Positions 1-64,000 of a stretch of 64,000 nt of DNA are shown here, piece after piece. Source of the DNA: Candidatus Borrarchaeum weybense. Its GTDB lineage: Archaea; Asgardarchaeota; Sifarchaeia; Borrarchaeales; Borrarchaeaceae. The stretch covers positions 884,727 to 948,726 of the forward strand of contig JAHQJS010000004.1 of NCBI GenBank assembly GCA_019057385.1, given 5' to 3'. The translations under genes and the position numbers were made by a program. Each line of letters begins with the position of its first letter. Positions within the stretch are counted from its first letter, which is position 1. The notes under the pieces are model-generated. The model did no database searches. It was not told the origin of the DNA and was given only the letters and a program-made list of their open reading frames with translations.

Positions 1-63
1 GAAGAGGAAGAAGAGGAAGAAGAGGAAGAAGAGGAAGAAGAGGAAGAAGAGGAAGAAGAGGAA
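1..63 (+). repeat. Coding tandem repeat (GAAGAGGAA)x7 encoding poly-glutamate
   Basis: Read directly from the sequence; probably continues beyond the window edge. Confidence 0.95.
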
Positions 64-2163
64 GCTGTAGACACAAAAGAACTACCAAAACCAGTGATAA
101 CGGAATACGTTCCTAAGGTTAAAGAAGGATCCATTTTATTTGAGATACCACGAGGGCATGTGATTGTAGACTTAAAAGAAGAAGATCTTGAACTTATGAC
201 CGATAAAGATCTTTCGCCTGCTTGGACGAAGGCTGGCGAAGCAAATAACAAAAGGATTCTTGTCATCAACTCTGAGACCACGAGTGGTGTTTTAAAAGCG
301 GATGGCACTGTTGAAAAAATGGAGGCAACAGGTCTTATAGGTTTTTACAATCCGAACAAGAAAAATAGAGTTTGGGACGTCGACAGCTATTGGGATAATC
401 TCGAAAATACCGATTTAGCCCCTAGAGAGGGCTTATGCCACATAGATATCTATGAATTGGAACCTGGTGAATTACGCTCGAAAAAATACGCTTTAAAAGA
501 AGTAGAACCTCTTTTGAGAATTGAGGAATCTGTAAATGCAGCACCAGGAAAGGATACAGGACCTAGTGTCTTAATGAAGGATAAGGAGACGATTACTAAA
601 ATAACAGTGAGCGTTAGCAATGTATCAAAAACGAAGTTGGAAAATATAACAGTCGAAAAAGAATTGCCTGGAGTCCTAAGGGGAATAAGTGACATAGAAG
701 TTGATACAGGCACTCACAAAAAAGAAGGCAACAAGGTAGTATGGTCAGGATTTAGTTTAGATCCCAATAGCACTCAATCAATGAGTTTCAAAGTTGCAAT
801 GAGCGCAAAAACGATAGATCCTCTAATAACTGGGGATATCACTGCCAGCTATGTAGCGCCCGATATGACGGTATCAGGTATTACATTTATGGGATCGGAT
901 GGTTACACCAAGAACGTGACCTGGATCGATAAGGATGAGATAGATATGAGTCCTGGTCGCTGGAACTGTGCGATCGAGTTCGAAAACCTGTCTACCTTTG
1001 AAATTTTGCTTCGTGAAGTGGAGGTCTATCGACAGACAGCTGAAGAAAGCATTTTCAAGAAACGCTCGGACCGGCGACAACAACTGATAGTCGACGAAGA
1101 ACGCCTTGATGTAACGCTTAGCCCGGATACCGAGAATAAATGGACCAAAAGCTTTGTGTTCCCAGATCCAAAAGAAGAACCGATTATGAAACTGCCCAGC
1201 TTTGGTCAAAAAGTTGACTTCTCGGTCAAAAACATGTTTCTGAGGGAACTTACTGGCTCTGTAATAATGTCTGGTAGTGAAGTGACAGTTGCCGCTATGG
1301 ACTTAGAAAAGTCATTTGACAGAAATGAAATCAGCGCTGCCGAAACAAAACCGATTATAACTACATTGGTTGTAATCAATACTGGTTCTGCTCGATTTAA
1401 TGACTTGATTTTTGAGGAAACGATTCCTCCAGGATTTGATGTAGTCGACCAAGATAAAATTGATTTAAATCTAATTCGACCAGTAGAAGGAACAACAGAA
1501 CTGCAAAAAATACAGATATTAAGAGCGGCAAAAGTAGACTTACCAGATGAAAAAGATCTGAAAAAAGAAAGAACATTAATTGTATCCCTTCGTGATGTTC
1601 AAAAACAGGGTAATATTGGCGCAATCCTACCAGGGGATCGTGTTGAGGTAGAGTACCCTCTTCAACCTGTGACTCCAGAGCCTGGAACTGAACATACACC
1701 TCCCTTTACAGCAACAGCTGATGTTTTGCCACCATTTACTGAGGCTGCTAAATTTGATGTCTCTGTAGAAGAAGAAAAACTGACCATTAAGCCATACGTC
1801 TGGCGTAAAGTGCGTGTCGGCAAATCTATCCAGGAAGGTGCGACCAAGGGCGAATATGCGATCACTATCTTTTACAAGAACAAACTAAAGTCTGGAGAAC
1901 TTGCACTTGTTACTGATGAAGAAGCGAGTCTGCCTGACATTACCATTCATGATATCCTGCCTGAAGGCTTCACCTTGGTCTCAAGTGATCCAAATGTCAG
2001 CGATCAAAGACCGCGACTGGTAGAAGGTAAAAGTTTTACCGTCTTAGAATGGTCCATCAAGGATGTCCCACCTGATCAAATGGTAGAGATTAAATATTCA
2101 ATAAAAGGCGAGCCTGGAGCTGTATATAAAGCCAGAGAGACTCAAGCGCTTCTTACAGCATAA
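1..2163 (+). CDS. 5'-truncated large Asgard-type protein with a poly-Glu tract and several DUF11/Ig-like beta-sandwich repeats
   Basis: Frame 1 is open from base 1 (EEEE...EAVDTKELPKPV), so the ORF-track start at 94 is internal. Repeated motifs of the type 'ITVSVSN..LENITVEKELP', 'VINTG...FEETIPPGF' and 'IHDILPEGF' are typical of DUF11-like domains. Confidence 0.6.
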   Translation, partial: EEEEEEEEEEEEEEEEEEEEEAVDTKELPKPVITEYVPKVKEGSILFEIPRGHVIVDLKEEDLELMTDKDLSPAWTKAGEANNKRILVINSETTSGVLKADGTVEKMEATGLIGFYNPNKKNRVWDVDSYWDNLENTDLAPREGLCHIDIYELEPGELRSKKYALKEVEPLLRIEESVNAAPGKDTGPSVLMKDKETITKITVSVSNVSKTKLENITVEKELPGVLRGISDIEVDTGTHKKEGNKVVWSGFSLDPNSTQSMSFKVAMSAKTIDPLITGDITASYVAPDMTVSGITFMGSDGYTKNVTWIDKDEIDMSPGRWNCAIEFENLSTFEILLREVEVYRQTAEESIFKKRSDRRQQLIVDEERLDVTLSPDTENKWTKSFVFPDPKEEPIMKLPSFGQKVDFSVKNMFLRELTGSVIMSGSEVTVAAMDLEKSFDRNEISAAETKPIITTLVVINTGSARFNDLIFEETIPPGFDVVDQDKIDLNLIRPVEGTTELQKIQILRAAKVDLPDEKDLKKERTLIVSLRDVQKQGNIGAILPGDRVEVEYPLQPVTPEPGTEHTPPFTATADVLPPFTEAAKFDVSVEEEKLTIKPYVWRKVRVGKSIQEGATKGEYAITIFYKNKLKSGELALVTDEEASLPDITIHDILPEGFTLVSSDPNVSDQRPRLVEGKSFTVLEWSIKDVPPDQMVEIKYSIKGEPGAVYKARETQALLTA

Positions 2164-2306
2164 ACTCCTTGGATCAATCCCCTTTATTTTTTCTTTTGTG
2201 CATATCGGTGTTTTGTGGAAACTTATCCGCCTATGGAATGCTTCTTTTTTAGAAAGATTAATTTGTTAGATAAACAGATTAAATACCGTTTTTTATCATA
2301 CTGAAG

Positions 2307-2645
2307 GTGGTGAATTTAGTGGTTGAAGTTACTTTTAAGGAGTTCCAGAAGCTGGATCTTCGTATTGGCAAAATTTTAAATTGCGAAAAGATTCCTGGTG
2401 CAAAAAAGCTCTTAAAATGCACGTTAGATATTGGTACTGAGACCAGAGAAACTATCGTTGGTATGGCAGAGTTTTTTACCCCTGATGAACTCGTTGGTAA
2501 GAATGTTGTTGTTTTAGTTAATCTAGAGCCTAAAAAACTCATGGGCGTTGAGTCACGTGGAATGATTCTTGCAGCCGATTTAGGAGGAAAGCCATTTCTA
2601 CTTACGGTTGAGGGTGATGTCCCAACAGGAACAAAAGTTCGTTAA
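2307..2645 (+). CDS. tRNA-binding OB-fold protein (Trbp111/CsaA/MetRS C-terminal-like)
   Basis: Motifs 'FQKLDLRIGKI', 'KLLKCTLDIG' and 'NLEPKKLMGVESRGMILAA'. Confidence 0.9.
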   Translation: MVNLVVEVTFKEFQKLDLRIGKILNCEKIPGAKKLLKCTLDIGTETRETIVGMAEFFTPDELVGKNVVVLVNLEPKKLMGVESRGMILAADLGGKPFLLTVEGDVPTGTKVR

Positions 2646-2718
2646 GATCAGAAGTTAGATGATTGTATACAACTAGATTAAAAGGATATTAAGTTCCCTA
2701 TGCTGTTCTAGAAGCGAT

Positions 2719-4662
2719 TTATCCTTCAAAAAAAATTCTTAAATGTTCTCCGAGGAGATTAGGCTCATAAGGAATGACAGAAGTATTTTCTCTTATCCAT
2801 CCTGGCAGATAACCTCGGAGATACGGTGTGGCAAATCTATAATCCAGAAAAATAATGGCTCCTCTATCTGTAAGGGAACGAATTGGTCTTCCAGCAGCTT
2901 GAGAGGCTCTTCGCATGGCAGGAATGTTATAGCCATATATTCGTCCCTTTCCTGCAAATTTGGTGTCATAATACTTGATCTGGGCTTGTATCATAGGTGT
3001 AGGACTAGCATAAGGGACTCCTACAATGATCACCGCATTCATTTCGTTGCCTGGATAATCTGCTCCCTCCGCTGAACGCCCTCCCATGACTCCTAGCAAA
3101 ACTGCTCCGTCAAAGTTCGCAAAGTCCTTAAATTGTTGTATTAGTTTATCATTTTGCTGAGAACTCATTTGGCGTTTCTCTGTTAACAGAGGTTTACTTA
3201 GGGCACCCTCTAATTCTGCAGTTAAGAGGCCATCGAGAACATTATAACTTGCACAGAACACGCCAATATTTTGAGGCGTATTCTTACAAATCTGGCTAAT
3301 TAAATCGACCATTTTAGAATAAGTCTCAGGAGTTCGCTGTTTTAGTGCTGTAGAAACCCCTTCACAAATATATGCACAGACATTATCATTTGAATAAGGA
3401 GAAGGAAGTACCTCATTCTTTGTGTCACTTGGAAGACCTATTTTATCAATGAATGCGCTAATAGGTTGTAATGTCCCAGATGCGCAAATGGTAGCAAAAG
3501 CAGATTTTATAATAGGTTTTGTGCAATAACGAGGATCAAGAGCAGAGATTGTTAATTGAGCTTTGACTTTTTCTGAAGATTTATACCTTTTTAATAAATG
3601 CACAAAATCTATTCTATCACTAGTTTCTATCCATTTTGTCATAAACTCTGCAGTTCTTTTAACAAACGAACGTGGATGTTTCCCCAGCTTTAACAATTGT
3701 TTTTGAATTACTTCTCCAGCTTTGACCATCTTTTTGAAAAACATGTCGTCTAAAGTTAGTCCAAGTCTTTTTTCTACTTGTTGAAGGAACTCTGAGGGTT
3801 CAATAAACGTTTCATCATCTTCTTTCTGAAAATTTTTGAGATTTTGCTCAAGAACACTGTTTAGCGCTTTTCCGAACTGTTCGATAATTTTTGAATTAAA
3901 GTTTTTTGACTCTTTAATCACTGCCTTAATGCTATATTTAGAAATTGAATCACTCGCGATTTCAGTAGCGATTTGCGGGAGATTATGTGCTTCATCAAAT
4001 ATTAAGATACATTCGTGAAGTGGTTTTTCAAGAGATAATCTTAGAAAATTATCGCGAATGTTTGGATCAAATATGTACAAATAACTTAACGCTATAATGT
4101 CTACCTTTTGTATGAGTCGCCTTGCTAATTCATAGGCGCAAATTTCTTCATTTTGGCAAATCTCAAGAAATTCTGCACCAGTAGTTGGTTTTTCTAAAAA
4201 ATAATGTTCAAGTTCTGAAACGTACCACGGCTCATTTTGTAATTTCTCGAAAGAATCGCATCTCTTTCTTTTTTTCAATTCCTTGCATAAAAGTAGAGCC
4301 GATTTTGCGTCAAGCGCATATTTTTTCACAAGTTCATTTGAACAGGTCTCGTTTCTACCTCTTATTGCGAGGCCAGAAACTTCACAACCTTTTTCTCGAA
4401 TTTTATGAATTTCCTCTAGGACACGATCCGCTTGTCTATGCGTACGGCAACAGTAAATTATGGTTCTACCCTCGCGTTTTGCTGAAAGCAATACTCCTAC
4501 TAGCATGCTAATAGTTTTTCCAAGCCCATTGGCACCCTCTACAACCAGATGTCCCCCCTTTTGTGCCACTTCATTGACGAGATTAATTAATTTGGCTTGG
4601 GAGGGTCTAAGATTCTTGTAAGGGAAGAATTCCTGCGCTTCTATTGGAATCTGGTCTTTCAT
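2719..4662 (-). CDS. xpd: XPD/Rad3-family Fe-S DNA helicase
   Basis: Walker A GANGLGKT, four Fe-S cysteines, DEAH, ASGTL and QAAGRPIR motifs. Confidence 0.9.
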   Translation of the reverse strand: MKDQIPIEAQEFFPYKNLRPSQAKLINLVNEVAQKGGHLVVEGANGLGKTISMLVGVLLSAKREGRTIIYCCRTHRQADRVLEEIHKIREKGCEVSGLAIRGRNETCSNELVKKYALDAKSALLLCKELKKRKRCDSFEKLQNEPWYVSELEHYFLEKPTTGAEFLEICQNEEICAYELARRLIQKVDIIALSYLYIFDPNIRDNFLRLSLEKPLHECILIFDEAHNLPQIATEIASDSISKYSIKAVIKESKNFNSKIIEQFGKALNSVLEQNLKNFQKEDDETFIEPSEFLQQVEKRLGLTLDDMFFKKMVKAGEVIQKQLLKLGKHPRSFVKRTAEFMTKWIETSDRIDFVHLLKRYKSSEKVKAQLTISALDPRYCTKPIIKSAFATICASGTLQPISAFIDKIGLPSDTKNEVLPSPYSNDNVCAYICEGVSTALKQRTPETYSKMVDLISQICKNTPQNIGVFCASYNVLDGLLTAELEGALSKPLLTEKRQMSSQQNDKLIQQFKDFANFDGAVLLGVMGGRSAEGADYPGNEMNAVIIVGVPYASPTPMIQAQIKYYDTKFAGKGRIYGYNIPAMRRASQAAGRPIRSLTDRGAIIFLDYRFATPYLRGYLPGWIRENTSVIPYEPNLLGEHLRIFFEG

Positions 4663-4722
4663 AATCTATCGCAATCCATCTCGATGTTCATAATTTCTGG
4701 AATATTAAAATCAAGCGCTTTT

Positions 4723-5463
4723 TTACTCACAATTTCTTGTGTCATTTATCAAACTGTCTAATTTAGCTTCCAATAACTCTGACAGCTGATGAATTGTGAG
4801 ATCTGGTCGATACTCGCCCTCATTTTGTTGTTCATCATCATTTCTTTTAAACCATATAGCTTTAAGTCCTGCTTTTTTCGCTCCGATGACATCACATTCT
4901 AAACTATCTCCAATATGAATAACGTTATGTGGTTTCATGTTCATACTATGAACGGCATGAGTAAAGATCATCGGGAATGGTTTAGAAAATCCATGATCTC
5001 CTGAAATAGTAACTGTTTCAAAGAAATCAGACAGGTTATGCGTCTCTAATTGGGAATAAATAAAGGGCGGATAAGTAAAATTACTAATTAACCCAATTCG
5101 GTATGTTTCAGAGAGTGTTTCAATTACTTCATGAGTATCTTCCACGAGCTGGACATTTGCTGTAAGAATCTTAAAATAAGCCGAAGTACTTTCTTTGATA
5201 ACAGCACGAGCTTTAGAGGACTGCATTCCCACGTCTTTAAATACTTCTAAGAGATGACTGTCATAAAGCGTTTCTGTACCTTCTTCTATTCTTTTCCTCA
5301 ATACTTTCTGCCACTGCGCTAATGCCTTACTGATGAATTCATCAAAGCCAATAGTTAGTCCATATTTTACTCCAACATCATATACCGCTTTAAGAGCCCT
5401 CTTAGAAACATTTTTATCAACAGGTTCAATAAGTGTGTTGAAAAAATCGAAAGTTAAACTCAT
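4723..5463 (-). CDS. HAD-superfamily hydrolase
   Basis: FDFFNTL (variant motif I), ISN, KP and IGDSLECDV motifs. Confidence 0.85.
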   Translation of the reverse strand: MSLTFDFFNTLIEPVDKNVSKRALKAVYDVGVKYGLTIGFDEFISKALAQWQKVLRKRIEEGTETLYDSHLLEVFKDVGMQSSKARAVIKESTSAYFKILTANVQLVEDTHEVIETLSETYRIGLISNFTYPPFIYSQLETHNLSDFFETVTISGDHGFSKPFPMIFTHAVHSMNMKPHNVIHIGDSLECDVIGAKKAGLKAIWFKRNDDEQQNEGEYRPDLTIHQLSELLEAKLDSLINDTRNCE

Positions 5464-5547
5464 AAAGGTTTTTTTATCTTCTAATCTTAATAAAAATTGT
5501 CTTTGTTATTTTATAAATGATCACAAAAAAGCAGGATTGCTGATTTC

Positions 5548-6528
5548 TTGTCTCAACAAAAGATTACAAAAGCAATGCTTCAGGAATATTATTCAGACTA
5601 TTTTGATGTGACACCTCTCATCAATATCATTGGATTGTCGACCTTTAGACGCAGAGAATTTGGATTTGACCTTGGCAACACTTTCACAAGAAATCTCTCA
5701 TTCGGAACACCTCGAAAGCTTGTAGATTATATGGGTAATCAAGGTGTCTTTCAAGCATATGTTGGGGCGGTATACTCTGAAAGCCCATCGAAACAACAGT
5801 CGATTCAGAGATTACAATGGGAGTCAAGAGAATTAGTTTTTGATATTGATCTGGATGAATTTGACCTAGTAAGGAGATGTGACTGTAAAGGCGAAAAGAC
5901 TTTTTGTGAGGAATGCTGGACATTAGCGCAAGATGCCATGATTTTTTTAGACGCAACAATGAGGGAAGACTTTGGCTTTGAAGACCTAGTTTGGATTTTT
6001 TCTGGGAGAAGGGGAGTTCACTGCTGGATATGTGATGACATTGCAAAAAAGTTGGATCAAAGACAGCGAAGTGCGGTCATTAATTATTTAACTCTAATAA
6101 AGGAAGGAGAGAAGACTCCTCATGTAGATATGCTCCCTAAGTATGCAAAATCATTGAAAGAAAGAATATTCACTCTGTTATCGAGATCCTTTTTTCTTAA
6201 TACTGCAGAAGCTGAATTAATAAAACTGGGGTTCAAAAAAGGCGATTCCAAAAAAATACTAAAACGTGTGCTAACTGAAAGCCAGTTTAACTACAAGCAA
6301 TTTATTCCTACATATCCATCCATTGATCCACTAAGACTGGCTAAAGCGATAATTATAAACAGATATCCACGAATAGATCGAAAGGTAACACTAGATACAA
6401 GAAGACTTCTGAAAATTCCAAATTCGATTCATGGAAAAACTGGGAATGTTTGTGTCGTTATCAACAACATTTCAAATTTTGATCCTTTTGATGTTCCTTC
6501 TATCTTTGATAAGGTATTAAGTAATTAA
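5548..6528 (+). CDS. priS: DNA primase catalytic subunit PriS
   Basis: RREFGF, ELVFDIDLD, SGRRGVHCW and RLLKIPNSIHGKTG motifs, plus Zn-binding cysteines. Confidence 0.95.
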   Translation: MSQQKITKAMLQEYYSDYFDVTPLINIIGLSTFRRREFGFDLGNTFTRNLSFGTPRKLVDYMGNQGVFQAYVGAVYSESPSKQQSIQRLQWESRELVFDIDLDEFDLVRRCDCKGEKTFCEECWTLAQDAMIFLDATMREDFGFEDLVWIFSGRRGVHCWICDDIAKKLDQRQRSAVINYLTLIKEGEKTPHVDMLPKYAKSLKERIFTLLSRSFFLNTAEAELIKLGFKKGDSKKILKRVLTESQFNYKQFIPTYPSIDPLRLAKAIIINRYPRIDRKVTLDTRRLLKIPNSIHGKTGNVCVVINNISNFDPFDVPSIFDKVLSN

Positions 6529-6634
6529 CTTATTATCTGAAACCAAATTAACTTATCATTTCAACAATTAACTTATTATCAAGAAAGTGAGATGGTACTA
6601 AAATTTGCCTGAAAAACAAAGATGGTACTAAAAT
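6523..6634. repeat. Short direct repeats: AATTAACTTAtyATy x3 and AGATGGTACTAAAAT x2
   Basis: Copies start at 6523, 6546 and 6566, and at 6590 and 6620. Confidence 0.8.
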
Positions 6635-6703
6635 CAAAAGTATCCTCTTGAAGAAAGCCGTGGCTAAGCCTTTTTGAAAGATAATTACTTTTCAGGAAGT
6701 TAT

Positions 6704-7031
6704 CATTTCTTCGCAAGAAGCCCCCGCAACGTGTTGGGGGGAGGAATGAAGCGCGTTACTAGTTTCACTTTCACCCAGGTCTCTGTAATTATTAAATAAC
6801 TATTTGCATACATATGACCTGTGTCTACCTGCAGGCAAGAGGTCGGCATGCGAGTACCCTTCTGAATCCTGTATGCCGTAAAGCCCAGTGGATCTGGAAG
6901 GGGACACAGTAGGGCAGGGACTGTCCGATTTAAAGCCTGTGTTAAGTCGATATCTGTTAAAGGTATGGTTGGAGACGCTGCAGGTCGTCTGTGAAGCAGG
7001 AAGCCATTCAACTTGTTGGATGGTAGTTCAC
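6704..7031 (+). mobile_element. Non-autonomous IS200/IS605 MITE carrying a TnpB-type omegaRNA/reRNA scaffold
   Basis: Follows TTAT. Left-end hairpin after GAAG (CCCCCGCAAC..GTTGGGGGG), a tnpB 3'-like segment GTAGGGCAGGGACTGTCCGA..AAGCCTGTG, and a right end GAAGCCATTCAAC..GGTAGTTCAC. Confidence 0.8.
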
Positions 7032-7762
7032 TAACCCAATTTATATCCTACTGCTTCCCATGCATGTTTCATTACTGGATTATTTTCAAGGTAGGCGTCA
7101 ACTATTTCCTTTGGTACTTTGTTTAGAGGACAGGAGAAATTAACGCATTTCGGACAAACATTCCTTCTTACAGCTATAAAAAAATAGATACCTGCAATAG
7201 AACTAAGCAATGCTAACCCCGTTAATGTTGTAATTGTTATATCGACTGTGTGATATTGATTCCATAATATAAAAAGACCGTAAAGATCTGTCACGACAGG
7301 AAATAGCACAAAAAATACTGCTCCTCCTAAAAACCCTAATTTTTCAAAGATATTCATAGGTTCGGGGTGAAATGCCCATAGTTTTGGAAGCCCATGATTT
7401 GCTAGACAGTGCAGAATCTTCCCTTCTTTAGCATAATAAGGACAATGGCTACAAATGATACGAATTTCAATAATGAAAAAAAATAAGATCCAAAAAATAA
7501 TATTAATCAATAACGGAATCCAGCTAACGTTTAATCCAACAATAATAAAACCAAGAAATCCTAATAGCATAGGAGGTAACAGTATTTTATAGACCTTTAG
7601 AAGTAACTTAACTTCCCATTTACAGTTTAATTTTCCATTTATCTTGCAACTAAGGCAATCTGATTCTTCGTCCCAAGTACATGTTATATATTTATCATTC
7701 TGGACACTTTTTTCTTTAATAGTCATTTTCAGCGCCTGCACATCTAGATATATTATTCGCAA
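7031..7762 (-). CDS. Membrane protein with Cys/His clusters (putative metal binding)
   Basis: About four hydrophobic segments; CLSC, CSHCPYY and CPKCVNFSCP motifs. Confidence 0.65.
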   Translation of the reverse strand: MRIIYLDVQALKMTIKEKSVQNDKYITCTWDEESDCLSCKINGKLNCKWEVKLLLKVYKILLPPMLLGFLGFIIVGLNVSWIPLLINIIFWILFFFIIEIRIICSHCPYYAKEGKILHCLANHGLPKLWAFHPEPMNIFEKLGFLGGAVFFVLFPVVTDLYGLFILWNQYHTVDITITTLTGLALLSSIAGIYFFIAVRRNVCPKCVNFSCPLNKVPKEIVDAYLENNPVMKHAWEAVGYKLG

Positions 7763-7876
7763 AAACCTATTTTAAACAACATCTTTTTTTTGATGCGTAC
7801 TATACGTCAAAAAGCTCTATGTTCTAGTTTTGCAAAGAACTTCTTTGGATGTATATTTTTTAATAAAAACCGATCC

Positions 7877-8170
7877 TTATTCTGAGATGGCGCAAGAATA
7901 GTCTTTACATCGTTTCGGTTTAGTATTATGAATCAAACAGAAATATTCAGATTTGTCTTTCTTGTAAAGAAAAGGACACCGTGATAAACGTGTCTTATTC
8001 TGTGGATTTACCCAACCAAATGCAGTATCCTTATTTAAGAATTCAATATATCGAAGTATGTCTTGTCTATTTTCATTCATCCATCTATCAATATCCTCTG
8101 CAGTTATGTGAACGAAATAAGCCCCCCATTCCAAACAACATTTTCCACATTGTTCACAAGACAAATTCAT
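7877..8170 (-). CDS. YkgJ/CxxCxxCC cysteine-cluster protein
   Basis: CEQCGKCC...CPFL...CLIH..KP..C..Y pattern. Confidence 0.85.
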   Translation of the reverse strand: MNLSCEQCGKCCLEWGAYFVHITAEDIDRWMNENRQDILRYIEFLNKDTAFGWVNPQNKTRLSRCPFLYKKDKSEYFCLIHNTKPKRCKDYSCAISE

Positions 8171-8195
8171 CAGGATATTCAGTTAACATGAGTGC

Positions 8196-8449
8196 GTGAA
8201 CTACCACCCTACAAGTAGGCTGGCTTCCTGAATCATTCATTCCCCAACGGGACATGTCAAACAGGCTCTACGGACAGTTCCTGTCCTGAACTTGATGTTA
8301 TTTTGAGAACCGGCGAGTGTTACCTCAGCTCGATTCTACTTACGAAATATGCGAAACAGTACTTAAAGGTTACTGACTATCGTGAAAGTGAAACACGTGA
8401 AGCAATTCATTCCCCCTACAAGTTGAGGGGTCTTCTAGCGGAGGAGTGC
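8196..8449 (-). mobile_element. Non-autonomous IS200/IS605 MITE with omegaRNA scaffold
   Basis: On the minus strand: TTTAT then GCACTCC..GAAGACCCCTCAACTTGTAGGGGG, internal CAGGAACTGTCCGTAGAGCCTGT, ending GGTAGTTCAC. Related to the 6704-7031 element. Confidence 0.8.
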
Positions 8450-8553
8450 ATAAAATCTTTCTTCTGAAAAAAGAAATTATCATTTTCTTGTCTATATAGT
8501 CATTTTAGAAAAATGGATTTTGACTTTCTCTTGATTAAATCTTGTAACTAAAA

Positions 8554-8600
8554 CAGTAAAGTTTAAATAGGATGTTTCCAAATGGAAACATTGGAACATC
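8554..8600 (+). promoter_or_regulatory. Putative tfb promoter (BRE/TATA) followed by a perfect palindromic operator ATGTTTCCA-AA-TGGAAACAT
   Basis: TTTAAATA at 8562-8569, palindrome at 8572-8591, and an extra half-site TGGAACAT right after. Confidence 0.6.
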
Positions 8601-8752
8601 GGGAGCGGATGAAATACTCTCCATAAAAGGATATTCAATCCTAATGATCTTATTTTGAGAAGTTGATATTCCTCATCTAAGATACGGTGCTCTATCCGTA
8701 AACCAATCCGCGCTATTTGAGTTTACTGAAAAGTAGAGGAGTGTAATCTATA

Positions 8753-9718
8753 ATGGATGAAACTTTAGGGATTAAGAAGAAACGCCCATCTAACTACGAC
8801 AAGGACTCCTGTACTAGAGCCTATTGTATTGAATGCGGTTCAACTGATGTGATTTGTGATGAGGCTCGTGGTGAGATCATCTGTAACAAATGTGGATTGG
8901 TTATTGAAGAACATATGATGGATCTGGGGCCTGAATGGCGCAGTTACACGGCAGAAGAACGAAAGAAAAGAAGTCGTGTAGGAAGCCCTGTTAATTATTC
9001 CATTCACGATAAAGGTTTATCTACTATGATTGGTCCTGAGGACAAAGACTTCTATGGAAAAAAACTTGCACCTAGTCGACGAGCTGAAATTTATCGTCTG
9101 CGAAAGTGGCAACGACGTACTAGGACGCATAGTTCTCGCGAGCGAAACCTCATTCAAGCACTGAGTGAGTTGGATCGCTTGACGAGTCAAATGGGTATTC
9201 CACGATCAATTAAAGAAGAGGCTGCGATTATTTATCGAAAAGCATTGGAAAAACGAATGAGTCGCGGTACAACCATTGAAGTCATGGTTGCAGCTACCTT
9301 GTATGCGGCCTGTCGCATCAGAAAAATTCCTCGGACCTTAGATGAAGTTGCAGAAAACTCACGCATTAATAAAAAACAACTAGGACAGTGTTTCAGACAG
9401 CTCGTGAGAACTATTGATGTGGCAATTCCTATCAGTACACCAATTGACTTTATCTCTCGCTTTTCAAATGAATTAGGGCTTTCAGGAAAAGTGTCGGGGC
9501 GGGCTATTAAAATTCTTGAAACGGCTAAAAAAGCCGGGATCACTGCTGGAAAGGATCCAACCGGACTGGCCGCAGCAGCTCTCTATATCTCTGGAATATT
9601 AGAAGATGAACGACGAACACAACGCGAAATTGCACGAGTTGCACGAGTCACAGAAGTGACAGTCAGAAACCGCTACAAAGAGTTAGTTAAAAACCTTCAA
9701 ATCGCAGTTGCCGTATAA
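8753..9718 (+). CDS. tfb: Transcription initiation factor IIB (TFB)
   Basis: Zn ribbon CIECG..CNKCG, B-reader GPEWR, two cyclin repeats, and a C-terminal 'VTEVTVRNRYKEL'. Confidence 0.97.
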   Translation: MDETLGIKKKRPSNYDKDSCTRAYCIECGSTDVICDEARGEIICNKCGLVIEEHMMDLGPEWRSYTAEERKKRSRVGSPVNYSIHDKGLSTMIGPEDKDFYGKKLAPSRRAEIYRLRKWQRRTRTHSSRERNLIQALSELDRLTSQMGIPRSIKEEAAIIYRKALEKRMSRGTTIEVMVAATLYAACRIRKIPRTLDEVAENSRINKKQLGQCFRQLVRTIDVAIPISTPIDFISRFSNELGLSGKVSGRAIKILETAKKAGITAGKDPTGLAAAALYISGILEDERRTQREIARVARVTEVTVRNRYKELVKNLQIAVAV

Positions 9719-9791
9719 CCTCTATAACACTATACTTTTTTTTATTATTTCTTAAGAAAAACGGCGGTGGATCTGTTTTAAGATGATTCGT

Positions 9792-10493
9792 TCACGATTC
9801 TAGAACATCCATCTCATTGAAAGATTTTCCTAAAGAATTATGCTCCATATGTTCTCGTTTCAGGATTTCTGTTGGATTATCATCTTGTTCTGAATGTCCA
9901 ACTGTCCTAAATCCTAAAGATTCGAAAAATAGATAGGCTGCTCTATTTCTTAAAAAGACCTCTGCAAGCAATGGTTTACTTGTAATTAGGCTTTTAACTA
10001 ATTGTGTCCCAATTTTTTTTCCTCGAAATTGTTTTTCAACAAAGATCCTTAATACCTCTACGTGATCTGGAGATTCAAAAGCTAACATCGCACCCTTAAT
10101 CTCATTTGAGTGTTCAGCGACATATACCCAGTATAAATTATCAGGGACGTTCAATGCACCTTTCAAATAAGTTACGTCAATATCTGAAAAAAAATCTCTT
10201 AGAACTTCAAGATCTGACTTTATAATAGTTCTTACGCGTAATTTATCTTCTTTAGGTTCATCGTGTTCCCATATACCAAAAATATACCCGTCGGAATGCT
10301 TCTCTCTTGGGCAATATAAAGCACGTCTTCTGCCATCCCAGAATGTATATCGTCTTAATACTAATGCACGCCTGTCAAGGCTTCTTAAATCTTTCCATAT
10401 TGTACTGTGTGATTTACCAATAAGCGTTTGCAATTGTTTTGGAGTTAAAGGTCCTTCACTGCGCAGTACATCGAGAATGGCATATCGAGCCAA
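9792..10493 (-). CDS. Winged-HTH plus GNAT acetyltransferase fusion
   Basis: N-terminal HTH (LTPKQL..LIGKSHSTIWKDLRSL); C-terminal GNAT motif A (V..QFRGKKIG) and N..A..FFESLGF. Confidence 0.8.
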   Translation of the reverse strand: MARYAILDVLRSEGPLTPKQLQTLIGKSHSTIWKDLRSLDRRALVLRRYTFWDGRRRALYCPREKHSDGYIFGIWEHDEPKEDKLRVRTIIKSDLEVLRDFFSDIDVTYLKGALNVPDNLYWVYVAEHSNEIKGAMLAFESPDHVEVLRIFVEKQFRGKKIGTQLVKSLITSKPLLAEVFLRNRAAYLFFESLGFRTVGHSEQDDNPTEILKREHMEHNSLGKSFNEMDVLES

Positions 10494-10655
10494 AGCATCA
10501 CCTGTTATGATTACAAATTCAAAAAAAATATATAAAGGCTTTGGATCGACTGATTACTTTTGCCATTCTCTGGCTCAAGATCAGCCGATCGGTAACCCAG
10601 AAATTCAGTTGCGCAGATGATAAAAAAACTATCGTATTCTTTAGGGGTTTTCCCT

Positions 10656-11795
10656 TTAGAAGCATCGATGAATGGCAGCGGCGCCCATGTCTTGGTATTC
10701 TTTTTTGGTCACCCACATTTTCTGGAAGGTCTTAAGTGACGATAGAATACTACCTCCGATCCAGACACTGTAGCGTCTCTCTGGTGGGGCAATGATTTTG
10801 ATCTCTACGCCTTCGGGTACCAGTTCGGTGAGTTCCTTGTGCATGCGTTCCTTTAGTCCGGGGAACATGGTGGAACCGCCTGATAACACGATGTTACCGT
10901 AGAGTTCGCGGCGCAAGTCGACGTCACATTTCATGATGGCTTGGTAGATGGCTTCGTCAATTGGTGAAGCTTCTAAGCCGATCACACCTGGGTTGAAGAA
11001 TACTTCGGGAGCCAAGAAACGTTCAGGACCGACCACTAAGGCCTGGCCATCTGGTAAGGTGTAGGTCTTTTCCATACCGGAGACTTTCTCCGCTAATTTC
11101 ATTTCCTTTTCTGGGTCGAGGGCCACGTAGCACAGTTTTTCCTTGATGTCACGAACAATCTCACGTTCGGCAGATGAGGTCAGTGAATAGCCTCGCTGTC
11201 GGAGCAGTCGTCGTAGATACTCGGTGAGGTCACGACCGGCTAAATCGACACGAGAGATGGCATGAGTGATGGCAAACCCTTCATAGATGGGCACGATGTG
11301 CGTTACTCCGTCACCGCTGTCGACTACGATACCGGTGGTTCTTCCGCTGGCATACAGACTCAATACTGCCTGCATGCTGACATACATGGCGGGTACATTA
11401 AAGGTCTCGAACATGACTTCGGTCATTTTCTCCCTGTTGACTTTCGGATTGAGAGGGGCTTCGGTCAGCAATACGGGATGTTCGTTAGGGTTAACGCGCA
11501 GGTCGTTATAGAAGGTGTAGTGCCAGATTTTTTCCATGGCATCCCAGTCGCTAATCACTCCATGCTCTACAGGGTAGATGAGCTTCAGTACACCTCTTAA
11601 GTTCAAAGCTTCTTCGCCGATATAGTACTCACGTACGTAATGTTCTACATCGGTCATAATGGATTTATATTTTGGGTAACCAATAAGCGTTGGGAAGACA
11701 CTCCTGGGCTGATCTTCACCGGCATAGCCGTTTTTGGACAGACCAGTCCCGTTATCAATCACCAATGGCTTTCCAGTTATTCCTTCTTCTTCCAA
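10656..11795 (-). CDS. Asgard actin (Lokiactin type)
   Basis: [44 protein letters not shown] and [18 protein letters not shown] motifs, ending IHRCF. TTG start after a GGAGG RBS. Confidence 0.98.
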
Positions 11796-11946
11796 TGGTT
11801 TTCCTCCATATACTATTTTAATTTAGCTAATAAATTCTTATATTAATTGTTAGATTAAGAACTAATAGTGATTTTGCCCTGAATCTTGCGATTTTGTTTA
11901 TAAATGAAACGTGTTTCTAAATAAAACAACGCCGGCAAAAATAGAT

Positions 11947-12020
11947 TTCACAATTATCTTGATCTCGTCCACAATTATTCACAATTATTAATAATTATTA
12001 ATAATTATTCACAATTTTTC
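11947..12020. repeat. Cluster of CACAATTAT / AATAATTAT repeats upstream of actin
   Basis: Four CACAATT copies plus two AATAATTATT variants, five of them at an 11-nt period. Confidence 0.6.
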
Positions 12021-12253
12021 TAAAACGAGAAACTCACACACGACATAGTGTTTCTATCCTCTAAATGTCACAAATTCCTTTTCCATCTATCTTCACCCTT
12101 TTTTAGTAGATTTAGATTATAAGCTGTAATTTCATTTTCTAAACGAACTCCTCTCTAAATAATAACTTCGAGTTTGAGAATCAAACCGTGGGGAATCTTA
12201 TGGAAAAATAGCAAATAGAATTAATTTACTTCAATTTTAAAAAATGCTTTAGT

Positions 12254-13849
12254 TTAAAGATAGTCGGTCTTTCTGAGAACTTTCCCAGAAAGCGCTCCCG
12301 TATGTTTTCCCTCTTCAACAACAAGTTCTCCATTAACAATCACGAACTTTATACCTTTTGGAAACTGAAGGGGATTATTATAAGTTGCAGTATCGTTAAT
12401 CTCTGTGGCATCAAAGATTGTTATATCTGCAGCGAGTCCTGGCAGAATAAGTCCACGATCTTGCAATCCAATTTTTTGTGCTGGTAAAGAGGTCATCTTC
12501 CTGATCGCTTCAGGGAGTGTTAAAACAGCGTTTTCGCGAACATACTGTCTTAAAATTCTAGGGTATGAGGCAATAGCCCTGGGATGATATTTTCCAATAA
12601 TAATGCTATCTGTTCCAACCATTTGTACCTGGTGTTTCATAACAGTTTTTACATCGTCTTCGTCCATAAAAAAGAGCACCATAGATACTGCAGCGTCCTC
12701 TTCGATTAATAAATTAAAAGCTGTCTCTGCAGGATCATTTGTTCCCTTCATTTCAGCAATTTCTGAGAGCGTTTTTCCTTCCAAATCCTTATTCTGGTCA
12801 GTCTTTACTGAAGTTATTAGTATTCCATCCCATCCAGATGCCTTAGCATAGTTATCCCAATCGTTTCCTTCTTTTATTTCTTTTTTTATCTGCTCTCTAG
12901 TTTCTTGATCTTTTAATCTTTGAATTAATTTCTCTTTGCCACCTACGTGAACCCAAGGAGGAAGAATAGCGGTTAATGTTGTGCTTCCCGCAGTATATGG
13001 GTATTGATCCACCGTTATATCGATGTCTATTGCTCTGGCATCTTCCACCAGTTTGAGAGTTTGAGTAACTTTTCCCCAGTTTTGTTTCCCCGCTGCTTTA
13101 AAATGCGATATTTCTATTGGAATTCCGGTTTCTTTTCCAATTTTAACAACTTCATGGATTGATTCTATCACTTTATCGCTTTCATTTCGCATATGGATGC
13201 TCAAAAAGCCATCATAACTATTTGCAACTTTGCAGAGTTCAATAATTTCTTCTGTTGAAGCAAAAGTAAGAGGAGGGTAAATTAAACCTGTTGAAAACGA
13301 AAATGCGCCATCATCAAAGCATTTAGCAACACTTTGTTTCATTTCTTCCATTTCTATGGTTGTTGGAGGTCTATTTTCCATACCCATAGTGCAAAATCGG
13401 ATGACTCCATGTCCAACTGAACTTGCAATGTTCACAGCTACGCCTTGAATTTCAAATACTGCTAAATATTCAGCTAATGTATTCCAATTCCATTCTACGC
13501 CTGTATTTCCTAAAACCCCCATAACTAATTGTTTGTACTCTTCCTTGCATTCTTCCTTAATAGGTGCCACAGAAAAGCCACATTGCCCAATCAACTCAGT
13601 AGTGACACCTTGAAGTACTTTTTCGTCAGCAGTTGGGCGTTCTAACCACACAATATCTGAGTGTGAGTGAATGTCGATAAAACCCGGTGCAACAATAAGT
13701 TTTTCAGCGTCAATTTTTCGTCTAGAGTTAGATGTCGAGACTTTACCAATTTTTACAATCTTTCCATTCTCAATGGCGATATCGCCCTTAAACCAAGGAT
13801 TACCAGTTCCATTAATGATTCTACCATTTTTTACAATCATATCAAACAA
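12254..13849 (-). CDS. N-acyl-D-amino-acid deacylase (amidohydrolase)
   Basis: PGFIDIHSHSD, GQCG, HMRNE, ISHFK, DQYPY and GLAADITIFD motifs. Confidence 0.9.
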   Translation of the reverse strand: MFDMIVKNGRIINGTGNPWFKGDIAIENGKIVKIGKVSTSNSRRKIDAEKLIVAPGFIDIHSHSDIVWLERPTADEKVLQGVTTELIGQCGFSVAPIKEECKEEYKQLVMGVLGNTGVEWNWNTLAEYLAVFEIQGVAVNIASSVGHGVIRFCTMGMENRPPTTIEMEEMKQSVAKCFDDGAFSFSTGLIYPPLTFASTEEIIELCKVANSYDGFLSIHMRNESDKVIESIHEVVKIGKETGIPIEISHFKAAGKQNWGKVTQTLKLVEDARAIDIDITVDQYPYTAGSTTLTAILPPWVHVGGKEKLIQRLKDQETREQIKKEIKEGNDWDNYAKASGWDGILITSVKTDQNKDLEGKTLSEIAEMKGTNDPAETAFNLLIEEDAAVSMVLFFMDEDDVKTVMKHQVQMVGTDSIIIGKYHPRAIASYPRILRQYVRENAVLTLPEAIRKMTSLPAQKIGLQDRGLILPGLAADITIFDATEINDTATYNNPLQFPKGIKFVIVNGELVVEEGKHTGALSGKVLRKTDYL

Positions 13850-13968
13850 GATTTTTCACCAATGGTTTCAATTTCAATGAAAACAGTGCGTAAAAGAGAT
13901 CGATGAGTTATTCGTTAGATGCTAGGAATTGGAACCCCCATCGCGGTCATTGCTCCTGTCAAAACAAC

Positions 13969-14112
13969 TCATAATGTCGTTCCACGCATAAAAAAGTTTG
14001 GATCAGCATTTAAAACATTTTCATATTCTTTTATAGCTTTTTCATACTCTCCTTGATTGAGATATTCTTCACGTTTTTCAAGATAAGCTTCTGGTGACTC
14101 ATTTGTAAACAT
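13969..14112 (-). pseudogene. Short TPR-like fragment, probably frameshifted
   Basis: MFTNESPEAYLEKREEYLNQGEYEKAIKEYENVLNADPNF; the TPR-like continuation (YAWND) is in another frame after a T6 run. Confidence 0.5.
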
Positions 14113-14161
14113 GATTATGTTACTCCTCTCACTATGCTTGACAACAATATGTCTGAACTAA

Positions 14162-15553
14162 GTGAACTACCCCACCCTGACGGATGGAGCTTCCTGCGAG
14201 TCCTCCGAACCATATCCACGAATAGGACTGGGTACTTTCGTTTTACCTTTGGCTGTGTGTCGCAGATTATCAAGAAACACTTGATAGCCCGTCCACTTGG
14301 CATTCTGTGATAGGAAACGTTTCATAAGCACCACACAACTATTTTTGTCTCTGGCAATCACGTTACCACACTCACAGTTCATAACTCGTTCCCACAACGG
14401 CATATAATGGAGTTTACCACACATATAACACTCTCTGGAGGTATTGCGTTCGTCAAATTCTATTAGTCTTTTACCTACTCGTTTCGATTTGTAGGTTAGA
14501 AACTGTACGAACCGCCCCAGCGTACCCGTGCTCTGTGTAGCGCGGTTTAACCCCGATCTCATAAAATTTGGCACCTTCGTTGACTGTGCCATGGCTTTGA
14601 CCTGCAGTTCACCCACGATAAGCGTATTCGCCTTGGTGTTGTTCACTACCTTCGTGCTGAGTTTGTGCTGGAAATCCTTTAGTTGATCATCACGTTTCCG
14701 CTCGTACTTGCGTTTGATACGGTTGAAGAACTTCCACTTGTTGCTGAATTTCTTGCACCTATCCCGCCGTGCTTGTATCTTTGCGATTTTTTGATTCCAG
14801 TATTTATCGGGACGCTGGTTGTTCACCACCAAGAATTTCCCCTGAGAATTGACAGCCGTAATGATATGGGTAATTCCCAGATCAATGGCCTGATACCGTC
14901 CGTTATCCATAAAGAGCGGTTCTTCCATCTCGTACGTGATAGTCACAAAATACCGCTTGTTCTGCTCAGAAATGGCGACTTGTTTTACCTTCTTATCATC
15001 AAAAAAGAATTTCGCAGGGATGGCAAACTCCAAAGGTAGATCATTGTAGTTATGGGAAAAGGAGACTTTTCCGTGTTCTAACTTGAACCCCGACTGGTTA
15101 TAAACCATCGTAGTGAAATACTGCTTGCCTTTGAATCGCGGGAGTCTAGCATCGGCGTGTCCATTTTTTCGCAGGGCAAAGAACGACTCATAATCGGCGG
15201 CTAACGTCCTCAAAACATACTGTAAGACCTTCGAATATACCCAGCTATATTCCGGGTAGTGCTTTTTAATTATTGGCAGGTCGTTTTGCTGTTTTCGATA
15301 AGTCACGCCCTTAATGCCGTGTCTATAGGCGTCCCTTCGCTCGGCAAGGGCAAAATTATAGATGAGTCTGCACTTCTCCGAGAGTTTCCAAAGCACTTCT
15401 TCCTGTTCTAGTGTCGGAAAGATCCTAATTTTCTGTGTCAGTCTCATGGGCTTCACGCAGACTCTGGTATCAGTATTTCTACCCCAAAAAACTATATAAA
15501 ACTAGTGGCTTTCATCCCCCCAGCAGTCGGAAGGGGACTTCCCGCTGAACTAA
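14162..15553 (-). mobile_element. IS200/IS605-family (IS1341-like, tnpB-only) element
   Basis: Left end follows TTTAA with a GAAG-TCCCC..GGGGGGA hairpin. Right end GAAGCTCCATCCGTCAGGGTGGGGTAGTTCAC overlaps the tnpB stop. No tnpA. Confidence 0.9.
14167..15456 (-). CDS. tnpB: RNA-guided endonuclease TnpB
   Basis: N-terminal 'KIRIFPT..Q', RuvC-I AIDLG, IVGEL, DERNTS, Zn finger CYMC/CECG and RuvC-III RDKN. Confidence 0.95.
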   Translation of the reverse strand: MKPMRLTQKIRIFPTLEQEEVLWKLSEKCRLIYNFALAERRDAYRHGIKGVTYRKQQNDLPIIKKHYPEYSWVYSKVLQYVLRTLAADYESFFALRKNGHADARLPRFKGKQYFTTMVYNQSGFKLEHGKVSFSHNYNDLPLEFAIPAKFFFDDKKVKQVAISEQNKRYFVTITYEMEEPLFMDNGRYQAIDLGITHIITAVNSQGKFLVVNNQRPDKYWNQKIAKIQARRDRCKKFSNKWKFFNRIKRKYERKRDDQLKDFQHKLSTKVVNNTKANTLIVGELQVKAMAQSTKVPNFMRSGLNRATQSTGTLGRFVQFLTYKSKRVGKRLIEFDERNTSRECYMCGKLHYMPLWERVMNCECGNVIARDKNSCVVLMKRFLSQNAKWTGYQVFLDNLRHTAKGKTKVPSPIRGYGSEDSQEAPSVRVG

Positions 15554-15715
15554 TTAAAAAACAATTTGCATTATAAGTTTGCACGATGCCCCTCTAATTC
15601 TGATAGCAACTATTTTTATTGAAATTATATTAGAATACGTATACAAGGAAAAGAAGTGATTCAAATCTACATTATTTTTAAATTCAATGAGGGCAGGGTT
15701 AGCGTGAGGAGATAA

Positions 15716-16249
15716 TTGATGCATCTGTTATTCAAGATAGTGGTAGTAGGAGATGGAGCCGTAGGAAAAACAACTTTGGCAACTCATTTCGTTAAGGGTA
15801 AATTCATAGAGTATTACAAAATGACTATCGGTGTAGATTTTTTTGTGAAAGACGTTCAAATCGGAGAAGATCTGATCAAACTTCAAATCTGGGACACAGC
15901 TGGTCAAGAAAGGTTTGCCTTTATTCGTCCAACGTATTATTCAGGCACCAGTGGAGGATTCATGGTATTTGATGTAAATCGGAGCGAATCCTTTAAAAGT
16001 CTTGATAAGTGGCTCAAAGAGATTCACACGAATTGTGGAAAGATTCCACTTCTTTTGTTAGGCAATAAAATTGATTTAGATATGCGACAAGTAAAAAAAT
16101 CACAAGCTGAAAAATATGCGAAGAAAAATGATCTCCTATATTACGAAACATCCGCAAAAACAGGTGAACAGGTCTTTGACGTATTTTCTGAATTAGCTAA
16201 CATTTTGTACACCAGATACAAAGTAAAAGTTAAGGATAAGTCAAGTTAA
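15716..16249 (+). CDS. Rab-like small GTPase
   Basis: G1 GDGAVGKT, TIGVDF, G3 WDTAGQERF, G4 NKID and G5 ETSAK; no C-terminal prenylation cysteine. Confidence 0.95.
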   Translation: MMHLLFKIVVVGDGAVGKTTLATHFVKGKFIEYYKMTIGVDFFVKDVQIGEDLIKLQIWDTAGQERFAFIRPTYYSGTSGGFMVFDVNRSESFKSLDKWLKEIHTNCGKIPLLLLGNKIDLDMRQVKKSQAEKYAKKNDLLYYETSAKTGEQVFDVFSELANILYTRYKVKVKDKSS

Positions 16250-16622
16250 ATTCAATTTCATAAACAGAAAACCAATATTTACTTTTTAATTATTTTCAAT
16301 TTAGAATACAAGTATATTTTGACAAGTCAATTTCACAATTATACTTATAATGGAGTATTCTGAAAAAATATTAGACAAAAATTGGCGACAGAAAAGAGAT
16401 ATTGACTGTATAATTGATCACTTCAGTCTAATATCTTAACTAAATATCTTGGATGGTGTTAAAAAAAAGAAGACGCGTCACTAATTATTATGTTTGCTTC
16501 TTGCTGCTTAAAAGATGTGATTGTTGATAGTGTGAGGTGCAAACACAATAAGTTTCTCTGAAAGTCAATTTTTGCTAATAAACAAACAACAAGAAACATA
16601 AAAAAAGAATGGAAAGATTATT

Positions 16623-17378
16623 TTGAAGAGAATACATACTGGAATTAAAGGGCTCGATAATTTAATTGAAGGAGGCATTCCAGAAGGATGGGGTGTTCTT
16701 TTGACAGGCCCTACCGGGACAGGGAAGACAACTCTCGCTATACAATATTTGTATAACGGCTATAAAGACTATAATGAACCAGGAGTATATATCAGTCTAG
16801 AAGAAGATGTTCAGGATATCCTAAAAGTGATGGCTACATTCAATTGGGATTTAAACACTCTGCAAAGGGAAAAAAAACTAGTAATGATTAATGCTATTCC
16901 AAAAAAATCTCCCGATGCGACAGAGTACGTGATTAAAGCTCCTCTATTCTCTCAAACTTTCAGTTTTGAATCAATTTGTTCGTTATTAGAAGAAAAAATC
17001 AATGAAATAAACGCAACCCGCGTTGTTATTGATGGTTTAAGCGCACTAGCGCTTCTATATCAAGATGACTTTAAAATTCGGCAAGGTCTTTTGGATATGA
17101 CAAATACAATTCGCTCCTCAGGTTGCACGACGATTTATACAACAGAGATTCCTGAGGGATCGGTTGGAATCAGCAGATTTGGAGTCGAAGAATTCATTAC
17201 ACACGGTGTAATAATCCTCTATTATGTTCGAGAAGGAGGGAAAAGAACCCGCGCCATAGAGATTCGGAAGATGCGTGGTACCAGGCATGATCAATCATTG
17301 CATCCCTATGAAATTGCAGAAAAAGGAATTGATGTATTTTCCGAAGAAATAGCATTTTTAAGAGATAATTTATTATGA
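16623..17378 (+). CDS. Single-domain KaiC/RAD55-family ATPase
   Basis: TGIKGLD, GPTGTGKT, SLEE, VIDGL and RKMRG motifs. Confidence 0.9.
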   Translation: MKRIHTGIKGLDNLIEGGIPEGWGVLLTGPTGTGKTTLAIQYLYNGYKDYNEPGVYISLEEDVQDILKVMATFNWDLNTLQREKKLVMINAIPKKSPDATEYVIKAPLFSQTFSFESICSLLEEKINEINATRVVIDGLSALALLYQDDFKIRQGLLDMTNTIRSSGCTTIYTTEIPEGSVGISRFGVEEFITHGVIILYYVREGGKRTRAIEIRKMRGTRHDQSLHPYEIAEKGIDVFSEEIAFLRDNLL

Positions 17379-17416
17379 AAAACAATATGCTATAAGAAGA
17401 TATACTCTACAATGTC

Positions 17417-18727
17417 TTGGTGGGATTAATGAAAGAAATATTCCCAGATTATTACAGTGTTTTACTATATGGTCCTCCTGGCGTTGGCAAATCGGAGTAT
17501 ATCTTTGATTTAGTAGAATATTACCTAAAACATAATAAGAAAGTGATTTATATCACCACATCAAAAAGCCCAGAGCAGCTTATCGAATACGCGAAAAAAC
17601 GTAATCTTGATATCACGAAATATGAAAATAAAACACTTGTTTTTATTGACTGTTACTCATGGTCTGTTAGTAAAGAAGAGAAAAGACTCTCAGTTGATCA
17701 TCCAGCAAATCTAAATAAAATAAGCATTAATTTAGTAAAAGCTGTAAATACATTGGGGATGCCAGTTAGAATAATTTTTGATTCATTATCTACACTTTTT
17801 CTTCATAGCCAAGCAGACGTCATTCTGAAGTTTGTTCAAACCATCACATCTCGAATTAAATCAGAATATGGCTTCATCCTTCTTTCAATGCAAAAGGGGA
17901 TGCATAATCAAGAACATGTCACCACAGTGTATTCTATCATGGATGGCGTCATAGAAATGGATTTCGAGGAAGAAACACTCGGAAAACATTTAAGAATTCA
18001 TCATCTAGACGGCTTTCCACATGAATCCATTTGGATACCGTACAAGGTAACCCCTCATGGGACTGAGATAAATCCTGAAAACCTTCAAAAGATTGTTTCT
18101 TATAACGCAAAAACAGCACAACAATCAGCAAGATTCATTAAAAAAGCTGAAAAGTTGCTTTCAGATATTTTTGCGAAAGCTATGGTTGATAATCTTATTA
18201 AATCATATCTTACTAAGTTAGGAATAACACGTGACACTATTGAACAAAATCATGCCAAAAAAATTACGGAAATGATCCACAAAGATATAATTAAGTTTAC
18301 TGGAAAAGATCCTGGCAATTTGGAGAAAGTGTTATTAGGTGATTTTATTAAACGTAAAAAGATTCTTGTTGTAGAAGATAATGAAGATTTTCGAGTTGCC
18401 ATTAAAGAAATCCTAAAACTAAAGGATTATCAAGTTGTTACAGCAGTAAATGGTGTAGAAGCTATAGACTCCGCCGAAAGAGAGCATCCAGATCTGATTT
18501 TAATGGATATTGGTCTCCCTGTGCTTGATGGATATGAAGCCACACGCCGTTTGAAATCTAAGGAAACAACTAAAGATATTCCAATAGTGGCATTAACCTC
18601 ATTTGTTCTCAAAGGGGATGATGAAAAAGCATTAGCTGCTGGATGTGATGGCTATATTCCTAAACCAATCGATATGGGCGGATTTCCACAAAAGGTAGAG
18701 CGTTTTTTCGAAACTGGCGTTCTTTGA
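17417..18727 (+). CDS. KaiC/RAD55-like ATPase fused to a C-terminal receiver (REC) domain
   Basis: GPPGVGKS and IFDSLS in the ATPase; REC motifs ILVVEDN, PDLILMDIGLP, LTS and KP. Confidence 0.85.
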   Translation: MVGLMKEIFPDYYSVLLYGPPGVGKSEYIFDLVEYYLKHNKKVIYITTSKSPEQLIEYAKKRNLDITKYENKTLVFIDCYSWSVSKEEKRLSVDHPANLNKISINLVKAVNTLGMPVRIIFDSLSTLFLHSQADVILKFVQTITSRIKSEYGFILLSMQKGMHNQEHVTTVYSIMDGVIEMDFEEETLGKHLRIHHLDGFPHESIWIPYKVTPHGTEINPENLQKIVSYNAKTAQQSARFIKKAEKLLSDIFAKAMVDNLIKSYLTKLGITRDTIEQNHAKKITEMIHKDIIKFTGKDPGNLEKVLLGDFIKRKKILVVEDNEDFRVAIKEILKLKDYQVVTAVNGVEAIDSAEREHPDLILMDIGLPVLDGYEATRRLKSKETTKDIPIVALTSFVLKGDDEKALAAGCDGYIPKPIDMGGFPQKVERFFETGVL

Positions 18728-18728
18728 G

Positions 18729-18850
18729 TCACTTTTTTCGTCCCTGAGCCTGTCATTCATCCCTGTCTTCGAAGGCGTGGGACCTCTCGGGTTTTGTCTC
18801 ATGCACAAGAACGTGTGCACCGCGTGGTGCGAAGAACATTCCGCCTTGTA
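18729..18850 (-). ncRNA. Structured repeat copy 1 (candidate ncRNA of the RAMP/Cas1 locus)
   Basis: Gapless match to copy 2 (100 of 122 identical by manual count). Covarying stems; TTATAA at 18871-18876. Confidence 0.7.
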
Positions 18851-18930
18851 GTTAAAACATTTGCTGGTTATTATAAGAGTCATGAGCATGATTTCGAGCA
18901 TTCCTATACCTCTAGTATCCGTGTTTCTTT

Positions 18931-19221
18931 TTAAGAGAGTCCACAAAATTTGTTTACGTTATCCACAAATTCTTGATCAAAGGGTTTCTCAATTAACTTC
19001 TTTTTCTTTTGATGCGTAAGTTTTTTTATTTCGCGTTCTCTTTGAATTGCCTGACGTTGGGTTCGGAATTTTTCTACATAGTACAATTTCTTGACTTTGT
19101 ATCTTTTAAGATATCTGGCGCCTTTCCCATCTAAATGGAGTTTGAGGCGCTCGAAGATATCTTTAGTATAACCTGTGTAGAACGTTTTATTTTTACAGAG
19201 AATTACGTAGACGTAAAACAC
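18931..19221 (-). CDS. GIY-YIG nuclease (UPF0213-like), about 96 aa
   Basis: FYVYVILC...FYTGYT.D...RL..H..GKGARY...E. A GTG start at 19221 follows a GGTGA RBS; the longer ORF-track start reads through repeat copy 2. Confidence 0.88.
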   Translation of the reverse strand: MFYVYVILCKNKTFYTGYTKDIFERLKLHLDGKGARYLKRYKVKKLYYVEKFRTQRQAIQREREIKKLTHQKKKKLIEKPFDQEFVDNVNKFCGLS

Positions 19222-19228
19222 TGGGGTA

Positions 19229-19350
19229 TCACCTTTTTCGTCCTTATACCTGTCATTCTTAGCCATCATCTGAGGCGTGGGACCTCTCAGGTTTAGTCTC
19301 ATGCGCAAGAACGTGTTTTCCGCGTAGTGCGAAAAACATTCCGTCTTGTA
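19229..19350 (-). ncRNA. Structured repeat copy 2
   Basis: Offset exactly 500 bp from copy 1; TTATAA at 19371-19376, the same spacing as in copy 1. Confidence 0.7.
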
Positions 19351-19426
19351 ACCTGTATAGCAGTTAGTGATTATAAAATGTGATATCATATCCCTCTGCA
19401 TTATTTTGACCTCGATTTAAATATCT

Positions 19427-20236
19427 CTAAATACTTGCTAAATCGTTTATGTAAAGATTAACCATTAAGAGTAAGTGATTTTTCAGCGAGGAAAAGCCAT
19501 AACTGAGAGCCTCATTAATTTTCTGCAATTCTTGAGACTTACGAATATAGGTATAAAGTGCAAAGAGAGAATGTTGCCGCTTCTCAATGTCACTCACTAG
19601 CGCTTGAAAATCAATTTTTTCTATTTCCGAAATGCGATAGCGTGATGTCGCTTTCCAACGAAATTTTCGAGATATACTGGAAGACAACCTGTCATAATAT
19701 TGGAGAGTTGACAATAAAGGTACCTCTGTGTCATCAATCTCGTAGTTATGATGATTTTCAACTAATTGATGGATATATTCATCACTGATAGAAACCTCAT
19801 TATAGATTTTGCTGTTATGTCTCTCGGTATGGACGAAATCATGTAGAAGCATGGCAATCAGGAGTTTTTGTTGTGTGTCTGAGAGTTTAGGGAGCATTTT
19901 TCTGATGGTGATTTTTCTCGAGACGAAGAGAGGCTTCTTGTGGAGTTTTTTCACTTCTTTCCATTGTATGCGTCCCATGCCTTCATGGGTATAGCGTCCG
20001 AGGCGATCCAGAGAGATTGCAGTTTCAAGTTTATGTTCTGGAACAATAAACTCGATATTACCATACCAAGCCCTGAAGGTCATAGGTGCCCGTCTTTCGC
20101 CTTTTGTAAGTTTACCGAAGGCTCTAGGTCGCCCATGAATTGTTATAACTCCCAGACCAGTAATTCCAAATCTTCTTCGCTTAGAAACTACAGGCGTTTT
20201 CGTTATTCCTGTTAATTTAACCCAGTTTTTTACCAT
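19427..20236 (-). CDS. Minimal RAMP (Cas5-like) domain fused to a Cas10-type permuted HD nuclease
   Basis: N-terminal strand 'KLTGITKTPV' and G-rich loop LGRYTHEGMGRI, then LLHDF..H, HH, YDRLSS and a C-terminal SLKNHL. Confidence 0.75.
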   Translation of the reverse strand: MVKNWVKLTGITKTPVVSKRRRFGITGLGVITIHGRPRAFGKLTKGERRAPMTFRAWYGNIEFIVPEHKLETAISLDRLGRYTHEGMGRIQWKEVKKLHKKPLFVSRKITIRKMLPKLSDTQQKLLIAMLLHDFVHTERHNSKIYNEVSISDEYIHQLVENHHNYEIDDTEVPLLSTLQYYDRLSSSISRKFRWKATSRYRISEIEKIDFQALVSDIEKRQHSLFALYTYIRKSQELQKINEALSYGFSSLKNHLLLMVNLYINDLASI

Positions 20237-20258
20237 TTCTAATCCTCTTTATAGTGTT

Positions 20259-20287
20259 TATCCCGTTAAAAATGATATAACGGGATA
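20259..20287. promoter_or_regulatory. Perfect 10-bp inverted repeat TATCCCGTTA-N9-TAACGGGATA
   Basis: Lies between repeat copy 3 and the RBS of the RAMP-HD gene. Could be a terminator, processing hairpin or operator. Confidence 0.55.
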
Positions 20288-20331
20288 TCTAAACGTATCG
20301 GTTTCTTTACCTTTTGTTCGTAAATTGGATA

Positions 20332-20455
20332 TCACTTTTATCGTCCCGTTGCCTGTCATCCGTCCCCATCAGTACTGGAGGCGTGGGACCTCTCAGATGG
20401 TTCAGTCTCATGCGCAAGAACGTGCCACCCGCGATACGCAAGCAGCAGACCATCA
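20332..20455 (-). ncRNA. Structured repeat copy 3 (most divergent)
   Basis: Shares CACGTTCTTGCGCATGAGAC, GAGAGGTCCCACGCCT, ATGACAGG, GGACGA and GTGA; the 5' hairpin has a different sequence but stays paired. Confidence 0.65.
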
Positions 20456-20496
20456 GGGATGAGAAAAAAGAAATAAAATGAAATAGTGCCGATTCC

Positions 20497-21300
20497 TTAA
20501 GCATTTGAAGCCCTTCGGGTATGTAATGAGACTACAGTTTCCCTCCAATCCTCGATGTTATCAAGCGCAATTGACTCAGCTTTAGTTTTTTCAGAGAACT
20601 TATAGATACCATCATTTCGCTCTAACTTTTTCTCAATGTCAACGTTTTGGAGATCAAAGTCCAAAAGTTTAACCTGTCCATAGCCTGCATTCTTACCGCC
20701 ACCAAGAGTTTCGATATAGAGCAATGACTCAATGAGAAATTTAATTTCCTCATCAGTTAATTGTGTCACATCGATAGAGAAGGTGAAGTAGCCGCTGAAA
20801 TAACTTTGTCGAAAATCCTGAATTGGAACGCCATCAAAACTTAAGGCTATCCTTGTTTCGCTGGCGATGTGAACCTTCTGCACCGCTACATTCGTCTCAT
20901 AGTCTTTATGAGAGATTGAGGTAATGGGATCTGCCGAGACAGAGATACGAGACTCTTTGTGAAAACTGCCGAAGATACGTTGTAGCATGCAAGGGGGATC
21001 ACAACTACCCAGTACATGAAATCCCACAGGCATCAATTTCGTACCATCCTTGAGTTCGGTTTTTTCACTGGTATGGCAAACTTCAATCCCACAATCATAC
21101 GCAAGTTTCATAGCTGCATGTCGTAGCATGCCACGCAGACCCTTGATGTAGTACACTTTTGTATTGAAGACCTTATCTCCGTTTACATAAGGAATTTCGC
21201 CGAGAAGTAACATCGTAGAATTCTTTTGGATAGAGGCATTTAGAGGCTTGGCAATCGGGGTATAGGCACGAACTACAATCTGTTTTTTAGTGGTTTTCAT
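20497..21300 (-). CDS. cas7: Cas7-group (Csm3-like) RAMP protein
   Basis: 'IVVRAYTPI', 'IKGLRGMLRH', Cys/His cluster with 'C..RIFGS', 'ETRIAL' thumb and G-rich loop LGGGKNAGYGQV. Confidence 0.85.
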   Translation of the reverse strand: MKTTKKQIVVRAYTPIAKPLNASIQKNSTMLLLGEIPYVNGDKVFNTKVYYIKGLRGMLRHAAMKLAYDCGIEVCHTSEKTELKDGTKLMPVGFHVLGSCDPPCMLQRIFGSFHKESRISVSADPITSISHKDYETNVAVQKVHIASETRIALSFDGVPIQDFRQSYFSGYFTFSIDVTQLTDEEIKFLIESLLYIETLGGGKNAGYGQVKLLDFDLQNVDIEKKLERNDGIYKFSEKTKAESIALDNIEDWRETVVSLHTRRASNA

Positions 21301-21345
21301 TTCTCTAACCTCGTTGATTTTTCAAATATACTTTTTGCAACCAGA

Positions 21346-21365
21346 TATATAAACCTATCGCTTTC
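21346..21365 (-). promoter_or_regulatory. Putative BRE/TATA promoter of cas7
   Basis: Minus strand AAAGCGATAGG-TTTATATA, about 45 nt upstream of the ATG. Confidence 0.5.
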
Positions 21366-21625
21366 TATACCTTTTATTAGTATAATGGAGAATTAAATTA
21401 ACTCCTTTTAAAATTTAAAGGATTTTATCGGCTTTATTTAATAACGTTGAGTTATGACGCCAAAAATGACCGTTCATTCAACTTGCTATCATTAAGAATA
21501 ATTATTCAATAAAACAAAGATATTATCCTTTTAGTAAAAACAAGCATTTTGTAAAGGTTCATAAGTTAAAAATTAATGGTCTAAATTAATTTATGTTAAA
21601 AAATTGCATAATCATCATATATATT

Positions 21626-24600
21626 TTAGGTTAAGAGTCGAGTCATAGGCACAGGGGGCCCCTTGCCTATCGATTTACAAAATCGCTCGATGCTTCGGAA
21701 CATCTCAAAGATCTCCTGAAACTGTCCCTCATCTGATAAATAGACAAAGGGGATAAATGGAGTTTCGTTTAACAAAAATCCGGCAAGATAACTGGCACAA
21801 CGATTCATAGCTTTCCTTAAAGTCATATAATTGCGATCATAATAGACGACCTCATCCATCAGTTCTTGAAACAATAACCACATCTTTTCCTCAGCACTTT
21901 CTTTTAATGTATACACTTCTTCGCCACGGGGAGTGTAAGATAACTTGAAATCATCCTTGGTGATATCCCCCTTTTTACATGCTTTTACATAAGCGTACCT
22001 GAACATGGGAAGGAACATTTCACGGAAATCAAGCACCGCACCAATAGAGATTTTTTGTCCTGCAGCTCTCCGATAATGGAGTACAAGTTCACCCGGAAAC
22101 CACGAAAAACCGACATCCCATAACACCTTTTGACATTTTTTCAATAGTTGTCTCTTTAGGGCATTAATTCCTGCACTAAAGGGAGAACGCCCTTTGGCTT
22201 CTCCCATAAATAGCGAGGACGCTACATAACGATCATAGGTACGACTGCGGCATTGCATCGCAGTATCTTCTAAGATGAGTTTCCACACCTGCCAAACCAA
22301 TCGCTCTCCATCTGCTTCATAACTGAGTAAGTTTTCTCGACTACCCGTCCAGTGGATAACTGTATGGGCGACAACGTTCATTTGACCTGCGAATAGCCTA
22401 TTTACATCCGCAGATTCTAACATACCATCCTTTTCAGCTTGCAGTGTAAGGAGTGCATTGCTTGCTCGTTTGCTCATATCTATTTGCCATGCCAATAATA
22501 GGCCATCTTCCTTTTCCCTGATGAAGTCAGCTCTTGCCTTTAATTTCTCAGTTAAATTCTCATCTTGAGAGATCTTATATCCTTCAAACGGGACACGAAT
22601 TGAGTCGTCTCGCTCCTCGCCATACACAATTCGTCCTTTAAGTTTTATACGCATAAATTCGGAAAGACCTACATCGCCTATTACTTTTATCCGCTCTATA
22701 GCATCCAACCGATGGCTACGTGAAAAGCCTTCCTTCGATATATAATGAAGCATATGTCGATTAATCGTGAGTTCATCCCCTTCCCTCACAGTCAGCCATA
22801 CATATTGTCGTTGAAGCTCACCCTCTGTCTTTGCAACCACTTTCACAGGTTTAATAGACCTTTTTAAGATGATCTCAAGTGCCTCTTGAAGAAGATCTTT
22901 CGTTCCTGGCTCGACCTTAATCCTACCATCATGAAGCAAAAAATACAGCGAATTACACTGAGGACATAGTGTGTACTGAGCATATGACATCGGTTCCTTT
23001 AATACTGCCTTTTTACAGATGCGACAGATTGGAGTTCCTTGTGTTGTTCGTTCAAAATCCCTAAAAGTCCTGCTTTTTCTTTTTCGAGAGGAATTATGAA
23101 ATCGACAGGCAGCGGTACAGAGCGTGATATCGGTAGTCATGGCACGGTGTCCAAGCAGTCTATTATATTCTGCTGATAATTCACATAAAAATCGTTGATC
23201 CACTCGTTCCTTTTCATAGTCATTTGGACAGGGCATTCTAAAGACACAGGAACCACAGGTTTTTAACATATGTTCTGGAATAGCGGTTTCTTCGCTACAT
23301 ATTCGTTTCACAGGACGTCCCACACCCTTCCCTCTCGGAAAACGTACCACTTTCCCTTGTACGTCTAAGTCGAGCACATTCCAAATAACTGTGGTAAGAC
23401 CGACTGAGTGTTCATAGTGAGCAGAGATCCGTTTATGAAGGTCTTCATAGGTAGTGATTGTTCCGTCCTTTAGTGTCGAACTAATAACGTCTTGGATAGT
23501 TTTGTGTGGTGATGGTTTTTTTTGAGGGTAAAATCGCACTTTTGATCCCCGTTCGAGTTCACTTTTTGTTGTAAGTAACTCACAGATGTGCTCTGCAGCG
23601 TCAACCAGTAATGGATTCTCCATTGTTACAAAGGCATGAACCGCCTCAGCGATCCAGGCTGCGGTTCTTCTGCTTTCTTCGGCATCTCCTAGCCACATAT
23701 TCACCTCATTTGCCGCTGTTTCGAGCTCGTAATCCTCGATTAAAGCTTTTATAAAATAGGTGTAATGTTTGGTGCTATACTTTCCATTGATGTTGTAAAC
23801 AGTCTCTGCGATTATGTCAGTAATCGCCCAATAGGCAGCTTCATTCATGGAAAATCGCTGTTCCTGAAAATAACAGCGTATATTGTTTCCAACAACCGCT
23901 GGCAGTAGGAACTGGCTTGCCCACCTTCCGATAGTCGTCGCTTTATATTTGCCACCCTTCTGTTCTACCAATTTACAGGATATGAGTTCGCGGAGATACA
24001 ATTTCACATCATTTTTTAACTGCTTCTCATATCGCTCAAGTTCTTCAATTTTATGCTCTTTTAAAAGATCGAGAAAAAACAAAATGGGTTTCCTTAGCTT
24101 GATGGAATCCTCATAGTGTTTCAGAATACGATCATAAACACAGTCAAAAAATCCAATTACAAACTGTTTATACTGCTCGATTTCTAGATCGTCGTAGTTG
24201 TCATTATCGTTCAAAAGCGAAAGAAGTTTGTTACTGTTCCGTTTGGAAACCTTAAAACTTTGATGCTGATACAGTTCGGTCTTGATTACTTCTGTATACT
24301 TCCTGATCAGTGCTTTGTGCTCGTAATACATGTAAAATCGTTGCAGATGCCTGATGAGCACACCACTAGACACAGCACCGCGTGACACTCTATACAGAAT
24401 AATATCCTTTAAATTGTGCTTTGAATGGCTCCTCAAACGTTCTTCCTCGAACTCTATTCCTTTTTCAGTGATTTTGATCCTTTTTTCTCCATAAAATGTT
24501 TCTATGCCGCTTTTAATGATCAGGTTGGCATATCCGATTTCGTAAAATTCTGGTCGTGCCGTCCTACCAACCATTGATTCCAAATCCTGTGGACTATAAA

Positions 24601-25597
24601 TCGTCGCATCGGCATCGGCGATAATCACCCGTAACACCGGAGCACTGATCCCCTCTTTATATTCAGTTGTAAAAAGCACGTTAATTTTGCCTTCTTGAAA
24701 GGCTGTCATCCGTTTTTGTCGTTCAACAGCACTTAACCCAGCATGACTGAAGGAAACTGTAATATCAATTCCCTCTTCCTCGAATTTGCAACTCAATTCA
24801 GCAGCCCTAAGCTCTGCCTTTTTCCTTGAGGCACAGAACACCAGTACACATCTTATATCAGTCTGTTGGGTACTCACTTCCATCGCGTATGTACCCTTAA
24901 CTAATTGTGCAATGACGTACATTTGTTCATCGTCATCGGAGACCTTGATAATAGGTTCAATCACAATTTCTGAATGACGTTCATCAGTCTCAATGATCTC
25001 AGCCCCAAGCCAGTCTGCTACCTCACCAATATCCTTGACCATCGCAGTCAGGTAAAGTATTTGAGGTCGGGATCGCAACCACGATTGCGTTTTGACGATA
25101 ACATCCTCCAAACGACTCCCACGCTGCATTTTGCCTACGTAATGCATCTCATCAATAACAACAAGCCCTAATTTTCTCAATAATGAGTATTCATAATTCC
25201 TCATTAACATGCCGTTAAAGGATTCAAAGGTAGTAACAATGATTTCCGCCTTCTTTAATACACGATGGGGTGGCTTCTCCTCTCCCGTCACTTTGACGAT
25301 GCGATACTTTCTGCGGTAGCGTGGCAGGCTGTCAAACCATGCCACAAGACGGTTGTAGGTCTGATCGATCAGCCGTCGATTCGGCACCAAAAACACGCAT
25401 CTTTGTTTTATCCCGAGTATAAAAGTGGCACATATAAGGGGGATGAGTGTCTTACCTGCGCCGGTTGGGGCTTTCACCAGCACATCCTTTTCTTTAATAA
25501 AGGCGGCAATAGCCTTCTCCTGAAATTCAAAGAGTTGTTGATATCCTGCCCGCTTGAGTCGTTCCCATACCGAATACCAATCCATGATGCGTGGCAT
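21626..25597 (-). CDS. Hel308/Ski2-like SF2 helicase + wHTH + Zn fingers + divergent Cas1 (aCas1-like) fusion
   Basis: Q motif FEFQ, APTGAGKT, DEMH, SHAGLS and GRTARP; winged helix; CGSC, CRIC and CPQC. The C-terminal ~390 aa has the Cas1 pattern LLSYE..., VLH..., LDFREMF..., IT.DDF, TLR.AM...A..LA.FL....F.PF. Confidence 0.8.
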   Translation of the reverse strand: MPRIMDWYSVWERLKRAGYQQLFEFQEKAIAAFIKEKDVLVKAPTGAGKTLIPLICATFILGIKQRCVFLVPNRRLIDQTYNRLVAWFDSLPRYRRKYRIVKVTGEEKPPHRVLKKAEIIVTTFESFNGMLMRNYEYSLLRKLGLVVIDEMHYVGKMQRGSRLEDVIVKTQSWLRSRPQILYLTAMVKDIGEVADWLGAEIIETDERHSEIVIEPIIKVSDDDEQMYVIAQLVKGTYAMEVSTQQTDIRCVLVFCASRKKAELRAAELSCKFEEEGIDITVSFSHAGLSAVERQKRMTAFQEGKINVLFTTEYKEGISAPVLRVIIADADATIYSPQDLESMVGRTARPEFYEIGYANLIIKSGIETFYGEKRIKITEKGIEFEEERLRSHSKHNLKDIILYRVSRGAVSSGVLIRHLQRFYMYYEHKALIRKYTEVIKTELYQHQSFKVSKRNSNKLLSLLNDNDNYDDLEIEQYKQFVIGFFDCVYDRILKHYEDSIKLRKPILFFLDLLKEHKIEELERYEKQLKNDVKLYLRELISCKLVEQKGGKYKATTIGRWASQFLLPAVVGNNIRCYFQEQRFSMNEAAYWAITDIIAETVYNINGKYSTKHYTYFIKALIEDYELETAANEVNMWLGDAEESRRTAAWIAEAVHAFVTMENPLLVDAAEHICELLTTKSELERGSKVRFYPQKKPSPHKTIQDVISSTLKDGTITTYEDLHKRISAHYEHSVGLTTVIWNVLDLDVQGKVVRFPRGKGVGRPVKRICSEETAIPEHMLKTCGSCVFRMPCPNDYEKERVDQRFLCELSAEYNRLLGHRAMTTDITLCTAACRFHNSSRKRKSRTFRDFERTTQGTPICRICKKAVLKEPMSYAQYTLCPQCNSLYFLLHDGRIKVEPGTKDLLQEALEIILKRSIKPVKVVAKTEGELQRQYVWLTVREGDELTINRHMLHYISKEGFSRSHRLDAIERIKVIGDVGLSEFMRIKLKGRIVYGEERDDSIRVPFEGYKISQDENLTEKLKARADFIREKEDGLLLAWQIDMSKRASNALLTLQAEKDGMLESADVNRLFAGQMNVVAHTVIHWTGSRENLLSYEADGERLVWQVWKLILEDTAMQCRSRTYDRYVASSLFMGEAKGRSPFSAGINALKRQLLKKCQKVLWDVGFSWFPGELVLHYRRAAGQKISIGAVLDFREMFLPMFRYAYVKACKKGDITKDDFKLSYTPRGEEVYTLKESAEEKMWLLFQELMDEVVYYDRNYMTLRKAMNRCASYLAGFLLNETPFIPFVYLSDEGQFQEIFEMFRSIERFCKSIGKGPPVPMTRLLT

Positions 25598-25719
25598 ACA
25601 CCATCAATAGTAAAACTTAGAAATTTGCTTATAAAGAAGGTAAGAGGAGCTGACAGCAACCTTTTTTCCACTTAAAGGTTTATGTAATTAGAAATCCATG
25701 TAGATGGTAAGAATTATTT

Positions 25720-27678
25720 TTGTTACTTAGGAAGGTGGGGCTTATGGGACAGAAGTTTGTGACGGTTCATGGCAAGAAATATTATGTTAAGGGTGGTAAG
25801 CTAGACTTTCGTAATTGGGCACTTAAGAATATCGCCAAAATTGAAGGGTTAGAAAATCTTACCAACCTTAGGGAGTTATACCTTTATAGTATTCATTTAG
25901 AATCGATTGAAGGTCTAGGCAATCTCACAGAACTTGAAAAATTAAGTCTTGGCGGCAATAGAATAAGAGAAATTAAGGGATTAAGAAATCTTACTAACCT
26001 CCAAGAACTCGACCTTAGTGGGAATAAGATAGAGGTGATCAAGGGACTGGAAAACCTCACTAAACTTCAGGTACTAAATCTTTATAACAATGGGATACGG
26101 GAAATCAAGGGATTAGATCAACTCACCAAACTCCAAGAACTCAACCTTGGTAGGAATTATATAAGGGAAATCGAAGGATTGGATCTCTTCTCAAACCTCC
26201 GCATACTGGATCTAAGTAGTAATTGTTTTACAGTATTCAAGGGAAGCGTGCGTCACGGTACATATTGTATTTCCGAAATCCAGGGGCTGGAAAATTTGAA
26301 AAACCTACATACGCTGAATCTTGCAAAAAATCAGATCAAGGAAATCACCGGTTTGGAAACGCTCACAAACCTCACAAACTTCGATCTGAGTCATAATCAA
26401 ATTACCGAGATCAAGGGATTGGAGAACCTTACCAAGCTCCAAGTACTCAATCTGTATGGGAATCAGATAGATGAATTCAAAGGTCTTGAGCACCTTACAA
26501 GGCTCAAAGAACTTGATCTTAATTGGAATCCAATAAGGGCTGGAGAAAGACATTTACTAAAAGCAAATGCAAAGAAAGTGGTAAAATATTGTCAAGACAA
26601 AAAGGCCGACAAGTTCCCGAGTGTAGAAGTCAAGGGAAGAACATTTCCTATACTAACCGAGGTTATGGATCTCAGAAATTTGAAGATTACCGATATTGCA
26701 GAGATTAAAGGATTGGAGGCGTTTACTAAAGTCACCGTGTTAGACCTTAGGGGCAATCAAATAACAGCTATTAGTAACCTACATCATCTTACCCAACTTC
26801 AAAAACTGAATCTTAGTGGGAACATGATCACCGAAATTAACGGTCTAGAACAACTTACCAAGCTCAAAGAATTACATATTTCGAATAACCAAATAAATGA
26901 GATCAAAGGCTTAGAGACACTCACTGGACTCCAAAAATTAAACCTCAGTGGCAATCAAATAGAAGAAATCAGTAACTTAGAGCCTCTTGCAAATCTCCAG
27001 GAACTAAATCTTGAGAGAAATCAGATTAAGACGATTAAGCAACTGGAACAACTCACCACCCTCAAAACATTAAACCTCAAGAAAAATCAAATACAGGAAA
27101 TTGAAGGACTAGATAGCCTTGTAAATCTCACCACACTCGAGCTTGAGTGGAATCAAATCAGCGAGATTAAAGGACTGGATAATCTTGTAAATCTCATCAA
27201 ACTTGATCTTGAAGAGAATCCGATCACCGAGATTAAAGGACTGGATAACCTTAAAAGTCTTAAGAACGTCTACATTACTATAGACCTTATAAGAGATGAT
27301 GAATGGGACATAGTTTGCAGTAAAGATGCACAGGTTGTTGTGAGATACTGCCAAAGAAAAACGAGAATGGAAAAGGGGGAAGATGAACTGGAAGATGAAC
27401 TGGAAGATAAACTGGATGAAGGAAGATTTGAATCGGCATTTGATACTTGGCGACACGAAAGAGATTTGGAAAGGTATTTTGATATTAATCTTCATGCAAG
27501 TGATTTTGATATTGATGAGGATTGGGAGATGTATAAATTAGATGAGGGTATTTCGATAGGACTAGTATATTTTATGGAAGACATATTCCGAGAAGAACTG
27601 CGTGGTAATAGGCTTTCACAACACGAACTAATTGAGAAAATAAATGAGTGGCTTAGACCATATTTAACTACAGAGTAG
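25720..27678 (+). CDS. SDS22-like leucine-rich repeat protein with two LRR modules and an acidic C-terminal domain
   Basis: 22-aa repeats LxxLxLxxNxIxEIKGLxx. The likely start is ATG 25744 (MGQKFV) after a GGTGG RBS. Confidence 0.92.
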   Translation: MLLRKVGLMGQKFVTVHGKKYYVKGGKLDFRNWALKNIAKIEGLENLTNLRELYLYSIHLESIEGLGNLTELEKLSLGGNRIREIKGLRNLTNLQELDLSGNKIEVIKGLENLTKLQVLNLYNNGIREIKGLDQLTKLQELNLGRNYIREIEGLDLFSNLRILDLSSNCFTVFKGSVRHGTYCISEIQGLENLKNLHTLNLAKNQIKEITGLETLTNLTNFDLSHNQITEIKGLENLTKLQVLNLYGNQIDEFKGLEHLTRLKELDLNWNPIRAGERHLLKANAKKVVKYCQDKKADKFPSVEVKGRTFPILTEVMDLRNLKITDIAEIKGLEAFTKVTVLDLRGNQITAISNLHHLTQLQKLNLSGNMITEINGLEQLTKLKELHISNNQINEIKGLETLTGLQKLNLSGNQIEEISNLEPLANLQELNLERNQIKTIKQLEQLTTLKTLNLKKNQIQEIEGLDSLVNLTTLELEWNQISEIKGLDNLVNLIKLDLEENPITEIKGLDNLKSLKNVYITIDLIRDDEWDIVCSKDAQVVVRYCQRKTRMEKGEDELEDELEDKLDEGRFESAFDTWRHERDLERYFDINLHASDFDIDEDWEMYKLDEGISIGLVYFMEDIFREELRGNRLSQHELIEKINEWLRPYLTTE

Positions 27679-27831
27679 GGAGTTTCCTTGAGGTGATTTT
27701 AGAAAACTTGAGAGAGATCGCAGATTCAATAGCTACATAATCTCAAGTAAATAATACAAAGCGTTTCGAACATTCAATCCAGTAACTGCACTATAAGGAA
27801 TCAATTTTTCCTCTTCAACAGAGGCTATGAA

Positions 27832-27897
27832 GATGCCCAAGAGATTGTAAAATACTGTCAAGAAAAGGCTCGAAAGGTAAAACAAGAAGGCGGTTGA
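27832..27897 (+). pseudogene. Orphan 3' end of an LRR gene (DAQEIVKYCQEKARKVKQEGG*)
   Basis: Matches the C-terminus of the next LRR gene (DAKKVVRYCQEKANKAKEGG*). Confidence 0.75.
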
Positions 27898-27919
27898 GGG
27901 AAACAGAGGGAGTTAAAGG

Positions 27920-30343
27920 ATGGGAAAAGAGGAGTTTGTGACGGTTAATGGCAAGAAATATTACATCATAGAGAACAACTATACAAAGCGTCTAACCTTA
28001 GATCTTAACCATGCCAAAATTTCTGATTTTAAGGATGTTAAGGGATTAGATACTTTGACGGACTTACAAGTTCTGATCCTTGATCACAATCTGCTAAGAC
28101 AAATCGAGGGGGTAGATGCTCTCGCTAATCTAGAAGATTTAGTCCTCTCACACAACAAAATTACAGAGATAACGGGATTAGAGACCCTCACCAATCTCAA
28201 AGCATTAGATCTTAGATATAATCAGATCATAGAGATCAAGGGGTTGGAGAATCTAAAGGACCTCTATTATCTTAACCTTGACGGCAATCAGATCACAGAG
28301 ATTAAGGGATTGGAGACCCTCACCAATCTTCGTGAACTACATCTAGGATATGTTGATATTTTTGAAAGGCTTTCACGGAGATTATATGAAGCATATGGTG
28401 GAGATTTAGAAGAGTTTAAAGAAGAGAAGCATCGCAATCGTATAAGAGAGATCAAGGGATTGGAGAGCCTCACTAACCTTAAACTACTAGATCTACGTGG
28501 CAATAAGATAACAGATCTCAAGGGACTGGAAAATCTTACAAATCTGGAAGAAGTATTTCTTGAAGACAATCCGTTACAAGCTGCAGATCAGATTAAATAT
28601 AGCAGGGATAGGTATTACACGTCGTCGATTGTGGAATATTGTCAAAAGAAAAAAGAGGGTAAAATCCCCTTTGTAACAATTAAAGAAATAAAATATTATG
28701 TGTATGAAGCGGAATTGGGAGAAGCCTTATACCTTAGCGAGTTAGGAATTACCGATACCGCCGAAATTGAAGGATTAGAAGCACTTACTCAACTTATAAA
28801 CCTCAATCTATCCTCAAATCAAATCACCGAAATTAAAGGACTAGAGAATCTTTCTAATCTGGAAGAACTAAACCTTGAGAACAATCCGTTACGAGAGAAT
28901 GAGAAACATCTGATAGATCAAAGTGCTCAGGTAATTGTAAAATACTGTAGGGACAAAAAGGAGGGTAAACTGAAATATGTGACAGTTGGAGAAAAGCAAT
29001 ATCAGGCTAGCAACGACATACTCGACCTTAGCGATCAAGGTATCACTGATATAACTGAAATTAAGGGTTTAGAATTCCATTTTAGTCTAAGGAAACTATT
29101 TCTTAATAATAATAACATAAAAGAGATTAAAGGCTTAGAGAAACTCTCTTCTCTACAGGAATTACATCTCAGTAATAATCAAATCAAAGAGCTCAAAGGA
29201 CTCAAGAATAATACACTTCTCGAAACATTAAATCTTAATGGGAACCAGATAGAAGATCTCAGTGAATTAGAGCATCTTAAAAACCTAAGAGAATTATTTC
29301 TTAATAACAATCACATAAAAGAGATTAAAGGTTTAGAGAACCTTCATAATATACATAAATTAGATCTTCGCAACAACCAGATACAAGAACTTAAAGGATT
29401 GGAAAACATTTCTAATTTAGTAGATCTGTTCCTCGAAGACAACCAGATACAAGAGATCAAAGAGTTGGACAACCTTATTCATCTTAAAGAGCTTCATCTA
29501 GCAAGAAATCTCATAAAAGAGATTACAGGGCTAGTAAAACTTACTAATTTAACAAACCTTAATCTTAGTTATAATCAAATTGAAGAACTTAGGGGCCTTG
29601 AAACGCTTACTCATCTCAAAGAATTATACCTTGAAGGGAATCCGATAAGAGAATGGTCTATGGCATTTATGAAAGTGTTTGATGGAGATAAAGAAACGTG
29701 GTATACGCGAGATGTGCAAGATATCGTAAATTATTGTAAAGATAAGAAAGGGGGCAAAATACCTTTTGTTACAGTCAAAGGAAAAAGGTATCATGCTTAC
29801 GATGACGATCGAACTGAATACTACTATCATCATTTCATCTTAGATGACCTCGGCAACAAATTAGAACCTCAACTTAGATTAAACCTTAGCGGGTTAGGAA
29901 TTATTGATATTAAAGAGATTAAGGGCCTAAAAGATCTTAAAAACCTCCAAGTATTAGATCTCAGTCAGAACAAGATCAAGGAAATCGCCAGGCTGGGATC
30001 CCTTGAAAATCTCGCGATCTTACATCTTGAAGAAAATATGATCACAGAAACCAAAGGGTTGAAACCTCTAAAAAATCTCCAAGAACTCTATCTCAACAAT
30101 AATCAGATACTTGAGATCAAAGATGTGGAGTCTTTCAAAAACCTCTATTTGCTAAATCTTGAGAATAATCAAATAACAGAGGTAAAAGGTTTGGAGGCGT
30201 TAATTAACCTTGAGGAACTTAGACTTGAAGGAAATCCACTAGAAGTCGATGAACGACAGTTTATTTATATTGGCAGAACTGACGCAAAAAAAGTTGTGAG
30301 GTACTGCCAAGAAAAAGCTAACAAGGCAAAGGAAGGCGGGTGA
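27920..30343 (+). CDS. SDS22-like LRR protein with four capped LRR modules
   Basis: Repeated N-cap FVTV.GKKY, 22-aa LRRs and C-cap NP....A..IV.YC..KK. Confidence 0.92.
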   Translation: MGKEEFVTVNGKKYYIIENNYTKRLTLDLNHAKISDFKDVKGLDTLTDLQVLILDHNLLRQIEGVDALANLEDLVLSHNKITEITGLETLTNLKALDLRYNQIIEIKGLENLKDLYYLNLDGNQITEIKGLETLTNLRELHLGYVDIFERLSRRLYEAYGGDLEEFKEEKHRNRIREIKGLESLTNLKLLDLRGNKITDLKGLENLTNLEEVFLEDNPLQAADQIKYSRDRYYTSSIVEYCQKKKEGKIPFVTIKEIKYYVYEAELGEALYLSELGITDTAEIEGLEALTQLINLNLSSNQITEIKGLENLSNLEELNLENNPLRENEKHLIDQSAQVIVKYCRDKKEGKLKYVTVGEKQYQASNDILDLSDQGITDITEIKGLEFHFSLRKLFLNNNNIKEIKGLEKLSSLQELHLSNNQIKELKGLKNNTLLETLNLNGNQIEDLSELEHLKNLRELFLNNNHIKEIKGLENLHNIHKLDLRNNQIQELKGLENISNLVDLFLEDNQIQEIKELDNLIHLKELHLARNLIKEITGLVKLTNLTNLNLSYNQIEELRGLETLTHLKELYLEGNPIREWSMAFMKVFDGDKETWYTRDVQDIVNYCKDKKGGKIPFVTVKGKRYHAYDDDRTEYYYHHFILDDLGNKLEPQLRLNLSGLGIIDIKEIKGLKDLKNLQVLDLSQNKIKEIARLGSLENLAILHLEENMITETKGLKPLKNLQELYLNNNQILEIKDVESFKNLYLLNLENNQITEVKGLEALINLEELRLEGNPLEVDERQFIYIGRTDAKKVVRYCQEKANKAKEGG

Positions 30344-30366
30344 AGGCAATAAAGGAGTGGGTGGAT

Positions 30367-30521
30367 GGGAATCAGAGGGAGTTAAAGGATGGAAGAAGAG
30401 GAGATAGTAACAGTTAGAATAGTTCAGCCCATATGTTCTATTCTTATTAGCCAGAAAAGTAGAGGAAAAAACGATGACAAATGATTTTGTAACGTTTAGA
30501 GGCAAGAAATATTATGTTAAA
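30367..30521 (+). pseudogene. Two orphan 5' ends of LRR genes
   Basis: Duplicated leader CAGAGGGAGTTAAAGG-ATG with MEEEEIVTVR at 30389, and MTNDFVTFRGKKYYVK at 30474. Neither is followed by LRRs. Confidence 0.7.
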
Positions 30522-30836
30522 ATATTATGTTTTCCTCTTAATTTCTCATCTGATTCCAAGTAAATAAGTTAGTATTTGATGTAAACCAAGATTAGAAATA
30601 TGGATGAAAGTTTTTTTGAATTACCAAAGATGTTAAGATAGCTTATGAAATAAATACGTATCTATTTTGTTTTTTACAAGTGTTAGATTGAATTTATTGT
30701 CTGAAAATAAAAATATACATATAATTTTCACATTTTAATGTACTGTAATGAACAATTAATACGTAGCAATTCTTATATTAACGAAATCTTATCAAAGTCA
30801 CGTTTGTTTTACAAAAAGAATAAAAAAAATCTATAG

Positions 30837-32741
30837 GTGGATGTTAAAAAAATGTCATTTGGTGGTTATTGGGGTAAGATACTCCGTGTGAATTTAACCA
30901 CAAAGGAAGTTTCAGTTCAAGAGTATGATGAGGCATTTGCCAGAAAATGGATTGGTGGTGTAGGTTTGGCTGTAAAGATCTGTTATGATGAGATCCCAGC
31001 AAGAGCTGACCCATTAGGTCCTGAAAACTTATTGGTATATGCATGTGGTCCTTATCAGGGATATACAGCCATTCAAGGCTCAGGACGTTTCGCCATCTGC
31101 GGAAAGTCTCCTCTCACTGGAATATGGGGCCAGTCTACTGGTGGCGGGCACTCCGCTGAAGAACTTAAACGAGCAGGGTTTGATGCAGTTGTAGTAAGCG
31201 GTGCTTCTGATAAGCCTGTCTATATTTATGTAAAAGACGGAGAGGTCGAAATCAAAGATGCAAGTCATCTCTGGGGTAAAGATGCTGGTGAAACAGAGGA
31301 TATTCTAAAACAGGAACTCGGTGATAAAGTCCGTGTAGTGCCAATTGGTCCCGCTGGAGAAAACCTTGTAAGATATGCTGGTGTGATTACCGAGAAAGGT
31401 CATGGCTGTGCTGGACGTATGGGCATGGGTGCCATTATGGGCAGCAAAAAACTCAAAGCATTTGTCTTTCGAGGTACTATGAGACAGCCTATCGCAAACC
31501 CAGAAGAACTCAAGAAACTGAACAAAGAACTACTTCCAGTAATTCAAGAAAACGATTTTGCAAAAATGAACAGATCTGATGGACAGGCAATGGCCGTAAT
31601 TCCAAGAGAAGAAAACAGTCTCTTGCCGATTGGTAACTTCAAAGTTGGAACTTGGAAAGAAGGCGCTCGTAAAATTGGTTCTGCAGGAGGAGAGTTCAAT
31701 GAAGTTCTTAAGCCACAACCTGATTCATGTTCATATTGTATAGTAGGCTGCCACAGAAGAGTCATCATTGATGAAGGCGGACCTTATGACATGGACGGCT
31801 ACGGACCTGAATATGAGACCTTAGGCATGATGGGAAGCGACTGTCTCGTCGATAATCTTAAAGCAATCAATTATGCAGGTCATCTTTGCAATATTTATGG
31901 CATGGATACTATTGATTTTGGTGGTATGTGTGCTTTTGCTATGGATGCCTATGAAAACGGCATTATCAAGAAAGAAGATTTGGGCTTTGAATTACCGTTT
32001 GGTGATGGCGATGCCATGATTAAACTCGTAGATCTCATTACTTTCCGGAAAAATGAAATGGGCAAGCTATTAGGTGAGGGCGTTAAAGTAGCAGGTGATA
32101 AATTGGGTTGTCCAGAACTCGCAGTACAAGTCAACAATGCTGTAATCCCTGCACATGACCCAAGAGCATTCTTCTCAATGGCAGTCACATATGCATGCGG
32201 TTCACGTGGCCCTTGTCATGTTACTGGTTTCTCTGAAGCTGCTGAACTAGGTGTACCCTTACCAGAATACGAGCTAACAGATGTTCCACTTGACCGTTTC
32301 TCAGACAAGCAAAAAGGTCTTGCCGCGTTAGCGTGGATGGACTTCTCAATGTTCGATGACGCTCTAATAGTGTGTCTCTTCTATGATTTCTCAGGATATA
32401 CAACTCAAACTAAGGTCGATCTCCTTAAAGCTGTAACTGGTTGGGACGACTATAACACCACAGAGGCGTTAGTTGATCTTGGCGGTAGACTAAATCAGTT
32501 GATGAGGATGTTTAATCTTAAACAAGGTCTTATTCCAGAGAAAAATGACGTTCTTCCACCAAGAATGTTCGAACCTCTTGGTGAAGGTGGTGCAGCAGGA
32601 GCAGACCTCAGACCAGTGTTTGAAAAAATGAGGACAGAGTACTATAGTGAACGTGGATGGAATGCGAAAGGTATACCAACTCCAGAAACTCTGAAACGAT
32701 TTGGATTAGATTTTGCAGTAGCCGATATCGACAATTATTAG
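30837..32741 (+). CDS. aor: Aldehyde:ferredoxin oxidoreductase (tungstopterin AOR family)
   Basis: GKILRVNLT, KSPLTG, IGPAGEN, GR.GMGAIMGSKKLKA, CxxCxxxC, GPEYET and HDPR motifs. The start may be ATG 30852. Confidence 0.95.
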   Translation: MDVKKMSFGGYWGKILRVNLTTKEVSVQEYDEAFARKWIGGVGLAVKICYDEIPARADPLGPENLLVYACGPYQGYTAIQGSGRFAICGKSPLTGIWGQSTGGGHSAEELKRAGFDAVVVSGASDKPVYIYVKDGEVEIKDASHLWGKDAGETEDILKQELGDKVRVVPIGPAGENLVRYAGVITEKGHGCAGRMGMGAIMGSKKLKAFVFRGTMRQPIANPEELKKLNKELLPVIQENDFAKMNRSDGQAMAVIPREENSLLPIGNFKVGTWKEGARKIGSAGGEFNEVLKPQPDSCSYCIVGCHRRVIIDEGGPYDMDGYGPEYETLGMMGSDCLVDNLKAINYAGHLCNIYGMDTIDFGGMCAFAMDAYENGIIKKEDLGFELPFGDGDAMIKLVDLITFRKNEMGKLLGEGVKVAGDKLGCPELAVQVNNAVIPAHDPRAFFSMAVTYACGSRGPCHVTGFSEAAELGVPLPEYELTDVPLDRFSDKQKGLAALAWMDFSMFDDALIVCLFYDFSGYTTQTKVDLLKAVTGWDDYNTTEALVDLGGRLNQLMRMFNLKQGLIPEKNDVLPPRMFEPLGEGGAAGADLRPVFEKMRTEYYSERGWNAKGIPTPETLKRFGLDFAVADIDNY

Positions 32742-32801
32742 TAAACAAGGCGTAAAGCCTTCCCTTTTTTCTTTAATTTTCTAAAGGAACGGTGTTCTAC
32801 T

Positions 32802-32969
32802 ATGGCAAAGATAACTGTCAAGGAATGGAAAGAAAAATATGGTTATACCTCAAGAAACTACCTGATGGATCTAAAGAATAAGACCGTTCTTAGAGATAAT
32901 GACATGATAAATGAAGATATAGAAGAAGGTGTGGACGTAAAAGTCTTTAAAATCTACCCAGGTGGCTAA
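32802..32969 (+). CDS. Short MoaD/ThiS/ubiquitin-like protein (55 aa) ending in GG; missed by the ORF track
   Basis: MAKITVKEW...DVKVFKIYPGG*, with a GGTG RBS, directly downstream of aor. Confidence 0.7.
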   Translation: MAKITVKEWKEKYGYTSRNYLMDLKNKTVLRDNDMINEDIEEGVDVKVFKIYPGG

Positions 32970-32989
32970 TTTTCTTACATCATTTTTAT

Positions 32990-33082
32990 CTGATATCAGC
33001 GAGAAGACCCCTTCCGACAGGGAGGGGTAGTTGAATTCAACTTATTTGGCGGGACACCCTTTCTAAAGGCGGGGTAGTTCAC
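32990..33082 (+). mobile_element. Two tandem IS200/IS605 mini-elements (PATE-like)
   Basis: TTTAT|CTGATATCAGCGAGAAGACCCCTTCC..GGGAGGGGTAGTTGA and TTCAA|CTTATTTGGCGGGAC..GGCGGGGTAGTTCAC. Confidence 0.7.
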
Positions 33083-33120
33083 AAAAATGGCTTATAGAGT
33101 CAATAAATTGACTAAATTGG

Positions 33121-34146
33121 TTATAATCCAATCCCATCAATTTTTGAATTACATTTATAACATAGATTGTTTTTAATCTCATTTTTTGTATAGTAAAACC
33201 CCCGTCTTTGAATGAGTAGTTCGCCACAATTATAACAGTACGTATTCTCCCCCCGTCCAACATTTCCCATGTACACATATTTTAAACCTGCCTCTTGTCC
33301 AATCTTTTGTGCCCTTTCTAATGTACTTACTGGAGTTGGCGGTTTGTCAGTGAGTTTATATGTTGGACGAAAAGCCGAGACGTGCCAAGGTGTTTCTTCC
33401 CCGACTTCATCACGAATAAATACTGCAATTTGTCTTAATTCATCATCTGAGTCATTCAAATCTGGAATTATTAAGGTAGTTATTTCAACCCATATGCCAA
33501 GCTCTTTATGAAGTCTAATTGAGTCCAATACGGGCTGTAGTTTTGCCCCACAAATTTCTTTATAAAAAAGGTCGGTCATCGCTTTTAGATCAATATTTGC
33601 GGCGTCTAAATATGGAGCAATCTCATGCAACGCTTCTTTTGAAATATATCCGTTTGTTACGAAGATATTTTTGATTCCTTCTTTCGTAGCTAACTTTGCA
33701 ATGTCATAGGCGTATTCAAAAAATATTGTCGGTTCAGTGTAGGTATATGCAATACTTTTACATTTATTTCGTTTTGCATCAGCAACAACTTTCTCTGGAG
33801 GAATATCCATCCCTGTGATACGCTTCTTATCTTTTGGCATTTGAGAAATATCATAATTTTGACAGTGTTTGCATCTAAAATTACATCCTGGAGTAGCGAT
33901 CGAATAAGCAGTGGAGCCGGGATAAAAATGGAATAATGGCTTCTTTTCAATCGGATCCACAGCACGAGAAACAAGTTGCCCATATACCAAAGTATAAAGT
34001 GTCCCTTGGTTATTTTCTCTAACCGTGCATATTCCTCGTTTAGCATCTTTAATCATACAGTAATGATTACAAAGAGTACAACGTACTGTTGAATTATCCA
34101 ATTTTTCGTACATCATAGCTTCTTTCATTTTTTCCGCCAATTTCAA
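33121..34146 (-). CDS. amrS: AmmeMemoRadiSam-system radical SAM enzyme
   Basis: CTLCNHYC, DPIEKKPLFHFYPG, CNFRCKHCQN and YTYTEP motifs. Confidence 0.9.
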   Translation of the reverse strand: MKLAEKMKEAMMYEKLDNSTVRCTLCNHYCMIKDAKRGICTVRENNQGTLYTLVYGQLVSRAVDPIEKKPLFHFYPGSTAYSIATPGCNFRCKHCQNYDISQMPKDKKRITGMDIPPEKVVADAKRNKCKSIAYTYTEPTIFFEYAYDIAKLATKEGIKNIFVTNGYISKEALHEIAPYLDAANIDLKAMTDLFYKEICGAKLQPVLDSIRLHKELGIWVEITTLIIPDLNDSDDELRQIAVFIRDEVGEETPWHVSAFRPTYKLTDKPPTPVSTLERAQKIGQEAGLKYVYMGNVGRGENTYCYNCGELLIQRRGFYYTKNEIKNNLCYKCNSKIDGIGL

Positions 34147-34218
34147 ACTTAACTTGATTTAATACTATATTACCATTAGATTTATAACTCAACTGGCAAG
34201 AAGACTCCTCCATGCTTT

Positions 34219-35034
34219 GTGCAGTATAGTTCAGCTGAATATATGTGCACAAATGAGGTGAATAAAATCTTGGATACACAGCTTGTGGACACTCATGCTC
34301 ATTTACAAAATGCTCGTTATAATAATGATCTTGAATCAGTAATTTTTAGAATACAACAAGCTAATATGAAGGTCATTGTTATTGGCTGGGATTTAGAGTC
34401 TAGTCAGAGAGCAATAGAACTAGCCTCTCAATATGAGTTTATTTATGCAACGGTGGGCCTCTCTCATTATAGTGCTAACGAGATGAATGATGATTTATTG
34501 AATAATCTTTCTCAATTGGCACAAAAAGAAGGAGTAGTAGCTATAGGTGAAACTGGACTCGATTATTATCGCATGGCAGCATCGATTACTTCTCAACAAC
34601 GTCTTTTTCGTGCACAAATTCAATTGGCATTATCATTATCATTGCCATTAGTTATTCATGATCGAGATGCCCATAAAGATATAGTAAATATCTTGAAGGA
34701 GGAAGAAGCCCACGAAGGAGTAATTCACTGTTTTAGTGGAGACGAAGATATGCTTAAGGATGTACTTGATATTGATTTTTATATCTCTCTATCTGGCATA
34801 ATCACCTTTTCCAAACCTCTTGCTCAACTTATAAAACAAATACCACTTGATCGGCTTCTTGTTGAGACAGATAGTCCTTATCTAGCACCAGTACCCAAGC
34901 GTGGCAAAAGAAATGAACCTAGTTATCTTAAGTATATTGTTCAAAAGATTTCAGAGATTTTAGACTTGACGTATGAAGAAGTTGTTCAAATAAATGAAAC
35001 GAACGCTAACAATCTATTCAAGCTTAAAGACTAA
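34219..35034 (+). CDS. tatD: TatD-family nuclease
   Basis: DTHAH, IGETGLDY, IHDR, IHCF and ETDSPYLAP motifs; the true start is probably near 34270. Confidence 0.92.
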   Translation: MQYSSAEYMCTNEVNKILDTQLVDTHAHLQNARYNNDLESVIFRIQQANMKVIVIGWDLESSQRAIELASQYEFIYATVGLSHYSANEMNDDLLNNLSQLAQKEGVVAIGETGLDYYRMAASITSQQRLFRAQIQLALSLSLPLVIHDRDAHKDIVNILKEEEAHEGVIHCFSGDEDMLKDVLDIDFYISLSGIITFSKPLAQLIKQIPLDRLLVETDSPYLAPVPKRGKRNEPSYLKYIVQKISEILDLTYEEVVQINETNANNLFKLKD

Positions 35035-35076
35035 TACACTATTGTTTATGGTATAAAAGAAACCTATAGAAATTTT

Positions 35077-35799
35077 TTAGTCAACCAGGCGGAAATAAAC
35101 TCTACGATTATTTTTTCCTTTATTTTTTGCTTCGATGAATTCTATTTGACCAACTTCTTTTAGATTGCGTACATGTGTGCCGCCATCCGCTTGTTTATCG
35201 ATACCTTCGATTTCAACTATTCGCAACTTAGGAAGGTCTGGTGGAAAGGCACCCGCCATTCTTGAGACAGTTGGAATTTTAATTGCCTCATCATAGTCTA
35301 ATTCGTACCATTTCACTGCGATATCTTGTTCGAAAAGTGCATTAGCTTTCTCTATGTAAGTTAGAAAAACTTCCTTTGAGAATTCTTTAAGATTGAAATC
35401 GAATCTTGTTTTTTCTAGACTAATTTGGTTGCCTGTAATGAGTGTTCCAGTGTCTTCACAGAGAATTGCAGCTAACGTGTGTGCTGCTGTATGGCTTCTC
35501 ATGAATTTATAGCGTCTATCCCAATCGATTTGACATTTTATTTTATCCCCAGGTTGTAATCCTGGCTCACCTACTTCATGAGAAATTTCACCTGAGAATT
35601 TGCCTACATAAACTACTGGAAATACTTCTTCATCTCGAATCATTTTACCTGTGTCATGTGGTTGTCCACCGCCCTTTGGATAAAAGATTGTTTGGTCAAG
35701 AACAACATATTTATCTTCTTTGACACTTACAACGGTGGTCTCACATTCTTGAAGGTAACTGTCCTCTAAATATAATATTTGGGTCACGTTATTCACCAA
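35077..35799 (-). CDS. alaXM: AlaX-M tRNA editing protein
   Basis: FYPKGGGQPHD, MRSHTAAH and ADGGTH motifs. Confidence 0.92.
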   Translation of the reverse strand: MVNNVTQILYLEDSYLQECETTVVSVKEDKYVVLDQTIFYPKGGGQPHDTGKMIRDEEVFPVVYVGKFSGEISHEVGEPGLQPGDKIKCQIDWDRRYKFMRSHTAAHTLAAILCEDTGTLITGNQISLEKTRFDFNLKEFSKEVFLTYIEKANALFEQDIAVKWYELDYDEAIKIPTVSRMAGAFPPDLPKLRIVEIEGIDKQADGGTHVRNLKEVGQIEFIEAKNKGKNNRRVYFRLVD

Positions 35800-36665
35800 T
35801 TTGGATTATCTATGTCACTTTATTTAACCTGCATGCAGTGTATTACTAAACTTTTGCGAGATCTTCTCTTGATCAACTGAATTTTATAATTTTGACATTA
35901 TAAATTAACTATTATTAACATGGTCAGCGATAATTAATATTTGATATTCTGGCACAACAGGTTCATTTATTCCAAGATATATAGTTTCAATTATATCAAA
36001 TCCATGTGATTTCAGAATTTTTCCCCATTCTTTTATCCTAAGAAAATTAAGAGGTACATTGATATCTTCGTCTCCAATGACTCGATTGTAAAACCAATCA
36101 AAAAAGCTATTAGTCACCCTTATATCATCTTCCTCAATATAGCCTTCTATAATTACTAAGCGTTTTTTGGTTATTCTTGTTGCTTCCTTCAATAGATGTT
36201 CGGGGTCACTCGCATGATGCAATACAGTATATAAAATGGTAGTACCTACTTCCTCATCTGCTAACGGAATCTTTTCCTCTGGATTATATAAGATCAATGG
36301 TAGGTCTGTATAATTATAATCTACAATATCAACCAGCACGACTTCTTTCTTAAGTTGTTTTTTTATTTCTAACGATAAAAGCCCATCTCCTGCACCAAGA
36401 TCAAGTATTTTCTCTCCTACGATGTAGTCTGCTACTAATTCAAAACTCCTTTTAGCGCGTTTGAATGCATAAGCCTTTCGATCTTTTTCCTTATCGACAT
36501 GTTTTCTGATAAATTTTCGCAGTGTTTCTTCAACTTTAATAAGAGGTATTCCTTTTTTCATGCCTTTAGTTATGGTTCTATTTACATAGAACCAAAAAAT
36601 ATGTCTTTTAAAAAAATTTAAATTGGCATTTTTCATGGTAGATAAAAATAATGACCGGATTTCAT

Positions 36666-37042
36666 TGGATTGCCTCAAGGAGACTCCCGCCCTAAAGAGT
36701 GGAGAGGAATTAAGGTCGGGTTTTGCTCACACAACCCTTTCTGCGAGCACAGGGGTTGGTGTACCCGACCTTGGGCGGTGTTTTAATGATGGGTACTCTC
36801 AAGTCCCATCCCTCCCAACACCAAGGGAGTCGGTCCACTTCGAGGTTGTTGTAAAGGCTTACCCGTCCGTAGCACCGTTCCTACCCCTCAGAACTTTTAA
36901 CCAGCGGACGACAGAGCAAGGGGCTAGTGGAGCACCCCAGGGTGTCATAACCTCAACAACTGCTGCATCTCTCTCGTAAGGAGAGACGCCCTCTAATCAA
37001 CTAATACCCTTCGGGTATACCCTTTAGGGTGGGGTAGTTGAC
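36666..37042 (-). ncRNA. Standalone HEARO / IscB-type omegaRNA within a non-autonomous element
   Basis: Starts GTCAACTACCCCACCCTAAAGG and contains GTTGATTAGAGG, ACACCCTGGGGTGCTCCACTAGCCCCTTGCTCTGT and AACAACCTCGAAG. Terminal hairpin is followed by ATGAA. No iscB ORF. Confidence 0.85.
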
Positions 37043-37133
37043 TCCAATAGTGCTTGTCTTTTTTATTTTTCTTAGAAAATATTGGATATATGAGACGTTC
37101 CACAACAGTTATATCGTTTTGATTAGCAGGCTT

Positions 37134-37406
37134 GTAAACTACCTCACGCGAAAGCAGTGAGGCTTGTAGCTGTGCGTGATCTCAGCCCTCTAACTATACG
37201 AGCTAGAGTTTAAACGTTATCGCACGCTACCACATGGGCGTGTTTACCGCAGCCAGCCCAATAATCCGCATATAGCATCGGGCTGTATTTCTTGCACAAC
37301 TTACACGAGACTATTACTATGGTCGTTACACTATTTATAGATGGAGAGACTTTGGTATAAGTAAAAGTAAACATCCTCAAGGATTGGGCTTCCCTGAGAG
37401 GGAACT
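37134..37406 (-). mobile_element. IS200/IS605 MITE with a putative omegaRNA
   Basis: TTCAC|AGTTCCCTCTCAGGGAAGCCCAATCC left end, internal TATAAATA and right end AAGCCTCACTGCTTTCGCGTGAGGTAGTTTAC. Confidence 0.75.
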
Positions 37407-37440
37407 GTGAAATTTTATTATTTCTTCTTGAACCATTTAT

Positions 37441-37498
37441 AACAACCTCAAAGAAGCTCCTGCCCTTAAGGTAGGGAGGCATTGAGGGAGGGTTTCAC
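37441..37498 (+). mobile_element. IS200/IS605 mini-element just upstream of the methyltransferase start codon
   Basis: TTTAT|AACAACCTCAAAGAAG-CTCCTGCCCTTAAGGTAGGGAG...GGTTTCAC. Confidence 0.65.
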
Positions 37499-37578
37499 TT
37501 TTACTAGGGTCTCTCCACCTTTAAATTCCTTTTTTCTATTAAATCAAAAATCGATGAATTAAAAGAAGGTGTGATAGG

Positions 37579-37806
37579 ATGGTTAAAAGAAATGAAAATA
37601 ACGATTGTGAACGTTGCCTCATATACCCTGTAAAAATTAATGCTATTTCTCGTGAAGAAAATATAGTTATTATTGAAGTTGATTCGCTAGAAGAACTGAC
37701 AATGATTGCAGAAGGATTTAAAAAGCCACTTCTTCATGATGAAACTCATCATCTCGTTATATTTGACAAAGAAATTCATTATAGAACTAAAAATGTTGAT
37801 TTGTGA
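37579..37806 (+). CDS. Small hypothetical protein
   Basis: 75-aa ORF with a GGTG RBS. Confidence 0.6.
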   Translation: MVKRNENNDCERCLIYPVKINAISREENIVIIEVDSLEELTMIAEGFKKPLLHDETHHLVIFDKEIHYRTKNVDL

Positions 37807-37840
37807 AAGAAAGCCTATCAAGTTTTCAATGACATTTAAA

Positions 37841-37972
37841 TTATTCTTCTTTCTTGGATTCGCAGGCTTTTACTAGGCGAGCATATTCAGCGGCGTTTAA
37901 TTCTTTTCTCGCCATTTTAAGGCATTCTTTAATCATATCTTCTTTCTCATCTTCATGAGATTTTTTCGCCAT
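37841..37972 (-). CDS. Small helical protein (43 aa), not in the ORF track
   Basis: MAKKSHEDEKEDMIKECLKMARKELNAAEYARLVKACESKKEE*, with a GAGGA RBS. Confidence 0.5.
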   Translation of the reverse strand: MAKKSHEDEKEDMIKECLKMARKELNAAEYARLVKACESKKEE

Positions 37973-38120
37973 AACTAATCCTCAATTCATAAAAGATATT
38001 TTATTTCAAAAGATTTTCGCTTGAGGTGAATAGTAAAGGTCTTTAAATGATCAAAAATCGGTGAAAGATGAACTTATCCTATTAAATTTTGAAAAGAGAT
38101 TCCTTAATGACCAGGAATAG

Positions 38121-38516
38121 TCATTCCACATGATAGACCATACCCTGACATGATGCAATCAGTTTATCATTCTCTTGATTCTTAACATTAACTTGATAAA
38201 CTGCAATTCTTTTGCCAAAATGTATTTGTTTTGCTTCTGCTTCGAGCAAATCCCCTAGTTTGGAAGGTCTATGATAATTTATATTCATCTGGATTGCTAC
38301 TGCAGTTATTCCTTGAGAATTGGAAGCTAGTGCGAAGGCTTGGTCTGCTAAAGAAAAAATTGCACCTCCATGGGCAACTCCATGAAAATTCAAATGATTT
38401 TCAGCTATCTGCATTTGAATTTTTGCATATCCTTCCGCAAGTTGATTAATTTGAACATCTAAAAATTTTGAAAACGGATCAAAACGTTTTCTTAAATTGT
38501 CAATATGATCTGACAC
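38121..38516 (-). CDS. PaaI-family hotdog thioesterase
   Basis: HLNFHGVAHGGAIFSLADQAFA motif. Confidence 0.9.
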   Translation of the reverse strand: MSDHIDNLRKRFDPFSKFLDVQINQLAEGYAKIQMQIAENHLNFHGVAHGGAIFSLADQAFALASNSQGITAVAIQMNINYHRPSKLGDLLEAEAKQIHFGKRIAVYQVNVKNQENDKLIASCQGMVYHVE

Positions 38517-38610
38517 AAAACCACCCTTTCAATCATATGAATTATTCATATCTTTGAAAACACATTTCTGGTTTCTTTAGGAAACATAAGAGGTTCTCTT
38601 ATATCTATAG

Positions 38611-38658
38611 GTGAGAACTACCCCCCAACAAGTTGGGGTGTCTTCTTGCGAAGAAATG
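38611..38658 (-). mobile_element. 48-bp IS200/IS605 mini-element
   Basis: TTTAT|CATTTCTTCGCAAGAAG (same left end as the 6704 element), one hairpin and GGTAGTTCTCAC. Confidence 0.75.
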
Positions 38659-38744
38659 ATAAAACAATTAAAAGGGAAAAAGGAAGCCTGTTTAAAAAAA
38701 TCAGGCAACATTAATTTTTGAAATAATTCACGGCTTGTTATATA

Positions 38745-39269
38745 TTAATATCTTCGTCGTCGGTTATATCCGCCGCCGCCGCCGCCACCGCTGTAGCCAC
38801 CGCCACCACGGTTATATCCGCCGCCACTACGTGGTCGACCGCCGCCGCGTCTAAATCTAGGAGGTTGCTCAAAAAACCTATCTGAGAGGTTATTATCTGT
38901 ATTTGCTGTGATATCCTCTTCTGTCTCTTCAATAGAACCATATCTACCGATATTAAGCCGTAAACTGTTTTTGAACACATTACAGTAACCATTTGAAATC
39001 TTGAGTGCGCTATCAACGCTTACTCGGTCAATATCATCGTTCCAAAGTGTTAAGAAAATGACTCCTGTGTCGTCACCGACTAAAGCTTCAGTTACTCTAT
39101 TGACTGATCCATCTTTTCTACTTGTTACTTCTCGTGCTTCGTTCAATTCAACAACTTTTACTTTGACGTTGACCTTGCGACTTCGCGGGCCAAGGTCTGA
39201 AACAGACATCATAATTTCTTCTGATTCTTCTGTTTCTTCTCGTTCTTCATCCATGGACATTTTATTCAC
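38745..39269 (-). CDS. ssb: Single-OB-fold ssDNA-binding protein with an RGG/YGG-rich tail
   Basis: VGDDTGVIFLTLWN and LRLNIGRYG; acidic N-terminus and Gly/Arg/Tyr C-terminal tail. Confidence 0.88.
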   Translation of the reverse strand: MNKMSMDEEREETEESEEIMMSVSDLGPRSRKVNVKVKVVELNEAREVTSRKDGSVNRVTEALVGDDTGVIFLTLWNDDIDRVSVDSALKISNGYCNVFKNSLRLNIGRYGSIEETEEDITANTDNNLSDRFFEQPPRFRRGGGRPRSGGGYNRGGGGYSGGGGGGGYNRRRRY

Positions 39270-39511
39270 CTAAACTATTAAAACTTACAAAAAAAGACAA
39301 ACTTACTTAAAACTCACCAACTAGTCCTGTAAATTCCTTTTTCTGTATTCTTTTCATGGCATCGAATTTTTTCTTTTGCAAAAAAAAGAGTTTCCGATGT
39401 ACATGGTTTTGTAAAATGGCAAGCCTGAGGCTTTTAAGTTTTTCTATTATGAACATAATCTATTTAGACATTTGAAGAATTGTTTTACTTCAATATTTTT
39501 GAACTCTTAAT

Positions 39512-40369
39512 TCAGTGCTCAGTGGAATGATGTTCCCATATCAAATCAAAGAAAAGTTTTAATGCTTGTACCAGATTCGTATTTTCCGAAATAGCAGCCT
39601 CACGCATCCAAAGTGGAATTCCTATTTCTTCTGCGAGAAAGATTGCAGTACCTTCTTTGCTTGGATCGATTAACGCTCCTCTCAGGGGAACCGAATAGGC
39701 GAATCTGATAGTAATTTTATCCTCAAAACTTGAGGAGAGAAGTGTTATTATGCTTTGTTGGATTGCTTGAGATTCATTACTCAGTTTGTTCGGATCTAAT
39801 AGTAAGATTTTTACTTGAACTCCTTTTTCTATCTTTTTTGCTAAATCATCTATAATCTTAGGTAGATATTCTAGCACTTTCGAGATAATATAGATTTCTT
39901 TTTTTGCCCTTCTAATAGCAGAAATAGTTTCTGTTTCTGATGCCAACCCGATTTTGACTATTCGCAACAGTTTCTGTCGTTTTTCAACTAATCCCTTTTC
40001 ATAAATGGGTGTCAAAGTTTTTGTAAATTCTTTTGCTGTCTTTCTCAGTTCTCTCATGTCTTTATCAAATGTTTTCTGCTTGTATTCAAGCAGATTATCC
40101 ATTATTCGCTTAGGTGACAATGCAGTATAGGCGACAGGACGACCTGTTCGTTCTTGGATGATACCCTTAGTAGCAAGTTCATTAAGAGTTTCATAGATTT
40201 TTGTGCTTGGAATTCCAGTAATCTCTTTCATTTGTTTAGCTGTCCCCTCCCCGAGCGGAAGAAGATAACTTAGAAGTATTGCCTGATATTCTGTGAATCC
40301 CAGACTTAATAACCATTTCTTAGCTTTCTCTGTTTCCTCTTCATATTCTTCAAGAGACATCAAAGACAC
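39512..40369 (-). CDS. TrmB-family transcriptional regulator
   Basis: LGFTEYQA..., TGIPSTKIYETL..L..KG and GRP..Y; PLD-like effector domain. Confidence 0.9.
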   Translation of the reverse strand: MSLMSLEEYEEETEKAKKWLLSLGFTEYQAILLSYLLPLGEGTAKQMKEITGIPSTKIYETLNELATKGIIQERTGRPVAYTALSPKRIMDNLLEYKQKTFDKDMRELRKTAKEFTKTLTPIYEKGLVEKRQKLLRIVKIGLASETETISAIRRAKKEIYIISKVLEYLPKIIDDLAKKIEKGVQVKILLLDPNKLSNESQAIQQSIITLLSSSFEDKITIRFAYSVPLRGALIDPSKEGTAIFLAEEIGIPLWMREAAISENTNLVQALKLFFDLIWEHHSTEH

Positions 40370-40510
40370 CTAAAAATTCATAGTTAGAAAATTAATGCCA
40401 TTTTATGCCTTATTTACTTTATTATAGAGTAACTTTTATATTCCAATTGGACTTTAAGAAAAAGTAATAATTTTGCTTATTAGAAAATTAGGCAATTTTA
40501 AGGTGATTTC

Positions 40511-41788
40511 TTGATGGATAAGAAAAGAACAGCGGTGATTGGCATTGACGGAGCCCCTTATAGACTGATGAATGATTTATCCGATAAAGACGTAATGCCA
40601 AACTTCAAAGAGTTGCAGAAAAACGGTAGTTTCTTTAAAATGCAAAGTTCTATTCCAGAACTTTCATCAGTATCTTGGAGTTCTATCATTACTGGAAATA
40701 ATCCTGGAATACATGGGATTTTCGGATTCACTGATTTCATAGAAGGAACATATTCTTTGTGTTTTCCAAATTTTCTGAACCTAAAATCCAAAGCTTTTTG
40801 GCAAAGAGATTCTAGAAAATACATAATTATTAATGTTCCAAGTACATATCCTGCACAGGAAATAAATGGTTTTTTAGTTTCTGGATTTGTTGCATTAGAT
40901 TTAGATAAGGCTGTTTATCCGTCAAGATTTGTTAGCACTTTGAAGAAATTAGGATATAGAATAGATGTTGATGCACAAAAGGGACATGAATCTAAGCCAT
41001 TGTTTCTTAAGGATTTGTTTGAAACACATAAAAACCGTATAAAGACATATCGTTATTTTTGGGATAAAGCAGGAATTGATTGGGATGTATTCATGTTTGT
41101 ATTCACAGGAAGTGATCGACTTGGTCATTTCCTTTGGGATGCGTATGAAGATCCAAATCATGAATATCACTCAGAATTCTTGAGGTATTTTGAACTCATT
41201 GATGAGGAAATTGGTTACATAAAAAGCAAATTGAGAGAAGATGACGCTCTAATCATGCTGTCTGATCATGGGATGGAATCTGTTAAAACAAATGTAAATA
41301 TCAACAGATATCTTACCGAAGAGGGATTTTGCTCATTAGACAAAGATCCGAAAAAAAATTATAACAATGTTAGAGAAGGTACAAAGGCATTTGCTTTGGA
41401 TCCTGCAAGAATCTATTTACACAAAAAAGGTAGATTTCCTAGGGGTCATATTAAGACGAATGAGGAAGTTAAGTTAAAAGAGGAACTGATTGATTCGTTT
41501 TCAAGGCTGAAAATGAATGGGATGCCTGTTATAAAAAAAATATTTGACAAAGAAGAGATTTATCATGGTTCCTATGTAGAAAAAGCCCCTGATCTCATTT
41601 TATTGCCGAATTCTGGCTTTAATCTTAAGGGTAGTGTGTTCAAGAAAGAGATATTTGACAAGGATATTTTCACTGGAAAACACACCCAAGAAGATGCATT
41701 TCTTTATGTTAGAGGCGAAGCAGATCTACCAGATAGTCTAAATGTAGAACATGTTATGAACCTGATTATAGGACGTGATTCAAATTAA
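40511..41788 (+). CDS. Alkaline phosphatase superfamily (type I phosphodiesterase/sulfatase-like) protein
   Basis: IGIDGA, SWSSIITG.NPG.HG, DRLGH, SDHG and TGKH motifs. Confidence 0.88.
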   Translation: MMDKKRTAVIGIDGAPYRLMNDLSDKDVMPNFKELQKNGSFFKMQSSIPELSSVSWSSIITGNNPGIHGIFGFTDFIEGTYSLCFPNFLNLKSKAFWQRDSRKYIIINVPSTYPAQEINGFLVSGFVALDLDKAVYPSRFVSTLKKLGYRIDVDAQKGHESKPLFLKDLFETHKNRIKTYRYFWDKAGIDWDVFMFVFTGSDRLGHFLWDAYEDPNHEYHSEFLRYFELIDEEIGYIKSKLREDDALIMLSDHGMESVKTNVNINRYLTEEGFCSLDKDPKKNYNNVREGTKAFALDPARIYLHKKGRFPRGHIKTNEEVKLKEELIDSFSRLKMNGMPVIKKIFDKEEIYHGSYVEKAPDLILLPNSGFNLKGSVFKKEIFDKDIFTGKHTQEDAFLYVRGEADLPDSLNVEHVMNLIIGRDSN

Positions 41789-43352
41789 AGCATATAATGT
41801 AAATAAAACATGCTGGAATTGCCCTGCGGCAATATTCAAAGGTAATGTTGATTTTAGAGCATGTGGACAATCTATGGAGAAAGTAAAGGAATTAAAAGAT
41901 CCCGAATATGTTATCATGATTGAATGTGCTCGGAGACCTGAATTGGGACATTTTGAACCCACCATAAGTTTTGAACAATGCACAGAATGGGAATATCGGG
42001 AAGAAATAAATTGTTATCTTTTGAAAGATATGCGTGTTATGATTTTAGGAATCGATGGATATTTAGGATGGACATTAGCACTAAGACTAGGAAGATTAGG
42101 ATGCAAAATTAGTGGGATCGATAATTATTTCCGCAGAGATTGTGTAAAAGAAAAAGGTGCGCTTTCGATTGTTCCTATTGCATCAATAGATGAACGTCTC
42201 CAGACTGCCCAAGAAGTACTTGGGATTGACATCACGTTTCGGGAGATTGATATCTTAGATCGTCAAAAACTGGGTGAATTCCTAAAAGAAATGAAACCAG
42301 AAGCGATCGTTCACTACGCAGAATGTCCAAGTGCACCATATAGTATGGTAGATTGTGATCATGCTATTAAGGTTCAATATAATAATGTTATTGGTACGCT
42401 TGGTCTGCTTTTTTTGATGAAGGAGATGGTTCCGGAAACGTCTTTAATCAAACTTGGTACCCTTGGCGAATTTGGTTCACCTTTGACTGGAAGACCGCTC
42501 TTTGAAGGTATCTTCCCTGCAGATGCCGTATTGAATTATGGAGGTAGAGAATGGAGCCTTGGTGGTGAATTGACTCCTCGCGATCCCGTAAGCTTTTATC
42601 ATGTATCTAAAGTCCAAGATACCTTCAATGTTTATGAAGCATGTAAATATTGGTGGCTTCGATCCTATGATGTTATGCAAGGTGTTATATATGGGGTTCA
42701 CACTGATGAAATAGCAGCAGATCAACGACTTCGAACTCGCTTAGACGCTGATGAATGGTTCGGGACAGTGGTGAATCGTTTCGTCATTCAAGGTATACTG
42801 GGACTTCCGTTAACCGTATATGGACAGGGTGAACAAATTCGAGGGTTTATTGCTCTTGATGATGCGATGCAATGTATGGTGCGCTTAATTGCATCACCAC
42901 CAGAACCCGGGCAATATGACGTAGTAAATCAAGTGTCTGGGCTCTATAAAATCAAAAAATTGGCAGACACTGTTGCAAAAGTTGGAAATGAAAGATTTGG
43001 CTTAAATGTAAGGATTCAGAGAGTAGAAAATCCACGTGTAGAAGCAGATTTTCATCCCTTCGAAGTAATTTCTAAAAAACTTCCCAAGACATTTGGCTTT
43101 GCACCAAAACTGAGCCTCGAAGAAGAAATTACAAATATGTTTACTCTTTTAACTCAACCTCACATCAAAAAACGAATTGAAGAGACAGCTCACGTGTTTT
43201 GGCCAGTAACTCGGTGGGATGGCGAAAAACGAGAGTCAGAAGTGATTGAAGTCTATGCACCAGGCACAAAGCAAAATGGGGGTTTCCAACCACAACTTGA
43301 TACAGGGAAAGAACTAGTGGTAAAAGAGACTCAAAAAAGAGTCAAGCAGTAA
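41775..43352 (+). CDS. sqdB: UDP-sulfoquinovose synthase (SqdB/Agl3-like) with a Cys-rich N-terminal extension
   Basis: LGIDGYLGW, PSAPYSM, KLGTLGEFG, YHVSK, MQGVIYG, FGTVVNRF and ENPRVE motifs. Confidence 0.88.
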   Translation: MIQIKAYNVNKTCWNCPAAIFKGNVDFRACGQSMEKVKELKDPEYVIMIECARRPELGHFEPTISFEQCTEWEYREEINCYLLKDMRVMILGIDGYLGWTLALRLGRLGCKISGIDNYFRRDCVKEKGALSIVPIASIDERLQTAQEVLGIDITFREIDILDRQKLGEFLKEMKPEAIVHYAECPSAPYSMVDCDHAIKVQYNNVIGTLGLLFLMKEMVPETSLIKLGTLGEFGSPLTGRPLFEGIFPADAVLNYGGREWSLGGELTPRDPVSFYHVSKVQDTFNVYEACKYWWLRSYDVMQGVIYGVHTDEIAADQRLRTRLDADEWFGTVVNRFVIQGILGLPLTVYGQGEQIRGFIALDDAMQCMVRLIASPPEPGQYDVVNQVSGLYKIKKLADTVAKVGNERFGLNVRIQRVENPRVEADFHPFEVISKKLPKTFGFAPKLSLEEEITNMFTLLTQPHIKKRIEETAHVFWPVTRWDGEKRESEVIEVYAPGTKQNGGFQPQLDTGKELVVKETQKRVKQ

Positions 43353-43383
43353 ACTGCGAGTCTAACGGTGGTGCAGAGGATAT

Positions 43384-43695
43384 ATGGAATTTACTGCGAA
43401 GGATTTTGAAAAAGAAGTTCTTAAGTCTGATATTCCCGTTTTAGTGGATTTTTGGGCTAGTTGGTGTCCTCCCTGCAAAGTAGTCGAGCCAATCATAGAA
43501 GAATTAGCTCAGGAATATCTGGGTAAAGCAAAAATCGGCAAACTCAATGTGGACAGAAATCCTGGCCTAGGTGCAAAATATGAGATTACAGGGGTTCCTA
43601 CGTTTATAATTTTTAAAGATGGTAAGATAAAAGATCGAGCTATAGCTGCAAAGTCCAAAGCTGAATTGAAAAAGATGATTGAAAAGTTTTTATAA
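43384..43695 (+). CDS. trxA: Thioredoxin
   Basis: VDFWASWCPPCK motif. Confidence 0.95.
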   Translation: MEFTAKDFEKEVLKSDIPVLVDFWASWCPPCKVVEPIIEELAQEYLGKAKIGKLNVDRNPGLGAKYEITGVPTFIIFKDGKIKDRAIAAKSKAELKKMIEKFL

Positions 43696-43828
43696 AACTC
43701 AAGTTAGACTCCTTTTGAAGTTTAGCGACGAATACACACTAAGTTGCAAAAATAAAAAAGTGAAAACTTTCTCACCATTCTAAGAAATAACAGCTTCAAC
43801 ATTTTTCAGATCGGGCAAGGCGAGTTAT

Positions 43829-45802
43829 TTGAATATGTTTAAATTATCTACAGATCTTGAACCAAAAGGAGATCAGCCAAAAGTTATTCAACAACTTGTA
43901 GATGGTATACAAAAAAGAGAACTAAAACATCAGACATTACTAGGAGTAACTGGTTCCGGAAAAACATTCGCTATGGCTCAGATTATCGAAAAGACGCAAA
44001 AACCAACGCTCGTTATCAGCCACAATAAGACATTAGCTGCACAGTTGTATTCTGAATTCAAGGCATTTTTTCCAGAAAATGCAGTGGAATATTTTGTTAG
44101 TTATTATGATTATTATCAGCCAGAAGCCTATATGCCTCAAACTGACACTTATGTAGCAAAAGATGCGTCAATAAACGAACGCATAGAAAAGATGCGCTTA
44201 TCTGCAACGAGTTCTTTACTCGAACGGCAAGATGTCGTAGTCGTAGCCAGCGTCTCATGTATTTATTCTATTGGTGATCCTCAAGACACTACAGGTCTTA
44301 CGCTCTATCTCAAAGCAGGTGAAAAAAGGGATCGTGACAGCGTTTTGAAATCTTTTGTTGACATCCAATATGAACGAAATGATTTGGACTTTGCGAGAGG
44401 CAGATTCAGGGTAAGAGGGGATGTTGTCGAGGTTTTTCCAGCCTATGACGATTCGGCGTTAAGACTCGAATGGTTCGGGGACGAGATTGAGAACATTTCA
44501 GAGATTGACCCGTTGACAGGAAAAACTAAAATGAAAAAACCAGTAGCTGTGATTTACCCGGCAAAACACTTCGTCTTCACTCAATCCCGGATCGATCAGA
44601 CTATTGAATTAATAGAGACAGAACTTGAGGAACGCCTCGCTGAATTGAAAAAAGAAGAAAACCTGTTGTATGCACAAAGGCTTGAACAAAGAACACGTTA
44701 TGATTTGGAAATGATAAAAGAGGTAGGATATTGCTCAGGAATTGAGAACTACTCCCGGTATTTTGACAATCGACAACCTGGTCAAAAACCATATGTATTG
44801 TTGGATTATTTCCCACAAGATTTTCTCATGTTTATAGACGAATCACATGTAACTATACCTCAAGTAAGAGGCATGTATGGCGGAGATTTGTCGAGAAAGA
44901 AAAATCTTGTCAAGTATGGATTCAGATTACCAAGTAGTTTTGACAACAGACCTTTAAGATTTGAAGAATTCGAGCAACATATGGATCGAAGTAGGGTGAT
45001 TTTCGTATCTGCTACACCGGCTACTTATGAACTAAATAATAGTGAACAAATCGCAGAAATGATAGTCCGGCCTACTGGATTGATTGACCCAGAGGTAATT
45101 GTAAAGTCAACCGAAAATCAGATAGATGATCTAATTTCTCTGATAAGACTACAGGCGGAACACAGAGAACGTACATTGGTAACAACATTAACAAAGCGAA
45201 TGGCTGAAGATCTAACTGATTATCTATTGAACGTCGGGCTCAGGGTACGATATCTTCACAGTGACATTGAAACGCTAGAACGCGTGGAAATTTTGAGAGA
45301 TCTGCGTCTAGGGAAGTTTGATACACTTATTGGCATCAACTTACTGCGAGAAGGGTTAGATCTTCCCGAAGTCTCCCTCGTCGCCATTCTCGATGCTGAT
45401 AAAGAGGGTTTCTTACGTTCTGAAACAAGTCTAATTCAAACAATTGGGCGAGCCTCCAGAAACGTGAGTGGGCGCGTTATTCTTTATGCAGACGAGATTA
45501 CTGAATCAATGAGAAGAGCACTCGATGAAACCGAAAGAAGACGCCTTCTACAGCTAAAATATAATGAAGAACATGGAATTACACCCGTAACGATCTCTAA
45601 AGGAATTAGAGCTCCAATATCCGAAACGACTAAAACAGAGATTGAATTAGATTCTATATTGTCTGAATCTCCTGAAGATCTCAAATTTCAACTCTCACAA
45701 CTCGAAACTGAAATGAAAAACGCTGCAGATAACCTCGAATTTGAGAAGGCTGCAGTTATCCGTGACAAAATATTTGAATTGAGAAAGCTTTTAATTCCGT
45801 GA
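43829..45802 (+). CDS. uvrB: Excinuclease ABC subunit B
   Basis: [25 protein letters not shown] and [10 protein letters not shown] motifs; C-terminal UVR domain. Confidence 0.97.
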
Positions 45803-45803
45803 T

Positions 45804-46538
45804 CTAACTCTCAACCTCTATTATCTGGAATATATCTTCTGGGAGCTCTAATCTTTCAATTTCCCCCCATCGATTAACCATCTCAATGCCTAATTTTCTT
45901 GATGTTTCGAGAGCTTCGATCTTATTAACTCGGTAAAAACCAGTTTTGACGTGATCAAAGAATGTCTGATATATCTTTTTCAAATCACTTTTCTTGATCT
46001 CTTGAAGGTCTTCATCTTGAAAAGTAGTAGCAATTAGACTATTTGTCTTATCCAAAAACACAAATTTCTCATATATTGGATCCACATTTCTTAAGTTATG
46101 CAAAATCTTGCTCAAGATAGGATTAACTCTTTTGCTCGCTAAAAACGTAATTAATGTTGAATTCACTCTTTTATTTGCTGGAATATTTCTCGTCTTAAAA
46201 TGGAAGATATATTCGTTAATGAGCTGCTCGTAGAATAGTTTAATGTCCTTTTTCAACTTTAGCTCTTCCACAAAACCCGACTTTTTCCCCTTTGTTTTAA
46301 ATTCTATTGAAATGCCATCCGTAAAAATTACTTTTGAGCCTTCCGTTCCTCTATGGGCAAGATCCTCATCAAAATAAGAAAGTACTGCGTGAATTTCTTT
46401 ATTATCAGCACTCCTATGAAGGAATATTCCGGAATATAGATCGCTACTCTTGCGTAGAAGTTGTTCTTTCCTAAAGCAATATGTAATGTTTTTCTTACAT
46501 ACCTCACAATAATCAATGAATGCATGTTCCTTAGACAT
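45804..46538 (-). CDS. Hypothetical protein with an N-terminal CxxC..H..H domain (GTPase partner, paralog B)
   Basis: Clear paralog of 47372-48052; overlaps the stop of the upstream GTPase. Confidence 0.75.
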   Translation of the reverse strand: MSKEHAFIDYCEVCKKNITYCFRKEQLLRKSSDLYSGIFLHRSADNKEIHAVLSYFDEDLAHRGTEGSKVIFTDGISIEFKTKGKKSGFVEELKLKKDIKLFYEQLINEYIFHFKTRNIPANKRVNSTLITFLASKRVNPILSKILHNLRNVDPIYEKFVFLDKTNSLIATTFQDEDLQEIKKSDLKKIYQTFFDHVKTGFYRVNKIEALETSRKLGIEMVNRWGEIERLELPEDIFQIIEVES

Positions 46539-47100
46539 TTAGTTGTATCACCCTAGCGTAAAGTAAATCAGAAAGAGCAGCAAAAACGTTCTCTATATTT
46601 TCACCAGTTAGCGAACTTGTTTTAAAAAAAATCTCTGCTGACAATTCATTTTTTTTCAAAAATTCTTTGATTTTTGCATCAGTTACCGCCTCTTTGCCAG
46701 CTTTCCCAAGTTTATCCGCCTTTGTGCCAATCACTAAAACTATTGGATTCCCAGCGGTGTTCTTATAGACTAAATCAAACCAATCACTTAAATTGAGCAA
46801 ACTAGATGATCGTGTAAGATCAAAGGCAAATATGACCGCATGAGCCCCTTGGCAATAACTAGGTAAGATGAACCGAAACCTTTTTTCCCCACCAAAATCC
46901 CATACCTGAAGTTTAATGATGATATCTGCATCTACATCTACTTTATTATGGAAAGAATAAAATCCTGCGCCGATCGTGATTTTTGTATCTTTGGCAAACT
47001 TGTTTGTTGCATATCTATTTATGAAAGTCGTTTTCCCGACACCACCTTCCCCTACAACGATCACCTTGAAGATATAACTTGATTTTGGCGGTTCCATCAC
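46531..47100 (-). CDS. Rab/Roc-like small GTPase
   Basis: GEGGVGKT, WDFGGE, TKAD and TSS motifs. Confidence 0.92.
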   Translation of the reverse strand: MMEPPKSSYIFKVIVVGEGGVGKTTFINRYATNKFAKDTKITIGAGFYSFHNKVDVDADIIIKLQVWDFGGEKRFRFILPSYCQGAHAVIFAFDLTRSSSLLNLSDWFDLVYKNTAGNPIVLVIGTKADKLGKAGKEAVTDAKIKEFLKKNELSAEIFFKTSSLTGENIENVFAALSDLLYARVIQLNV

Positions 47101-47371
47101 AAATCGACCATTTTAATACTTAGTAAAATCACTTCACTTTGATACTAGAATATTTGGATAATTTCAAATCTCGTTTTCAACCTTTTTATTAATTCTGGGA
47201 ATTTTTTCAGCAAGTTTGAGAGCATCTTCGAAACTCTCCACTAGCTATTAAAATGATAGAATTAGAGACGTTTTTATTCATGGAAAGCATTTAAGGGCAT
47301 TAATTAAAAAACAAGAATAACAAAAAATAGGATCTCTGGAAGTGTTAGGTGCAAAACCTACAATACTGCAA

Positions 47372-48052
47372 CTAATGAGTAGCTAAGATCTGCAGGACGT
47401 CTTCAGAGAGTCCTAATTTTACAATTTCTCTCCATTGTGTAATGACTTTGAGCCCAGTTTTCCTTGATGCATCAAGAGCATCATTCTCGTTTTCATCCTT
47501 AAAATATTCAATAATCTGCTCAAAGACAGTCTGAAAAGCTTCTTTGAGTTCGTCATAAGTGATTTGACTGATGTCCCTTTTTTGCAAATCGAACGTAATC
47601 TTGTCAGAAACTGTCATAAACGGTTCGTATAATTCAGATTGAGTTTTTAAATCGGCTAAAATTTTATTTAGTGTAGGTTCCACTTTTCTTTTTACTAATA
47701 ACCTCTTATTTTTAAAACTGGAAATATATTCATTAATTAACCATTCGTAAAAGAGTTTGCTTTCTAGTTTATTTACTTCTTCATCTAGATGTTTCTTTTC
47801 GTTCTTTTTCAGATGTTCTAGTGAAACACCATTCGTTAGAATTACTTTTGCCCCCTCTCCTCCTCTATTAGCAAGATTAGTATCGAAGTAAGCAAGCATT
47901 GCATGAATTTCATTATTACTTTTACTTTTGTGAAGAAATACTCCCGAGTATAGACCGCCACCTTTTTGTTCTAGCATTTCCTTTGTAAAATGATGTGTAA
48001 CTGAAGTACCACATTTCTCACAGTACTCAATAAAAGTATAATCGTCAGCCAT
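47372..48052 (-). CDS. Hypothetical protein with an N-terminal CxxC..H..H domain (GTPase partner, paralog A)
   Basis: FIEYCEKC...LYSGVFLH...EIHAMLAYFD; TAATG stop/start overlap with the upstream GTPase. Confidence 0.75.
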   Translation of the reverse strand: MADDYTFIEYCEKCGTSVTHHFTKEMLEQKGGGLYSGVFLHKSKSNNEIHAMLAYFDTNLANRGGEGAKVILTNGVSLEHLKKNEKKHLDEEVNKLESKLFYEWLINEYISSFKNKRLLVKRKVEPTLNKILADLKTQSELYEPFMTVSDKITFDLQKRDISQITYDELKEAFQTVFEQIIEYFKDENENDALDASRKTGLKVITQWREIVKLGLSEDVLQILATH

Positions 48053-48612
48053 TATTGTTTCACCTTGTTGTAGAGTAAATTAGACATTTCGGCAAATACG
48101 TCTTTGACATTTTGCCCTGTTTTCGAACTTGTCTTAAAAAACAAATTTGGTGAAACTTCGTATGTTTTCATGAATTCGACAATTTGTTCATCTTTGATTG
48201 CTTCAAAACCGTTGTCTTCGATTTGATCAGCTTTTGTACCAATGAGGATAAATATCGGGCTATTCTCAGTATTCTCAGTAATTAAATCAAACCATTCACT
48301 CAGATTCCATAAAGTAGTTGCTCTAGTAAGATCAAAAGCAAATATGACCCCGTGAGCCCCGTTGCAATAACTAGGCAGAATAAAGCGGAAACGCTTCTCG
48401 CCACCGAAATCCCACACCTGAAGCTTTACGGAAGTATCTCCATTTACATTATTTTCAAAGGAATGAAAAGAGGCACCAATTGTAATTTTCGTATCTTCAG
48501 AAAAACTGTTTGTAGCATATCGGTTAATGAACGTCGTTTTCCCGACGCCACCTTCTCCAACAACGATGCATTTGAATAAATAGCTATAGCTCATCTGATT
48601 CTTAGCCACCAA
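48052..48612 (-). CDS. Rab/Roc-like small GTPase
   Basis: GEGGVGKT, WDFGGE, TKAD and TSSK motifs. Confidence 0.92.
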   Translation of the reverse strand: MVAKNQMSYSYLFKCIVVGEGGVGKTTFINRYATNSFSEDTKITIGASFHSFENNVNGDTSVKLQVWDFGGEKRFRFILPSYCNGAHGVIFAFDLTRATTLWNLSEWFDLITENTENSPIFILIGTKADQIEDNGFEAIKDEQIVEFMKTYEVSPNLFFKTSSKTGQNVKDVFAEMSNLLYNKVKQ

Positions 48613-48868
48613 TTTAAATCACCCCATTATGCGCAGTAAACTCGATCGTATAATTTAAAAAACAATACTTTCTGTTCCTTTTAAACCTTCAGGTAAAGTT
48701 CTCCGCAAAATGCTTTATCGTTTTTGTCGAGAAGGAGAGTTCAGTATTCAATAAATTCTCCGCAATGGTTGCTTCTAAAAGGCATTTCGAAGTTGTTCAT
48801 GTCCCAATTTGAAAAGAAGTAATTTTTAACTAAATTACTGAGTAATCTTGAGTTGATTCATAAAACTA

Positions 48869-49807
48869 CTAGTTTAGAATTATTTGATCTGCTTCTTGTA
48901 AAAATTCGTTGGCCTTTTCTTCATCGCCTTGTGCCATATACAGGTCACCAAGTTTTTTTAACGTTTCTTTTTTTCCAGCAGAATCTTTTTTTTCGTCACT
49001 TAAACTAAGAGATTCATTATAATGTTTCAGCGCTTGCTCCCAGTTTTCTTTCTTATGATAAACAAGTCCTATGTATCGAAGCCTAGAAGCTTTTCCTCTC
49101 ATATCATTGAAATTTTCATCCATTTCAAGCGCTTGTTGATAATATTCAAGTGCTTCATCGTATCTTTCATTCTTATAATGAACAACAGCTAAATTATTAA
49201 TCATATTTCTCGCGTCACGTCTACGTCCCATGATATTAAGAAGTTCAACTGATTTTTCAAAAAATTTAATTGTTCTTGGGTCATCTTTTGCTAAATGCTC
49301 ATAACATACACTAGTTAATTTATCTAGAAGTTTTGCAGTATCATCAAAGGGTGCACTTGCCCGTACCATCAAATAGTAAAGCTCTTCAAATGTATTCACA
49401 GCGTCATTATATTTTTTTTGATCACAATAGATATCGCCGATCATTTTCATAATTAAAACTCTAATGCGCATATCTCCTGTCTTTCCTTTCTCATTATCTA
49501 ACTTTAGTGCTTCATTCAAATATTCCAGTGCGCGATCCGTCTCTTTGAGTTCCTGATGAACATTTCCTAAATGTAGCAATGCAACTATTTTTCCCTCTCT
49601 AGTATCTGCATATTTGCTCTCTTCGAAGTCATCTGAAGTCAAAATGCCCTGAATTATTTCATATGCGTTTTGAAAGTGATTTAACGCTTCTTCCAAATCT
49701 TGAGATTTCTGCGCTTTGATACCTTTCTTTAAAAGTTTCTTACTCTCATGTAACTGTTTATCTATTCTTTTTACTATTTTTCTGTCTGGTTTCTTGTCCT
49801 TAGTCAT
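48869..49807 (-). CDS. Tetratricopeptide repeat protein
   Basis: Multiple LG.VH...A..Y...AL repeats. Confidence 0.88.
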   Translation of the reverse strand: MTKDKKPDRKIVKRIDKQLHESKKLLKKGIKAQKSQDLEEALNHFQNAYEIIQGILTSDDFEESKYADTREGKIVALLHLGNVHQELKETDRALEYLNEALKLDNEKGKTGDMRIRVLIMKMIGDIYCDQKKYNDAVNTFEELYYLMVRASAPFDDTAKLLDKLTSVCYEHLAKDDPRTIKFFEKSVELLNIMGRRRDARNMINNLAVVHYKNERYDEALEYYQQALEMDENFNDMRGKASRLRYIGLVYHKKENWEQALKHYNESLSLSDEKKDSAGKKETLKKLGDLYMAQGDEEKANEFLQEADQIILN

Positions 49808-49829
49808 GCTTTCAAGAACTCCTATTGTT

Positions 49830-50612
49830 TTAGTCTTCTATTGATACTTCCAGAATCCCAATGCCATCAATTTGAGCAACAAGCCTATCTCCGCTTTTTA
49901 CAGTATCAATTCCAGCAGGTGTTCCAGTGGCAATTATGTCTCCTGGGTAAAGCGTCACGATTTTTGTAATGAAGGAAATTAGTTTGGGTATTTTAAAAAT
50001 CATTGAAGCTGTATTGTCACTCTGCTTTAATTCGCCATTGTGCCATAGTTTGATATCAAGTGCGTGAGGATCAGGTATTTCATCAGTAGTAACGATATAT
50101 GGGCCAAGTGGACCAAACGTATCGAATCCCTTCACCTTAAATAATGCCCTATCTGTTTCTGTGAAATCTCGGGCAGACATATCAAGAATAATAGTATAGC
50201 CAAAAACCTTTGAAAACACTTCGCTTTCATCGACATTTTTTGCCTTTTCCCCGATCACAACAGCTAATTCTGTCTCGTAATCAACCCTATTGACCTCTTT
50301 TGGAATTTTGACTGCTTGGTTTGGTCCAATAATTGTAGAAGGAGGTTTTAACCAGCAAAAAGGTTCAGAAGGCGTTTGTTTCCCCAATTCGGCTATGTGA
50401 GAAGGGTAGTTTAATCCGATTCCTATAATTTTCGAAGGGTTTCTTATTGGTGCATCAAATTTTGCTTCGCTTAGTGAAATAATGTCACCCGAAAAAGATA
50501 ACCGATCAGGAGGATTTTGAATGAACTCTTCGACTAATTGGAAACCTTTCAAAAACCTGATTTGATATCCTTCAATAATGCCGACTTTCCCTTCAACACA
50601 ACAAATCTTCAT
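49830..50612 (-). CDS. Fumarylacetoacetate hydrolase family protein
   Basis: GIGLNY..H, DYETELAVVIG, KGFDTFGPLGP and GDIIATGTP motifs. Confidence 0.92.
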   Translation of the reverse strand: MKICCVEGKVGIIEGYQIRFLKGFQLVEEFIQNPPDRLSFSGDIISLSEAKFDAPIRNPSKIIGIGLNYPSHIAELGKQTPSEPFCWLKPPSTIIGPNQAVKIPKEVNRVDYETELAVVIGEKAKNVDESEVFSKVFGYTIILDMSARDFTETDRALFKVKGFDTFGPLGPYIVTTDEIPDPHALDIKLWHNGELKQSDNTASMIFKIPKLISFITKIVTLYPGDIIATGTPAGIDTVKSGDRLVAQIDGIGILEVSIED

Positions 50613-50671
50613 GTTTTCACGACCTTTTACGTAAAATAGAAACTCGTAATTATATGTTAGTGTGATTTATA

Positions 50672-51364
50672 TTATTTTCCAATTGCTTTTCTTAGAGCAG
50701 CTCTTGCAAGTAGTCTTGTGGAGTCTAATGTTGGAAGAGGTGATGTTTCTGGGATTACTATCAATGGGATTTCAGTGCATCCAAGTACTACTGCATCGCA
50801 GTCTTCATTTTTTAATTTGCCTATTACCTCTTCAAAATACGCACGAGATTTTTCATAGAACTTTCCGTTTACAAGTTCGATAAAAATAATGTCATTTATT
50901 CGTTCCCTATCCACTTTTTCAGGAATCTTGAAGTTAATTCCCATTTTAGTAAGCGTATCTGAATACACAGGTCCTTCCATGAGATAGCGGGTTCCCAAAA
51001 TTCCGAGACATTTATATTTCTGCCTTTTTACCTCTTTTGCAACTTCCTCTGCTATATGGAGCCATGGAATTGGGGATTTTTCAATAACGATGTTAAAAAC
51101 CTCGTGTATTGTGTTATCAGGACATATGGCAAAGTCTGCCCCAACATCTGCTAATTTATTAACTGATGCTAACATTAAACTTGCTACATCTTCCCAATTA
51201 TCTGCTTCAATATATTTCATATATTCGCTTAAAGGATAGGTGTGCATAGTAACCTCAGGATGGGCATATCTCCCCATAAAATCTGCACCTTCTGTGCAAA
51301 TTGTCCTATAACAGAGAGCGGCCCCTTCCGCACTACATGCAACTATCCCGATGTGTTTTACCAT
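50672..51364 (-). CDS. Aspartate/glutamate racemase family protein
   Basis: CPDNTIH, GILGT and LGCTEIP motifs. Confidence 0.9.
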   Translation of the reverse strand: MVKHIGIVACSAEGAALCYRTICTEGADFMGRYAHPEVTMHTYPLSEYMKYIEADNWEDVASLMLASVNKLADVGADFAICPDNTIHEVFNIVIEKSPIPWLHIAEEVAKEVKRQKYKCLGILGTRYLMEGPVYSDTLTKMGINFKIPEKVDRERINDIIFIELVNGKFYEKSRAYFEEVIGKLKNEDCDAVVLGCTEIPLIVIPETSPLPTLDSTRLLARAALRKAIGK

Positions 51365-51466
51365 ATTTTTTTCTCCTTTGTTAAATCATTAGCAAGAGTA
51401 TTTCAAGTGAAATCTACTTGTCTTTATAAAAAGATCCTTTAATATGCTAGAGTTAAGACGGAATTA

Positions 51467-52375
51467 GTGCTAATCAAATCAATAGTAGAAAATATGGAGG
51501 CGACCCAATATATGAGAATTATTAAGATTTCTACTGCACAATTCTCTTTAAAACCTATCAAAAGTTTCTCAGAGTTCGAGGATCACGTTATCTCCTGCTT
51601 AAAACAAGCTGAAGGATCTGATTTCGTTGTATTTCCTGAATTATTTACATTTGAATTGTTGACAACCTTCTCTGATGCAAAGAATTTTACAACTATGGAT
51701 AAAAAAAAGACGTCTGAGTTTACCAACCAGTATCTAGATCTTTTCTCAAGACTTGCAAGACAAAACGGTCAATATATTGTTGCAGGATCGCACTTAAAGA
51801 AAGAAGGAATCAATTATTATAATTCATGCTATCTGTTTGGTCCAGATGGGACAGTATTTGAGCATAAAAAGACCCACATCTTTCCAGCGGAGGGAGAATG
51901 GGATACCGCTGAAGGCAATATATTAGAAATCTTAGAGCTAGAAAAAGCAAAGGTGGGTTTATTAATCTGTTATGAGGCGGAAATTCCAGAATGTGCAAGG
52001 ATTCTCGCTTTAAAAGGTGCCGAGATTATTTTCTGTCCTTCATTCACATCAAGCGAAGCTGGGTTTTGGCGAGTAAGACATTGCTGCCAAGCGAGGTGCA
52101 TAGAAAATCAGATTTATATGGTGCACTGTTGCACGGTGGGCGATGCAGGCATATTGGATCTCGCTGGATGGGGGAGAGCCTCAATACTTAGCCCTTGTGA
52201 TACTCCTTGGCCTTCAAACGGAGTAATTGCAGAAGCAAAATCAAACAAGGAAATGGTAATAACCGCTGAAGTTGACCTCGATGAGCTTTACGTCAACAGA
52301 GAAACAGGTGCTGCCACTACCTTCAAAGATCGCACTCGGAGGGCGGAACTTTACAAGTGGTTATATGATCGTTAG
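51467..52375 (+). CDS. Carbon-nitrogen hydrolase (nitrilase superfamily)
   Basis: Catalytic triad motifs VFPE, KTH and ICYE. Confidence 0.9.
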   Translation: MLIKSIVENMEATQYMRIIKISTAQFSLKPIKSFSEFEDHVISCLKQAEGSDFVVFPELFTFELLTTFSDAKNFTTMDKKKTSEFTNQYLDLFSRLARQNGQYIVAGSHLKKEGINYYNSCYLFGPDGTVFEHKKTHIFPAEGEWDTAEGNILEILELEKAKVGLLICYEAEIPECARILALKGAEIIFCPSFTSSEAGFWRVRHCCQARCIENQIYMVHCCTVGDAGILDLAGWGRASILSPCDTPWPSNGVIAEAKSNKEMVITAEVDLDELYVNRETGAATTFKDRTRRAELYKWLYDR

Positions 52376-52530
52376 TTTCAAACCCATCTTTCATCTCATT
52401 TTTTTATAAAATGCGTTAAACTATCTTTAAGTTGTACTAAAGACGCCCTTTAGAAAATACTGCATTTCATCTATAAGAAACCAAAAGACTAAAAGAGATC
52501 TTAATTGACCTGTTTACAAAATTTAATGTC

Positions 52531-53706
52531 GTGAAGCTTGTGCCTTTAAATAGAAAAATCTCCATCATTTTCGGTATCTCCCTATGTGGAATAGTTGGCA
52601 ATAGTGCAATAATACCCGCACTTCCAAAAATAGCTCACGAATTAAATGTATCATTACTGTCAATTGGACTTTTAATAACAGCGTTTACGCTTCCAGGTAT
52701 TTTTCTGGCGCCTGTTATCGGTGTTCTAAGCGACAATTTTGGCAGAAAACAAGTTATAATACCCTGTCTTTTTCTATTCGGTACTGCAGGAGGCTTAAGT
52801 TTTTTTGCAGCAAACTTCACACAATTACTTATCTTGAGATTTATAACGGGTATAGGTGGCTCAGGTTTAACTATTTTAGCTGTAATCCTCATAGGCGATT
52901 TTTACGATGGCAATGCCCGCGTAAAGGCCATGGGAATCAATACTAGTGTAATAAATGTTGGCATGGGGAGTTTTCCACTTGTCGGCGGTGCTCTCGCGCT
53001 AATCGGCGCGACATACCCATTTTTATTGCTTCTTTTAGGAGTAGTTGTGGGTTTTTTAGCTCTTTTCTTACTAGAAAATCCAGAAGGTTCGCAGGCATCC
53101 TCTACTTTTGAATATTTTCACAAATCTATAGAGTACTTGAAGAAACCTGGGAGTATAATTCTCTTCTTGACTGCAATTATTGCGTTTATCGTGATATACG
53201 GGGCAATCCACTACGCTTTAACACTACTATTTGCCGTAAAATTTGGACTGAATTCATTCCAGATAGGTATTTTTTCATCCCTTTTATCATTCACAATAGC
53301 AGCAACTTCTAGTCAAGCTGATAAAATCGAGAGCCGTTTGTCTCCTCGTGCCGTTTTAACACTCGCATTTTGCTTTGAGGGTATTAGCTTGGTGATGATT
53401 CCTATTATTCATCGTATAATACTCATGATTATACCGGTCGTAATTTTTGGCTTCGGCTTTGGTTTAGCTTTACCTTTGTTTCTAACGTCAGCGACAAGAC
53501 TTGGTCCTATGGAACTTCGAGGAGTTTTATCTAGCTTAATTTATTCTGGAATCCGCATAGGACAAACTACAGGTCCAATACTCATGGGACTTGTCGTGCT
53601 ATATTCTTCATTAGAAATTATCTTTTTGTGGAGCGCAATAATATCATTTAGCGTTTCGTTTATTGGGTTCTTTGCATGGAAAATTTTTGAAACGGGATTA
53701 TATTAG
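52531..53706 (+). CDS. MFS transporter
   Basis: About 12 TM helices; motif A GVLSDNFGRK. Confidence 0.92.
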   Translation: MKLVPLNRKISIIFGISLCGIVGNSAIIPALPKIAHELNVSLLSIGLLITAFTLPGIFLAPVIGVLSDNFGRKQVIIPCLFLFGTAGGLSFFAANFTQLLILRFITGIGGSGLTILAVILIGDFYDGNARVKAMGINTSVINVGMGSFPLVGGALALIGATYPFLLLLLGVVVGFLALFLLENPEGSQASSTFEYFHKSIEYLKKPGSIILFLTAIIAFIVIYGAIHYALTLLFAVKFGLNSFQIGIFSSLLSFTIAATSSQADKIESRLSPRAVLTLAFCFEGISLVMIPIIHRIILMIIPVVIFGFGFGLALPLFLTSATRLGPMELRGVLSSLIYSGIRIGQTTGPILMGLVVLYSSLEIIFLWSAIISFSVSFIGFFAWKIFETGLY

Positions 53707-53983
53707 CGTTAGACTGCTATATATCCATAAGGGAAAAGGGAAGAAAAAGAGTTTTGAAGGAAAGCGCGCCCACCTGCAGACGTCCCTTATCCCTTAAGAT
53801 ACGCTTAGTATCACCAAGGTTTTGACAGCCTAATATATAAGAACCACACTTTTTTTATCAATAGATGTCTCTCGATGGTTAGCACAAAAGTTCTCTTTGA
53901 ACTGCTCGGAAAAAAAATTTTAAATACATTTTAAATTCACGAATAATGTACAAAATCAAAAATTCGAGGCAAAGGAAAACCAA

Positions 53984-55222
53984 ATGTATCCTAAACTTGC
54001 AAATCATGTAGTCCTTCGAGTATTAGAACATCCCGTACTTTATGATTTTGTTAATAATGAACTTTATGAATTAGAAAATGATGAGTATCAATGGATGAGA
54101 TATTTTACCGGCTATTCTTCTCTCAATCTGCTCTTAAGTCAATTTAATGATTCAAGGGATGAGTTTTTAGGATTTCTTAAGGAACTAAAAAATGAGAGGT
54201 TAATCGAACTAAAAGATAAAAAGGCGTCGGAGATCCCATTCTATTCTGTAGATCAATCTACACTCCCTAGTTTGCGAACGTTACTGTTGCATGTTACCAC
54301 GAAATGTAACTTAGCATGTCTTCATTGTTATCTTGATAAAAGTGCTCCAATTGAGTTAGATCTGCAGATTCTACTTGAAATAGTTCGGCAATTCGATCAA
54401 ATGCAAGGATTGAAACTTCTCATATCTGGTGGAGAACCACTTCTTCATTCAAAGATCTTTGAATTCTTAGAAAAGATTAGAGAATACAAAATACGAAAGA
54501 TTCTTTTGTCAAATGGGTTGCTTATTGATAAAGAAACCGCAGAACGCCTAAAAGATCTTGTAAATGAGGTCCAGATCAGTATTGATGGAATTAAAAGCCA
54601 TGATCGTTTTCGAGATATGAAAGGGGCGTTTGAAAGATCGATTGCTGCAATTAAAACGTTACAGTCATTTGGCATTCGGGTAAGCGTAGCAACCATGGTT
54701 CACAAAGAGAATATTGACGAATTACCAGAACTTGAACAAATTCTCAAAGACATGAATATAGAAAGTTGGATGTTAGATGCTCCATCGCCCTCAGGAAATT
54801 TTTTAGAGAATTTAGAACTTCAAGCATCAGTAGAAGACGCCGCAAGGGCTTTGAAGAAATATGGTTGGGGCTATACTTTTGAGGATAGCTCAAATATTTA
54901 TGCATGTGGGGCGCATCTTGCTGCCATAATGAGCAACGGTGACGTTGCAAAATGTGGATTTTTTGAAGATCAACCCGTTGGTAATATTCAGACCAATCCT
55001 CTTCTTTCCTGTTGGGAAAAAATCAAGGACAACTGGATCTGGAGACTCGATGCTCTGAATTGTCGAGAACTAGATTGCCCACATCTATCGGATTGTAAAG
55101 GAGGATGTCGTTATAGAGCCTTTCAGTATAGTAAAAATCTTATGGGGGAAGATCCTGTCAAATGCGGAATATACGGCTTTAAATCGAGTCGATTTTTTCA
55201 GGAAACTGATTCTTTGCTATAA
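53984..55222 (+). CDS. Radical SAM/SPASM protein with an N-terminal PqqD/RRE-like extension
   Basis: CNLACLHC and SGGEP; SPASM CGA..C..C..C...CKGGCR. Confidence 0.88.
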   Translation: MYPKLANHVVLRVLEHPVLYDFVNNELYELENDEYQWMRYFTGYSSLNLLLSQFNDSRDEFLGFLKELKNERLIELKDKKASEIPFYSVDQSTLPSLRTLLLHVTTKCNLACLHCYLDKSAPIELDLQILLEIVRQFDQMQGLKLLISGGEPLLHSKIFEFLEKIREYKIRKILLSNGLLIDKETAERLKDLVNEVQISIDGIKSHDRFRDMKGAFERSIAAIKTLQSFGIRVSVATMVHKENIDELPELEQILKDMNIESWMLDAPSPSGNFLENLELQASVEDAARALKKYGWGYTFEDSSNIYACGAHLAAIMSNGDVAKCGFFEDQPVGNIQTNPLLSCWEKIKDNWIWRLDALNCRELDCPHLSDCKGGCRYRAFQYSKNLMGEDPVKCGIYGFKSSRFFQETDSLL

Positions 55223-55301
55223 GTTTGTGTTGCTACGGGTTATTGCTTTAAATGGATGATCACTCTTCTTAAAAAAATAGTTTTCTAAAATTATTTATCA
55301 A

Positions 55302-56534
55302 TTAAACGTTTATGTGATTCTCATATACTATTTCAGTAATTTCATCATCCGATAAATCTGGAAAGCGATTATTAAGGATTTCAACGATTCTACTCATATA
55401 AAATATTTCTAAACCTGCAGGATTTTTTATAGTCTCCTTCAGTCTAAACGGTCTGGATAATAGTGGACCTCCCATTTCCTTTTCAGATGAGATAAATGTG
55501 TTACCCGTAAACAGTGTATTGATAAATTTTCTAATAGTTATCTTTGGTATTTCGTTTGTATCATTAAACAAAATGTCTATCATTTGATGCATTGACATTG
55601 AAAGATTTTTTCTAAAGACTTCAAATAGAATTGTGAAGAGTTTTAAACGTTGAGATGAATCATTAATATACCTTAAATTCTTTTTGAGAAAACTTTTTGC
55701 ATCAGCTTTGAGATCCACAGGCTGTACTTCTGGCAATTCCATTTCGGCAAAATAGATTTTAGGTTGTTGATCTGTCAGATCAATCTTTTCAACAATTTCT
55801 CCTACAAATGATTCAACGAAGTCCTTAAAACTCCGAAATCCCAATCTTTTTTCAGAAAATGAAGGGTCTAATCTCAGTAAATCTTGCTTAAGCTTTGCCA
55901 TCAATACTGGTTCATCATCTGATTTGCTTTTGATATATCTTATCATTAAATCCTTCCCTAAAGAAATATTCATCTCTTCAGTTAAATCTGAAGATAATGA
56001 ATCCTTTTCAGGTGCACCTAGTATTTCATCAATAGATTTAAACTCGGTGCCACTACTTTTAATCAAGGGACCTACACTATGTTCAAATCCTAAAACTATT
56101 ACTTTTTTTCCCCTTGCCAGAATTCGTTGAATAAGAGGGATAAAATCGGTATCTCCTGAGCAAATAATGATGATATTAATTATTTTAAATAACTCTAGAT
56201 TTTCCATTGCATCAATTGCCAATCTGACGTCAGAACCATTTTTACCTTGTGAAGTTGTTGCTGGAAGATGTATCATTTCAAATCCATGTTCCATTAACGA
56301 TCTTTGATATTGAGCAAAAATGTGCTTAGACCAATCCGCATAGGCTCTTTTTATGCAAATATTTCCCTTAGATGTTGCGAAATCAACGAGAGGTCCAAGT
56401 GATAATGGTTTCTCCTTTGAAGGATAAACTTCTTCTGCAGAAAGGGCTAAATTTTCGAAATCCAAATAGATCGCGACATTTTCATCTGACATTAAAAAAC
56501 CTCTGTTTGTTTCCACAAGTAATTTCAATGGCAT
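55302..56534 (-). CDS. NYN (PIN-like) domain ribonuclease with an OST-HTH/LOTUS domain
   Basis: YLDFEN, KNGSD, SGDTDF and DPSFSEKRLGFRSFKDFV motifs; likely start at MSDENV. Confidence 0.88.
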   Translation of the reverse strand: MPLKLLVETNRGFLMSDENVAIYLDFENLALSAEEVYPSKEKPLSLGPLVDFATSKGNICIKRAYADWSKHIFAQYQRSLMEHGFEMIHLPATTSQGKNGSDVRLAIDAMENLELFKIINIIIICSGDTDFIPLIQRILARGKKVIVLGFEHSVGPLIKSSGTEFKSIDEILGAPEKDSLSSDLTEEMNISLGKDLMIRYIKSKSDDEPVLMAKLKQDLLRLDPSFSEKRLGFRSFKDFVESFVGEIVEKIDLTDQQPKIYFAEMELPEVQPVDLKADAKSFLKKNLRYINDSSQRLKLFTILFEVFRKNLSMSMHQMIDILFNDTNEIPKITIRKFINTLFTGNTFISSEKEMGGPLLSRPFRLKETIKNPAGLEIFYMSRIVEILNNRFPDLSDDEITEIVYENHINV

Positions 56535-56842
56535 TATACAAGCGGATTAAACATCTGAAGAAAGAATTCAAGATATCTGTAACATGCAAGACTGTGAAAT
56601 GTTCAATTAATTTATGCTCAATCATATAAATAAATTTTTACAATTTTATTTTTTCGCACAGTTATTGATCTTCTACTCATTTTCTGCAATAAATTGTTGT
56701 GGACAAATCTAAATTATTAAAATGATTAGAAATGTCCTTTCACACAAAGAAACTATTTACGAATCCAAATAAATTGTGACATATATTTAAAAACTACTCA
56801 AGTAAAGTTGTAAAGAGTTAAAATAGAGTAAGAAGAATCAGT

Positions 56843-56992
56843 TAAATCGTATCTCCCCTCTTCTTCGATCCATTTAGTCACAATCTCTGCCCTACAGCAG
56901 ACGTTTCCGTCCACCCATCAGCATCAATCATTTTTTGCCAGGCAGGCGTCGTTAGAGCGCCACCAATTAGCATTATGTTGTCATCTAGTCTT
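56843..56992 (-). pseudogene. Decayed 3' fragment of a corrinoid-protein paralog
   Basis: MLIGGALTTPAWQKMIDADGWTET matches VLIGGAPTTPAWQEEIGADAWAET of 59560-60264; frameshifted. Confidence 0.75.
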
Positions 56993-57026
56993 TTTCAGAA
57001 AAGTGATTGATTTAAGGCATTTTCAA

Positions 57027-57071
57027 CTGATTGGGCGAAGGATTCTCTTTCCGACAGGAGGGGGAGTTGAC
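57027..57071 (+). mobile_element. 45-bp IS200/IS605 mini-element
   Basis: TTCAA|CTGATTGGGCGAAG..CTCTTTCCGACAGGAGGGGGAGTTGAC; similar to the 32990-33082 elements. Confidence 0.65.
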
Positions 57072-57208
57072 CTGAAATTGATTCTTATTTTCTTATAGCA
57101 AGATACCTTTTTTCCAACTCATTACTTCTTATATGACTTAGTCATATATGACTTTTAATTCACTTGAAAAAAAAATCATTATCTTATAGAGAATGGGTGA
57201 TTTAAACA

Positions 57209-58375
57209 ATGAGCAGCACTATCGAAAGATGGTATTGGCTTGATTGGCTGAGAGTCATTGCGATGGGCACAATTTTTTTCTATCATAGCGGAAGACCTTT
57301 CATCATTACTCCATGGCATATTATGAATCCCGAACCAGATCCACTATTTACTCTGGTTAATGTCTTCGTAACAGGGTGGATCATGCCGTTGTTTTTTGTA
57401 ATTTCGGGAATGGCGACATATTTTTCTCTGGGTAAACGGAATGCTTTACAATTCGCTAAGACGAGATTCCTGCGACTCATGGTTCCTTTCATTTTTGCTT
57501 TGTTTACAATCCTCTATGTGCATGTTTACTTTACTGCAGTTTTTAATGGCGACTATACAGGATCCTTTTTTGAAGGCTACTTTTGGGACTACTTTCTTTA
57601 CGGTTTTCCTTTAGATTTAGTTCCCAGGTTGACCTATTTTGCTGGAGCAAATCAGGGAATATACCTCTGGTATCTTTTCTGGCTTTTCGTGTTTTCATTG
57701 ATAACAGTACATTTCTTCAAGTATCTGCGAGAAAAAGATAACAAAATTTCAAAACTGGCAACAATTTGTAATAGACGAGGAGGAATCTTCTTACTTGCGA
57801 TCCCCTTGATTATTGTGGATTTAGCTGCGATTCCGCCCTTTTTTGTGTTCCCTTCCGGCTACGGAGGCTGGAAACTGCCCACTTATCTCATTTTTTTCAT
57901 ACTAGCATACGTGGTGGCTTCTAATTCACAATTCATGCAGTCCATAGACAAAAATGGCTTGATTGCGCTTATAGTAGGTATTGTTACTAGCGTGCTTATT
58001 CTTGTTGTTTTTATAGCATTTGGCCTTGACGTTCTTGTCTCACTAAGTGGTTATCTTCTATTCACGCCACTTTGGGCGTTCAATGGCTGGTCTTGGATCA
58101 TAGCTTTACTCTTTCTGGGACGGAAATTCCTGAGTTTCAATCATCGATATTTGCAGTTCTCAAATGAACTTGTCCTACCATTCTATGTCCTTCATGAAAC
58201 TGTAATCGTCGCAGTAGCCTTCTTTGTTGTCAGTTTGAATTTAATTGTGATGGTAAAATATTTCATCATCTTCTCAGTATCATTCGCGATTATAAGCCTC
58301 TTACTAATACCTATCAGACAAATCAACGTGCTTCGGTTCCTATTCGGTATGAGATTAAAGAAAAAAAGCGCATAA
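57209..58375 (+). CDS. Acyltransferase family 3 membrane protein (MdoC-like)
   Basis: WLDWLR, MPLFFVISG, R..RLMVPF, LWYL and FYVLH motifs. Confidence 0.9.
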   Translation: MSSTIERWYWLDWLRVIAMGTIFFYHSGRPFIITPWHIMNPEPDPLFTLVNVFVTGWIMPLFFVISGMATYFSLGKRNALQFAKTRFLRLMVPFIFALFTILYVHVYFTAVFNGDYTGSFFEGYFWDYFLYGFPLDLVPRLTYFAGANQGIYLWYLFWLFVFSLITVHFFKYLREKDNKISKLATICNRRGGIFLLAIPLIIVDLAAIPPFFVFPSGYGGWKLPTYLIFFILAYVVASNSQFMQSIDKNGLIALIVGIVTSVLILVVFIAFGLDVLVSLSGYLLFTPLWAFNGWSWIIALLFLGRKFLSFNHRYLQFSNELVLPFYVLHETVIVAVAFFVVSLNLIVMVKYFIIFSVSFAIISLLLIPIRQINVLRFLFGMRLKKKSA

Positions 58376-58577
58376 TTGCAAAACTTTTTTGAAGCTATCC
58401 TCCCTTCTTTTTTTTGCTATGTTCTATATTTCTTATTCCACGCTCGAATTGGCGTTATCTTCCAGAAAAACGCTACATTTTGCTACGATGACAAAAAAAA
58501 TTCTCAGGTAAAAAAATAAGAAAAGGAAAGTTGAGAAAACCGATGCTTTCTACTCCTACTTATCCTATTAATCCCTC

Positions 58578-59402
58578 TTATAACTTGTAAAGGTCAATGT
58601 TGCCGTTTGTATTCGTAATGGTAAGGTCATAGCCACCGTCTCCCATAGTGCCTTCAACGCTGGTAGCCGAGGAAGATTCTAAGTCTAATTGAACATCGTG
58701 AATTGTTATCACCCCATTTGTTGTCGACATCGAAAGATCAGCGTTTAAGTCCTCCGATACATACGCAGTAATCGCTCCATTTGTAGTTTTGATTTCTACA
58801 TTGTTACTAAGAGACGGGATCTCGACTATAATTCTGCCATTGGTTGTTTCTGTCCCACGAACACTTGTGACATCTTCGATTGTAATGCCGCCGTTGGTGG
58901 TCTCTGCATCCACATAGCCGTCAACGTCCTTCACGTTTATATTGCCATTGGTGCTGATCAAAGTTGTGTCTCCAGTAGTTCCCTCCAATGAGATACCTCC
59001 ATTCGTAGTTTCTAGGTGCTCGACGGATACATCTGCCGGGACCTTTATCCAATAATTCACAGTCACCCGAGGAGTTCTAAAAAACCAAAATAGGTTCGTA
59101 TAGGTCGTTTTGACGGTCATTTCATTTCCGGTGGTCACTTCTATACTGACTTTGTCCAGTTCACTTTGCCCATATTGGGTCACTTTTTCGGCATAAACCT
59201 CAACATCATCGTTATTCCATCCTTCAACGATTATGTCTCCGTTTTGATTATCAACCGTCAGCACTGTCCCAGCTTCAACATCATAGGTTTGTTGAAATTC
59301 CTCAGAGGCGAATTGAGCAACAGTGGGCTGTACGCATCCAATAAAGCTCATTGTAAAAAGAATAGAGATCATTACCAATGCGATTCTATATTTTCGCACC
59401 AT
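58578..59402 (-). CDS. Secreted DUF4097/adhesin-like beta-strand repeat protein
   Basis: Signal peptide and repeated TTNG.I motifs. Confidence 0.85.
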   Translation of the reverse strand: MVRKYRIALVMISILFTMSFIGCVQPTVAQFASEEFQQTYDVEAGTVLTVDNQNGDIIVEGWNNDDVEVYAEKVTQYGQSELDKVSIEVTTGNEMTVKTTYTNLFWFFRTPRVTVNYWIKVPADVSVEHLETTNGGISLEGTTGDTTLISTNGNINVKDVDGYVDAETTNGGITIEDVTSVRGTETTNGRIIVEIPSLSNNVEIKTTNGAITAYVSEDLNADLSMSTTNGVITIHDVQLDLESSSATSVEGTMGDGGYDLTITNTNGNIDLYKL

Positions 59403-59559
59403 ACTGATACCTCGAATTCTTTCTATAAACCTAGAAATAGGTATTAGCTATACGGACTTATATTCTTTCAAAGCAGGTATGGATAAGATGGCTCACAAAA
59501 AATGTCCTACTTGTGTGTGGAATCAAAACAAAGGTCAAATAATAATTTAACATCCAGTT

Positions 59560-60264
59560 CTATTTTCCCTTTTCTTTCATCCATTTAGCCGCAATCTTTG
59601 CTGCTCCGGCAGCTGTTTCTGCCCAAGCATCAGCACCAATCTCCTCTTGCCAGGCAGGCGTTGTTGGAGCGCCCCCAATTAATACTATATAGTCATCTCG
59701 TTTTCCTAAGGCTTCTAACAGCTCAAGAACTTCTTTTTGAGATCCCATCGTGGTCGCCATAAGTGCGGAAAGAGCAATTATATCAGCATTTACTTCCTCA
59801 GCTTTTTCAATGAACTGCATAGAGGGAACTTTATTTCCTAAGTCAAATACTTCAAAACCAGAAACTTCCATCATCACTTTGACAATGTTCTTTCCAATAT
59901 CATGAACGTCCCCAAATACTGTTCCTAATACAACCTTGCCTTTTGTCTTAGGAAGCTCAGTGGATTTCTTAAGTGGTTCTATAAGAATAGAAGTAGCAGC
60001 TTGCATCGCTTCGGCGGCAACCACAAGTTCAGGGAGAAAAATCTCCATTTTATCGAATTTCTCACCTATTTGCTCCATCGTAGGGACTAAAACCTCATCG
60101 ATCGCTTTTAATGGATCAATTTGGGCAATTAAAATTTCTTTTGCCACTTGTTTTGCCTTTTCAGGTTCGTATTTCTCCACAGCATTCTTTAATGCTTCGA
60201 AAAGATTCTCCATTTTTAAACACATCCTTAAATTTAAGCTAAAATTTGAGTCCAAGATCTTCAA
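59560..60264 (-). CDS. Methyltransferase cognate corrinoid protein (MtmC/MttC-like)
   Basis: GDVHDIGKN B12 motif and SALM; likely start MENLFE at 60213. Confidence 0.92.
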   Translation of the reverse strand: MKILDSNFSLNLRMCLKMENLFEALKNAVEKYEPEKAKQVAKEILIAQIDPLKAIDEVLVPTMEQIGEKFDKMEIFLPELVVAAEAMQAATSILIEPLKKSTELPKTKGKVVLGTVFGDVHDIGKNIVKVMMEVSGFEVFDLGNKVPSMQFIEKAEEVNADIIALSALMATTMGSQKEVLELLEALGKRDDYIVLIGGAPTTPAWQEEIGADAWAETAAGAAKIAAKWMKEKGK

Positions 60265-61615
60265 GTTCTTTTTTGACTCGTGTAAAAATGTTAACGTGTT
60301 CTTCAGAGGGCTTAACCGTGTTCAAATCATAGCATTCTTGAAATGTAAGCCCTAGAGGTGGGTTTTTTAAATTTTGTTCATATTTTGACATAATTTTGGT
60401 CACTAGGTCGTTGGCATCAGTTCTTTTCAATCCCGTTGCTGCATGGCCAACTTCGCAGCCCATCTTAGCTTCCATTCCAGTATTTCGATCTGGGTATTGA
60501 CTTTTAGCTGCCGATGCATTATTGATATGACATCCAGAAACAGCACCAGCTATACTCATCGCCGCAACCTCAAGGAAACACATATCTGTACAAGGACCAG
60601 CTGCAGTTATAGCCTCTGAAGCAGTAAGCAGATGAGTATTTCGACTAAGAGCTTGACATACAATGCTGGCAATCCAAATGGTTTCAGGTGCCGTACTACA
60701 AGAATATTTGAGATGCAGAGGCGGAAAGTCCGAATAAGCGACATTATAAGTAAGGACTCCCTGTAAATGATGTGCTAGGGTAACTATGGCGGTTCCTTCA
60801 GGTCCTCCTGCATATCCTCCCATTAACGGCACATACACGCCTCCTATCAAGACAGTATCTTGATCAGAGTAGTATAACGCCTTAGCGAGTTGACTATAAT
60901 CTGTTTTAAGCTCAGCAAGCGTAGCGATGAGCATTCCATCCACAGGTCTAACGCCAAGTTCTGGTTGATTCATGTTGATATACGAGGCCTCTGACAGAGC
61001 GCTTCCTATCAGATTATGAAATCCAATCAAAGGACGACCTGCTCTCTTTGTTCCTTCTTTTGCATAAATGAGATTGTAAGTAGATGCTAAGATTTCAATA
61101 GGAGTGCCTGCTCGTGGCACCATTCCAAATATAGTCTTTAATGGATATCCTCCACTTACTGTATCGGCTAATGGTTCTTGTGCAAGACTCTGAACTACTT
61201 TTGCATAAATATCCTCAGAGATTTCGCAACCACCTGAAGTTAAACATAAAGGTGGTTTTCTATCTTCAATACGTCTATTAGCCATTACTCTTTCATCAGT
61301 TCCAGCTCCGAACGTAATTTGACTTGGTGCTTCATGTAGTGCTAACCTTATCTCATCTTCCTCAAACTTGATTTGTCGATGTGTACTTAAACAATAAGTG
61401 CCTGTTTCTAAATAAAGTTCCAAAGCGGCATTAAACACAGCGTCCGCCAAACTATCGTCGGAAGGAACTAAAACCTCTGGATCATATCTTATATCATAAT
61501 CTTTAATTAATTCTTTGAGTTTTAATCTCATTATACTAAAATCAAAGTCTTTTTCCATACAAATTGGACCATCTTCAGCTCTCTTGATGACGTCTAATAA
61601 TTTTGATGCATGCAT
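60239..61615 (-). CDS. mtmB: MtmB-family monomethylamine:corrinoid methyltransferase homolog without pyrrolysine
   Basis: 458 aa; RAEDGP, AGRP, ELKTDY, GGYAGGPEG and FQECYD motifs; no in-frame TAG. Confidence 0.88.
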   Translation of the reverse strand: MHASKLLDVIKRAEDGPICMEKDFDFSIMRLKLKELIKDYDIRYDPEVLVPSDDSLADAVFNAALELYLETGTYCLSTHRQIKFEEDEIRLALHEAPSQITFGAGTDERVMANRRIEDRKPPLCLTSGGCEISEDIYAKVVQSLAQEPLADTVSGGYPLKTIFGMVPRAGTPIEILASTYNLIYAKEGTKRAGRPLIGFHNLIGSALSEASYINMNQPELGVRPVDGMLIATLAELKTDYSQLAKALYYSDQDTVLIGGVYVPLMGGYAGGPEGTAIVTLAHHLQGVLTYNVAYSDFPPLHLKYSCSTAPETIWIASIVCQALSRNTHLLTASEAITAAGPCTDMCFLEVAAMSIAGAVSGCHINNASAAKSQYPDRNTGMEAKMGCEVGHAATGLKRTDANDLVTKIMSKYEQNLKNPPLGLTFQECYDLNTVKPSEEHVNIFTRVKKELEDLGLKF

Positions 61616-61817
61616 GTACCATATCTTCCTTCATTTCTATTCATATAGCAAGCCTTTCGACTTCTCATCTTATGAACTTAATATTCTTTTTGTTTTGGAT
61701 ATGTATCTAAGGAAAACTAATGCAGTAAACATGTAGTATTATAACAATTTATTCATCATTTTTCCATAAACTATTTGAAATGTAGCTTCCTCTGGATATC
61801 AGGGAAAAAGAGTACAG

Positions 61818-62501
61818 ATGAATGTTCAAGCTAAACAGAAATTTCGCTGGAATGATGTGAGTACACTCCGAATAATCGTTTCAATATTGGGTATCCTTGT
61901 TGGATTCGCCGGTTTCGAACATGGGTTCTTTGAAATTCTTCAAGGGAATGTCATTCCTAATGAATTTGTCATAGATGCCATTGGTCCAGGGCAGAGGTTT
62001 TGGTCTGAGGGAACAGAACCTGCATTCACAATAATTCCAAATTATTTTATTACAGGTATTTTAGCAATGAGTATTGGTCTGTTAATGATTATTTGGGCTG
62101 CTCTATTTATTGAAAGGAAATATGGTGTCCGAATACTATTTCTACTGTCAATTACATTATTTTTGGTAGGAGGAGGGTTTGCACCACTACCGGTCGCATT
62201 ATTAGCTAGTTTTGTTGCAACTAGCATAAATAGTCCCTTAAACTGGTGGCGTACCCATCTCCCTGAGAACATTCAGAACATGCTTGTCAAGCTATGGCCG
62301 TGGAATGTCATCGTAGCTGTATTTTTATTTTTGTTTGCTGTTTTTGTCGCAATATTTGGCTATCCCATAATATGGTTTTTGTCTGCTGAACTTACTGTAT
62401 CATTTAACTTGATTATAGGTTTAATTGACCTTGGTATTATGGTGATTTCTATTCTGTCGGCAATTTCCTATGGTATCCAGAGCTCCCCAGATTCGAATTA
62501 A
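61818..62501 (+). CDS. Hypothetical membrane protein
   Basis: Five to six TM segments; EHGFFEILQGN and EPAFTIIPN motifs. Confidence 0.7.
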   Translation: MNVQAKQKFRWNDVSTLRIIVSILGILVGFAGFEHGFFEILQGNVIPNEFVIDAIGPGQRFWSEGTEPAFTIIPNYFITGILAMSIGLLMIIWAALFIERKYGVRILFLLSITLFLVGGGFAPLPVALLASFVATSINSPLNWWRTHLPENIQNMLVKLWPWNVIVAVFLFLFAVFVAIFGYPIIWFLSAELTVSFNLIIGLIDLGIMVISILSAISYGIQSSPDSN

Positions 62502-62592
62502 ACTGCTTAATGCAAATGAGTTTTTTGCAATTATTTAGGAATGAAAAGTGTGATTCTAATCAGGATTTGATTGATACTTTTTTAAAGAAATT

Positions 62593-63456
62593 TTATTTTT
62601 TGGGTTTTCTAAAAGCCAGTATAAAGTCGTGAACCCTGGAAATTACCATAGTTGTCGGATATCCTAAAGGACGTGTTGTATAATGAGGATGCTCCCATAT
62701 AATCATGTCTTGATATTCAAAGCCTATCTCTTTGCAGATGTGGATCATATCAATATGTATTGTGATTACTTCTGAACCTCTTCGAGAATCCTGAACTATG
62801 ACCACAAAGTACTTTCCTTTTTTTAAAACCTCAAAAACAAGTCTATAGATTTTCTCAAGTTCAGAAATAAATTTATTGTAGGTCTGAATATTGCCCAAGT
62901 CTCTGGAATCTTCACTATAAATTTTCCATTCTTTTTCAGTTTGTCCTGTATATTTACCGTTTATTCCATGAAGTCCGATCCAATAGGGCGGTGATGTCAA
63001 ACAAAAATCTACAGATTCTTTTTCAACATGAGAAAGAAGGTTTCTTGCATCATCGTAGATTATTTTATGATCATTAGATATTCTCGTTTTTTCATCAGAG
63101 TCGAACCAAGTCTCTATAGGTTTAGGGATTTCTTCCAGTCTTCCCTTAGCAATATTTGACCATTTTTCTGATAATTCTATTCCTAAGGCATCTCTATCTA
63201 AGTTCCTACTTACAACAACGGTTGTTCCAATTCCAACCATTGGGTCAAAAACAAAATCTCCTCTCTTAGTAAACATCCTTATCAAACGTTTTGCAACAAA
63301 ATCAGGAAAGATTGCTGGATGTCCATAATTATTTCTTACTGGTTGTTTAAATCTCCACGCAGATTTTGAGAATTGCACCCATTCTGCCCCAGTAAGGTCA
63401 TTTAGTCTATTCTCTCTCTTTTTAATTTTTTTATTGTTTTGGTTATTTTCATTCAA
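62593..63456 (-). CDS. DNA amino-methyltransferase (N4-C/N6-A)
   Basis: HPAIFP, motif I FDPMVGIGTT before motif IV TSPPY. Confidence 0.88.
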   Translation of the reverse strand: MNENNQNNKKIKKRENRLNDLTGAEWVQFSKSAWRFKQPVRNNYGHPAIFPDFVAKRLIRMFTKRGDFVFDPMVGIGTTVVVSRNLDRDALGIELSEKWSNIAKGRLEEIPKPIETWFDSDEKTRISNDHKIIYDDARNLLSHVEKESVDFCLTSPPYWIGLHGINGKYTGQTEKEWKIYSEDSRDLGNIQTYNKFISELEKIYRLVFEVLKKGKYFVVIVQDSRRGSEVITIHIDMIHICKEIGFEYQDMIIWEHPHYTTRPLGYPTTMVISRVHDFILAFRKPKK

Positions 63457-63617
63457 TTTAATCCTCTACATCTGTCAAGATCAACGATTTTCTTCTTGGC
63501 TTTAATATAGATCGTTTTTCATACAATTTTTCATTATATAAAAGACAGTTTTATCACAATAGTATGCGTGAATAATTCTATATACCTTAAGGTTCCCAAG
63601 ACGTATTGGGAATCATT

Positions 63618-64000
63618 ATGACGAACATTACTGAAATTAGTTCCAAAGAATGGATTAAAGAACATGAACCTATTGATGATTTTCTCGCAAAATAAATGAA
63701 TAGTGAGCAAGGATGACATGACCCTCTATTTGGATAATTTTGAACAGATACAGAAAGGAATTCAATGGCTAAGAGAGTGGGTAATCTTTGATGAGGAGAA
63801 GTTAAAGCGACGGTTAGATCGTTCAATCGAGGCTAAAGAAGAAGATAGCTACAGTATATCTCTCGAAGAACGAATTCACGATCTAGAAATAAAATTAGAT
63901 ATAAAATATACTTCAAGAGATACACTCCCGATTTATGTGTTATCACTCTTCAACGATCCGATTGTTAAGGAATTTAAGAATGCCTCGAACTCCCCCGAGT
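63618..64000 (+). pseudogene. Partial, possibly frameshifted hypothetical gene running off the window
   Basis: Short ORF MTNITEISS..FLAK* followed by a second frame open from about 63703 to the window end. Confidence 0.4.

Follow-up and report, generated by a model that had tools for sequence, protein, structure and literature searches.

ARAMP loci were reportedly described by Makarova et al. 2020 as array-less CRISPR derivatives with a distinct Cas1. Two accounts of ARAMP name no RNA component and call its mechanism enigmatic (PMC8730458, PMC12669027), and the commonest ARAMP nucleases are HNH and PD-(D/E)xK enzymes (PMC12669027). RAMP proteins (Cas5/6/7) are the RNA-binding subunits of class 1 effectors (PMC8730458), and our literature search for an RNA partner of ARAMP found no published one.

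How does the present locus compare with this and other described systems? It belongs to the genome of Candidatus Borrarchaeum, an Asgard archaeon, lies within a 64-kb stretch of DNA that we analysed as a whole (the window), and combines a helicase-Cas1 gene with RAMP and RAMP-HD genes and a repeated RNA element that we call R1. It shares with ARAMP the occurrence in an Asgard archaeon, a strongly diverged Cas7, a nuclease, a Cas1 of very divergent sequence and the lack of an array, cas2 and cas6; a Cas5-like RAMP is a candidate counterpart here, with structural matches at Z 5-6.3 to a model of pLDDT 63. It differs in having two dedicated structured-RNA genes per cassette, a nuclease that is an HD domain fused to a small RAMP and not HNH or PD-(D/E)xK, and a Cas1 fused to a Hel308-type helicase. 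With the type III Csm/Cmr complexes it has in common a Cas7 resembling Csm3, an HD domain that is attached to a small RAMP and has its best structural match in the N-terminal part of a type III-A Csm complex chain, and a predicted RAMP-bound RNA; in contrast, it has no Cas10 Palm domains, Cas11, Cas6 or repeat-spacer array, and its RNA is a folded molecule of ~135 nt that is encoded separately instead of being processed from repeat-spacer units. A canonical type III CRISPR-Cas system was rejected because the locus contains neither a Cas10 Palm/cyclase gene nor an array.

The OMEGA systems (IscB/TnpB) resemble the locus in their long structured non-array RNA at the edge of a multi-copy unit, beside a nuclease gene, and in the occurrence of solo RNA copies without the nuclease. 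However, the proteins are unrelated (RAMPs and HD here, not RuvC/HNH), no guide segment was identified in R1, and R1 matches neither HEARO nor any other Rfam family. Casposons share with the locus a casposase (6opm) as the best structural match of the Cas1-fold domain and one insertion with an apparent 12-14-bp target duplication, whereas here Cas1 is fused to a helicase and RAMP effector genes and RNAs are present. No family B polymerase (PolB) was seen among the cassette genes and no inverted repeat was found between the cassette ends; a casposon was rejected on these two grounds, the duplication occurring at one mini-insert only.

The locus and its genomic setting

The features of the locus are as follows.

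25628..25636, minus strand: TATA-type promoter box of the helicase-Cas1 gene, a CTTTATAAA-like block shared by six full cassettes
21626..25597, minus strand: helicase-Cas1 fusion, 1323 aa (Pfam DEAD, 8.7e-26; Helicase_C, 2e-11)
20497..21300, minus strand: Cas7-like RAMP, 267 aa (Pfam RAMPs, 4.1e-9, above cut-off)
20325..20466, minus strand: RNA copy C ("type 1"), in the cas7-HD interval (R1 covariance model, 131.7 bits)
19427..20236, minus strand: RAMP-HD protein, 269 aa (invariant HD motif residues; middling structural matches)
19222..19357, minus strand: RNA copy B ("type 2"), ~70 nt past the stop codon of the HD gene (R1, 134.2 bits)
18931..19221, minus strand: GIY-YIG gene of the small stand-alone type with a GTG start, a resident neighbour (Pfam GIY-YIG, 3.3e-15)
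18722..18857, minus strand: RNA copy A, an extra type-2 copy (R1, 122.7 bits)

The initial annotation had read the minus strand as helicase-Cas1, cas7, copy C, the HD gene, copy B, GIY-YIG and copy A, and this order was confirmed, with three direct copies of the element all on the minus strand. Its further statement that the 64-kb window holds no CRISPR array, cas2 or cas6 was also borne out. A k-mer spacing scan located a single true repeat-spacer array in the genome (C4:148.4-152.1 kb), ~750 kb from the locus, with cas1/cas2 beside it (153.6-154.8 kb) and with the sole cas2 of the genome. The Cas6_C profile was not found in a genome search, and the RNA element does not resemble the 37-nt CRISPR repeat of this genome. 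Elsewhere in the window, a true HEARO RNA is present at 36829-37042, the only gathering-level Rfam match there.

The cassette proteins

The 1323-aa fusion begins with a Hel308/DExH-type helicase (about aa 1-390), has conserved Cys clusters in its middle region and ends with a Cas1 domain formed by the C-terminal 324 aa (aa ~1000-1323; 21626-22600). Nearly all of the 50 listed Foldseek matches of a model of this domain (pLDDT 75) were Cas1 proteins, Cas1-containing complexes or casposase, the best being 6opm_B (casposase, E 1.4e-6), and 2yzs aligned with it at the H...D..E motif. Pfam Cas_Cas1 was above its cut-off in the paralogues M4 and M6, and the catalytic-type residues E1094/E1098, H1174, D1190 and E1193 are invariant in 5 helicase-Cas1 paralogues. 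All six full cassettes have the promoter block of the gene equally far upstream of the ATG. The block is the 5' edge of inter-cassette homology, no similarity being found farther upstream.

The 325-nt gap between the helicase-Cas1 and cas7 genes holds a conserved promoter block for cas7. The Cas7-like protein scored 37.6 bits against Pfam RAMPs (cut-off 22.1), with weak NCBIfam and PDB matches to Cas7-11, the type III-D RAMP, Csm3 and Csf2. Its paralogues in the genome number ten (45-89% identity), and relatives of the gene occur in Candidatus Borrarchaeum yapensis and in Promethearchaeota and Hodarchaeota MAGs.

The 269-aa protein encoded next consists of a small N-terminal RAMP-like beta domain (aa 1-108) followed by a C-terminal HD-type domain. 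A Pfam search of the whole protein gave no match, and the N-domain had no profile match. On a pLDDT-63 model, VIA-align matched the N-domain to subunits of type IV-A, I-D, I-A and III effectors and to Cas6 (Z 5-6.3), and the C-domain to the N-terminal part of 6ifk_A from a type III-A Csm complex (Z 6.0). The name RAMP-HD given to this protein is partly verified: the metal-binding HD-superfamily residues H132, D133, H140, H162, H163, D168, D182 and H254 are invariant across 9 paralogues, but the model is poor and the structural matches to RAMPs and to the HD domain of Cas10 are both middling. The protein has no Palm region, and no Cas10-type gene was present among the cassette ORFs.

The RNA element

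The R1 covariance model recovered 26 copies in the genome (E down to 3e-33). The element had been put at ~122 nt and regarded as locally triplicated; it measures ~135 nt, and the standard cassette carries two copies, copy A being extra and missing in two congeneric genomes. Its predicted fold comprises three helices and a pseudoknot. In 24 genomic copies, the predicted pairs were formed in 95.2% of cells, versus 36-49% with the partners slid, and cells with double changes numbered 65, versus 24.6 in shuffles (0 of 500 shuffles reached 65). Hairpin P1 has compensatory changes in 8 of its 10 pairs, and a loop-to-tail pair of the pseudoknot switches between G-C (12 copies) and C-G (10). Two further sets of copies kept the pairing, 27 of another family (91.1% paired) and 64 of metagenomic origin (93.6%). 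As to the strand, the alifold energy was -19.2 for the sense and -8.5 for the antisense orientation, and G-U/A-U alternations are compatible with the sense strand only.

A covariance search of the three copies against Rfam 15 gave no match even at E up to 10. R1, read in the sense of the cassette genes, is a conserved and folded RNA, non-coding and outside Rfam; ARAMP itself was already known, and R1 is a previously unlisted small-RNA gene. Type-2 copies have their own TATA-like box, at 19371-19376 for copy B and at 18871-18876 for copy A, which also has its upstream spacer of ~65 nt. No consistent T-run follows the copies, and no variable, unstructured guide-like segment was identified in R1. 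Its conserved single-stranded stretches found no complementary site in the rest of the genome (with at most 3-4 mismatches) or in viral contigs. A search of RNA sequencing runs found none that contains the stretch.

Linkage of the RNAs to the effector genes

The genome contains six full and about four partial ARAMP cassettes, a class to which their array-less Cas1/Cas7/RAMP-HD gene content supports the assignment made initially. In nearly all of these ~10 cassettes, cas7 and HD are separated by one RNA and a second follows HD at a distance of ~70 nt, and in nearly all the RNAs are on the gene strand. The homology of the six cassettes stops at copy B, which is thus the 3' edge of the cassette. 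The paralogues have diverged to 33-49% identity in helicase-Cas1 and to a median of ~72% in the RNA. In about half of the 64 metagenomic copies, the RNA follows the end of an HD gene by 60-81 nt or that of a RAMP gene by 34-111 nt, or precedes an HD start by 81-100 nt; it always has the strand of that HD or RAMP gene. The covariance-model search that had been proposed thus found R1 tightly linked to ARAMP cassettes in the genome and in metagenome contigs. A repeat dispersed genome-wide and unlinked to these genes was to have counted against the proposal; R1 is dispersed because the whole cassette is multi-copy, and it is not unlinked.

Many R1 copies are nevertheless solo. The related genome G005, an 80%-complete, fragmented MAG, has 33 copies with HD fragments only, and a single protein query found no RAMP in this incomplete assembly. 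These copies form a dispersed unit of ~290 nt, several close to contig ends, and are as compatible with a repeat that propagates itself as with an RNA acting in trans. Tandem copies occur in G004 (three, spaced 227-267 nt) and in G001 (two, spaced 24 and 30 nt).

A second folded RNA, R2, unrelated to R1, occurs immediately downstream of HD in divergent RAMP-HD pairs. Its model (~110 nt) has compensatory changes in 11 of 17 pairs among 8 sequences. In another family, all four genomes gave R2 matches immediately following an HD gene or an HD 3' fragment. Borrarchaeum itself has a match (59 bits) after the HD gene of its divergent RAMP-HD pair, and a Promethearchaeota MAG has one next to a RAMP gene; in other families, R2 starts ~20-35 nt past the HD stop. 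The Borrarchaeum pair has thioredoxin, PCC and L10e genes as neighbours and no Cas1. Because RAMP-HD pairs without Cas1 nearby carry an analogous RNA, the RNA tracks the effector pair and not Cas1, and the "RNA-dependent integration" envisaged at first is not supported. The helicase-Cas1 gene is a separable neighbour of the RAMP/HD/RNA unit.

Comparison with congeners

The comparison with related genomes for an empty site showed that congeners differ in the presence or absence of the cassette at this locus. In congener G002, GIY-YIG adjoins the same KaiC gene and has an upstream region of its own, and RNA, cassette and LRR genes are absent; GIY-YIG had been counted as a cassette member, and this arrangement shows that it is not one. 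Copy A is missing at its site in congeners G004 and G002. It stands in place of a 38-nt intergenic stretch containing a hairpin, directly against the stop codon of the KaiC/response-regulator gene, which is convergent with it; in contigs from another study, the KaiC end runs into the hairpin form, with loose ends at 18714/18717. Neither GIY-YIG nor copy A belongs to the standard cassette unit. G004 has lost the protein genes but keeps an ortholog of copy B. In the window, copy B stops 1 nt ahead of the GIY-YIG start, having displaced the original upstream region of that gene.

Solo RNAs have two origins, internal deletion and insertion. At least two solo or mini copies are explained as full cassettes that lost their interior; at copy A and a further solo site, the RNA replaced other sequence and left no visible duplication. 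An insert of 446 bp, consisting of a RAMP-upstream region and the RNA, is missing in three congeners and has an apparent purine-rich duplication of 12-14 bp on its flanks, in a low-complexity tract.

What is the role of R1?

The locus is one of about ten ARAMP cassettes in the genome, and we consider it probable that R1 is the RNA subunit of a Cas7/RAMP-HD ribonucleoprotein. R1 would be made from dedicated genes in place of a CRISPR array; the predicted Cas5-like N-domain of the HD protein and the Cas7 subunits would hold it, and it would position or license the HD nuclease. A candidate RNA partner of ARAMP is now directly testable. More speculatively, and with rather low probability, ARAMP effectors may be RNA-programmed without an array: promoter-bearing R1 and R2 would load the Cas7/Cas5-HD nuclease, the unit would be mobile through Cas1-helicase with a short target duplication, and the solo RNAs would be extra or non-autonomous. 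If both array-free programming and mobility are true, ARAMP would follow the OMEGA (IscB/TnpB) logic with class 1 proteins.

Might R1 instead be mainly a cis-acting end of a mobile cassette, or of its mobile RAMP-HD-RNA part, read by the integration machinery, possibly Cas1-helicase, with MITE-like solo copies that are non-autonomous or internally deleted? The multi-copy cassette whose homology stops exactly at the second RNA, the differences among congeners, the 446-bp insert and its apparent duplication, the dispersed units of G005 and assembly contigs that break within R1 copies are all consistent with such a role. We nonetheless think it unlikely. The cassette paralogues are old, and there has therefore been no recent burst; terminal inverted repeats are lacking, and the 5' edge is merely a promoter. 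Two solo sites replaced sequence without visible duplication, others came from internal deletion, and the sole duplication falls in a low-complexity tract. In addition, the copy in the cas7/HD gap is unexpected for a terminus. By analogy with the omega RNAs of TnpB/IscB, a role as a mobile end is compatible with R1 also being the subunit of a ribonucleoprotein.

It is improbable, in our judgement, that R1 is a cis or trans regulator of the HD gene, that is, a leader, a terminator, a processing signal or an RNA antitoxin holding the HD nuclease inactive until transcription stops, as in type III toxin-antitoxin logic. RNA copies do bracket the HD gene in most cassettes, and the short distance from the HD stop to R2 leaves no room for a promoter; copy B would serve as a 5' leader for GIY-YIG, and a same-strand ORF begins shortly downstream of 17 of 27 G005 copies. 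However, three helices and a pseudoknot, kept in solo copies far from HD genes, exceed the needs of a terminator, and the missing T-run, the TATA-like box of type-2 copies and the many copies that face a convergent gene, with nothing downstream to regulate, argue in the same direction.

A giant CRISPR-like array, in which Cas1 would insert gene-sized "spacers" (HD, GIY-YIG) between long repeats, is very unlikely, although it would account for the repeat-HD-repeat-GIY-YIG-repeat pattern with a Cas1 gene upstream and for the tandem copies with short variable gaps in G004 and G001. It is largely refuted by the congener in which GIY-YIG occupies the same place beside KaiC without any repeat and so was not inserted between repeats; moreover, all cassettes that have both copies C and B carry the same HD gene as the "spacer" between them, and RAMP-HD-RNA units occur without Cas1. 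Finally, a small conserved peptide (frame ...TFLCMRLN.LRGPTP...), suggested by one frame open in 19 of 24 genome copies and by two indels in multiples of three among the three window copies, is refuted, since that frame is open in just 5 of 27 G005 copies, 1-nt indels shift it between copies, and the variable part changes by double substitutions that preserve base pairs, not by synonymous ones.

Gene content and protein folds of the cassette

The source genome is that of an Asgard archaeon, Candidatus Borrarchaeum. The initial annotation described a Cas1 and RAMP locus interleaved with a structured RNA, and this description held: the helicase-Cas1, RAMP and HD genes of the window lie on the minus strand together with three copies of the RNA.

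Features of the locus in the window
21626-25597, minus strand: helicase-Cas1 ORF, 1323 aa; Pfam DEAD (8.7e-26) and Helicase_C (2e-11)
20497-21300, minus strand: RAMP gene, 267 aa; Pfam RAMPs (4.1e-9)
19427-20236, minus strand: putative RAMP-HD ORF, 269 aa; no Pfam match
18931-19221 (with a GTG start), minus strand: small GIY-YIG gene
20325-20466 (copy C), 19222-19357 (copy B) and 18722-18857 (copy A), minus strand: repeat, three direct copies interspersed with the cassette genes

According to Pfam, the N-terminus of the 1323-aa protein is a DExH/Hel308-type helicase. Its C-terminal 324 residues, folded together with four paralogues, gave a model with a pLDDT of 75, and among the 50 Foldseek matches listed, nearly all were Cas1, Cas1-containing complexes or casposase (for 6opm_B, E 1.4e-6; Foldseek TM 0.5-0.6). 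The Cas1-domain profile selects chain 2yzs_A, which is recurrent among these fold matches, at the H...D..E motif. Residues E1094/E1098, H1174, D1190 and E1193 are invariant in the domain, and Pfam Cas_Cas1 is above its cut-off in two of the helicase-Cas1 paralogues.

In the 269-aa protein, the HD-type residues H132 D133, H140, H162 H163, D168, D182 and H254 are invariant. In a poor model (pLDDT 63), its N-domain matched type IV-A, I-D, I-A and III effector-complex subunits and Cas6 (Z 5-6.3), and its C-domain matched the N-terminal part of 6ifk_A, a chain of the type III-A Csm complex (Z 6.0). Because of the quality of this model and the level of these matches, the designation RAMP-HD is plausible but not proven. 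Foldseek found no PDB structure matching the model below E 0.001, an ESM-Atlas feature search with the protein returned no usable match, and the RAMP and HD alignment profiles found only weak matches among PDB sequences.

The repeat is a structured RNA

By BLAST and covariance model (R1), the 4.18-Mb genome contains about 26 copies of the ~135-nt repeat. The earlier suggestion that it represents a structured RNA was borne out by a structure alignment of 24 of these copies. In this alignment, P1 is a 10-bp hairpin with compensatory double changes at 8 pairs; P2 is a long-range helix of CGUUCU with GGGACG, which varies solely by G-U/A-U alternation; and P3 is an additional hairpin. A pair between a loop and the 3′ tail is G-C in 12 copies and C-G in 10, a switch that points to a pseudoknot. 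Paired cells made up 95.2% of the total, as against 36-49% when the 3′ partners were slid by 1-3 columns, and the observed covariation was reached by none of 500 shuffles. The fold energy was -19.2 kcal/mol for the gene (minus) strand and -8.5 kcal/mol for its complement. The structure is retained in 27 copies from a sister-family genome (91.1% paired, at a median pairwise identity of only 72%) and likewise in 64 metagenomic copies (93.6% paired).

The three window copies had no match in Rfam 15, even at E 10, and no T-run terminator consistent across copies was found 3′ of the RNA. A peptide-coding reading was rejected: only 5 of the 27 sister-family copies keep open the frame that the window copies share, and 1-nt indels shift it; the element is therefore not coding.

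Linkage of the RNA to the cassette genes

Searches with tblastn revealed six full cassettes in this genome (helicase-Cas1, RAMP and HD), about four partial cassettes without the helicase-Cas1 gene, and one divergent RAMP-HD pair. In most copies, a type 1 RNA separates the RAMP gene from the HD gene and a type 2 RNA lies ~70 nt past the HD stop codon, both on the gene strand. Homology between cassettes starts at a common TATA-type promoter just 5′ of the helicase ATG and stops exactly at the type 2 RNA, and no terminal inverted repeats were found between the cassette ends. The RAMP gene has a conserved promoter of its own, and type 2 RNAs have a TATA-like box, similar to that of the helicase-Cas1 promoter, ~25-35 nt 5′ of the conserved block. 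The paralogues are old, sharing 33-49% (helicase-Cas1), 45-89% (RAMP) and 38-78% (HD) identity.

All four of the other genomes in the genus have the R1 RNA, as does one genome from a sister family; a search of 55 genomes from 18 further families of the phylum did not find it. The linkage also appears in metagenome contigs that had been collected solely by means of a 19-nt RNA motif. Of the 64 RNA copies there, about half had an HD or RAMP gene at the expected distance and in every case on the same strand, and the remainder were solo or near contig ends.

A second RNA family beside divergent effector pairs

The HD protein family also occurs in several other Asgard families (36 of the 301 genomes sampled), where its gene is always directly 3′ of the RAMP gene, leaving no space for a type 1 RNA. 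R1 searches near these pairs, with filters off, found nothing; the pairs have either a second RNA, R2, or no RNA yet recognised. One such family has a ~110-nt conserved element that begins ~20-35 nt past the HD stop codon. Its fold comprises an outer stem and, inside it, a stem closing a conserved 21-nt loop; a hairpin at the 3′ end is probable. Compensatory changes occur at 11 of 17 predicted pairs among just 8 sequences. The R2 model built on it has matches in every one of the family's four genomes, in nearly all cases immediately 3′ of an HD gene or of a decayed HD 3′ fragment, and another next to the RAMP gene in a Promethearchaeota MAG. A further match (59 bits) lies directly 3′ of the divergent RAMP-HD pair of the Borrarchaeum genome (L029:3295-3411 (+), that is, G000:C5 about 82295-82411). 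Together with its R2 RNA, this pair spans L029:1631-3411 (G000:C5:80.6-82.4 kb). Its neighbours are genes for thioredoxin, a PCC-domain protein and ribosomal L10e, and no Cas1 gene is close by.

Because a RAMP-HD pair without Cas1 carries R2, the conserved trio is Cas7, RAMP-HD and a folded RNA. Judged by genomic context, the Cas1-helicase is an optional neighbour of this trio, and the RNA tracks the Cas7/HD pair, not Cas1. Thus, of the proposed linkage to RAMP and Cas1 genes, the part concerning RAMP and HD stands, given the fixed places and common strand, and the part concerning Cas1 is not supported. These comparisons establish the R1 RNA as a new structured-RNA family, with the R2 RNA as its analogue, both having physical and evolutionary ties to ARAMP effector genes.

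History of the locus

How did the cassette come to lie here? In a congeneric genome (G002), the KaiC and GIY-YIG genes are followed directly by the region of window position 30530, without the RNA, the cassette or the leucine-rich-repeat (LRR) genes. The congener B. yapensis (G004), with flanks 94% identical, shares the KaiC gene and the GIY-YIG gene and has an RNA B ortholog. Of its helicase ORF only the first 51 nt remain, fused directly to the final 5 nt of the HD ORF; a clean internal deletion of 6.1 kb has left the promoter and a solo RNA. The comparison of these loci indicates that the GIY-YIG gene, at first taken for a member of the system, is a resident gene beside which the cassette landed. 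RNA B now stops 1 nt short of the GIY-YIG start codon, having displaced the region that formerly lay upstream of that gene.

The presence of three copies likewise proved not to be a feature of the system, as copy A is absent from G004, from G002 and from contigs of another study. Copy A, with ~65 nt of the usual post-HD spacer, stands in place of a 38-nt intergenic stretch containing a hairpin. Among DNA contigs over the locus, assemblies break within the repeats, and the form without copy A occurs in one other study. Two large LRR genes (25720-30343, plus strand) separate the cassette from the region that was once upstream of GIY-YIG; this block varies within the genus, with only ~0.5 kb in G004 and none in G002.

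Elsewhere in the genome, a 446-bp insert (L031:1041-1486; G000:C4:562540-562985), absent in three congeners, consists of the RAMP-upstream region joined to the RNA and is, from its sequence, an internally deleted cassette. A purine-rich target of 12-14 bp appears to be duplicated at its flanks. Two other solo sites showed no clear duplication, and none is visible at copy A or at the solo copy at C6:210632, both sites being replacements. In the sister-family genome (G005), the 33 copies are solo, in unrelated contexts, as part of a ~290-nt unit in which the RNA forms the 3′ half and the conserved 5′ half has a further hairpin and TATA-like boxes.

Loci of the ~290-nt unit in G005
L050, L060, L073-L075, L078, L080, L083, L084, L087-L089

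In an otherwise orthologous solo copy in G002 (L184:842-1177; G002:C275), a 336-bp insert splits the promoter-like region from the RNA.

Possible role of the RNA

A computational description of ARAMP reportedly appeared in 2020. RAMP proteins normally function only together with RNA, and the identity of that RNA is therefore the central question about ARAMP. Since 2019-2020, ARAMP and HRAMP, its cousin in haloarchaea, have been listed as array-less effectors derived from CRISPR. ARAMP is type III-derived and often accompanied by a distinct Cas1, and the mechanism of both has been called enigmatic (PMC8730458, PMC12669027). An RNA component of ARAMP is not mentioned in either of these summaries of the 2020 description (PMC8730458, PMC12669027).

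We consider it fairly probable that the ~135-nt RNA is a subunit of a putative Cas7/RAMP-HD particle, for which stand-alone genes would supply the RNA in place of a CRISPR array. The main alternative, which bears on the dispersed solo copies, is that the fold serves mainly in cis, as an end of a mobile unit; we regard this as rather unlikely, and it is compatible with an RNA subunit. More doubtful still is a role as a regulator or antitoxin for the HD nuclease, whose gene the RNA adjoins. A "gene-sized spacer array" was rejected, because GIY-YIG adjoins KaiC in G002 without RNA or cassette. As to the RNA-subunit reading, no guide-like variable segment was found in the RNA; its conserved single-stranded stretches had no complementary genomic sites outside the RNA copies, and an exact-motif scan of viral contigs for them found none.

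The candidate ARAMP RNAs now have exact coordinates, a supported secondary structure and two covariance models, which puts the question within reach of ordinary experiments. If the RNA were a guide or scaffold, a class 1 effector would be programmed from stand-alone RNA genes, which would bear on the evolution and exaptation of CRISPR effectors and possibly on compact RNA-directed nucleases.

Other elements of the genome

The genome has one ordinary CRISPR locus (G000:C4:148433-154842, outside the window), ~750 kb from the ARAMP cassette.

Features of the CRISPR locus
C4:148.4-152.1 kb: CRISPR array, ~50 repeats of 37 nt
C4:153.6-154.5 kb: cas1, adjoining the array
C4:154.6-154.8 kb: cas2, adjoining the array

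Read on the minus strand, the 37-nt repeats end in ATTGAAAT; they are unrelated to the ~135-nt RNA element.

Within the window, a Ras/Roc-family small GTPase gene, a KaiC-type ATPase gene and a KaiC-response-regulator fusion gene follow one another at 15716-18727 (plus strand), and the stop codon of the last adjoins copy A. A TnpB/IS605 OrfB gene (14167-15456, minus strand; Pfam OrfB_IS605, Cas12f1-like TNB and HTH) lies in a segment, 14162-15544, that is a recent insertion, because two congeneric genomes lack it although the region is otherwise collinear. Finally, a full-length HEARO (IscB-type omega RNA), unrelated to the ARAMP RNA, is located at 36829-37042 (minus strand) and scores 99.8 bits, above the Rfam gathering score.

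What the first reader, a model, noticed from the sequence alone, without database searches (positions are those of the whole stretch)
18729..20455. The three repeats show covarying stems and G-U pairs that favour a minus-strand RNA
The 5' hairpin differs in sequence but stays paired. Copy 2 has UGUUUUUCGC/GCGGAAAACA, copy 3 has UGCUGCUUGCG/CGCGGGUGGCA (four G-U pairs) and copy 1 has GCACC/GGUGC. Copies 1 and 2 close with CAAGR/UCUUG. In the 3' half, GUCC(C) can pair with (G)GGAC and GCCU with AGGY around a 21-24-nt loop ending AUGAC. An alternative stem YGAGAGG/CCU..R also covaries (CGA/UCG versus UGA/UCA), suggesting a pseudoknot or a switch. The most variable stretch is about 14-17 nt after CGCCU. 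Copies 2 and 3 still share UGAUGG there, so it is not clearly a spacer-like guide.
Basis: partly seen in the sequence, partly recalled or inferred. Interest (0 to 1): 0.85.

Follow-up and report, generated by a model that had tools for sequence, protein, structure and literature searches.

The report
Structured small RNA of ARAMP loci
The three repeats are copies of a conserved, pseudoknotted small RNA that sits beside the genes of ARAMP, a CRISPR-derived system of Asgard archaea described as having no repeat array and, in the papers I could read, no RNA, so it may be that system's missing RNA partner.

Summary
The three ~125-138-nt repeats are real and belong to a 29-copy family in this genome. 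I aligned 55 distinct copies from Borrarchaeota, Sifarchaeota and Promethearchaeota assemblies. A diverged form occurs in Heimdall-type loci.

Supported by covariation:
- the 5' hairpin;
- a GAGG/CCUC hairpin;
- a pseudoknot between that hairpin's loop (SAC) and the 3' tail (GUS).

G-U pairs outnumber A-C pairs about 4.5 to 1, which favours the minus strand. Rfam gives no match.

The repeats lie in an ARAMP locus: helicase-Cas1, a Cas7-like RAMP, and a RAMP fused to a Cas10-type HD domain. ARAMP is described as array-less. One RNA copy follows the RAMP-HD gene in every locus examined and usually has its own TATA box. A second form lies after the Cas7-like gene.

My best reading is a dedicated RNA partner of the ARAMP effector. 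Binding and any guide role are inferred, not shown. Earlier notes of this scan had already flagged this RNA beside ARAMP on other DNA.

The parts
20327..20464 (-). Copy 3, U-type RNA. It starts UCUCAUCC 33 nt after the stop of the Cas7-like gene and has no TATA box at the spacing seen in D-type copies. The 5' UCUCAU (20464-20459) can pair with AUGAGA (20411-20406).
   Evidence: CM R1 scores it 128.5 bits.
19223..19349 (-). Copy 2, D-type small RNA gene. It starts ACAAGACGG and ends GGUGAUACCCC, 1 nt before the GTG start of the GIY-YIG gene.
   Evidence: CM R1 scores it 132.4 bits.
18724..18849 (-). Copy 1, a second D-type small RNA gene. Its 5' hairpin has 2 mismatches in the family register. 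Its 3' end meets the stop of the convergent KaiC-receiver gene.
   Evidence: CM R1 scores it 119.1 bits.
19370..19378 (-). TATA box (TTTTATAAT) of copy 2. It starts about 29 nt upstream of the C of CAAG.
   Evidence: A TATA-like motif lies 28-35 nt upstream in 22 of 40 D-type copies and in 0 of 15 U-type copies.
18869..18876 (-). TATA box (TTATAATA) of copy 1, at the same spacing as in copy 2.
19314..19338 (-). Covarying 5' hairpin (P1) of copy 2: arms 19338-19329 and 19323-19314. The equivalent arms are 20447-20438 / 20432-20423 in copy 3 and 18838-18829 / 18823-18814 in copy 1.
   Evidence: helix 3, 8 of 10 pairs with changes on both sides, 91.5% paired.
19272..19286 (-). P3 hairpin GAGGU/GCCUC of copy 2. 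Its loop CAC (19279-19277) pairs with the 3' tail. The hairpin spans 20378-20392 in copy 3 and 18772-18786 in copy 1.
   Evidence: helix 5 is 98.9% paired.
19230..19232 (-). 3' strand (GUG) of the pseudoknot in copy 2. The equivalent bases are 20333-20335 in copy 3 and 18730-18732 in copy 1.
   Evidence: pair 91-145 reads GC 26, CG 23. The analogous pseudoknot holds in the Heimdall-type alignment.
19427..20236 (-). p269: an N-terminal RAMP domain fused to a Cas10/Csm1-type HD domain. This is the gene the RNA always follows.
   Evidence: VIA-align Z 8.4 to the Csm1 HD domain (6ifk_A) and Z 5-6 to RAMP proteins.
20497..21300 (-). Cas7-like RAMP gene.
   Evidence: Pfam RAMPs, 4.1e-9; PADLOC Csm3, 4.3e-10.
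21626..25597 (-). Fusion of a Hel308-like helicase and a Cas1-like domain (1323 aa).
   Evidence: DEAD and Helicase_C domains; PADLOC Cas1, 9.2e-7, on residues 1028-1276.
18931..19221 (-). GIY-YIG nuclease-domain gene (96 aa) between copies 2 and 1. It is unique in this genome.
   Evidence: (GIY-YIG, 7.2e-16).
21356..21389 (-). Promoter-like box upstream of the Cas7-like gene. A similar box lies between copy 3 and p269, at about 20281-20330.
   Evidence: That it is a promoter is inference.

Best explanation
The repeats are genes for a structured, pseudoknotted small RNA transcribed from the minus strand. The RNA belongs to the ARAMP module, which comprises helicase-Cas1, a Cas7-like RAMP and a RAMP fused to a Cas10-type HD domain.

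**Shown**
- The fold is conserved: a long 5' hairpin, a central hairpin GAGG/CCUC, and a pseudoknot between that hairpin's loop and the 3' tail.
- The strand is the minus strand.
- The RNA is tightly linked to the RAMP-HD gene.
- Two forms exist. The D-type usually has its own TATA box at a fixed distance. The U-type lies after the Cas7-like gene.

**Inferred**
- The RNA is bound by the RAMP proteins and acts as the system's crRNA-like scaffold, or as a fixed-specificity RNA.
- It would recruit or control the HD nuclease.
- Whether a variable 3' extension serves as a guide is open.
For: **Family**
- 29 copies in this genome.
- 58 aligned copies from five or more Asgard assemblies and from metagenomes.

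**Structure**
- In alignment A5, 124 cells changed on both sides against 45.9 in shuffles (0 of 500 shuffles reach it). The covariation score is 0.239 against 0.149, and at most 0.10 when partners are slid.
- The Heimdall-type homolog has the same architecture: 89 cells against 30.2, score 0.294.

**Strand**
- G-U against A-C cells are 195:43 and 83:21.
- The RNA runs in the same direction as the ARAMP genes.
- A TATA box lies 28-35 nt upstream in 22 of 40 D-type copies and in 0 of 15 U-type copies.

**Linkage**
- The module RAMP, RNA, p269, RNA recurs about 10 times in this genome, with paralogs of 36-88% identity.
- Every Borr-type p269 locus with enough downstream flank has a copy just downstream.
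- Most Heimdall-type loci do too: 38 of 59 gave a match, 28 of them full-length.
- In a sample of 151 genomes of the phylum, the RNA was found only in the two families that carry Borr-type p269.

**Proteins**
- A Cas7-like RAMP.
- p269 is a RAMP domain plus a Csm1-type HD domain. This is a type III-like minimal effector, and such effectors normally need an RNA.

**Literature**
- ARAMP is described as array-less and 'enigmatic' (PMC8730458, PMC12669027).
Against: - No expression data: no RNA run was available for this organism.
- No RNA-protein binding was tested or is testable here.
- Single-sequence folding energies are no better than shuffles (z between -1.5 and +0.8), so the case for structure rests on comparison alone.
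- No internal variable segment is long enough to be a guide.
- The D-type 3' flanks and the conserved blocks match nothing else in the genome.
- Seven of the 29 copies are solo or partial and lie away from ARAMP genes.
- The lower part of the 5' helix and a long-range CGUUCUU/RGGGACG helix are mutually exclusive, and the data do not decide between them.
- I could not read the original ARAMP paper (Makarova et al. 2020), so I cannot exclude that it mentions these repeats.
Confidence: 0.55

Rival explanations
1. It is a cis-acting RNA element of the ARAMP transcripts, not a trans-acting partner. Possible roles are a 3'-UTR stabiliser, a processing site, an attenuator or a leader.
For: - U-type copies lie 33 nt after the stop of the Cas7-like gene and have no TATA box at the spacing seen in D-type copies.
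- Heimdall-type copies overlap or abut the 3' end of the p269 reading frame.
- Copy 2 ends 1 nt before the GIY-YIG start codon. In L052 and L080 an ORF starts a few nt after a D copy.
Against: - D-type copies have a TATA box at a fixed distance and can occur in tandem as promoter-plus-RNA units.
- Most D copies in this genome have no close downstream gene on the same strand.
- The fold is elaborate and pseudoknotted, with invariant blocks of 15-25 nt. That is more than a terminator or stabiliser usually needs.
Confidence: 0.17
2. It is a self-cleaving or otherwise catalytic RNA of a new class that processes ARAMP transcripts.
For: - It has a compact pseudoknotted fold with invariant junction nucleotides.
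- Copies flank a gene on both sides.
- No known family matches, so a new class cannot be excluded.
Against: - It resembles no known ribozyme class in Rfam at E up to 1.
- No cleavage-site signature could be identified.
- D copies already start at their own promoter, so 5' processing is not needed.
Confidence: 0.07
3. The repeats act as DNA, as sites used by the Cas1 fusion. On this reading they form a CRISPR-like array with long repeats and gene-sized inserts.
For: - The layout is repeat, p269, repeat, GIY-YIG, repeat, next to a Cas1 fusion.
- Other loci have extra tandem copies.
Against: - Copies within a locus are only 72-87% alike. The U and D forms are separate lineages, each closer to the same form in other loci.
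- The tandem 'spacers' are just promoters.
- G-U pairs outnumber A-C pairs, and compensatory changes argue for an RNA of one strand.
- Heimdall-type loci carry a single copy.
- Loci without the Cas1 fusion still have the RNA.
Confidence: 0.05
4. It is a non-autonomous mobile element (MITE or SINE-like), or a short protein-coding ORF.
For: - The family is multi-copy, with 7 solo or partial copies.
- One reading frame is open in 43 of 51 copies.
Against: - I saw no terminal inverted repeats and no target duplications.
- Copies are divergent and occupy a fixed position relative to p269.
- 1-2-nt indels shift the frame in the 3' part.
- Hairpin changes are compensatory rather than synonymous.
- In Heimdall loci the ORF ends at varying positions within the element.
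- The conserved motif was not found in viral contigs.
Confidence: 0.04

Closest known systems
ARAMP (Asgard RAMP) loci. Source: Makarova et al. 2020, CRISPR J, read here only through PMC8730458 and PMC12669027.
   Same: - The gene set matches: a Cas7-like RAMP, a Cas5-like RAMP with a nuclease domain, and a distinct Cas1.
- The host is an Asgard archaeon.
- There is no CRISPR array at the locus.
   Different: The sources I could read describe ARAMP as array-less and mention no RNA component. Here a conserved structured RNA gene accompanies the RAMP-HD gene.
Type III CRISPR crRNA with Cas7 (Csm3), Cas5 (Csm4) and the Cas10 HD domain
   Same: - The proteins are RAMPs plus a Cas10-type HD domain.
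- The RNA's 3' part, ACGAGAAA, resembles the ACGAGAAC that begins the S. epidermidis crRNA-derived RNA substrate quoted in PMC5389561. This is a lead only, as 7 of 8 nt can match by chance.
   Different: - There is no array of short identical repeats.
- The RNA is 125-190 nt long, folded and pseudoknotted, and has its own promoter.
- No spacer has been identified.
- No Cas6 gene and no Cas10 Palm domain was identified in the genes I examined.
omegaRNA of TnpB/IscB, and tracrRNA or sgRNA-like scaffolds
   Same: It is a structured scaffold RNA encoded at, or overlapping, the 3' end of the effector gene. Locus-specific sequence follows the scaffold.
   Different: - The effector is a class 1-like RAMP set, not a RuvC nuclease.
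- There are no transposon ends.
- A guide function of the flank is not shown.
CreA-type CRISPR-resembling RNAs and other exapted CRISPR RNAs (reviewed in PMC8730458)
   Same: It is a non-array RNA working with Cas-derived proteins.
   Different: CreA keeps recognisable CRISPR repeat halves. This RNA is unlike the genome's own 37-nt CRISPR repeat.

Membership tests
ARAMP locus | Cas7-like RAMP gene | tested here: met
   Pfam RAMPs at 4.1e-9. PADLOC Csm3 at 4.3e-10.
ARAMP locus | Second, Cas5-like RAMP with an associated nuclease | tested here: met
   p269 residues 1-108 match RAMP folds at Z 5-6. Residues 119-269 match the Csm1 HD domain at Z 8.4. H, D and HH residues are invariant. Assigning the RAMP domain to Cas5 specifically is inference.
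ARAMP locus | Distinct Cas1 homolog in the locus | tested here: met
   PADLOC Cas1 at 9.2e-7 on residues 1028-1276 of the 1323-aa helicase fusion. Pfam Cas1 is not reached at E 0.01.
ARAMP locus | No CRISPR array at the locus; Asgard host | tested here: met
   There is no array in the window. The only array found lies about 735 kb away on the same contig. Homologs are named Borrarchaeum, Promethearchaeota and Heimdallarchaeota.
CRISPR array / crRNA | Short (about 25-40 nt), near-identical repeats regularly spaced by unique spacers of similar length | tested here: not met
   The repeats are 125-138 nt and 72-87% alike. Spacing ranges from 24 to 1100 nt. The tandem gaps are promoters.
Any Rfam 15 family, including known ribozymes and riboswitches | Covariance-model match | tested here: not met
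   No match at E up to 1 in the window region or in five related loci.
MITE or IS end | Terminal inverted repeats and target-site duplication | tested here: not met
   Copies are direct repeats with no inverted termini in the repeat scan or alignments. The flanks are unrelated.
omegaRNA-type guide scaffold | The flanking sequence acts as a guide for the adjacent nuclease | not testable with these tools
   The position at the 3' end of the effector gene fits. The flanks match nothing else in the genome.

The most novel reading that the evidence does not exclude
ARAMP is not RNA-less. This pseudoknotted RNA would be a new kind of class 1 guide scaffold: a single, promoter-driven, non-array RNA. 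Its 3' extension, or an exposed block, would direct a minimal Cas7 plus Cas5-Cas10HD effector. That would make ARAMP a programmable or fixed-target RNA-guided nuclease system, possibly coupled to the helicase-Cas1 fusion.
Probability: 0.15. Interest if true: 0.9.

Novelty: new variant of a known kind. Interest (0 to 1): 0.74.

Why it matters
ARAMP and its haloarchaeal relative HRAMP are the main CRISPR derivatives whose mode of action is unknown. They have RAMP effectors, and in ARAMP a Cas1, but no array. Reviews call the mechanism enigmatic.

A conserved, structured RNA gene fixed next to the RAMP-HD gene across distant Asgard lineages gives a concrete candidate for the missing component. 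It turns the question into an experiment: co-express the two RAMP genes with the RNA and ask what is bound and cut.

If the RNA is a scaffold or guide, this would be a compact class 1-type RNA-guided nuclease. It would have a single-transcript RNA and an architecture not seen in CRISPR systems. The finding also explains spurious ORF calls over these repeats and assembly breaks in Asgard MAGs.

Tried and rejected
- **Rfam.** No match at E up to 1 in the window region or in five related loci.
- **RNA-seq.** No RNA holder was listed for this stretch, so expression and transcript ends could not be examined.
- **Original papers.** The ARAMP and HRAMP papers (PMC7307682, PMC6702361, and the DOI) are not held.
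- **Literature.** Searches for an ARAMP- or HRAMP-associated RNA found none.
- **Unanchored test of loop-to-tail pairing in Heimdall loci.** It had no power and was replaced by column-based counts. A regex extraction also failed.
- **Guide search.** D-type 3' flanks and the conserved RNA blocks give only chance-level matches elsewhere in the genome.
- **Terminal repeats.** There are none at the left edge of the loci, and no shared element between the left and right ends.
- **tRNA adjacency in this genome.** None was found, though aragorn detected only 17 tRNAs.
- **p269.** No hit in Pfam, NCBIfam or PADLOC, in the PDB by sequence profile, or in the ESM Atlas by features. Foldseek matches were weak. 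Only VIA-align gave the Csm1 HD match.
- **Hammerhead-like reading of CUGAGAG...GAAA.** Rejected by inspection, because the core does not fit.
- **Viral contigs.** The conserved 19-mer was not found.
Full report
**1. The observation**

The window holds three direct repeats on the minus strand, at 18724-18849 (copy 1), 19223-19349 (copy 2) and 20327-20464 (copy 3). The invariant 16-mer GAGAGGTCCCACGCCT occurs three times where 0.15 are expected.

Rfam 15 has no match at E up to 1, in this region or in five related loci.

**2. A family, not a local triplet**

An iterated nhmmer search finds 29 copies in the 4.18-Mb genome, 24 of them full-length. Most lie in pairs about 1.1 kb apart that flank paralogs of the 269-aa ORF at 19427-20236 (p269).

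Mapping all loci gives a module that recurs about ten times. It reads: [helicase-Cas1, 1323 aa], a Cas7-like RAMP, RNA (U-type), p269, RNA (D-type). The protein paralogs are only 32-88% identical, so these are old, diverged duplicates and not a recent burst.

A covariance model built on the 24 full-length copies (R1) finds the RNA next to every Borr-type p269 homolog with enough flank. These come from Borrarchaeum, Sifarchaeum and Promethearchaeota assemblies and from metagenomes. The result is 58 aligned copies, 55 of them distinct (alignment A5).

In a sample of 151 genomes of the phylum:
- R1 matches 6 genomes in two families.
- p269 relatives occur in 11.
- The R1-positive genomes are those of the families with Borr-type p269.
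- 140 genomes have neither.

Relatives are not independent, so I treat this as a description and not as a test. The conserved 19-mer occurs in 30 Asgard stretches among 185,579 species genomes. It also occurs in 3 bacterial ones, which chance would give, and in no viral contig.

**3. Structure**

I counted pairs on alignment A5 for a model with six elements:
- a U-type-only outer helix, UCUCAU/AUGAGA;
- a lower 5' helix, CAAGRCG/CGUUCUUG;
- the 10-bp hairpin P1;
- a CC(AUC)/(GAU)GG helix;
- the GAGGU/GCCUC hairpin P3;
- a pseudoknot between the P3 loop (SAC) and the 3' tail (GUS).

| Measure | Observed | Control |
|---|---|---|
| Cells changed on both sides | 124 | 45.9 in shuffles (0 of 500 reach it) |
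| Covariation score | 0.239 | 0.149 in shuffles; at most 0.10 with partners slid |

P1 has changes on both sides at 8 of 10 pairs. The pseudoknot pair reads G:C in 26 sequences and C:G in 23.

They also conflict with P3 and the pseudoknot.

A long-range CGUUCUU/RGGGACG helix is 97% paired but barely varies. It excludes the lower 5' helix, and I cannot decide between the two.

Single-sequence folding energies are unremarkable, with z between -1.5 and +0.8. The case for structure is therefore comparative.

**4. A diverged homolog in Heimdall-type loci**

More distant p269 homologs (30-47% identity, 312-399 aa as called) are followed by a conserved element of about 170-190 nt. It has:
- an AUCUCA...UGAGAU pairing;
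- a long covarying 5' hairpin;
- a GAGAGG-loop-CCUC hairpin enclosed by a second helix;
- pairing of that loop with a 3' GGUGAUA-like tail.

Loop and tail change together: ACCA/UGGU, UCCA/UGGA, UUC/GAA, GAUCA/UGAUU, UACCA/UGGUA. On alignment A6 there are 89 double-change cells against 30.2 in shuffles (0 of 500 reach it), and the score is 0.294.

Gene calls run p269 into this element, but the ORF ends at different points within it. In the Borr-type, one frame is open in 43 of 51 copies, yet 1-2-nt indels shift it and the hairpin changes are compensatory. The element is RNA, not coding sequence.

**5. Strand and transcription**

G-U against A-C cells in the helices are 195:43 for A5 and 83:21 for A6. 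That fits an RNA of the strand that also carries the ARAMP genes.

D-type copies have a TATA-like motif starting 28-35 nt upstream of the C of CAAG in 22 of 40 cases. U-type copies have it in 0 of 15. For copies 2 and 1 the boxes lie at 19370-19378 and 18869-18876.

Extra tandem D copies in other loci (L052, L080) are duplications of promoter plus RNA, not spacers.

The U-type copy starts 33 nt after the stop of the Cas7-like gene. It is followed by a promoter-like box that also occurs upstream of the Cas7-like gene. So the U-type RNA probably comes from the 3' end of the Cas7-like transcript. This last step is inference.

**6. What the locus is**

- The 267-aa gene is a Cas7-like RAMP.
- The 1323-aa protein is a Hel308-like helicase with a C-terminal Cas1-like domain.
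- In a model of p269 (pLDDT 78.8), the N-terminal 108 residues resemble RAMP proteins at Z 5-6. Residues 119-269 resemble the HD domain of Csm1/Cas10 at Z 8.4, rmsd 3.5 over 135 residues. Foldseek alone was weak.
- No CRISPR array lies in the window.

This is the ARAMP arrangement, described as an array-less, type III-derived system of Asgard archaea whose mechanism is 'enigmatic' (PMC8730458; PMC12669027). I found no paper describing an RNA for it, but I could not read the original 2020 paper.

The genome's one CRISPR array has a 37-nt repeat unlike this RNA.

**7. Mechanism**

A Cas7-like backbone protein together with a RAMP fused to a Cas10-type HD nuclease is, in type III systems, an RNA-dependent machine. 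The one conserved non-coding feature of the module is this RNA. It is fixed immediately downstream of the RAMP-HD gene in both distant subfamilies.

I therefore think it most likely (0.55) that the RNA is the effector's dedicated RNA partner. Binding is inferred. A guide role is open, for three reasons:
- The internal variable stretch is only 6-13 nt and is partly paired.
- The locus-specific 3' flanks of D copies run 50-100 nt to hairpin or T-rich sites but match nothing else in the genome.
- The conserved blocks have no complementary host site.

The 3' block ACGAGAAA resembles the ACGAGAAC that begins the S. epidermidis crRNA-derived substrate quoted in PMC5389561. A 7-of-8 match can arise by chance, so this is only a lead.

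The rivals are a cis-acting transcript element, a new ribozyme, DNA sites for Cas1, and a mobile element or micro-ORF. They are weighed in their own sections.

**8. Earlier notes of this scan**

Follow-ups on other DNA had already reported a conserved folded RNA beside ARAMP: e1-2566009 in this genome, and e1-5444047 and e1-5394846 in other genomes. I reached the ARAMP assignment from the literature and the RNA family from my own searches before reading them. They agree with my result, but they are not independent evidence.

This report adds:
- the tested fold with its pseudoknot;
- the two RNA forms and the D-type promoter;
- the strand test;
- the phylum-wide co-occurrence.

Noticed in passing
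window 18931-19401 (-), 18632-18946 (-), 20307-20504 (-): ORFs of 65-156 aa run across each repeat in the same frame, and one fuses copy 2 to the GIY-YIG gene. The frame is open in 43 of 51 family members. Gene callers will therefore produce spurious proteins here, and C-terminal extensions of p269 in Heimdall MAGs.
   Followed up: yes
L028, L124, L118 (same strand); L050, L043 (opposite strand), just after the RNA tail: In several Heimdall-type loci a tRNA gene begins within about 5-15 nt of the RNA's GGUGAYA tail. This could mark an integration site or a tRNA-type 3' processing signal. It is not seen in this genome.
   Followed up: partly
window 20281-20330 and 21340-21389 (-): The Cas7-like gene and p269 are each preceded by a similar box of about 45 nt (AAAAGGTAWAGAAASCGATASGTTTAKATATC), which looks like a shared BRE/TATA promoter. 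The same duplication occurs in other ARAMP loci of the genome.
   Followed up: partly
G000 contig C4, 148.4-152.1 kb (outside the window): A conventional CRISPR array of about 49 repeats. The repeat is ATTTCAATCCTTATTACTTAAGGAATTCTTTTGCAAC (37 nt) with spacing of 75-83 nt. It is unrelated in sequence to the ARAMP RNA.
   Followed up: partly
window 25720-30343 (+), and upstream of four other ARAMP loci: Leucine-rich-repeat protein genes of one paralog family lie next to the helicase-Cas1 end of 5 ARAMP-type loci. They may simply reflect the abundance of LRR genes in this genome.
   Followed up: no
window 14167-15456 (-): A TnpB-like gene (OrfB_IS605 and Cas12f1-like TNB domains) about 3 kb from the ARAMP locus. 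It is unrelated to the repeats.
   Followed up: no
window 15716-16249 (+), 16623-18727 (+): A Ras-family small GTPase gene (Pfam Ras, 6.3e-55) and two KaiC-like ATPase genes, one fused to a response-regulator receiver. These are typical Asgard content. The receiver gene's stop touches the 3' end of copy 1.
   Followed up: no
G009, G031, G041, G020 (genome search handles): In fragmented relatives many RNA copies sit within 100-300 nt of contig ends, and RNA copies outnumber detectable p269 genes. The paralogous ARAMP loci probably break MAG assemblies.
   Followed up: no

Follow-up and report, generated by a model that had tools for sequence, protein, structure and literature searches.

Candidate TATA boxes ahead of a structured RNA element repeated beside Cas-like genes in an Asgard archaeon

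In the 64,000-nt stretch of Candidatus Borrarchaeum weybense DNA analysed here (the window), two copies of a repeated element lie on the minus strand among Cas-like genes, and each is preceded by the hexamer TTATAA at the same distance. The question raised by this arrangement is whether the hexamers are TATA boxes from which each copy is transcribed on its own, or whether they have been kept for another reason. The repeat search recovered copies 1 and 2 (18729-18850 and 19229-19350) as an ungapped 122-nt pair with 82% identity and an offset of 500 nt. In the next 20 nt (18851-18870 compared with 19351-19370) only 7 of 20 positions are identical, and TTATAA is then found at 18871-18876 and 19371-19376, so that in each copy the hexamer begins 26 nt before the conserved block. 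This geometry had been described in the initial annotation and is confirmed here. What had been missed is that the ungapped register extends further upstream to an ATG (18901-18899 and 19401-19399), which has a GAGGT motif 6-7 nt ahead of it. On the minus strand, the TATA-like sequence is TCTTATAAT upstream of copy 1 (18870-18878, including TTATAA at 18876-18871) and TTTTATAAT upstream of copy 2 (19370-19378). The 5' edge of each conserved block is formed by the strongly conserved columns of TACAAG (18845-18850 and 19345-19350), of which the A (18849 and 19349) is the predicted transcription start.

The minus-strand order around the copies is helicase-Cas1, Cas7-like RAMP, copy 3, a 269-aa protein, copy 2, GIY-YIG nuclease and copy 1. 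The helicase-Cas1 gene (21626-25597) encodes a 1323-aa fusion of a Hel308-like superfamily-2 helicase (Pfam DEAD, 8.7e-26, and Helicase_C) to a C-terminal Cas1-like domain, for which positions 91-288 of the 289 in the PADLOC Cas1 profile matched residues 1028-1276 (E 9.2e-7); a PDB sequence search of the Cas1-like region returned nothing relevant. The Cas7-like RAMP of 267 aa (20497-21300) was identified by Pfam RAMPs (4.1e-9) and PADLOC Csm3 (4.3e-10). The 269-aa protein (19427-20236) had no match in Pfam, NCBIfam or PADLOC; it has a probable N-terminal RAMP part (Cas5/Cas6-like) and a C-terminal part with HD-like motifs (LLHD, NHH), and is referred to below as Cas5-like. Residues 1-106 of its AlphaFold model matched RAMP subunits of type IV, I and III complexes with middling Z scores of 5-6.7, the matches being of the Cas5/Csm4/Cmr3/Cas6 type, while beyond residue 106 the model is poor (pLDDT 53) and the only sequence matches of the HD-like part are HD-superfamily phosphodiesterases at E 0.15.

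Approximately 10 paralogous, array-less, ARAMP-like modules with helicase-Cas1, Cas7-like RAMP and Cas5-like/HD genes are present in this genome. The 269-aa gene has at least 8 paralogs, each flanked by the element, and in full-length modules the element is located both before and after this gene, with the two copies about 1.1 kb apart. The paralogous modules lie on contigs C3, C4, C5 and C6 (for example C4:417439-423882 and 747822-754222), and the identity between paralogs is 63-88% for the Cas7-like, 60-78% for the Cas5-like and only 32-49% for the helicase-Cas1 genes. This suggests that the RAMP-plus-RNA part may have been exchanged or homogenised separately from the helicase-Cas1 gene. A whole-genome k-mer scan located a single CRISPR array in the genome, at C4:148433-151100, which is approximately 735 kb away from the window. 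It consists of about 50 repeats, each 37 nt long, and no similarity was seen between its repeat ATTTCAATCCTTATTACTTAAGGAATTCTTTTGCAAC and the element. Elsewhere on the minus strand of the window, a full-length HEARO (IscB omegaRNA) match of 99.8 bits was found at 36829-37042, and a TnpB-like ORF (Pfam OrfB_IS605, Cas12f1-like TNB domain) at 14167-15456.

The repeated element itself is about 125-140 nt long. The covariance model matched copy 1 at 18721-18860 (core 18729-18850; G000:C4:903447-903586; 125 bits), copy 2 at 19221-19360 (core 19229-19350; 135 bits) and copy 3, between the Cas7-like and Cas5-like/HD genes, at 20324-20469 (core 20332-20455; 130 bits), all on the minus strand. In the whole genome (4.18 Mb, 37% G+C), 28 copies were found by nhmmer and 25 by the covariance model. 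The same model detected the family in all 6 genomes examined of one Asgard class and in none of the 145 other Asgard genomes sampled. The named relatives carrying the element are Asgard MAGs, namely Ca. Borrarchaeum yapensis, Ca. Sifarchaeum subterraneum and MAGs labelled Borrarchaeota and Promethearchaeota. No Rfam 15 family matched the element at the gathering score, and a search of 18600-20600 with E up to 10 gave only chance snoRNA-like matches.

Across 77 distinct copies, 92.8% of cells are paired, compared with 41-54% when the partners are slid, and 236 cells are doubly changed, compared with 86 in shuffles; none of 500 shuffles reached the observed values. Double changes were seen in 20 of the 27 consensus pairs. 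The clearest example is hairpin P1, a 10-bp stem at 18814-18838 in copy 1 and 19314-19338 in copy 2, in which compensatory changes affect 9 of 10 pairs, and a second hairpin (GAGG/CCUC) also covaries. The alignment used here was fitted to the model; the covariation of P1 is visible in a MAFFT alignment too. Single-sequence folding of the window copies was no better than that of shuffles (z -2.3 to +0.7), and the structure is clear only from covariation. As U-G pairs are frequent, the RNA was assigned to the strand of the genes. At three orthologous loci, the synonymous-site divergence is 0.06-0.10 in the element and 0.34-0.56 in the adjacent GIY-YIG gene, so that synonymous sites are approximately five times more conserved in the element. 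This low divergence, together with the lack of a codon signal in the element, argues for an RNA that is structured and conserved at the nucleotide level.

Two types of copy can be told apart by position. U-type copies, such as copy 3, are placed after the Cas7-like and before the Cas5-like gene, with the T-rich flank TTTTTTCTCATC, whereas D-type copies, such as copies 1 and 2, follow the Cas5-like gene or are solitary and begin with TACAAG. It had been proposed that copy 3 has a T-rich 5' flank only; this holds for copy 3 and for every copy between these two genes. Copy 3 is more divergent than copies 1 and 2, and flank comparison showed no TATA at -27. Copy 1 is the last copy in this order, is not followed by a gene, and adjoins the 3' end of a convergent KaiC-receiver gene. 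The variable 3' tails were considered as guides and this was rejected, as they have no matches elsewhere in the genome: for the 90-nt 3' tails and one inter-copy spacer, no second genome match went beyond 17-mers (E ~0.02).

The arrangement differs in some relatives. A divergent module in the sister genome (L058:1292-3029, contig C9 of G050) has three consecutive U-like copies, about 120 and 87 nt apart, ahead of the Cas5-like gene, which is followed by a fourth copy; the result is a short array-like arrangement. In the second family of the class (G009; L040, L045, L050, L064-L078), about 32 copies were found, and the conserved unit reaches about 130 nt further upstream. Of the 20 loci examined there, a RAMP gene fragment lies within 1.5 kb at only one, L035, whose copy is g1-like. 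The element may be an independently spreading repeat in G009.

Because copies 1 and 2 are homologous, the motif that they share reflects conservation and not independent occurrence, and the wider family has to be considered. The initial annotation had expected homologs to keep the TATA spacing, and this was the case: five genomes supplied at least 13 non-identical D-type copies with TTTATA exactly at -27, equivalent to TTATAA at -26, as counted from the T of TACAAG. Four copies of this genome make up a second subgroup, in which GTGTTTATATAG is found at -34/-33. The motif is absent from four D-type paralogs of this genome (C4:523147, 754091 and 1004293; C6:564241), and among the 32 non-U copies the TATA columns carry 0.6-0.7 bit and are no better conserved than columns -14 and -9.

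The simplest alternative is that the shared TTATAA has no function and is a leftover similarity of two old duplicates in an AT-rich genome. With 37% G+C, TATA-like hexamers are common in the flanks and other TATA-like strings are present nearby. Set against this, the expectation for TTATAA or TTTATA in upstream regions of this genome is only about 0.0015 per position, and the motif is found at the same position in five genomes, in flanks that have otherwise diverged considerably. For the core motif GAGAGGTCCCACGCC, 3 occurrences were counted in the window, where 0.02 would be expected. A functionless motif is therefore very improbable.

Archaeal promoters bound by TBP and TFB have an A/T-rich TATA element centred approximately 26-27 nt upstream of the transcription start, and a purine-rich BRE directly upstream of the TATA box. 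Counted from the A of TACAAG, TTTATA occupies -28 to -23 (TTTATA(A) to -22), with a pyrimidine-purine step at -1/+1. The geometry of copies 1 and 2 thus fits that of an archaeal TATA box with a putative start at this A. The 7 nt upstream of the TATA are ATCACAT in copy 2 and CATGACT in copy 1, and a loose CATAAT recurs in homologs; a purine-rich BRE is not evident there. Upstream of 1,935 long ORFs of this genome, counting hexamers by position revealed no sharp TATA peak, and the upstream regions of tRNAs, which were tried as a source of a host promoter consensus, were mostly within tRNA clusters or masked. A sigma-70 promoter scan of the region was set aside, as the model is not applicable to archaea.

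A separate promoter is not needed for the expression of the copies, because there is no terminator after the Cas5-like gene: hairpin terminators were absent from 18400-21700, and hence from the interval between this gene and copies 1 and 2. It is possible, then, that a single operon transcript runs from helicase-Cas1 to copy 1, with TTATAA kept as Phe/Leu-Ile codons of a short translated frame, encoding either a small protein or a translated leader, which is read through the element. The tight gene spacing on this strand and the missing terminator are in keeping with such a transcript. An RBS-like GAGGT (18912-18908) precedes the ATG of copy 1 by 6 nt (18899-18912 in all) and opens a short frame through copy 1. 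In copy 2, GAGGT (19413-19409) lies 7 nt before the ATG (19399-19413) and opens a frame of 156 codons which runs through copy 2 into the GIY-YIG gene. The TATA sequences correspond to codons 9-11 of these frames, CTT ATA ATA in copy 1 and TTT ATA ATC in copy 2.

The initial annotation had regarded the sequence between the TATA and the conserved block as free. This description does not hold for the canonical D-type copies, where the interval is gap-free and shows codon-like substitutions in the GAGGT-led ATG frame. In these copies the TATA corresponds to codons 9-10 of the frame, whose first 17 codons specify a hydrophobic peptide such as MLQIMFIVFIFAGKY. In 10 of 12 canonical copies, and in both window copies, the ATG at -51 has a GAGGT 6-8 nt ahead of it, and the 51 nt (17 codons) from ATG to TACAAG contain no indels in canonical copies. 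The pN/pS ratio is 0.45-0.5 in the ATG frame only, compared with 0.8-1.4 in the other frames, and this holds when the TATA codons are left out; the differences at the three codon positions are 0.49/0.31/0.56. The four paralogs without TATA keep the hydrophobic peptide through synonymous or conservative changes (TTC CTC, TTC ATA).

However, the coding signal is limited to the first 17 codons of canonical copies. No codon signature was found in the element itself, where synonymous sites are nearly invariant, and in the 3' part of the frame family members are put out of register with one another by single-nucleotide indels; a conserved stop is lacking. In copy 1 the frame continues for 93 nt into the neighbouring gene in antisense orientation. 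The hydrophobic stretch is short, at about 12 residues, and a Pfam search of the short-frame peptides matched no family. The TTTATATAG subgroup has no such frame. Selection on fusion proteins was also considered, since the element frame continues in-frame into the downstream gene in 5 of 6 cases, and was rejected; the continuation results from the fixed GGTGAT-N6-start spacing, and the element part is without coding signal.

In tandem units at two loci, L023 (19 nt between covariance-model matches) and L027 (27 nt), the motif and its spacing are kept without an upstream ATG, and the spacers consist of essentially just the TATA region. The same was seen in a solo copy (C4:1262892) without an upstream frame start, and in L037, where a 2-nt insertion breaks the frame. 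In three orthologous GIY-YIG-linked loci, which correspond to copy 2, the 48-nt flank is 56-77% identical and evolves with a pN/pS of 0.74-1.11; the first 17 codons therefore evolve neutrally and show no coding signal, while TTTATAA is invariant. In copy 2 orthologs the TATA is thus a conserved island within a neutrally evolving flank, which supports a promoter. On these substitution patterns, copy 2 is clearly better explained by a promoter than by codons. The case for a promoter at copy 1 appears weaker than that at copy 2, because its flank resembles that of the canonical copies, whose short frame is under some constraint. Both signals, promoter and short frame, appear to be real, in different subsets of the family. 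An explanation of TTATAA by codons and an operon transcript alone is somewhat doubtful for the window copies.

Taken as a whole, from sequence features, positional conservation, RNA covariation and substitution patterns, we infer that the two TTATAA boxes may be functional archaeal promoters with starts near 18849 and 19349, and we give this a probability of about one half. TBP and TFB would bind TTATAA/TTTATAA 26-27 nt upstream of the conserved block and transcription would start at approximately the A of TACAAG on the minus strand. The resulting RNA would begin with a conserved single-stranded UACAAGRCGG, followed by the covarying hairpin P1 and then by a domain closed by a long-range helix. 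These promoters would lie inside a longer minus-strand gene string, and as this string has no terminator the elements are probably transcribed by read-through as well. In canonical copies, the promoter would be overlapped by the GAGGT-led short frame.

The transcript from copy 2 would not be a free small RNA. Copy 2 had been proposed to be a separate small-RNA gene; instead it forms the 5' leader of the GIY-YIG nuclease gene (18931-19233 on the minus strand with its Shine-Dalgarno sequence; GTG at 19221-19219, stop at 18933-18931; Pfam GIY-YIG 1.3e-15), and its RNA would accordingly be the leader of the nuclease mRNA. The Shine-Dalgarno sequence GGTGAT (19233-19228) is the 3' end of copy 2 and lies 6 nt before the GTG at 19221. 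The GIY-YIG gene has a pN/pS of 0.13-0.25 in comparison with its orthologs in two other genomes. D-type units also directly precede unrelated genes, those for ribosomal protein S19e and acyl-CoA dehydrogenase, with the arrangement GGTGAT-N6-ATG. In the first case (L027:1179-1493, G031), a tandem of a U-type and a D-type copy is found without a RAMP gene directly before the S19e gene, and in the second (L043:341-1640, G050) a D-type copy is directly before the acyl-CoA dehydrogenase gene. Such placement before unrelated genes is what would be expected if D-type copies are portable promoter-plus-leader units.

Comparison with the sister genome G050 gave two further observations at this locus. 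The region corresponding to window 18721-18928, which is the 208-nt unit of copy 1 (GAGGT, ATG, TATA and element), is absent from G050 (L054:1201-1237), where a 37-nt hairpin and T-run is found instead between convergent response-regulator and GIY-YIG genes; by this comparison, copy 1 is a unit inserted specifically in the present genome. Window 19433-25546 is also precisely absent from L054. This 6.1-kb module comprises the Cas5-like/HD gene, the U copy, the Cas7-like gene and helicase-Cas1 without its first 17 codons, and in L054 these 17 codons are joined to the copy 2 flank, with no direct repeats or target duplication at the junction. The lack of the 6.1-kb module looks like the result of a clean deletion or excision.

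The repeats could also work chiefly as DNA, namely as long direct repeats at which the helicase-Cas1 fusion recombines or integrates, with short or gene-sized spacers between them in a cassette array and the TATA flank merely copied along. A Cas1 is encoded in the module, copies are separated by anything from 19 nt to about 1.1 kb, a GIY-YIG gene sits between two copies, and both the 208-nt unit and the 6.1-kb module are precisely present or absent between sister genomes. On the other hand, the indel junctions have neither target-site duplications nor terminal repeats, and the orientation of the element is always that of the genes. Many pairs are U-G, and their counterparts in the opposite strand would be C-A mismatches; this favours an RNA transcribed from the gene strand. 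In addition, among the 20 element loci examined in the class's second family (G009), the single locus near a RAMP gene fragment noted above is the only one, and none is next to a Cas1 homolog. A role mainly as recombination sites is improbable.

If the promoters are real, they would represent a portable regulatory element, consisting of a promoter and a structured leader, in the archaeal lineage closest to eukaryotes. If instead the motif consists only of codons of a short frame, it would be an ordinary operon feature, and the RNA family would still be of interest. The element is an obvious candidate for the RNA component of ARAMP/HRAMP systems, and the start position would tell which RNA to express or pull down. 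It could be the missing RNA partner of ARAMP, on which the Cas7-like and Cas5-like/HD proteins assemble instead of on a crRNA, with the roughly 10 modules controlling or cleaving transcripts that bear the leader; this is speculative and rather unlikely as it stands. Each module would then encode one operon copy (U-type) and one self-promoted copy (D-type), and promoter-plus-element units would have spread as leaders of nuclease and housekeeping genes (S19e, acyl-CoA dehydrogenase). In this reading the RAMP proteins would bind the RNA, and the modules would form a CRISPR-derived system which reads a fixed RNA structure and not a variable guide.

ARAMP systems derive from type III and have no array; they combine proteins similar to Cas5 and Cas7 with a distinct Cas1 and various nucleases (PMC8730458, PMC12669027). 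Together with HRAMP, they are found in Asgard archaea and haloarchaea, and their mechanism is described as enigmatic, with no RNA partner described in these reviews (PMC8730458, PMC12669027). The present modules resemble ARAMP in their Cas7-like RAMP, putative Cas5-like RAMP, divergent Cas1, nucleases (HD-like and GIY-YIG), array-less locus and Asgard host. They differ from ARAMP/HRAMP in that a structured RNA element of 125-140 nt brackets the Cas5-like gene, Cas1 is fused to a Hel308-like helicase and about 10 module copies are present per genome.

Small structured RNA genes with their own promoters, tracrRNA and scaRNA, are located beside cas genes and act with Cas proteins. Non-CRISPR RNAs are also encoded within cas loci by the cre genes (PMC8730458). 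Like tracrRNA, scaRNA, CreA and CreT, the element is a non-CRISPR RNA encoded in a Cas locus and is a candidate for having its own promoter. Unlike them, it has no repeat or anti-repeat complementarity, is much longer, is dispersed in dozens of copies and doubles as an mRNA leader. The omegaRNA/HEARO and TnpB reRNA families, which guide the nucleases of mobile elements, are similar in being structured scaffold RNAs next to their nuclease with many copies per genome, whereas the neighbours of the present element are RAMPs and not IscB or TnpB, it has no Rfam match and its 3' tails are not evident guides.

The Correia elements of Neisseria are short multi-copy elements upstream of unrelated genes, to which they supply a promoter and leader RNA structure. 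The present element differs from these in having no terminal inverted repeats or target duplications, in its covarying multi-helix fold and in its tight link to Cas-like genes. With CRISPR arrays it shares direct repeats in one orientation beside cas-like genes, with variable sequence between them, and a repeat that contains a hairpin. However, the repeat is 122-140 nt and not 25-40 nt, the spacers range from 19 nt to a whole gene (about 1 kb), and there are 2-4 copies per locus, with many copies solitary. Promoters in front of RNA genes are ordinary; what is of interest here is an undescribed structured RNA family on both sides of the Cas5-like gene of ARAMP-like modules.

Follow-up and report, generated by a model that had tools for sequence, protein, structure and literature searches.

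Gene content and borders of the inserted element

The window analysed here, a 64,000-nt stretch of the genome of Candidatus Borrarchaeum weybense, derives from an Asgard host and encodes actin and small GTPases. It contains an inserted element of 11.3 kb (about 19222-30529, minus strand) comprising two leucine-rich-repeat (LRR) cargo genes, a helicase-Cas1 fusion gene, cas7, a structured RNA (RNA1), cas5-HD, and a further copy of the RNA (RNA2). The congener G002 carries an empty site, in which the sequence of contig C121 jumps from window position 30530 to 19220. The element is inserted at the start codon of a GIY-YIG gene of the host (18931-19221, minus strand; 96 aa from GTG; Pfam GIY-YIG, 3e-15), which starts with ATG at the empty site. 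This empty site identifies the gene as the insertion target and rules out both its being cargo and the interpretation of RNA1 to RNA3 as an integron-like array. A 156-aa ORF call for the same gene is an artefact that takes in RNA2, and congener G004 was rejected as an empty site because it carries an internally deleted remnant.

Comparison of the filled and empty forms revealed no target duplication at the junction, and comparison of the two ends revealed no terminal inverted repeats above shuffle level. The preliminary description had suggested that the winged helix and Cys clusters of the fusion protein might recognise element ends; the gene does lie on an insertion, but the RNA element is its sole conserved end. 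No joint indicating excision or a circle was seen in the contigs of the DNA runs, a search that does not by itself establish absence, and a search for related loci across genome and metagenome contigs returned no match. A nearby tnpB gene (14167-15456) lies outside the element junctions. Both LRR genes (25720-27678, missing at the empty site, and 27920-30343; plus strand, Pfam LRR) lie inside the element; genome-wide, LRR genes show no clear enrichment near the RNA (2 of 8).

The cas7 gene (20497-21300, minus strand; 267 aa) encodes a Cas7-like RAMP protein (Pfam RAMPs, 4e-9, with weak matches to type III/IV Cas7 models) that has 11 copies in the genome. The cas5-HD gene (19427-20236, minus strand; 269 aa) encodes a fusion of a Cas5-like RAMP with an HD domain, bearing a glycine-rich loop and HD residues; the G80/G86/G88 loop, H132-D133, H140, H162-H163, D182, and H254 are invariant in 23 relatives. 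Its assignment to Cas5 is putative: this copy matched nothing in family-model searches or in ESM Atlas and PDB profile searches, and one relative matches cas5_csf3 (E 0.011). A relative that is 67% identical carries the name Ca. Borrarchaeum sp. Helicase-Cas1 copies are always accompanied by cas7, cas5-HD, and the RNA, and many RNA and cas7/cas5-HD units occur without a helicase-Cas1 gene.

The helicase-Cas1 fusion protein

The fusion gene (21626-25597, minus strand) is a 1323-aa ORF without internal stops and, as judged from sequence and structure models, is a real and intact fusion of a predicted DNA-unwinding motor with a predicted CRISPR-type integrase. Its N-terminal part (aa 1 to about 680; 23558-25597, minus strand) is a Hel308/Ski2-type helicase with two RecA domains, a winged helix, and a ratchet domain, which matches Pfam DEAD (8.7e-26) and Helicase_C (2e-11) and the Hel308 family model (E 1.5e-28), in agreement with the preliminary description. 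A structure model of aa 1-700 (pLDDT 85) matches Hjm/Hel308 (TM 0.63-0.66) across about 750 columns, so the likeness covers all four core Hel308 domains rather than the RecA pair alone. The whole four-domain fold is thus shared with Hel308/Hjm (2zj8, 2p6r; TM about 0.66), whereas identity is 17% and the present protein adds a winged helix-turn-helix (wHTH) domain, Zn clusters, and Cas1. Other Ski2-like helicases are retained in the host genome.

Motifs Q, I, and II are retained while motifs V and VI are diverged, as had been read from the sequence at the outset. Motif VI has the form S-x-x-G-R-T-A-R, in which Ser341 (24575-24577) stands at the Gln position and both arginines (R345 and R348) are kept, and motif V lacks one residue compared with most close relatives. 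In Ski2-like helicases, the motif VI Gln serves to place the attacking water (bioRxiv 10.1101/758169), and its replacement could possibly lower the ATPase rate. The Gln is present in seven of nine close copies and in at least 90% of 21 relatives; the change to Ser is confined to one sub-lineage, consisting of this copy and its 64%-identical nearest relative, and its presence in both indicates that it is old and tolerated. Purifying selection on helicase residues 1-288 is strong, with dN/dS 0.05 in comparison with the congener ortholog. Given this selection and the confinement of the Gln loss to a sub-lineage, the earlier proposal of a weakened or repurposed motor is possible rather than established. 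Ser341, the short motif V, and Lys1148, which replaces the Tyr of the Cas1 N-x-x-Y motif, constitute three unusual changes in this copy.

The region between the two enzymatic parts conforms to the preliminary description as well. It contains an additional winged-helix domain (about aa 698-775; 23273-23506, minus strand), with VIA Z values of about 9-10 to many wHTH domains, followed by two four-Cys clusters (22955-23257, minus strand; Cys 781/784/805/831 and 858/861/878/881) that are invariant in nine copies and probably represent Zn sites.

The Cas1 domain (about aa 930-1290; 21728-22810, minus strand) was recognised by profile, fold, and catalytic motifs. Residues 930-1323 match TIGR00287 (Cas1) with E 1.2e-8 and 34 bits, under the curated cut-off of 72 bits. 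A single-sequence PDB search missed Cas1; a profile built from 30 relatives matches Archaeoglobus fulgidus Cas1 (4n06, 7e-19) and a casposase (6opm, 1e-16), with the E, H, and D-x-x-E motifs of all three aligned. A structure model of aa 690-1323 (pLDDT 84.7; Foldseek E 1.6e-11 to 4n06) superposes on 4n06 with VIA Z 25.8 (rmsd 6.1, 286 aligned) and on 6opm with Z 25.0 (rmsd 3.8, 272 aligned), and the match spans model residues 241-599, taking in the N-terminal beta domain and the helical catalytic domain. The catalytic residues E1094 (22316-22318), H1174 (22076-22078), D1190 (22028-22030), and E1193 (22019-22021), all on the minus strand, are invariant across nine copies, and the fold and alignment imply that the E/H/E residues would cluster in space. 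The proposed Cas1 fold and its intact-looking active site are thereby corroborated, and dN/dS for the domain is 0.078.

The structured RNA, its tails, and the insertion sites

RNA1 (20330-20456, minus strand) is a structured 123-nt element followed by a tail of about 40 nt and a hairpin (20259-20287). RNA2 (19227-19347, minus strand) forms the downstream end of the inserted element; its 3' end carries a conserved GTGA, and host DNA restarts 7 nt beyond. The same GTGA doubles as a Shine-Dalgarno-like signal of the host GIY-YIG gene. RNA3 (18727-18847, minus strand) lies on a solo insertion of its own (about 18721-18928), placed at the stop codon of a convergent KaiC-receiver gene; this insertion is absent in G002 and G004, and loose ends in run X4 represent the same empty form. 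The structure covaries, including a pseudoknot between a loop and the 3' end, with 98 two-sided changes compared with 35 in shuffled controls. An Rfam search with the RNA gave no match, informal comparison by eye with TPP, twister, pistol, HDV, and group II domain V showed no fit, and an RNA model search of 135 other Asgard genomes found no match outside the host's class. No description of the RNA was found in the literature surveyed, in which Makarova et al. 2020 is represented by papers citing it.

Six copies of the helicase-Cas1 unit occur in the host genome, and with 33-49% protein identity among copies no very recent jump is seen. Empty sites were found for the present element and for the copies C3, C5, and C4:339k, and in the majority of 16 comparisons between filled and empty alleles, host DNA restarts 6-8 nt past the RNA 3' motif. 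The helicase-Cas1 gene resides on insertions that congeners lack at the corresponding sites, and the position of one junction is constant with respect to the RNA tail. No conserved upstream end was found among seven elements; duplications at the insertions range from 0 to about 130 bp, and upstream ends and cargo are likewise variable. In six different host genes the start codon lies 7 nt past GTGA, and many of the other copies have their end at a convergent stop codon.

At the locus described here the tail is the host gene DNA itself and so provides no evidence of guidance. In sister elements, internal tails are all built from a linker, the match, and a hairpin, and four of five match the empty allele at the junction in 29, 25, 27, and 28 of 30 nt, where random expectation is a mean of about 14.5 and a maximum of 19-20, one self-hit aside. 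The fifth, in C5, matches its own empty allele weakly (18/30 ungapped). The upstream junction in C3 and C4:339k is exactly the first matched base of the tail. The tail of locus L034 matches the opposite strand of its site (27/28 empty, 20/22 filled), a tail that simple read-out cannot generate. Locus L029 carries three tandem RNAs, two of which have tails matching distant loci, namely the 5' edge of RNase P RNA (35/41) and 16S rRNA (42/46). Same-strand internal tails could also be host-DNA leftovers from a second insertion.

The tail of RNA1 resembles a promoter-like region upstream of cas7 (21339-21389, minus strand; 35/44 nt alike). For RNA1-type tails the best score falls on the cas7 upstream region of their own clade at 11 of 11 loci, with the own locus first or tied at nine of the 11. 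Such an RNA, directed at the cas7 promoter in addition to the one at the insertion site, would probably repress its own system. Self-regulation by promoter-matching guides is known in CRISPR systems.

These observations bear on whether the element is guided at all. In one alternative, a Cas1 transposon would move without guidance and have the conserved 123-nt element, read as DNA or RNA, as its downstream end. Tails would then be chance flanking DNA, in keeping with contiguous host DNA at this locus and many others; start codons at a fixed distance and convergent stop-codon ends would then reflect survival of insertions that spare the host gene, and the solo RNA copies resemble miniature elements. 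However, the G-U-type one-sided changes and the pseudoknot favour RNA; the L034 antisense match, the L029 tandems, the hairpins after internal tails, and the clade-matched RNA1 tails require extra events; and Cas7 and Cas5 would be left without a role. We consider this explanation quite improbable.

Proposed mechanism and relation to known systems

The fusion protein, together with Cas7, Cas5-HD, and a folded RNA on the same insertion, suggests a putative kind of jumping element guided by RNA, and not a system of immunity. In our preferred reading, to which we assign a probability of roughly 55%, helicase-Cas1 is the putative mobilising enzyme of an RNA-guided mobile element in Borrarchaeum-type Asgard archaea, with guidance and catalysis both inferred. 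Cas7 and Cas5-HD would bind the RNA scaffold, whose 30-45-nt tail would pair with the target; the tail would originate by read-out into flanking host DNA, as at the present locus, or from an internal copy closed by a terminator hairpin, as in sister elements. The Cas1 domain would attach the RNA-marked end at the target's 5' edge, donor or target would be unwound by the fused 3'-5' helicase, and the other end would be resolved imprecisely, which would explain the variable upstream ends, cargo, and duplications. Against a guided element stand the absence of any PAM-like motif, terminal repeats, and fixed duplication, in which it differs from casposases. The many units that lack helicase-Cas1, the failure to see any very recent jump, and the three unusual changes of this copy also weigh against this reading. 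A stronger version, which we regard as tentative and short of even odds, holds that Cas7, Cas5-HD, and a non-CRISPR scaffold RNA constitute a programmable system directing multi-kilobase insertion by helicase-Cas1 at the edge of a guide match, with new guides captured from flanking DNA.

Homing without joining by Cas1 is an unlikely alternative. RNA-guided Cas7/Cas5-HD would cut the empty allele, host recombination or end-joining would copy the element in, and helicase-Cas1 would have a separate job, for example guide writing through new RNA-tail junctions or break processing. Duplications that vary in size and gene ends recoded at the junctions resemble recombination, the HD residues are invariant, and many units lack helicase-Cas1. 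TnpB-assisted retention of elements is a known parallel for such RNA-guided homing. Nevertheless, one junction is base-precise in C3 and C4:339k, units without helicase-Cas1 can be moved in trans, and Cas1 is under strong selection. If, as the preferred reading holds, the Cas1 domain does the joining, a Cas1 enzyme would here be inserting DNA under the guidance of an RNA; such a system would connect casposons with CRISPR-Cas and be a compact genome-writing candidate.

The protein set taken alone is of an already known kind. As summarised in PMC8730458 and PMC12669027, on Makarova et al. 2020 (PMC7307682), Asgard RAMP (ARAMP) systems are array-less CRISPR derivatives of enigmatic mechanism that come with aCas1. 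The unit of cas7, cas5-HD, RNA, and helicase-Cas1 matches them: its host is an Asgard archaeon, its Cas7 and putative Cas5 are diverged and accompanied by a nuclease, its Cas1 is distinct, and a CRISPR array is lacking. The helicase fusion was likely already shown in Makarova et al. 2020; the two summaries mention neither an RNA nor empty sites. The defined RNA, junctions, and predicted targets make the mechanism of ARAMP directly testable on a set of three proteins and one RNA.

In the literature, ARAMP and HRAMP figure as nuclease-bearing systems with a probable role in defence (PMC8730458, PMC12669027), and a derived defence or regulatory system riding on islands, in which helicase-Cas1 captures or degrades foreign DNA, would suit the HD nuclease and a plausible Cas3-like helicase role. 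Conversely, all tails that could be placed match the host chromosome where an insertion sits, a gene for a host RNA, or the promoter of the system itself; the unit lacks an array and cas2; presence at orthologous sites is patchy; and the only array found belongs to a separate and complete CRISPR locus of the host, about 750 kb away, which has cas genes of its own and whose spacers match no element or RNA loci. We consider this the least probable of the explanations.

Casposons (PMC9939771; 6opm) resemble the present element in being mobile and in encoding a Cas1-fold integrase whose catalytic residues are intact, whereas the present element lacks terminal inverted repeats, a fixed short duplication, and PolB (all its long ORFs were assigned to other families), and possesses the N-terminally fused helicase, RAMP genes, and RNA. 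Tn7-like CAST elements combine class 1 effector proteins with short guides to the insertion site, as is proposed here; however, the integrase here is Cas1 rather than TnsB, the ORF set contains no TnsB, TnsC, or TniQ, CRISPR repeats or array and Cas6 are absent, and the junction coincides with the edge of the target instead of lying about 49 bp from it. The TnpB omega-RNA of IS200/IS605 elements, which carries a 3' pseudoknot, overlaps the downstream end and derives its guide from the adjoining DNA. The RNA described here shares the position and the pseudoknot and would derive its guide in the same way, but differs in its unrelated protein partners, lack of an Rfam match, and a variable 6-8-nt linker ahead of the host match. 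The aCas1-TnpB loci (Cas1H-Asgard-1/-2; Altae-Tran et al. 2023, PMC10691335) are alike in that an Asgard Cas1 is proposed as transposase beside an RNA-guided module with a guide-like variable region downstream; in contrast, the putative guide module here is class 1 (Cas7, Cas5-HD) and has a 123-nt scaffold of its own, flanking repeats are absent, and no tnpB lies inside. In other Asgard lineages, the same Cas1 is paired with a helicase and either cas7/cas5-HD or TnpB (PMC10691335).

The helicase-Cas1 fusion protein and its genomic setting

In this Asgard, Borrarchaeum-like host, the fusion gene (21626-25597, minus strand) encodes a protein of 1323 aa, the N-terminal part of which is matched by Ski2/Hel308 models in profile searches and is predicted to adopt a whole Hel308 fold (pLDDT 85), the model superposing on Hjm with a TM of 0.66 across 757 columns. 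The region aa 930-1323 is matched weakly by TIGR00287 (1.2e-8), and a profile of 30 relatives reaches Archaeoglobus fulgidus Cas1 at 7e-19 and casposase at 1e-16, with three catalytic motifs aligned with both. A structure model of aa 690-1323 resembles the same two proteins (Z 25.8 and 25.0, respectively) and shows a winged helix within roughly aa 698-775. Residues E1094, H1174, D1190 and E1193, together with eight Cys, are unchanged across nine full-length copies sharing 33-64% identity. The Cas1 fold proposed for the C-terminal domain in the preliminary description is thus borne out by the structure model, the profile matches and the alignment of the catalytic motifs, from which the E/H/E residues are predicted to cluster.

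The same description regarded the helicase as a possibly weakened motor, a view that is no more than possible. The change of the motif VI Gln to Ser is confined to this protein and a relative in genome G004 that is 64% identical to it; the Gln is kept in the other seven close copies and in at least 90% of 21 relatives. In this copy, motif V is one residue shorter than in most close relatives. Since the motif VI Gln of Ski2-like enzymes contributes to positioning the attacking water (bioRxiv 10.1101/758169), slower ATP hydrolysis in this copy is possible by analogy. Decay, however, is contradicted by the intact motifs Q, I and II, by both intact motif VI Arg residues and by purifying selection: dN/dS against the congener ortholog is 0.05 for aa 1-288 (the part preceding motifs V and VI), 0.18 for the wHTH-Zn region and 0.08 for Cas1. 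The helicase domain is therefore maintained. In this protein and the G004 relative, the Tyr of the Cas1 N-x-x-Y motif is Lys.

On the same strand, the fusion gene is followed 3' by a gene for a Cas7-like RAMP and one for a putative Cas5-HD of 269 aa, in which a Gly loop of RAMP type is combined with invariant HD residues. Both follow each of the six copies of the fusion gene in the genome, and additional cas7/cas5-HD units occur without it. One copy (C4:417430-421468) is frameshifted near residue 560, leaving frames of 567 and 781 aa. This gene set fits ARAMP systems, array-less CRISPR derivatives with aCas1, as summarised in PMC8730458 and PMC12669027. The protein set is of an already described kind, and the fusion may already have been drawn in the original ARAMP paper; the RNA, junction rule and empty sites described below were not found in the searchable literature, to which that paper does not belong. 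Helicase-Cas1 fusions form a wider family, and in other Asgard lineages Cas1 and helicase are encoded by neighbouring genes, beside cas7/cas5-HD or beside TnpB. A defensive function for these genes is improbable; an ordinary CRISPR locus lies elsewhere in the host (C4:148433-160000; 49 repeats, cas6, cas1, cas2, cas4 and type I-like genes), and its spacers gave no match to the elements.

A structured RNA element

A 123-nt RNA element occurs three times in the window: after cas7 (20330-20456, RNA1), after cas5-HD (19227-19347, RNA2) and after the GIY-YIG gene (18727-18847, RNA3). About 25 copies are present in the genome, and all five same-class relatives carry it; it was not found in the 135 other Asgard genomes searched and has no match in Rfam. 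In a 48-copy alignment, 94% of cells pair and two-sided changes number 98 versus 35 in shuffles, counts that are inflated by kinship, with slid controls dropping to 36-53% paired. Covariation is strong in the first hairpin, and bases of a hairpin loop change together with those of the 3' end (G-C in 25 copies, C-G in 19), forming a pseudoknot.

Two further observations concern related assemblies. G005, a 2-Mb assembly of the same class, holds at least 25 more diverged RNA copies, and no helicase-Cas1 match was found in it. In the distant Asgard genome G028, cas7 and cas5-HD adjoin aCas1 and helicase genes and are flanked by an unrelated 66-nt repeat (L142: 13974-14039 and 16131-16196, 83% alike), which may be an analogous RNA.

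Empty sites and junctions

In the congener G002, host sequence passes directly from window position 30530 into the start of the GIY-YIG gene, which bounds the element at about 19222-30529. The element contains two LRR genes and ends 7 nt past the 3' motif of RNA2, with no target duplication and no terminal repeats. G004 retains a deleted remnant and G003 an RNA2-GIY-YIG junction, and RNA3 is a solo insertion independent of the element. Empty sites were also recovered for three sister copies, of 6.9 kb on C3, 10.6 kb on C5 and 10.3 kb at C4:339k. Conversely, a helicase-Cas1 element at locus L056 occupies a site that is empty in the window (~34100-34200), and its insertion duplicated ~60 bp at the start of the radical SAM gene.

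In most of 16 filled/empty comparisons, host DNA restarts 6-8 nt past the RNA, and the junction often coincides precisely with a start codon or with the stop codon of a gene running in the opposite direction. Terminal RNAs ending in GTGA, which supplies a ribosome-binding-like signal, lie 7 nt before host start codons at L036, L046, L066, L068, L072 and window position 19221; other copies end at convergent stop codons. Upstream ends have nothing in common among elements, and duplications vary from none to ~130 bp.

Tail matches and proposed RNA-guided mobility

Because the RNA2 tail at this locus consists of host gene sequence, it says nothing about guidance. Sister elements carry the RNA internally, with a 30-45-nt tail and a hairpin, and for four of five internal tails 25-29 of 30 nt agree with the junction sequence of the empty allele (chance, ~14.5). 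The upstream junctions on C3 and C4:339k coincide with the first matched base of the tail. For the C5 tail, the flank in the filled state (32/38) is a better match than the empty allele. Tails lying on the same strand as their match may be remnants of host DNA left by a second insertion. The L034 tail matches in antisense, and the filled allele there differs from the 5' part of the tail. At L029, two tails of tandem RNA units match 16S rRNA and the 5' boundary of the gene for RNase P RNA. It is the antisense match, the tandem arrangement and the uniform layout of tails that favour the guide reading; transposition without a guide is rather improbable. RNA1 tails resemble the own-clade cas7 upstream region in 11/11 loci, a likeness that may, judging from sequence, reflect self-repression or an old promoter duplication.

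We assign a probability of roughly 0.55 to RNA-guided mobility with the fusion protein as the mobilising enzyme. The RNA would be expressed and bound by Cas7/Cas5-HD and would pair with the target, with the helicase unwinding DNA, the Cas1 domain performing strand transfer and the wHTH/Zn region putatively binding the ends. A cut-and-home process, in which Cas1 would have another role, appears doubtful.

Several other features merit mention. The L029 element (1298-3016) carries four RNAs and lies on a 29-kb G004 contig (C9) with a primase-like gene and without synteny to the source genome. At L075 (6568-14197, C5), the rRNA models extend over 2.67 kb for 16S and 4.8 kb for 23S, so that each of the two genes contains large inserted sequence; one insertion has a 265-aa ORF, and they are probably introns with homing endonucleases. 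Outside the element, the window holds an IS605-type tnpB (14167-15456) with no adjacent tnpA in view and many similar copies in G004, as well as tandem KaiC-like ATPases (16623-18727), the second with a fused response-regulator receiver domain.
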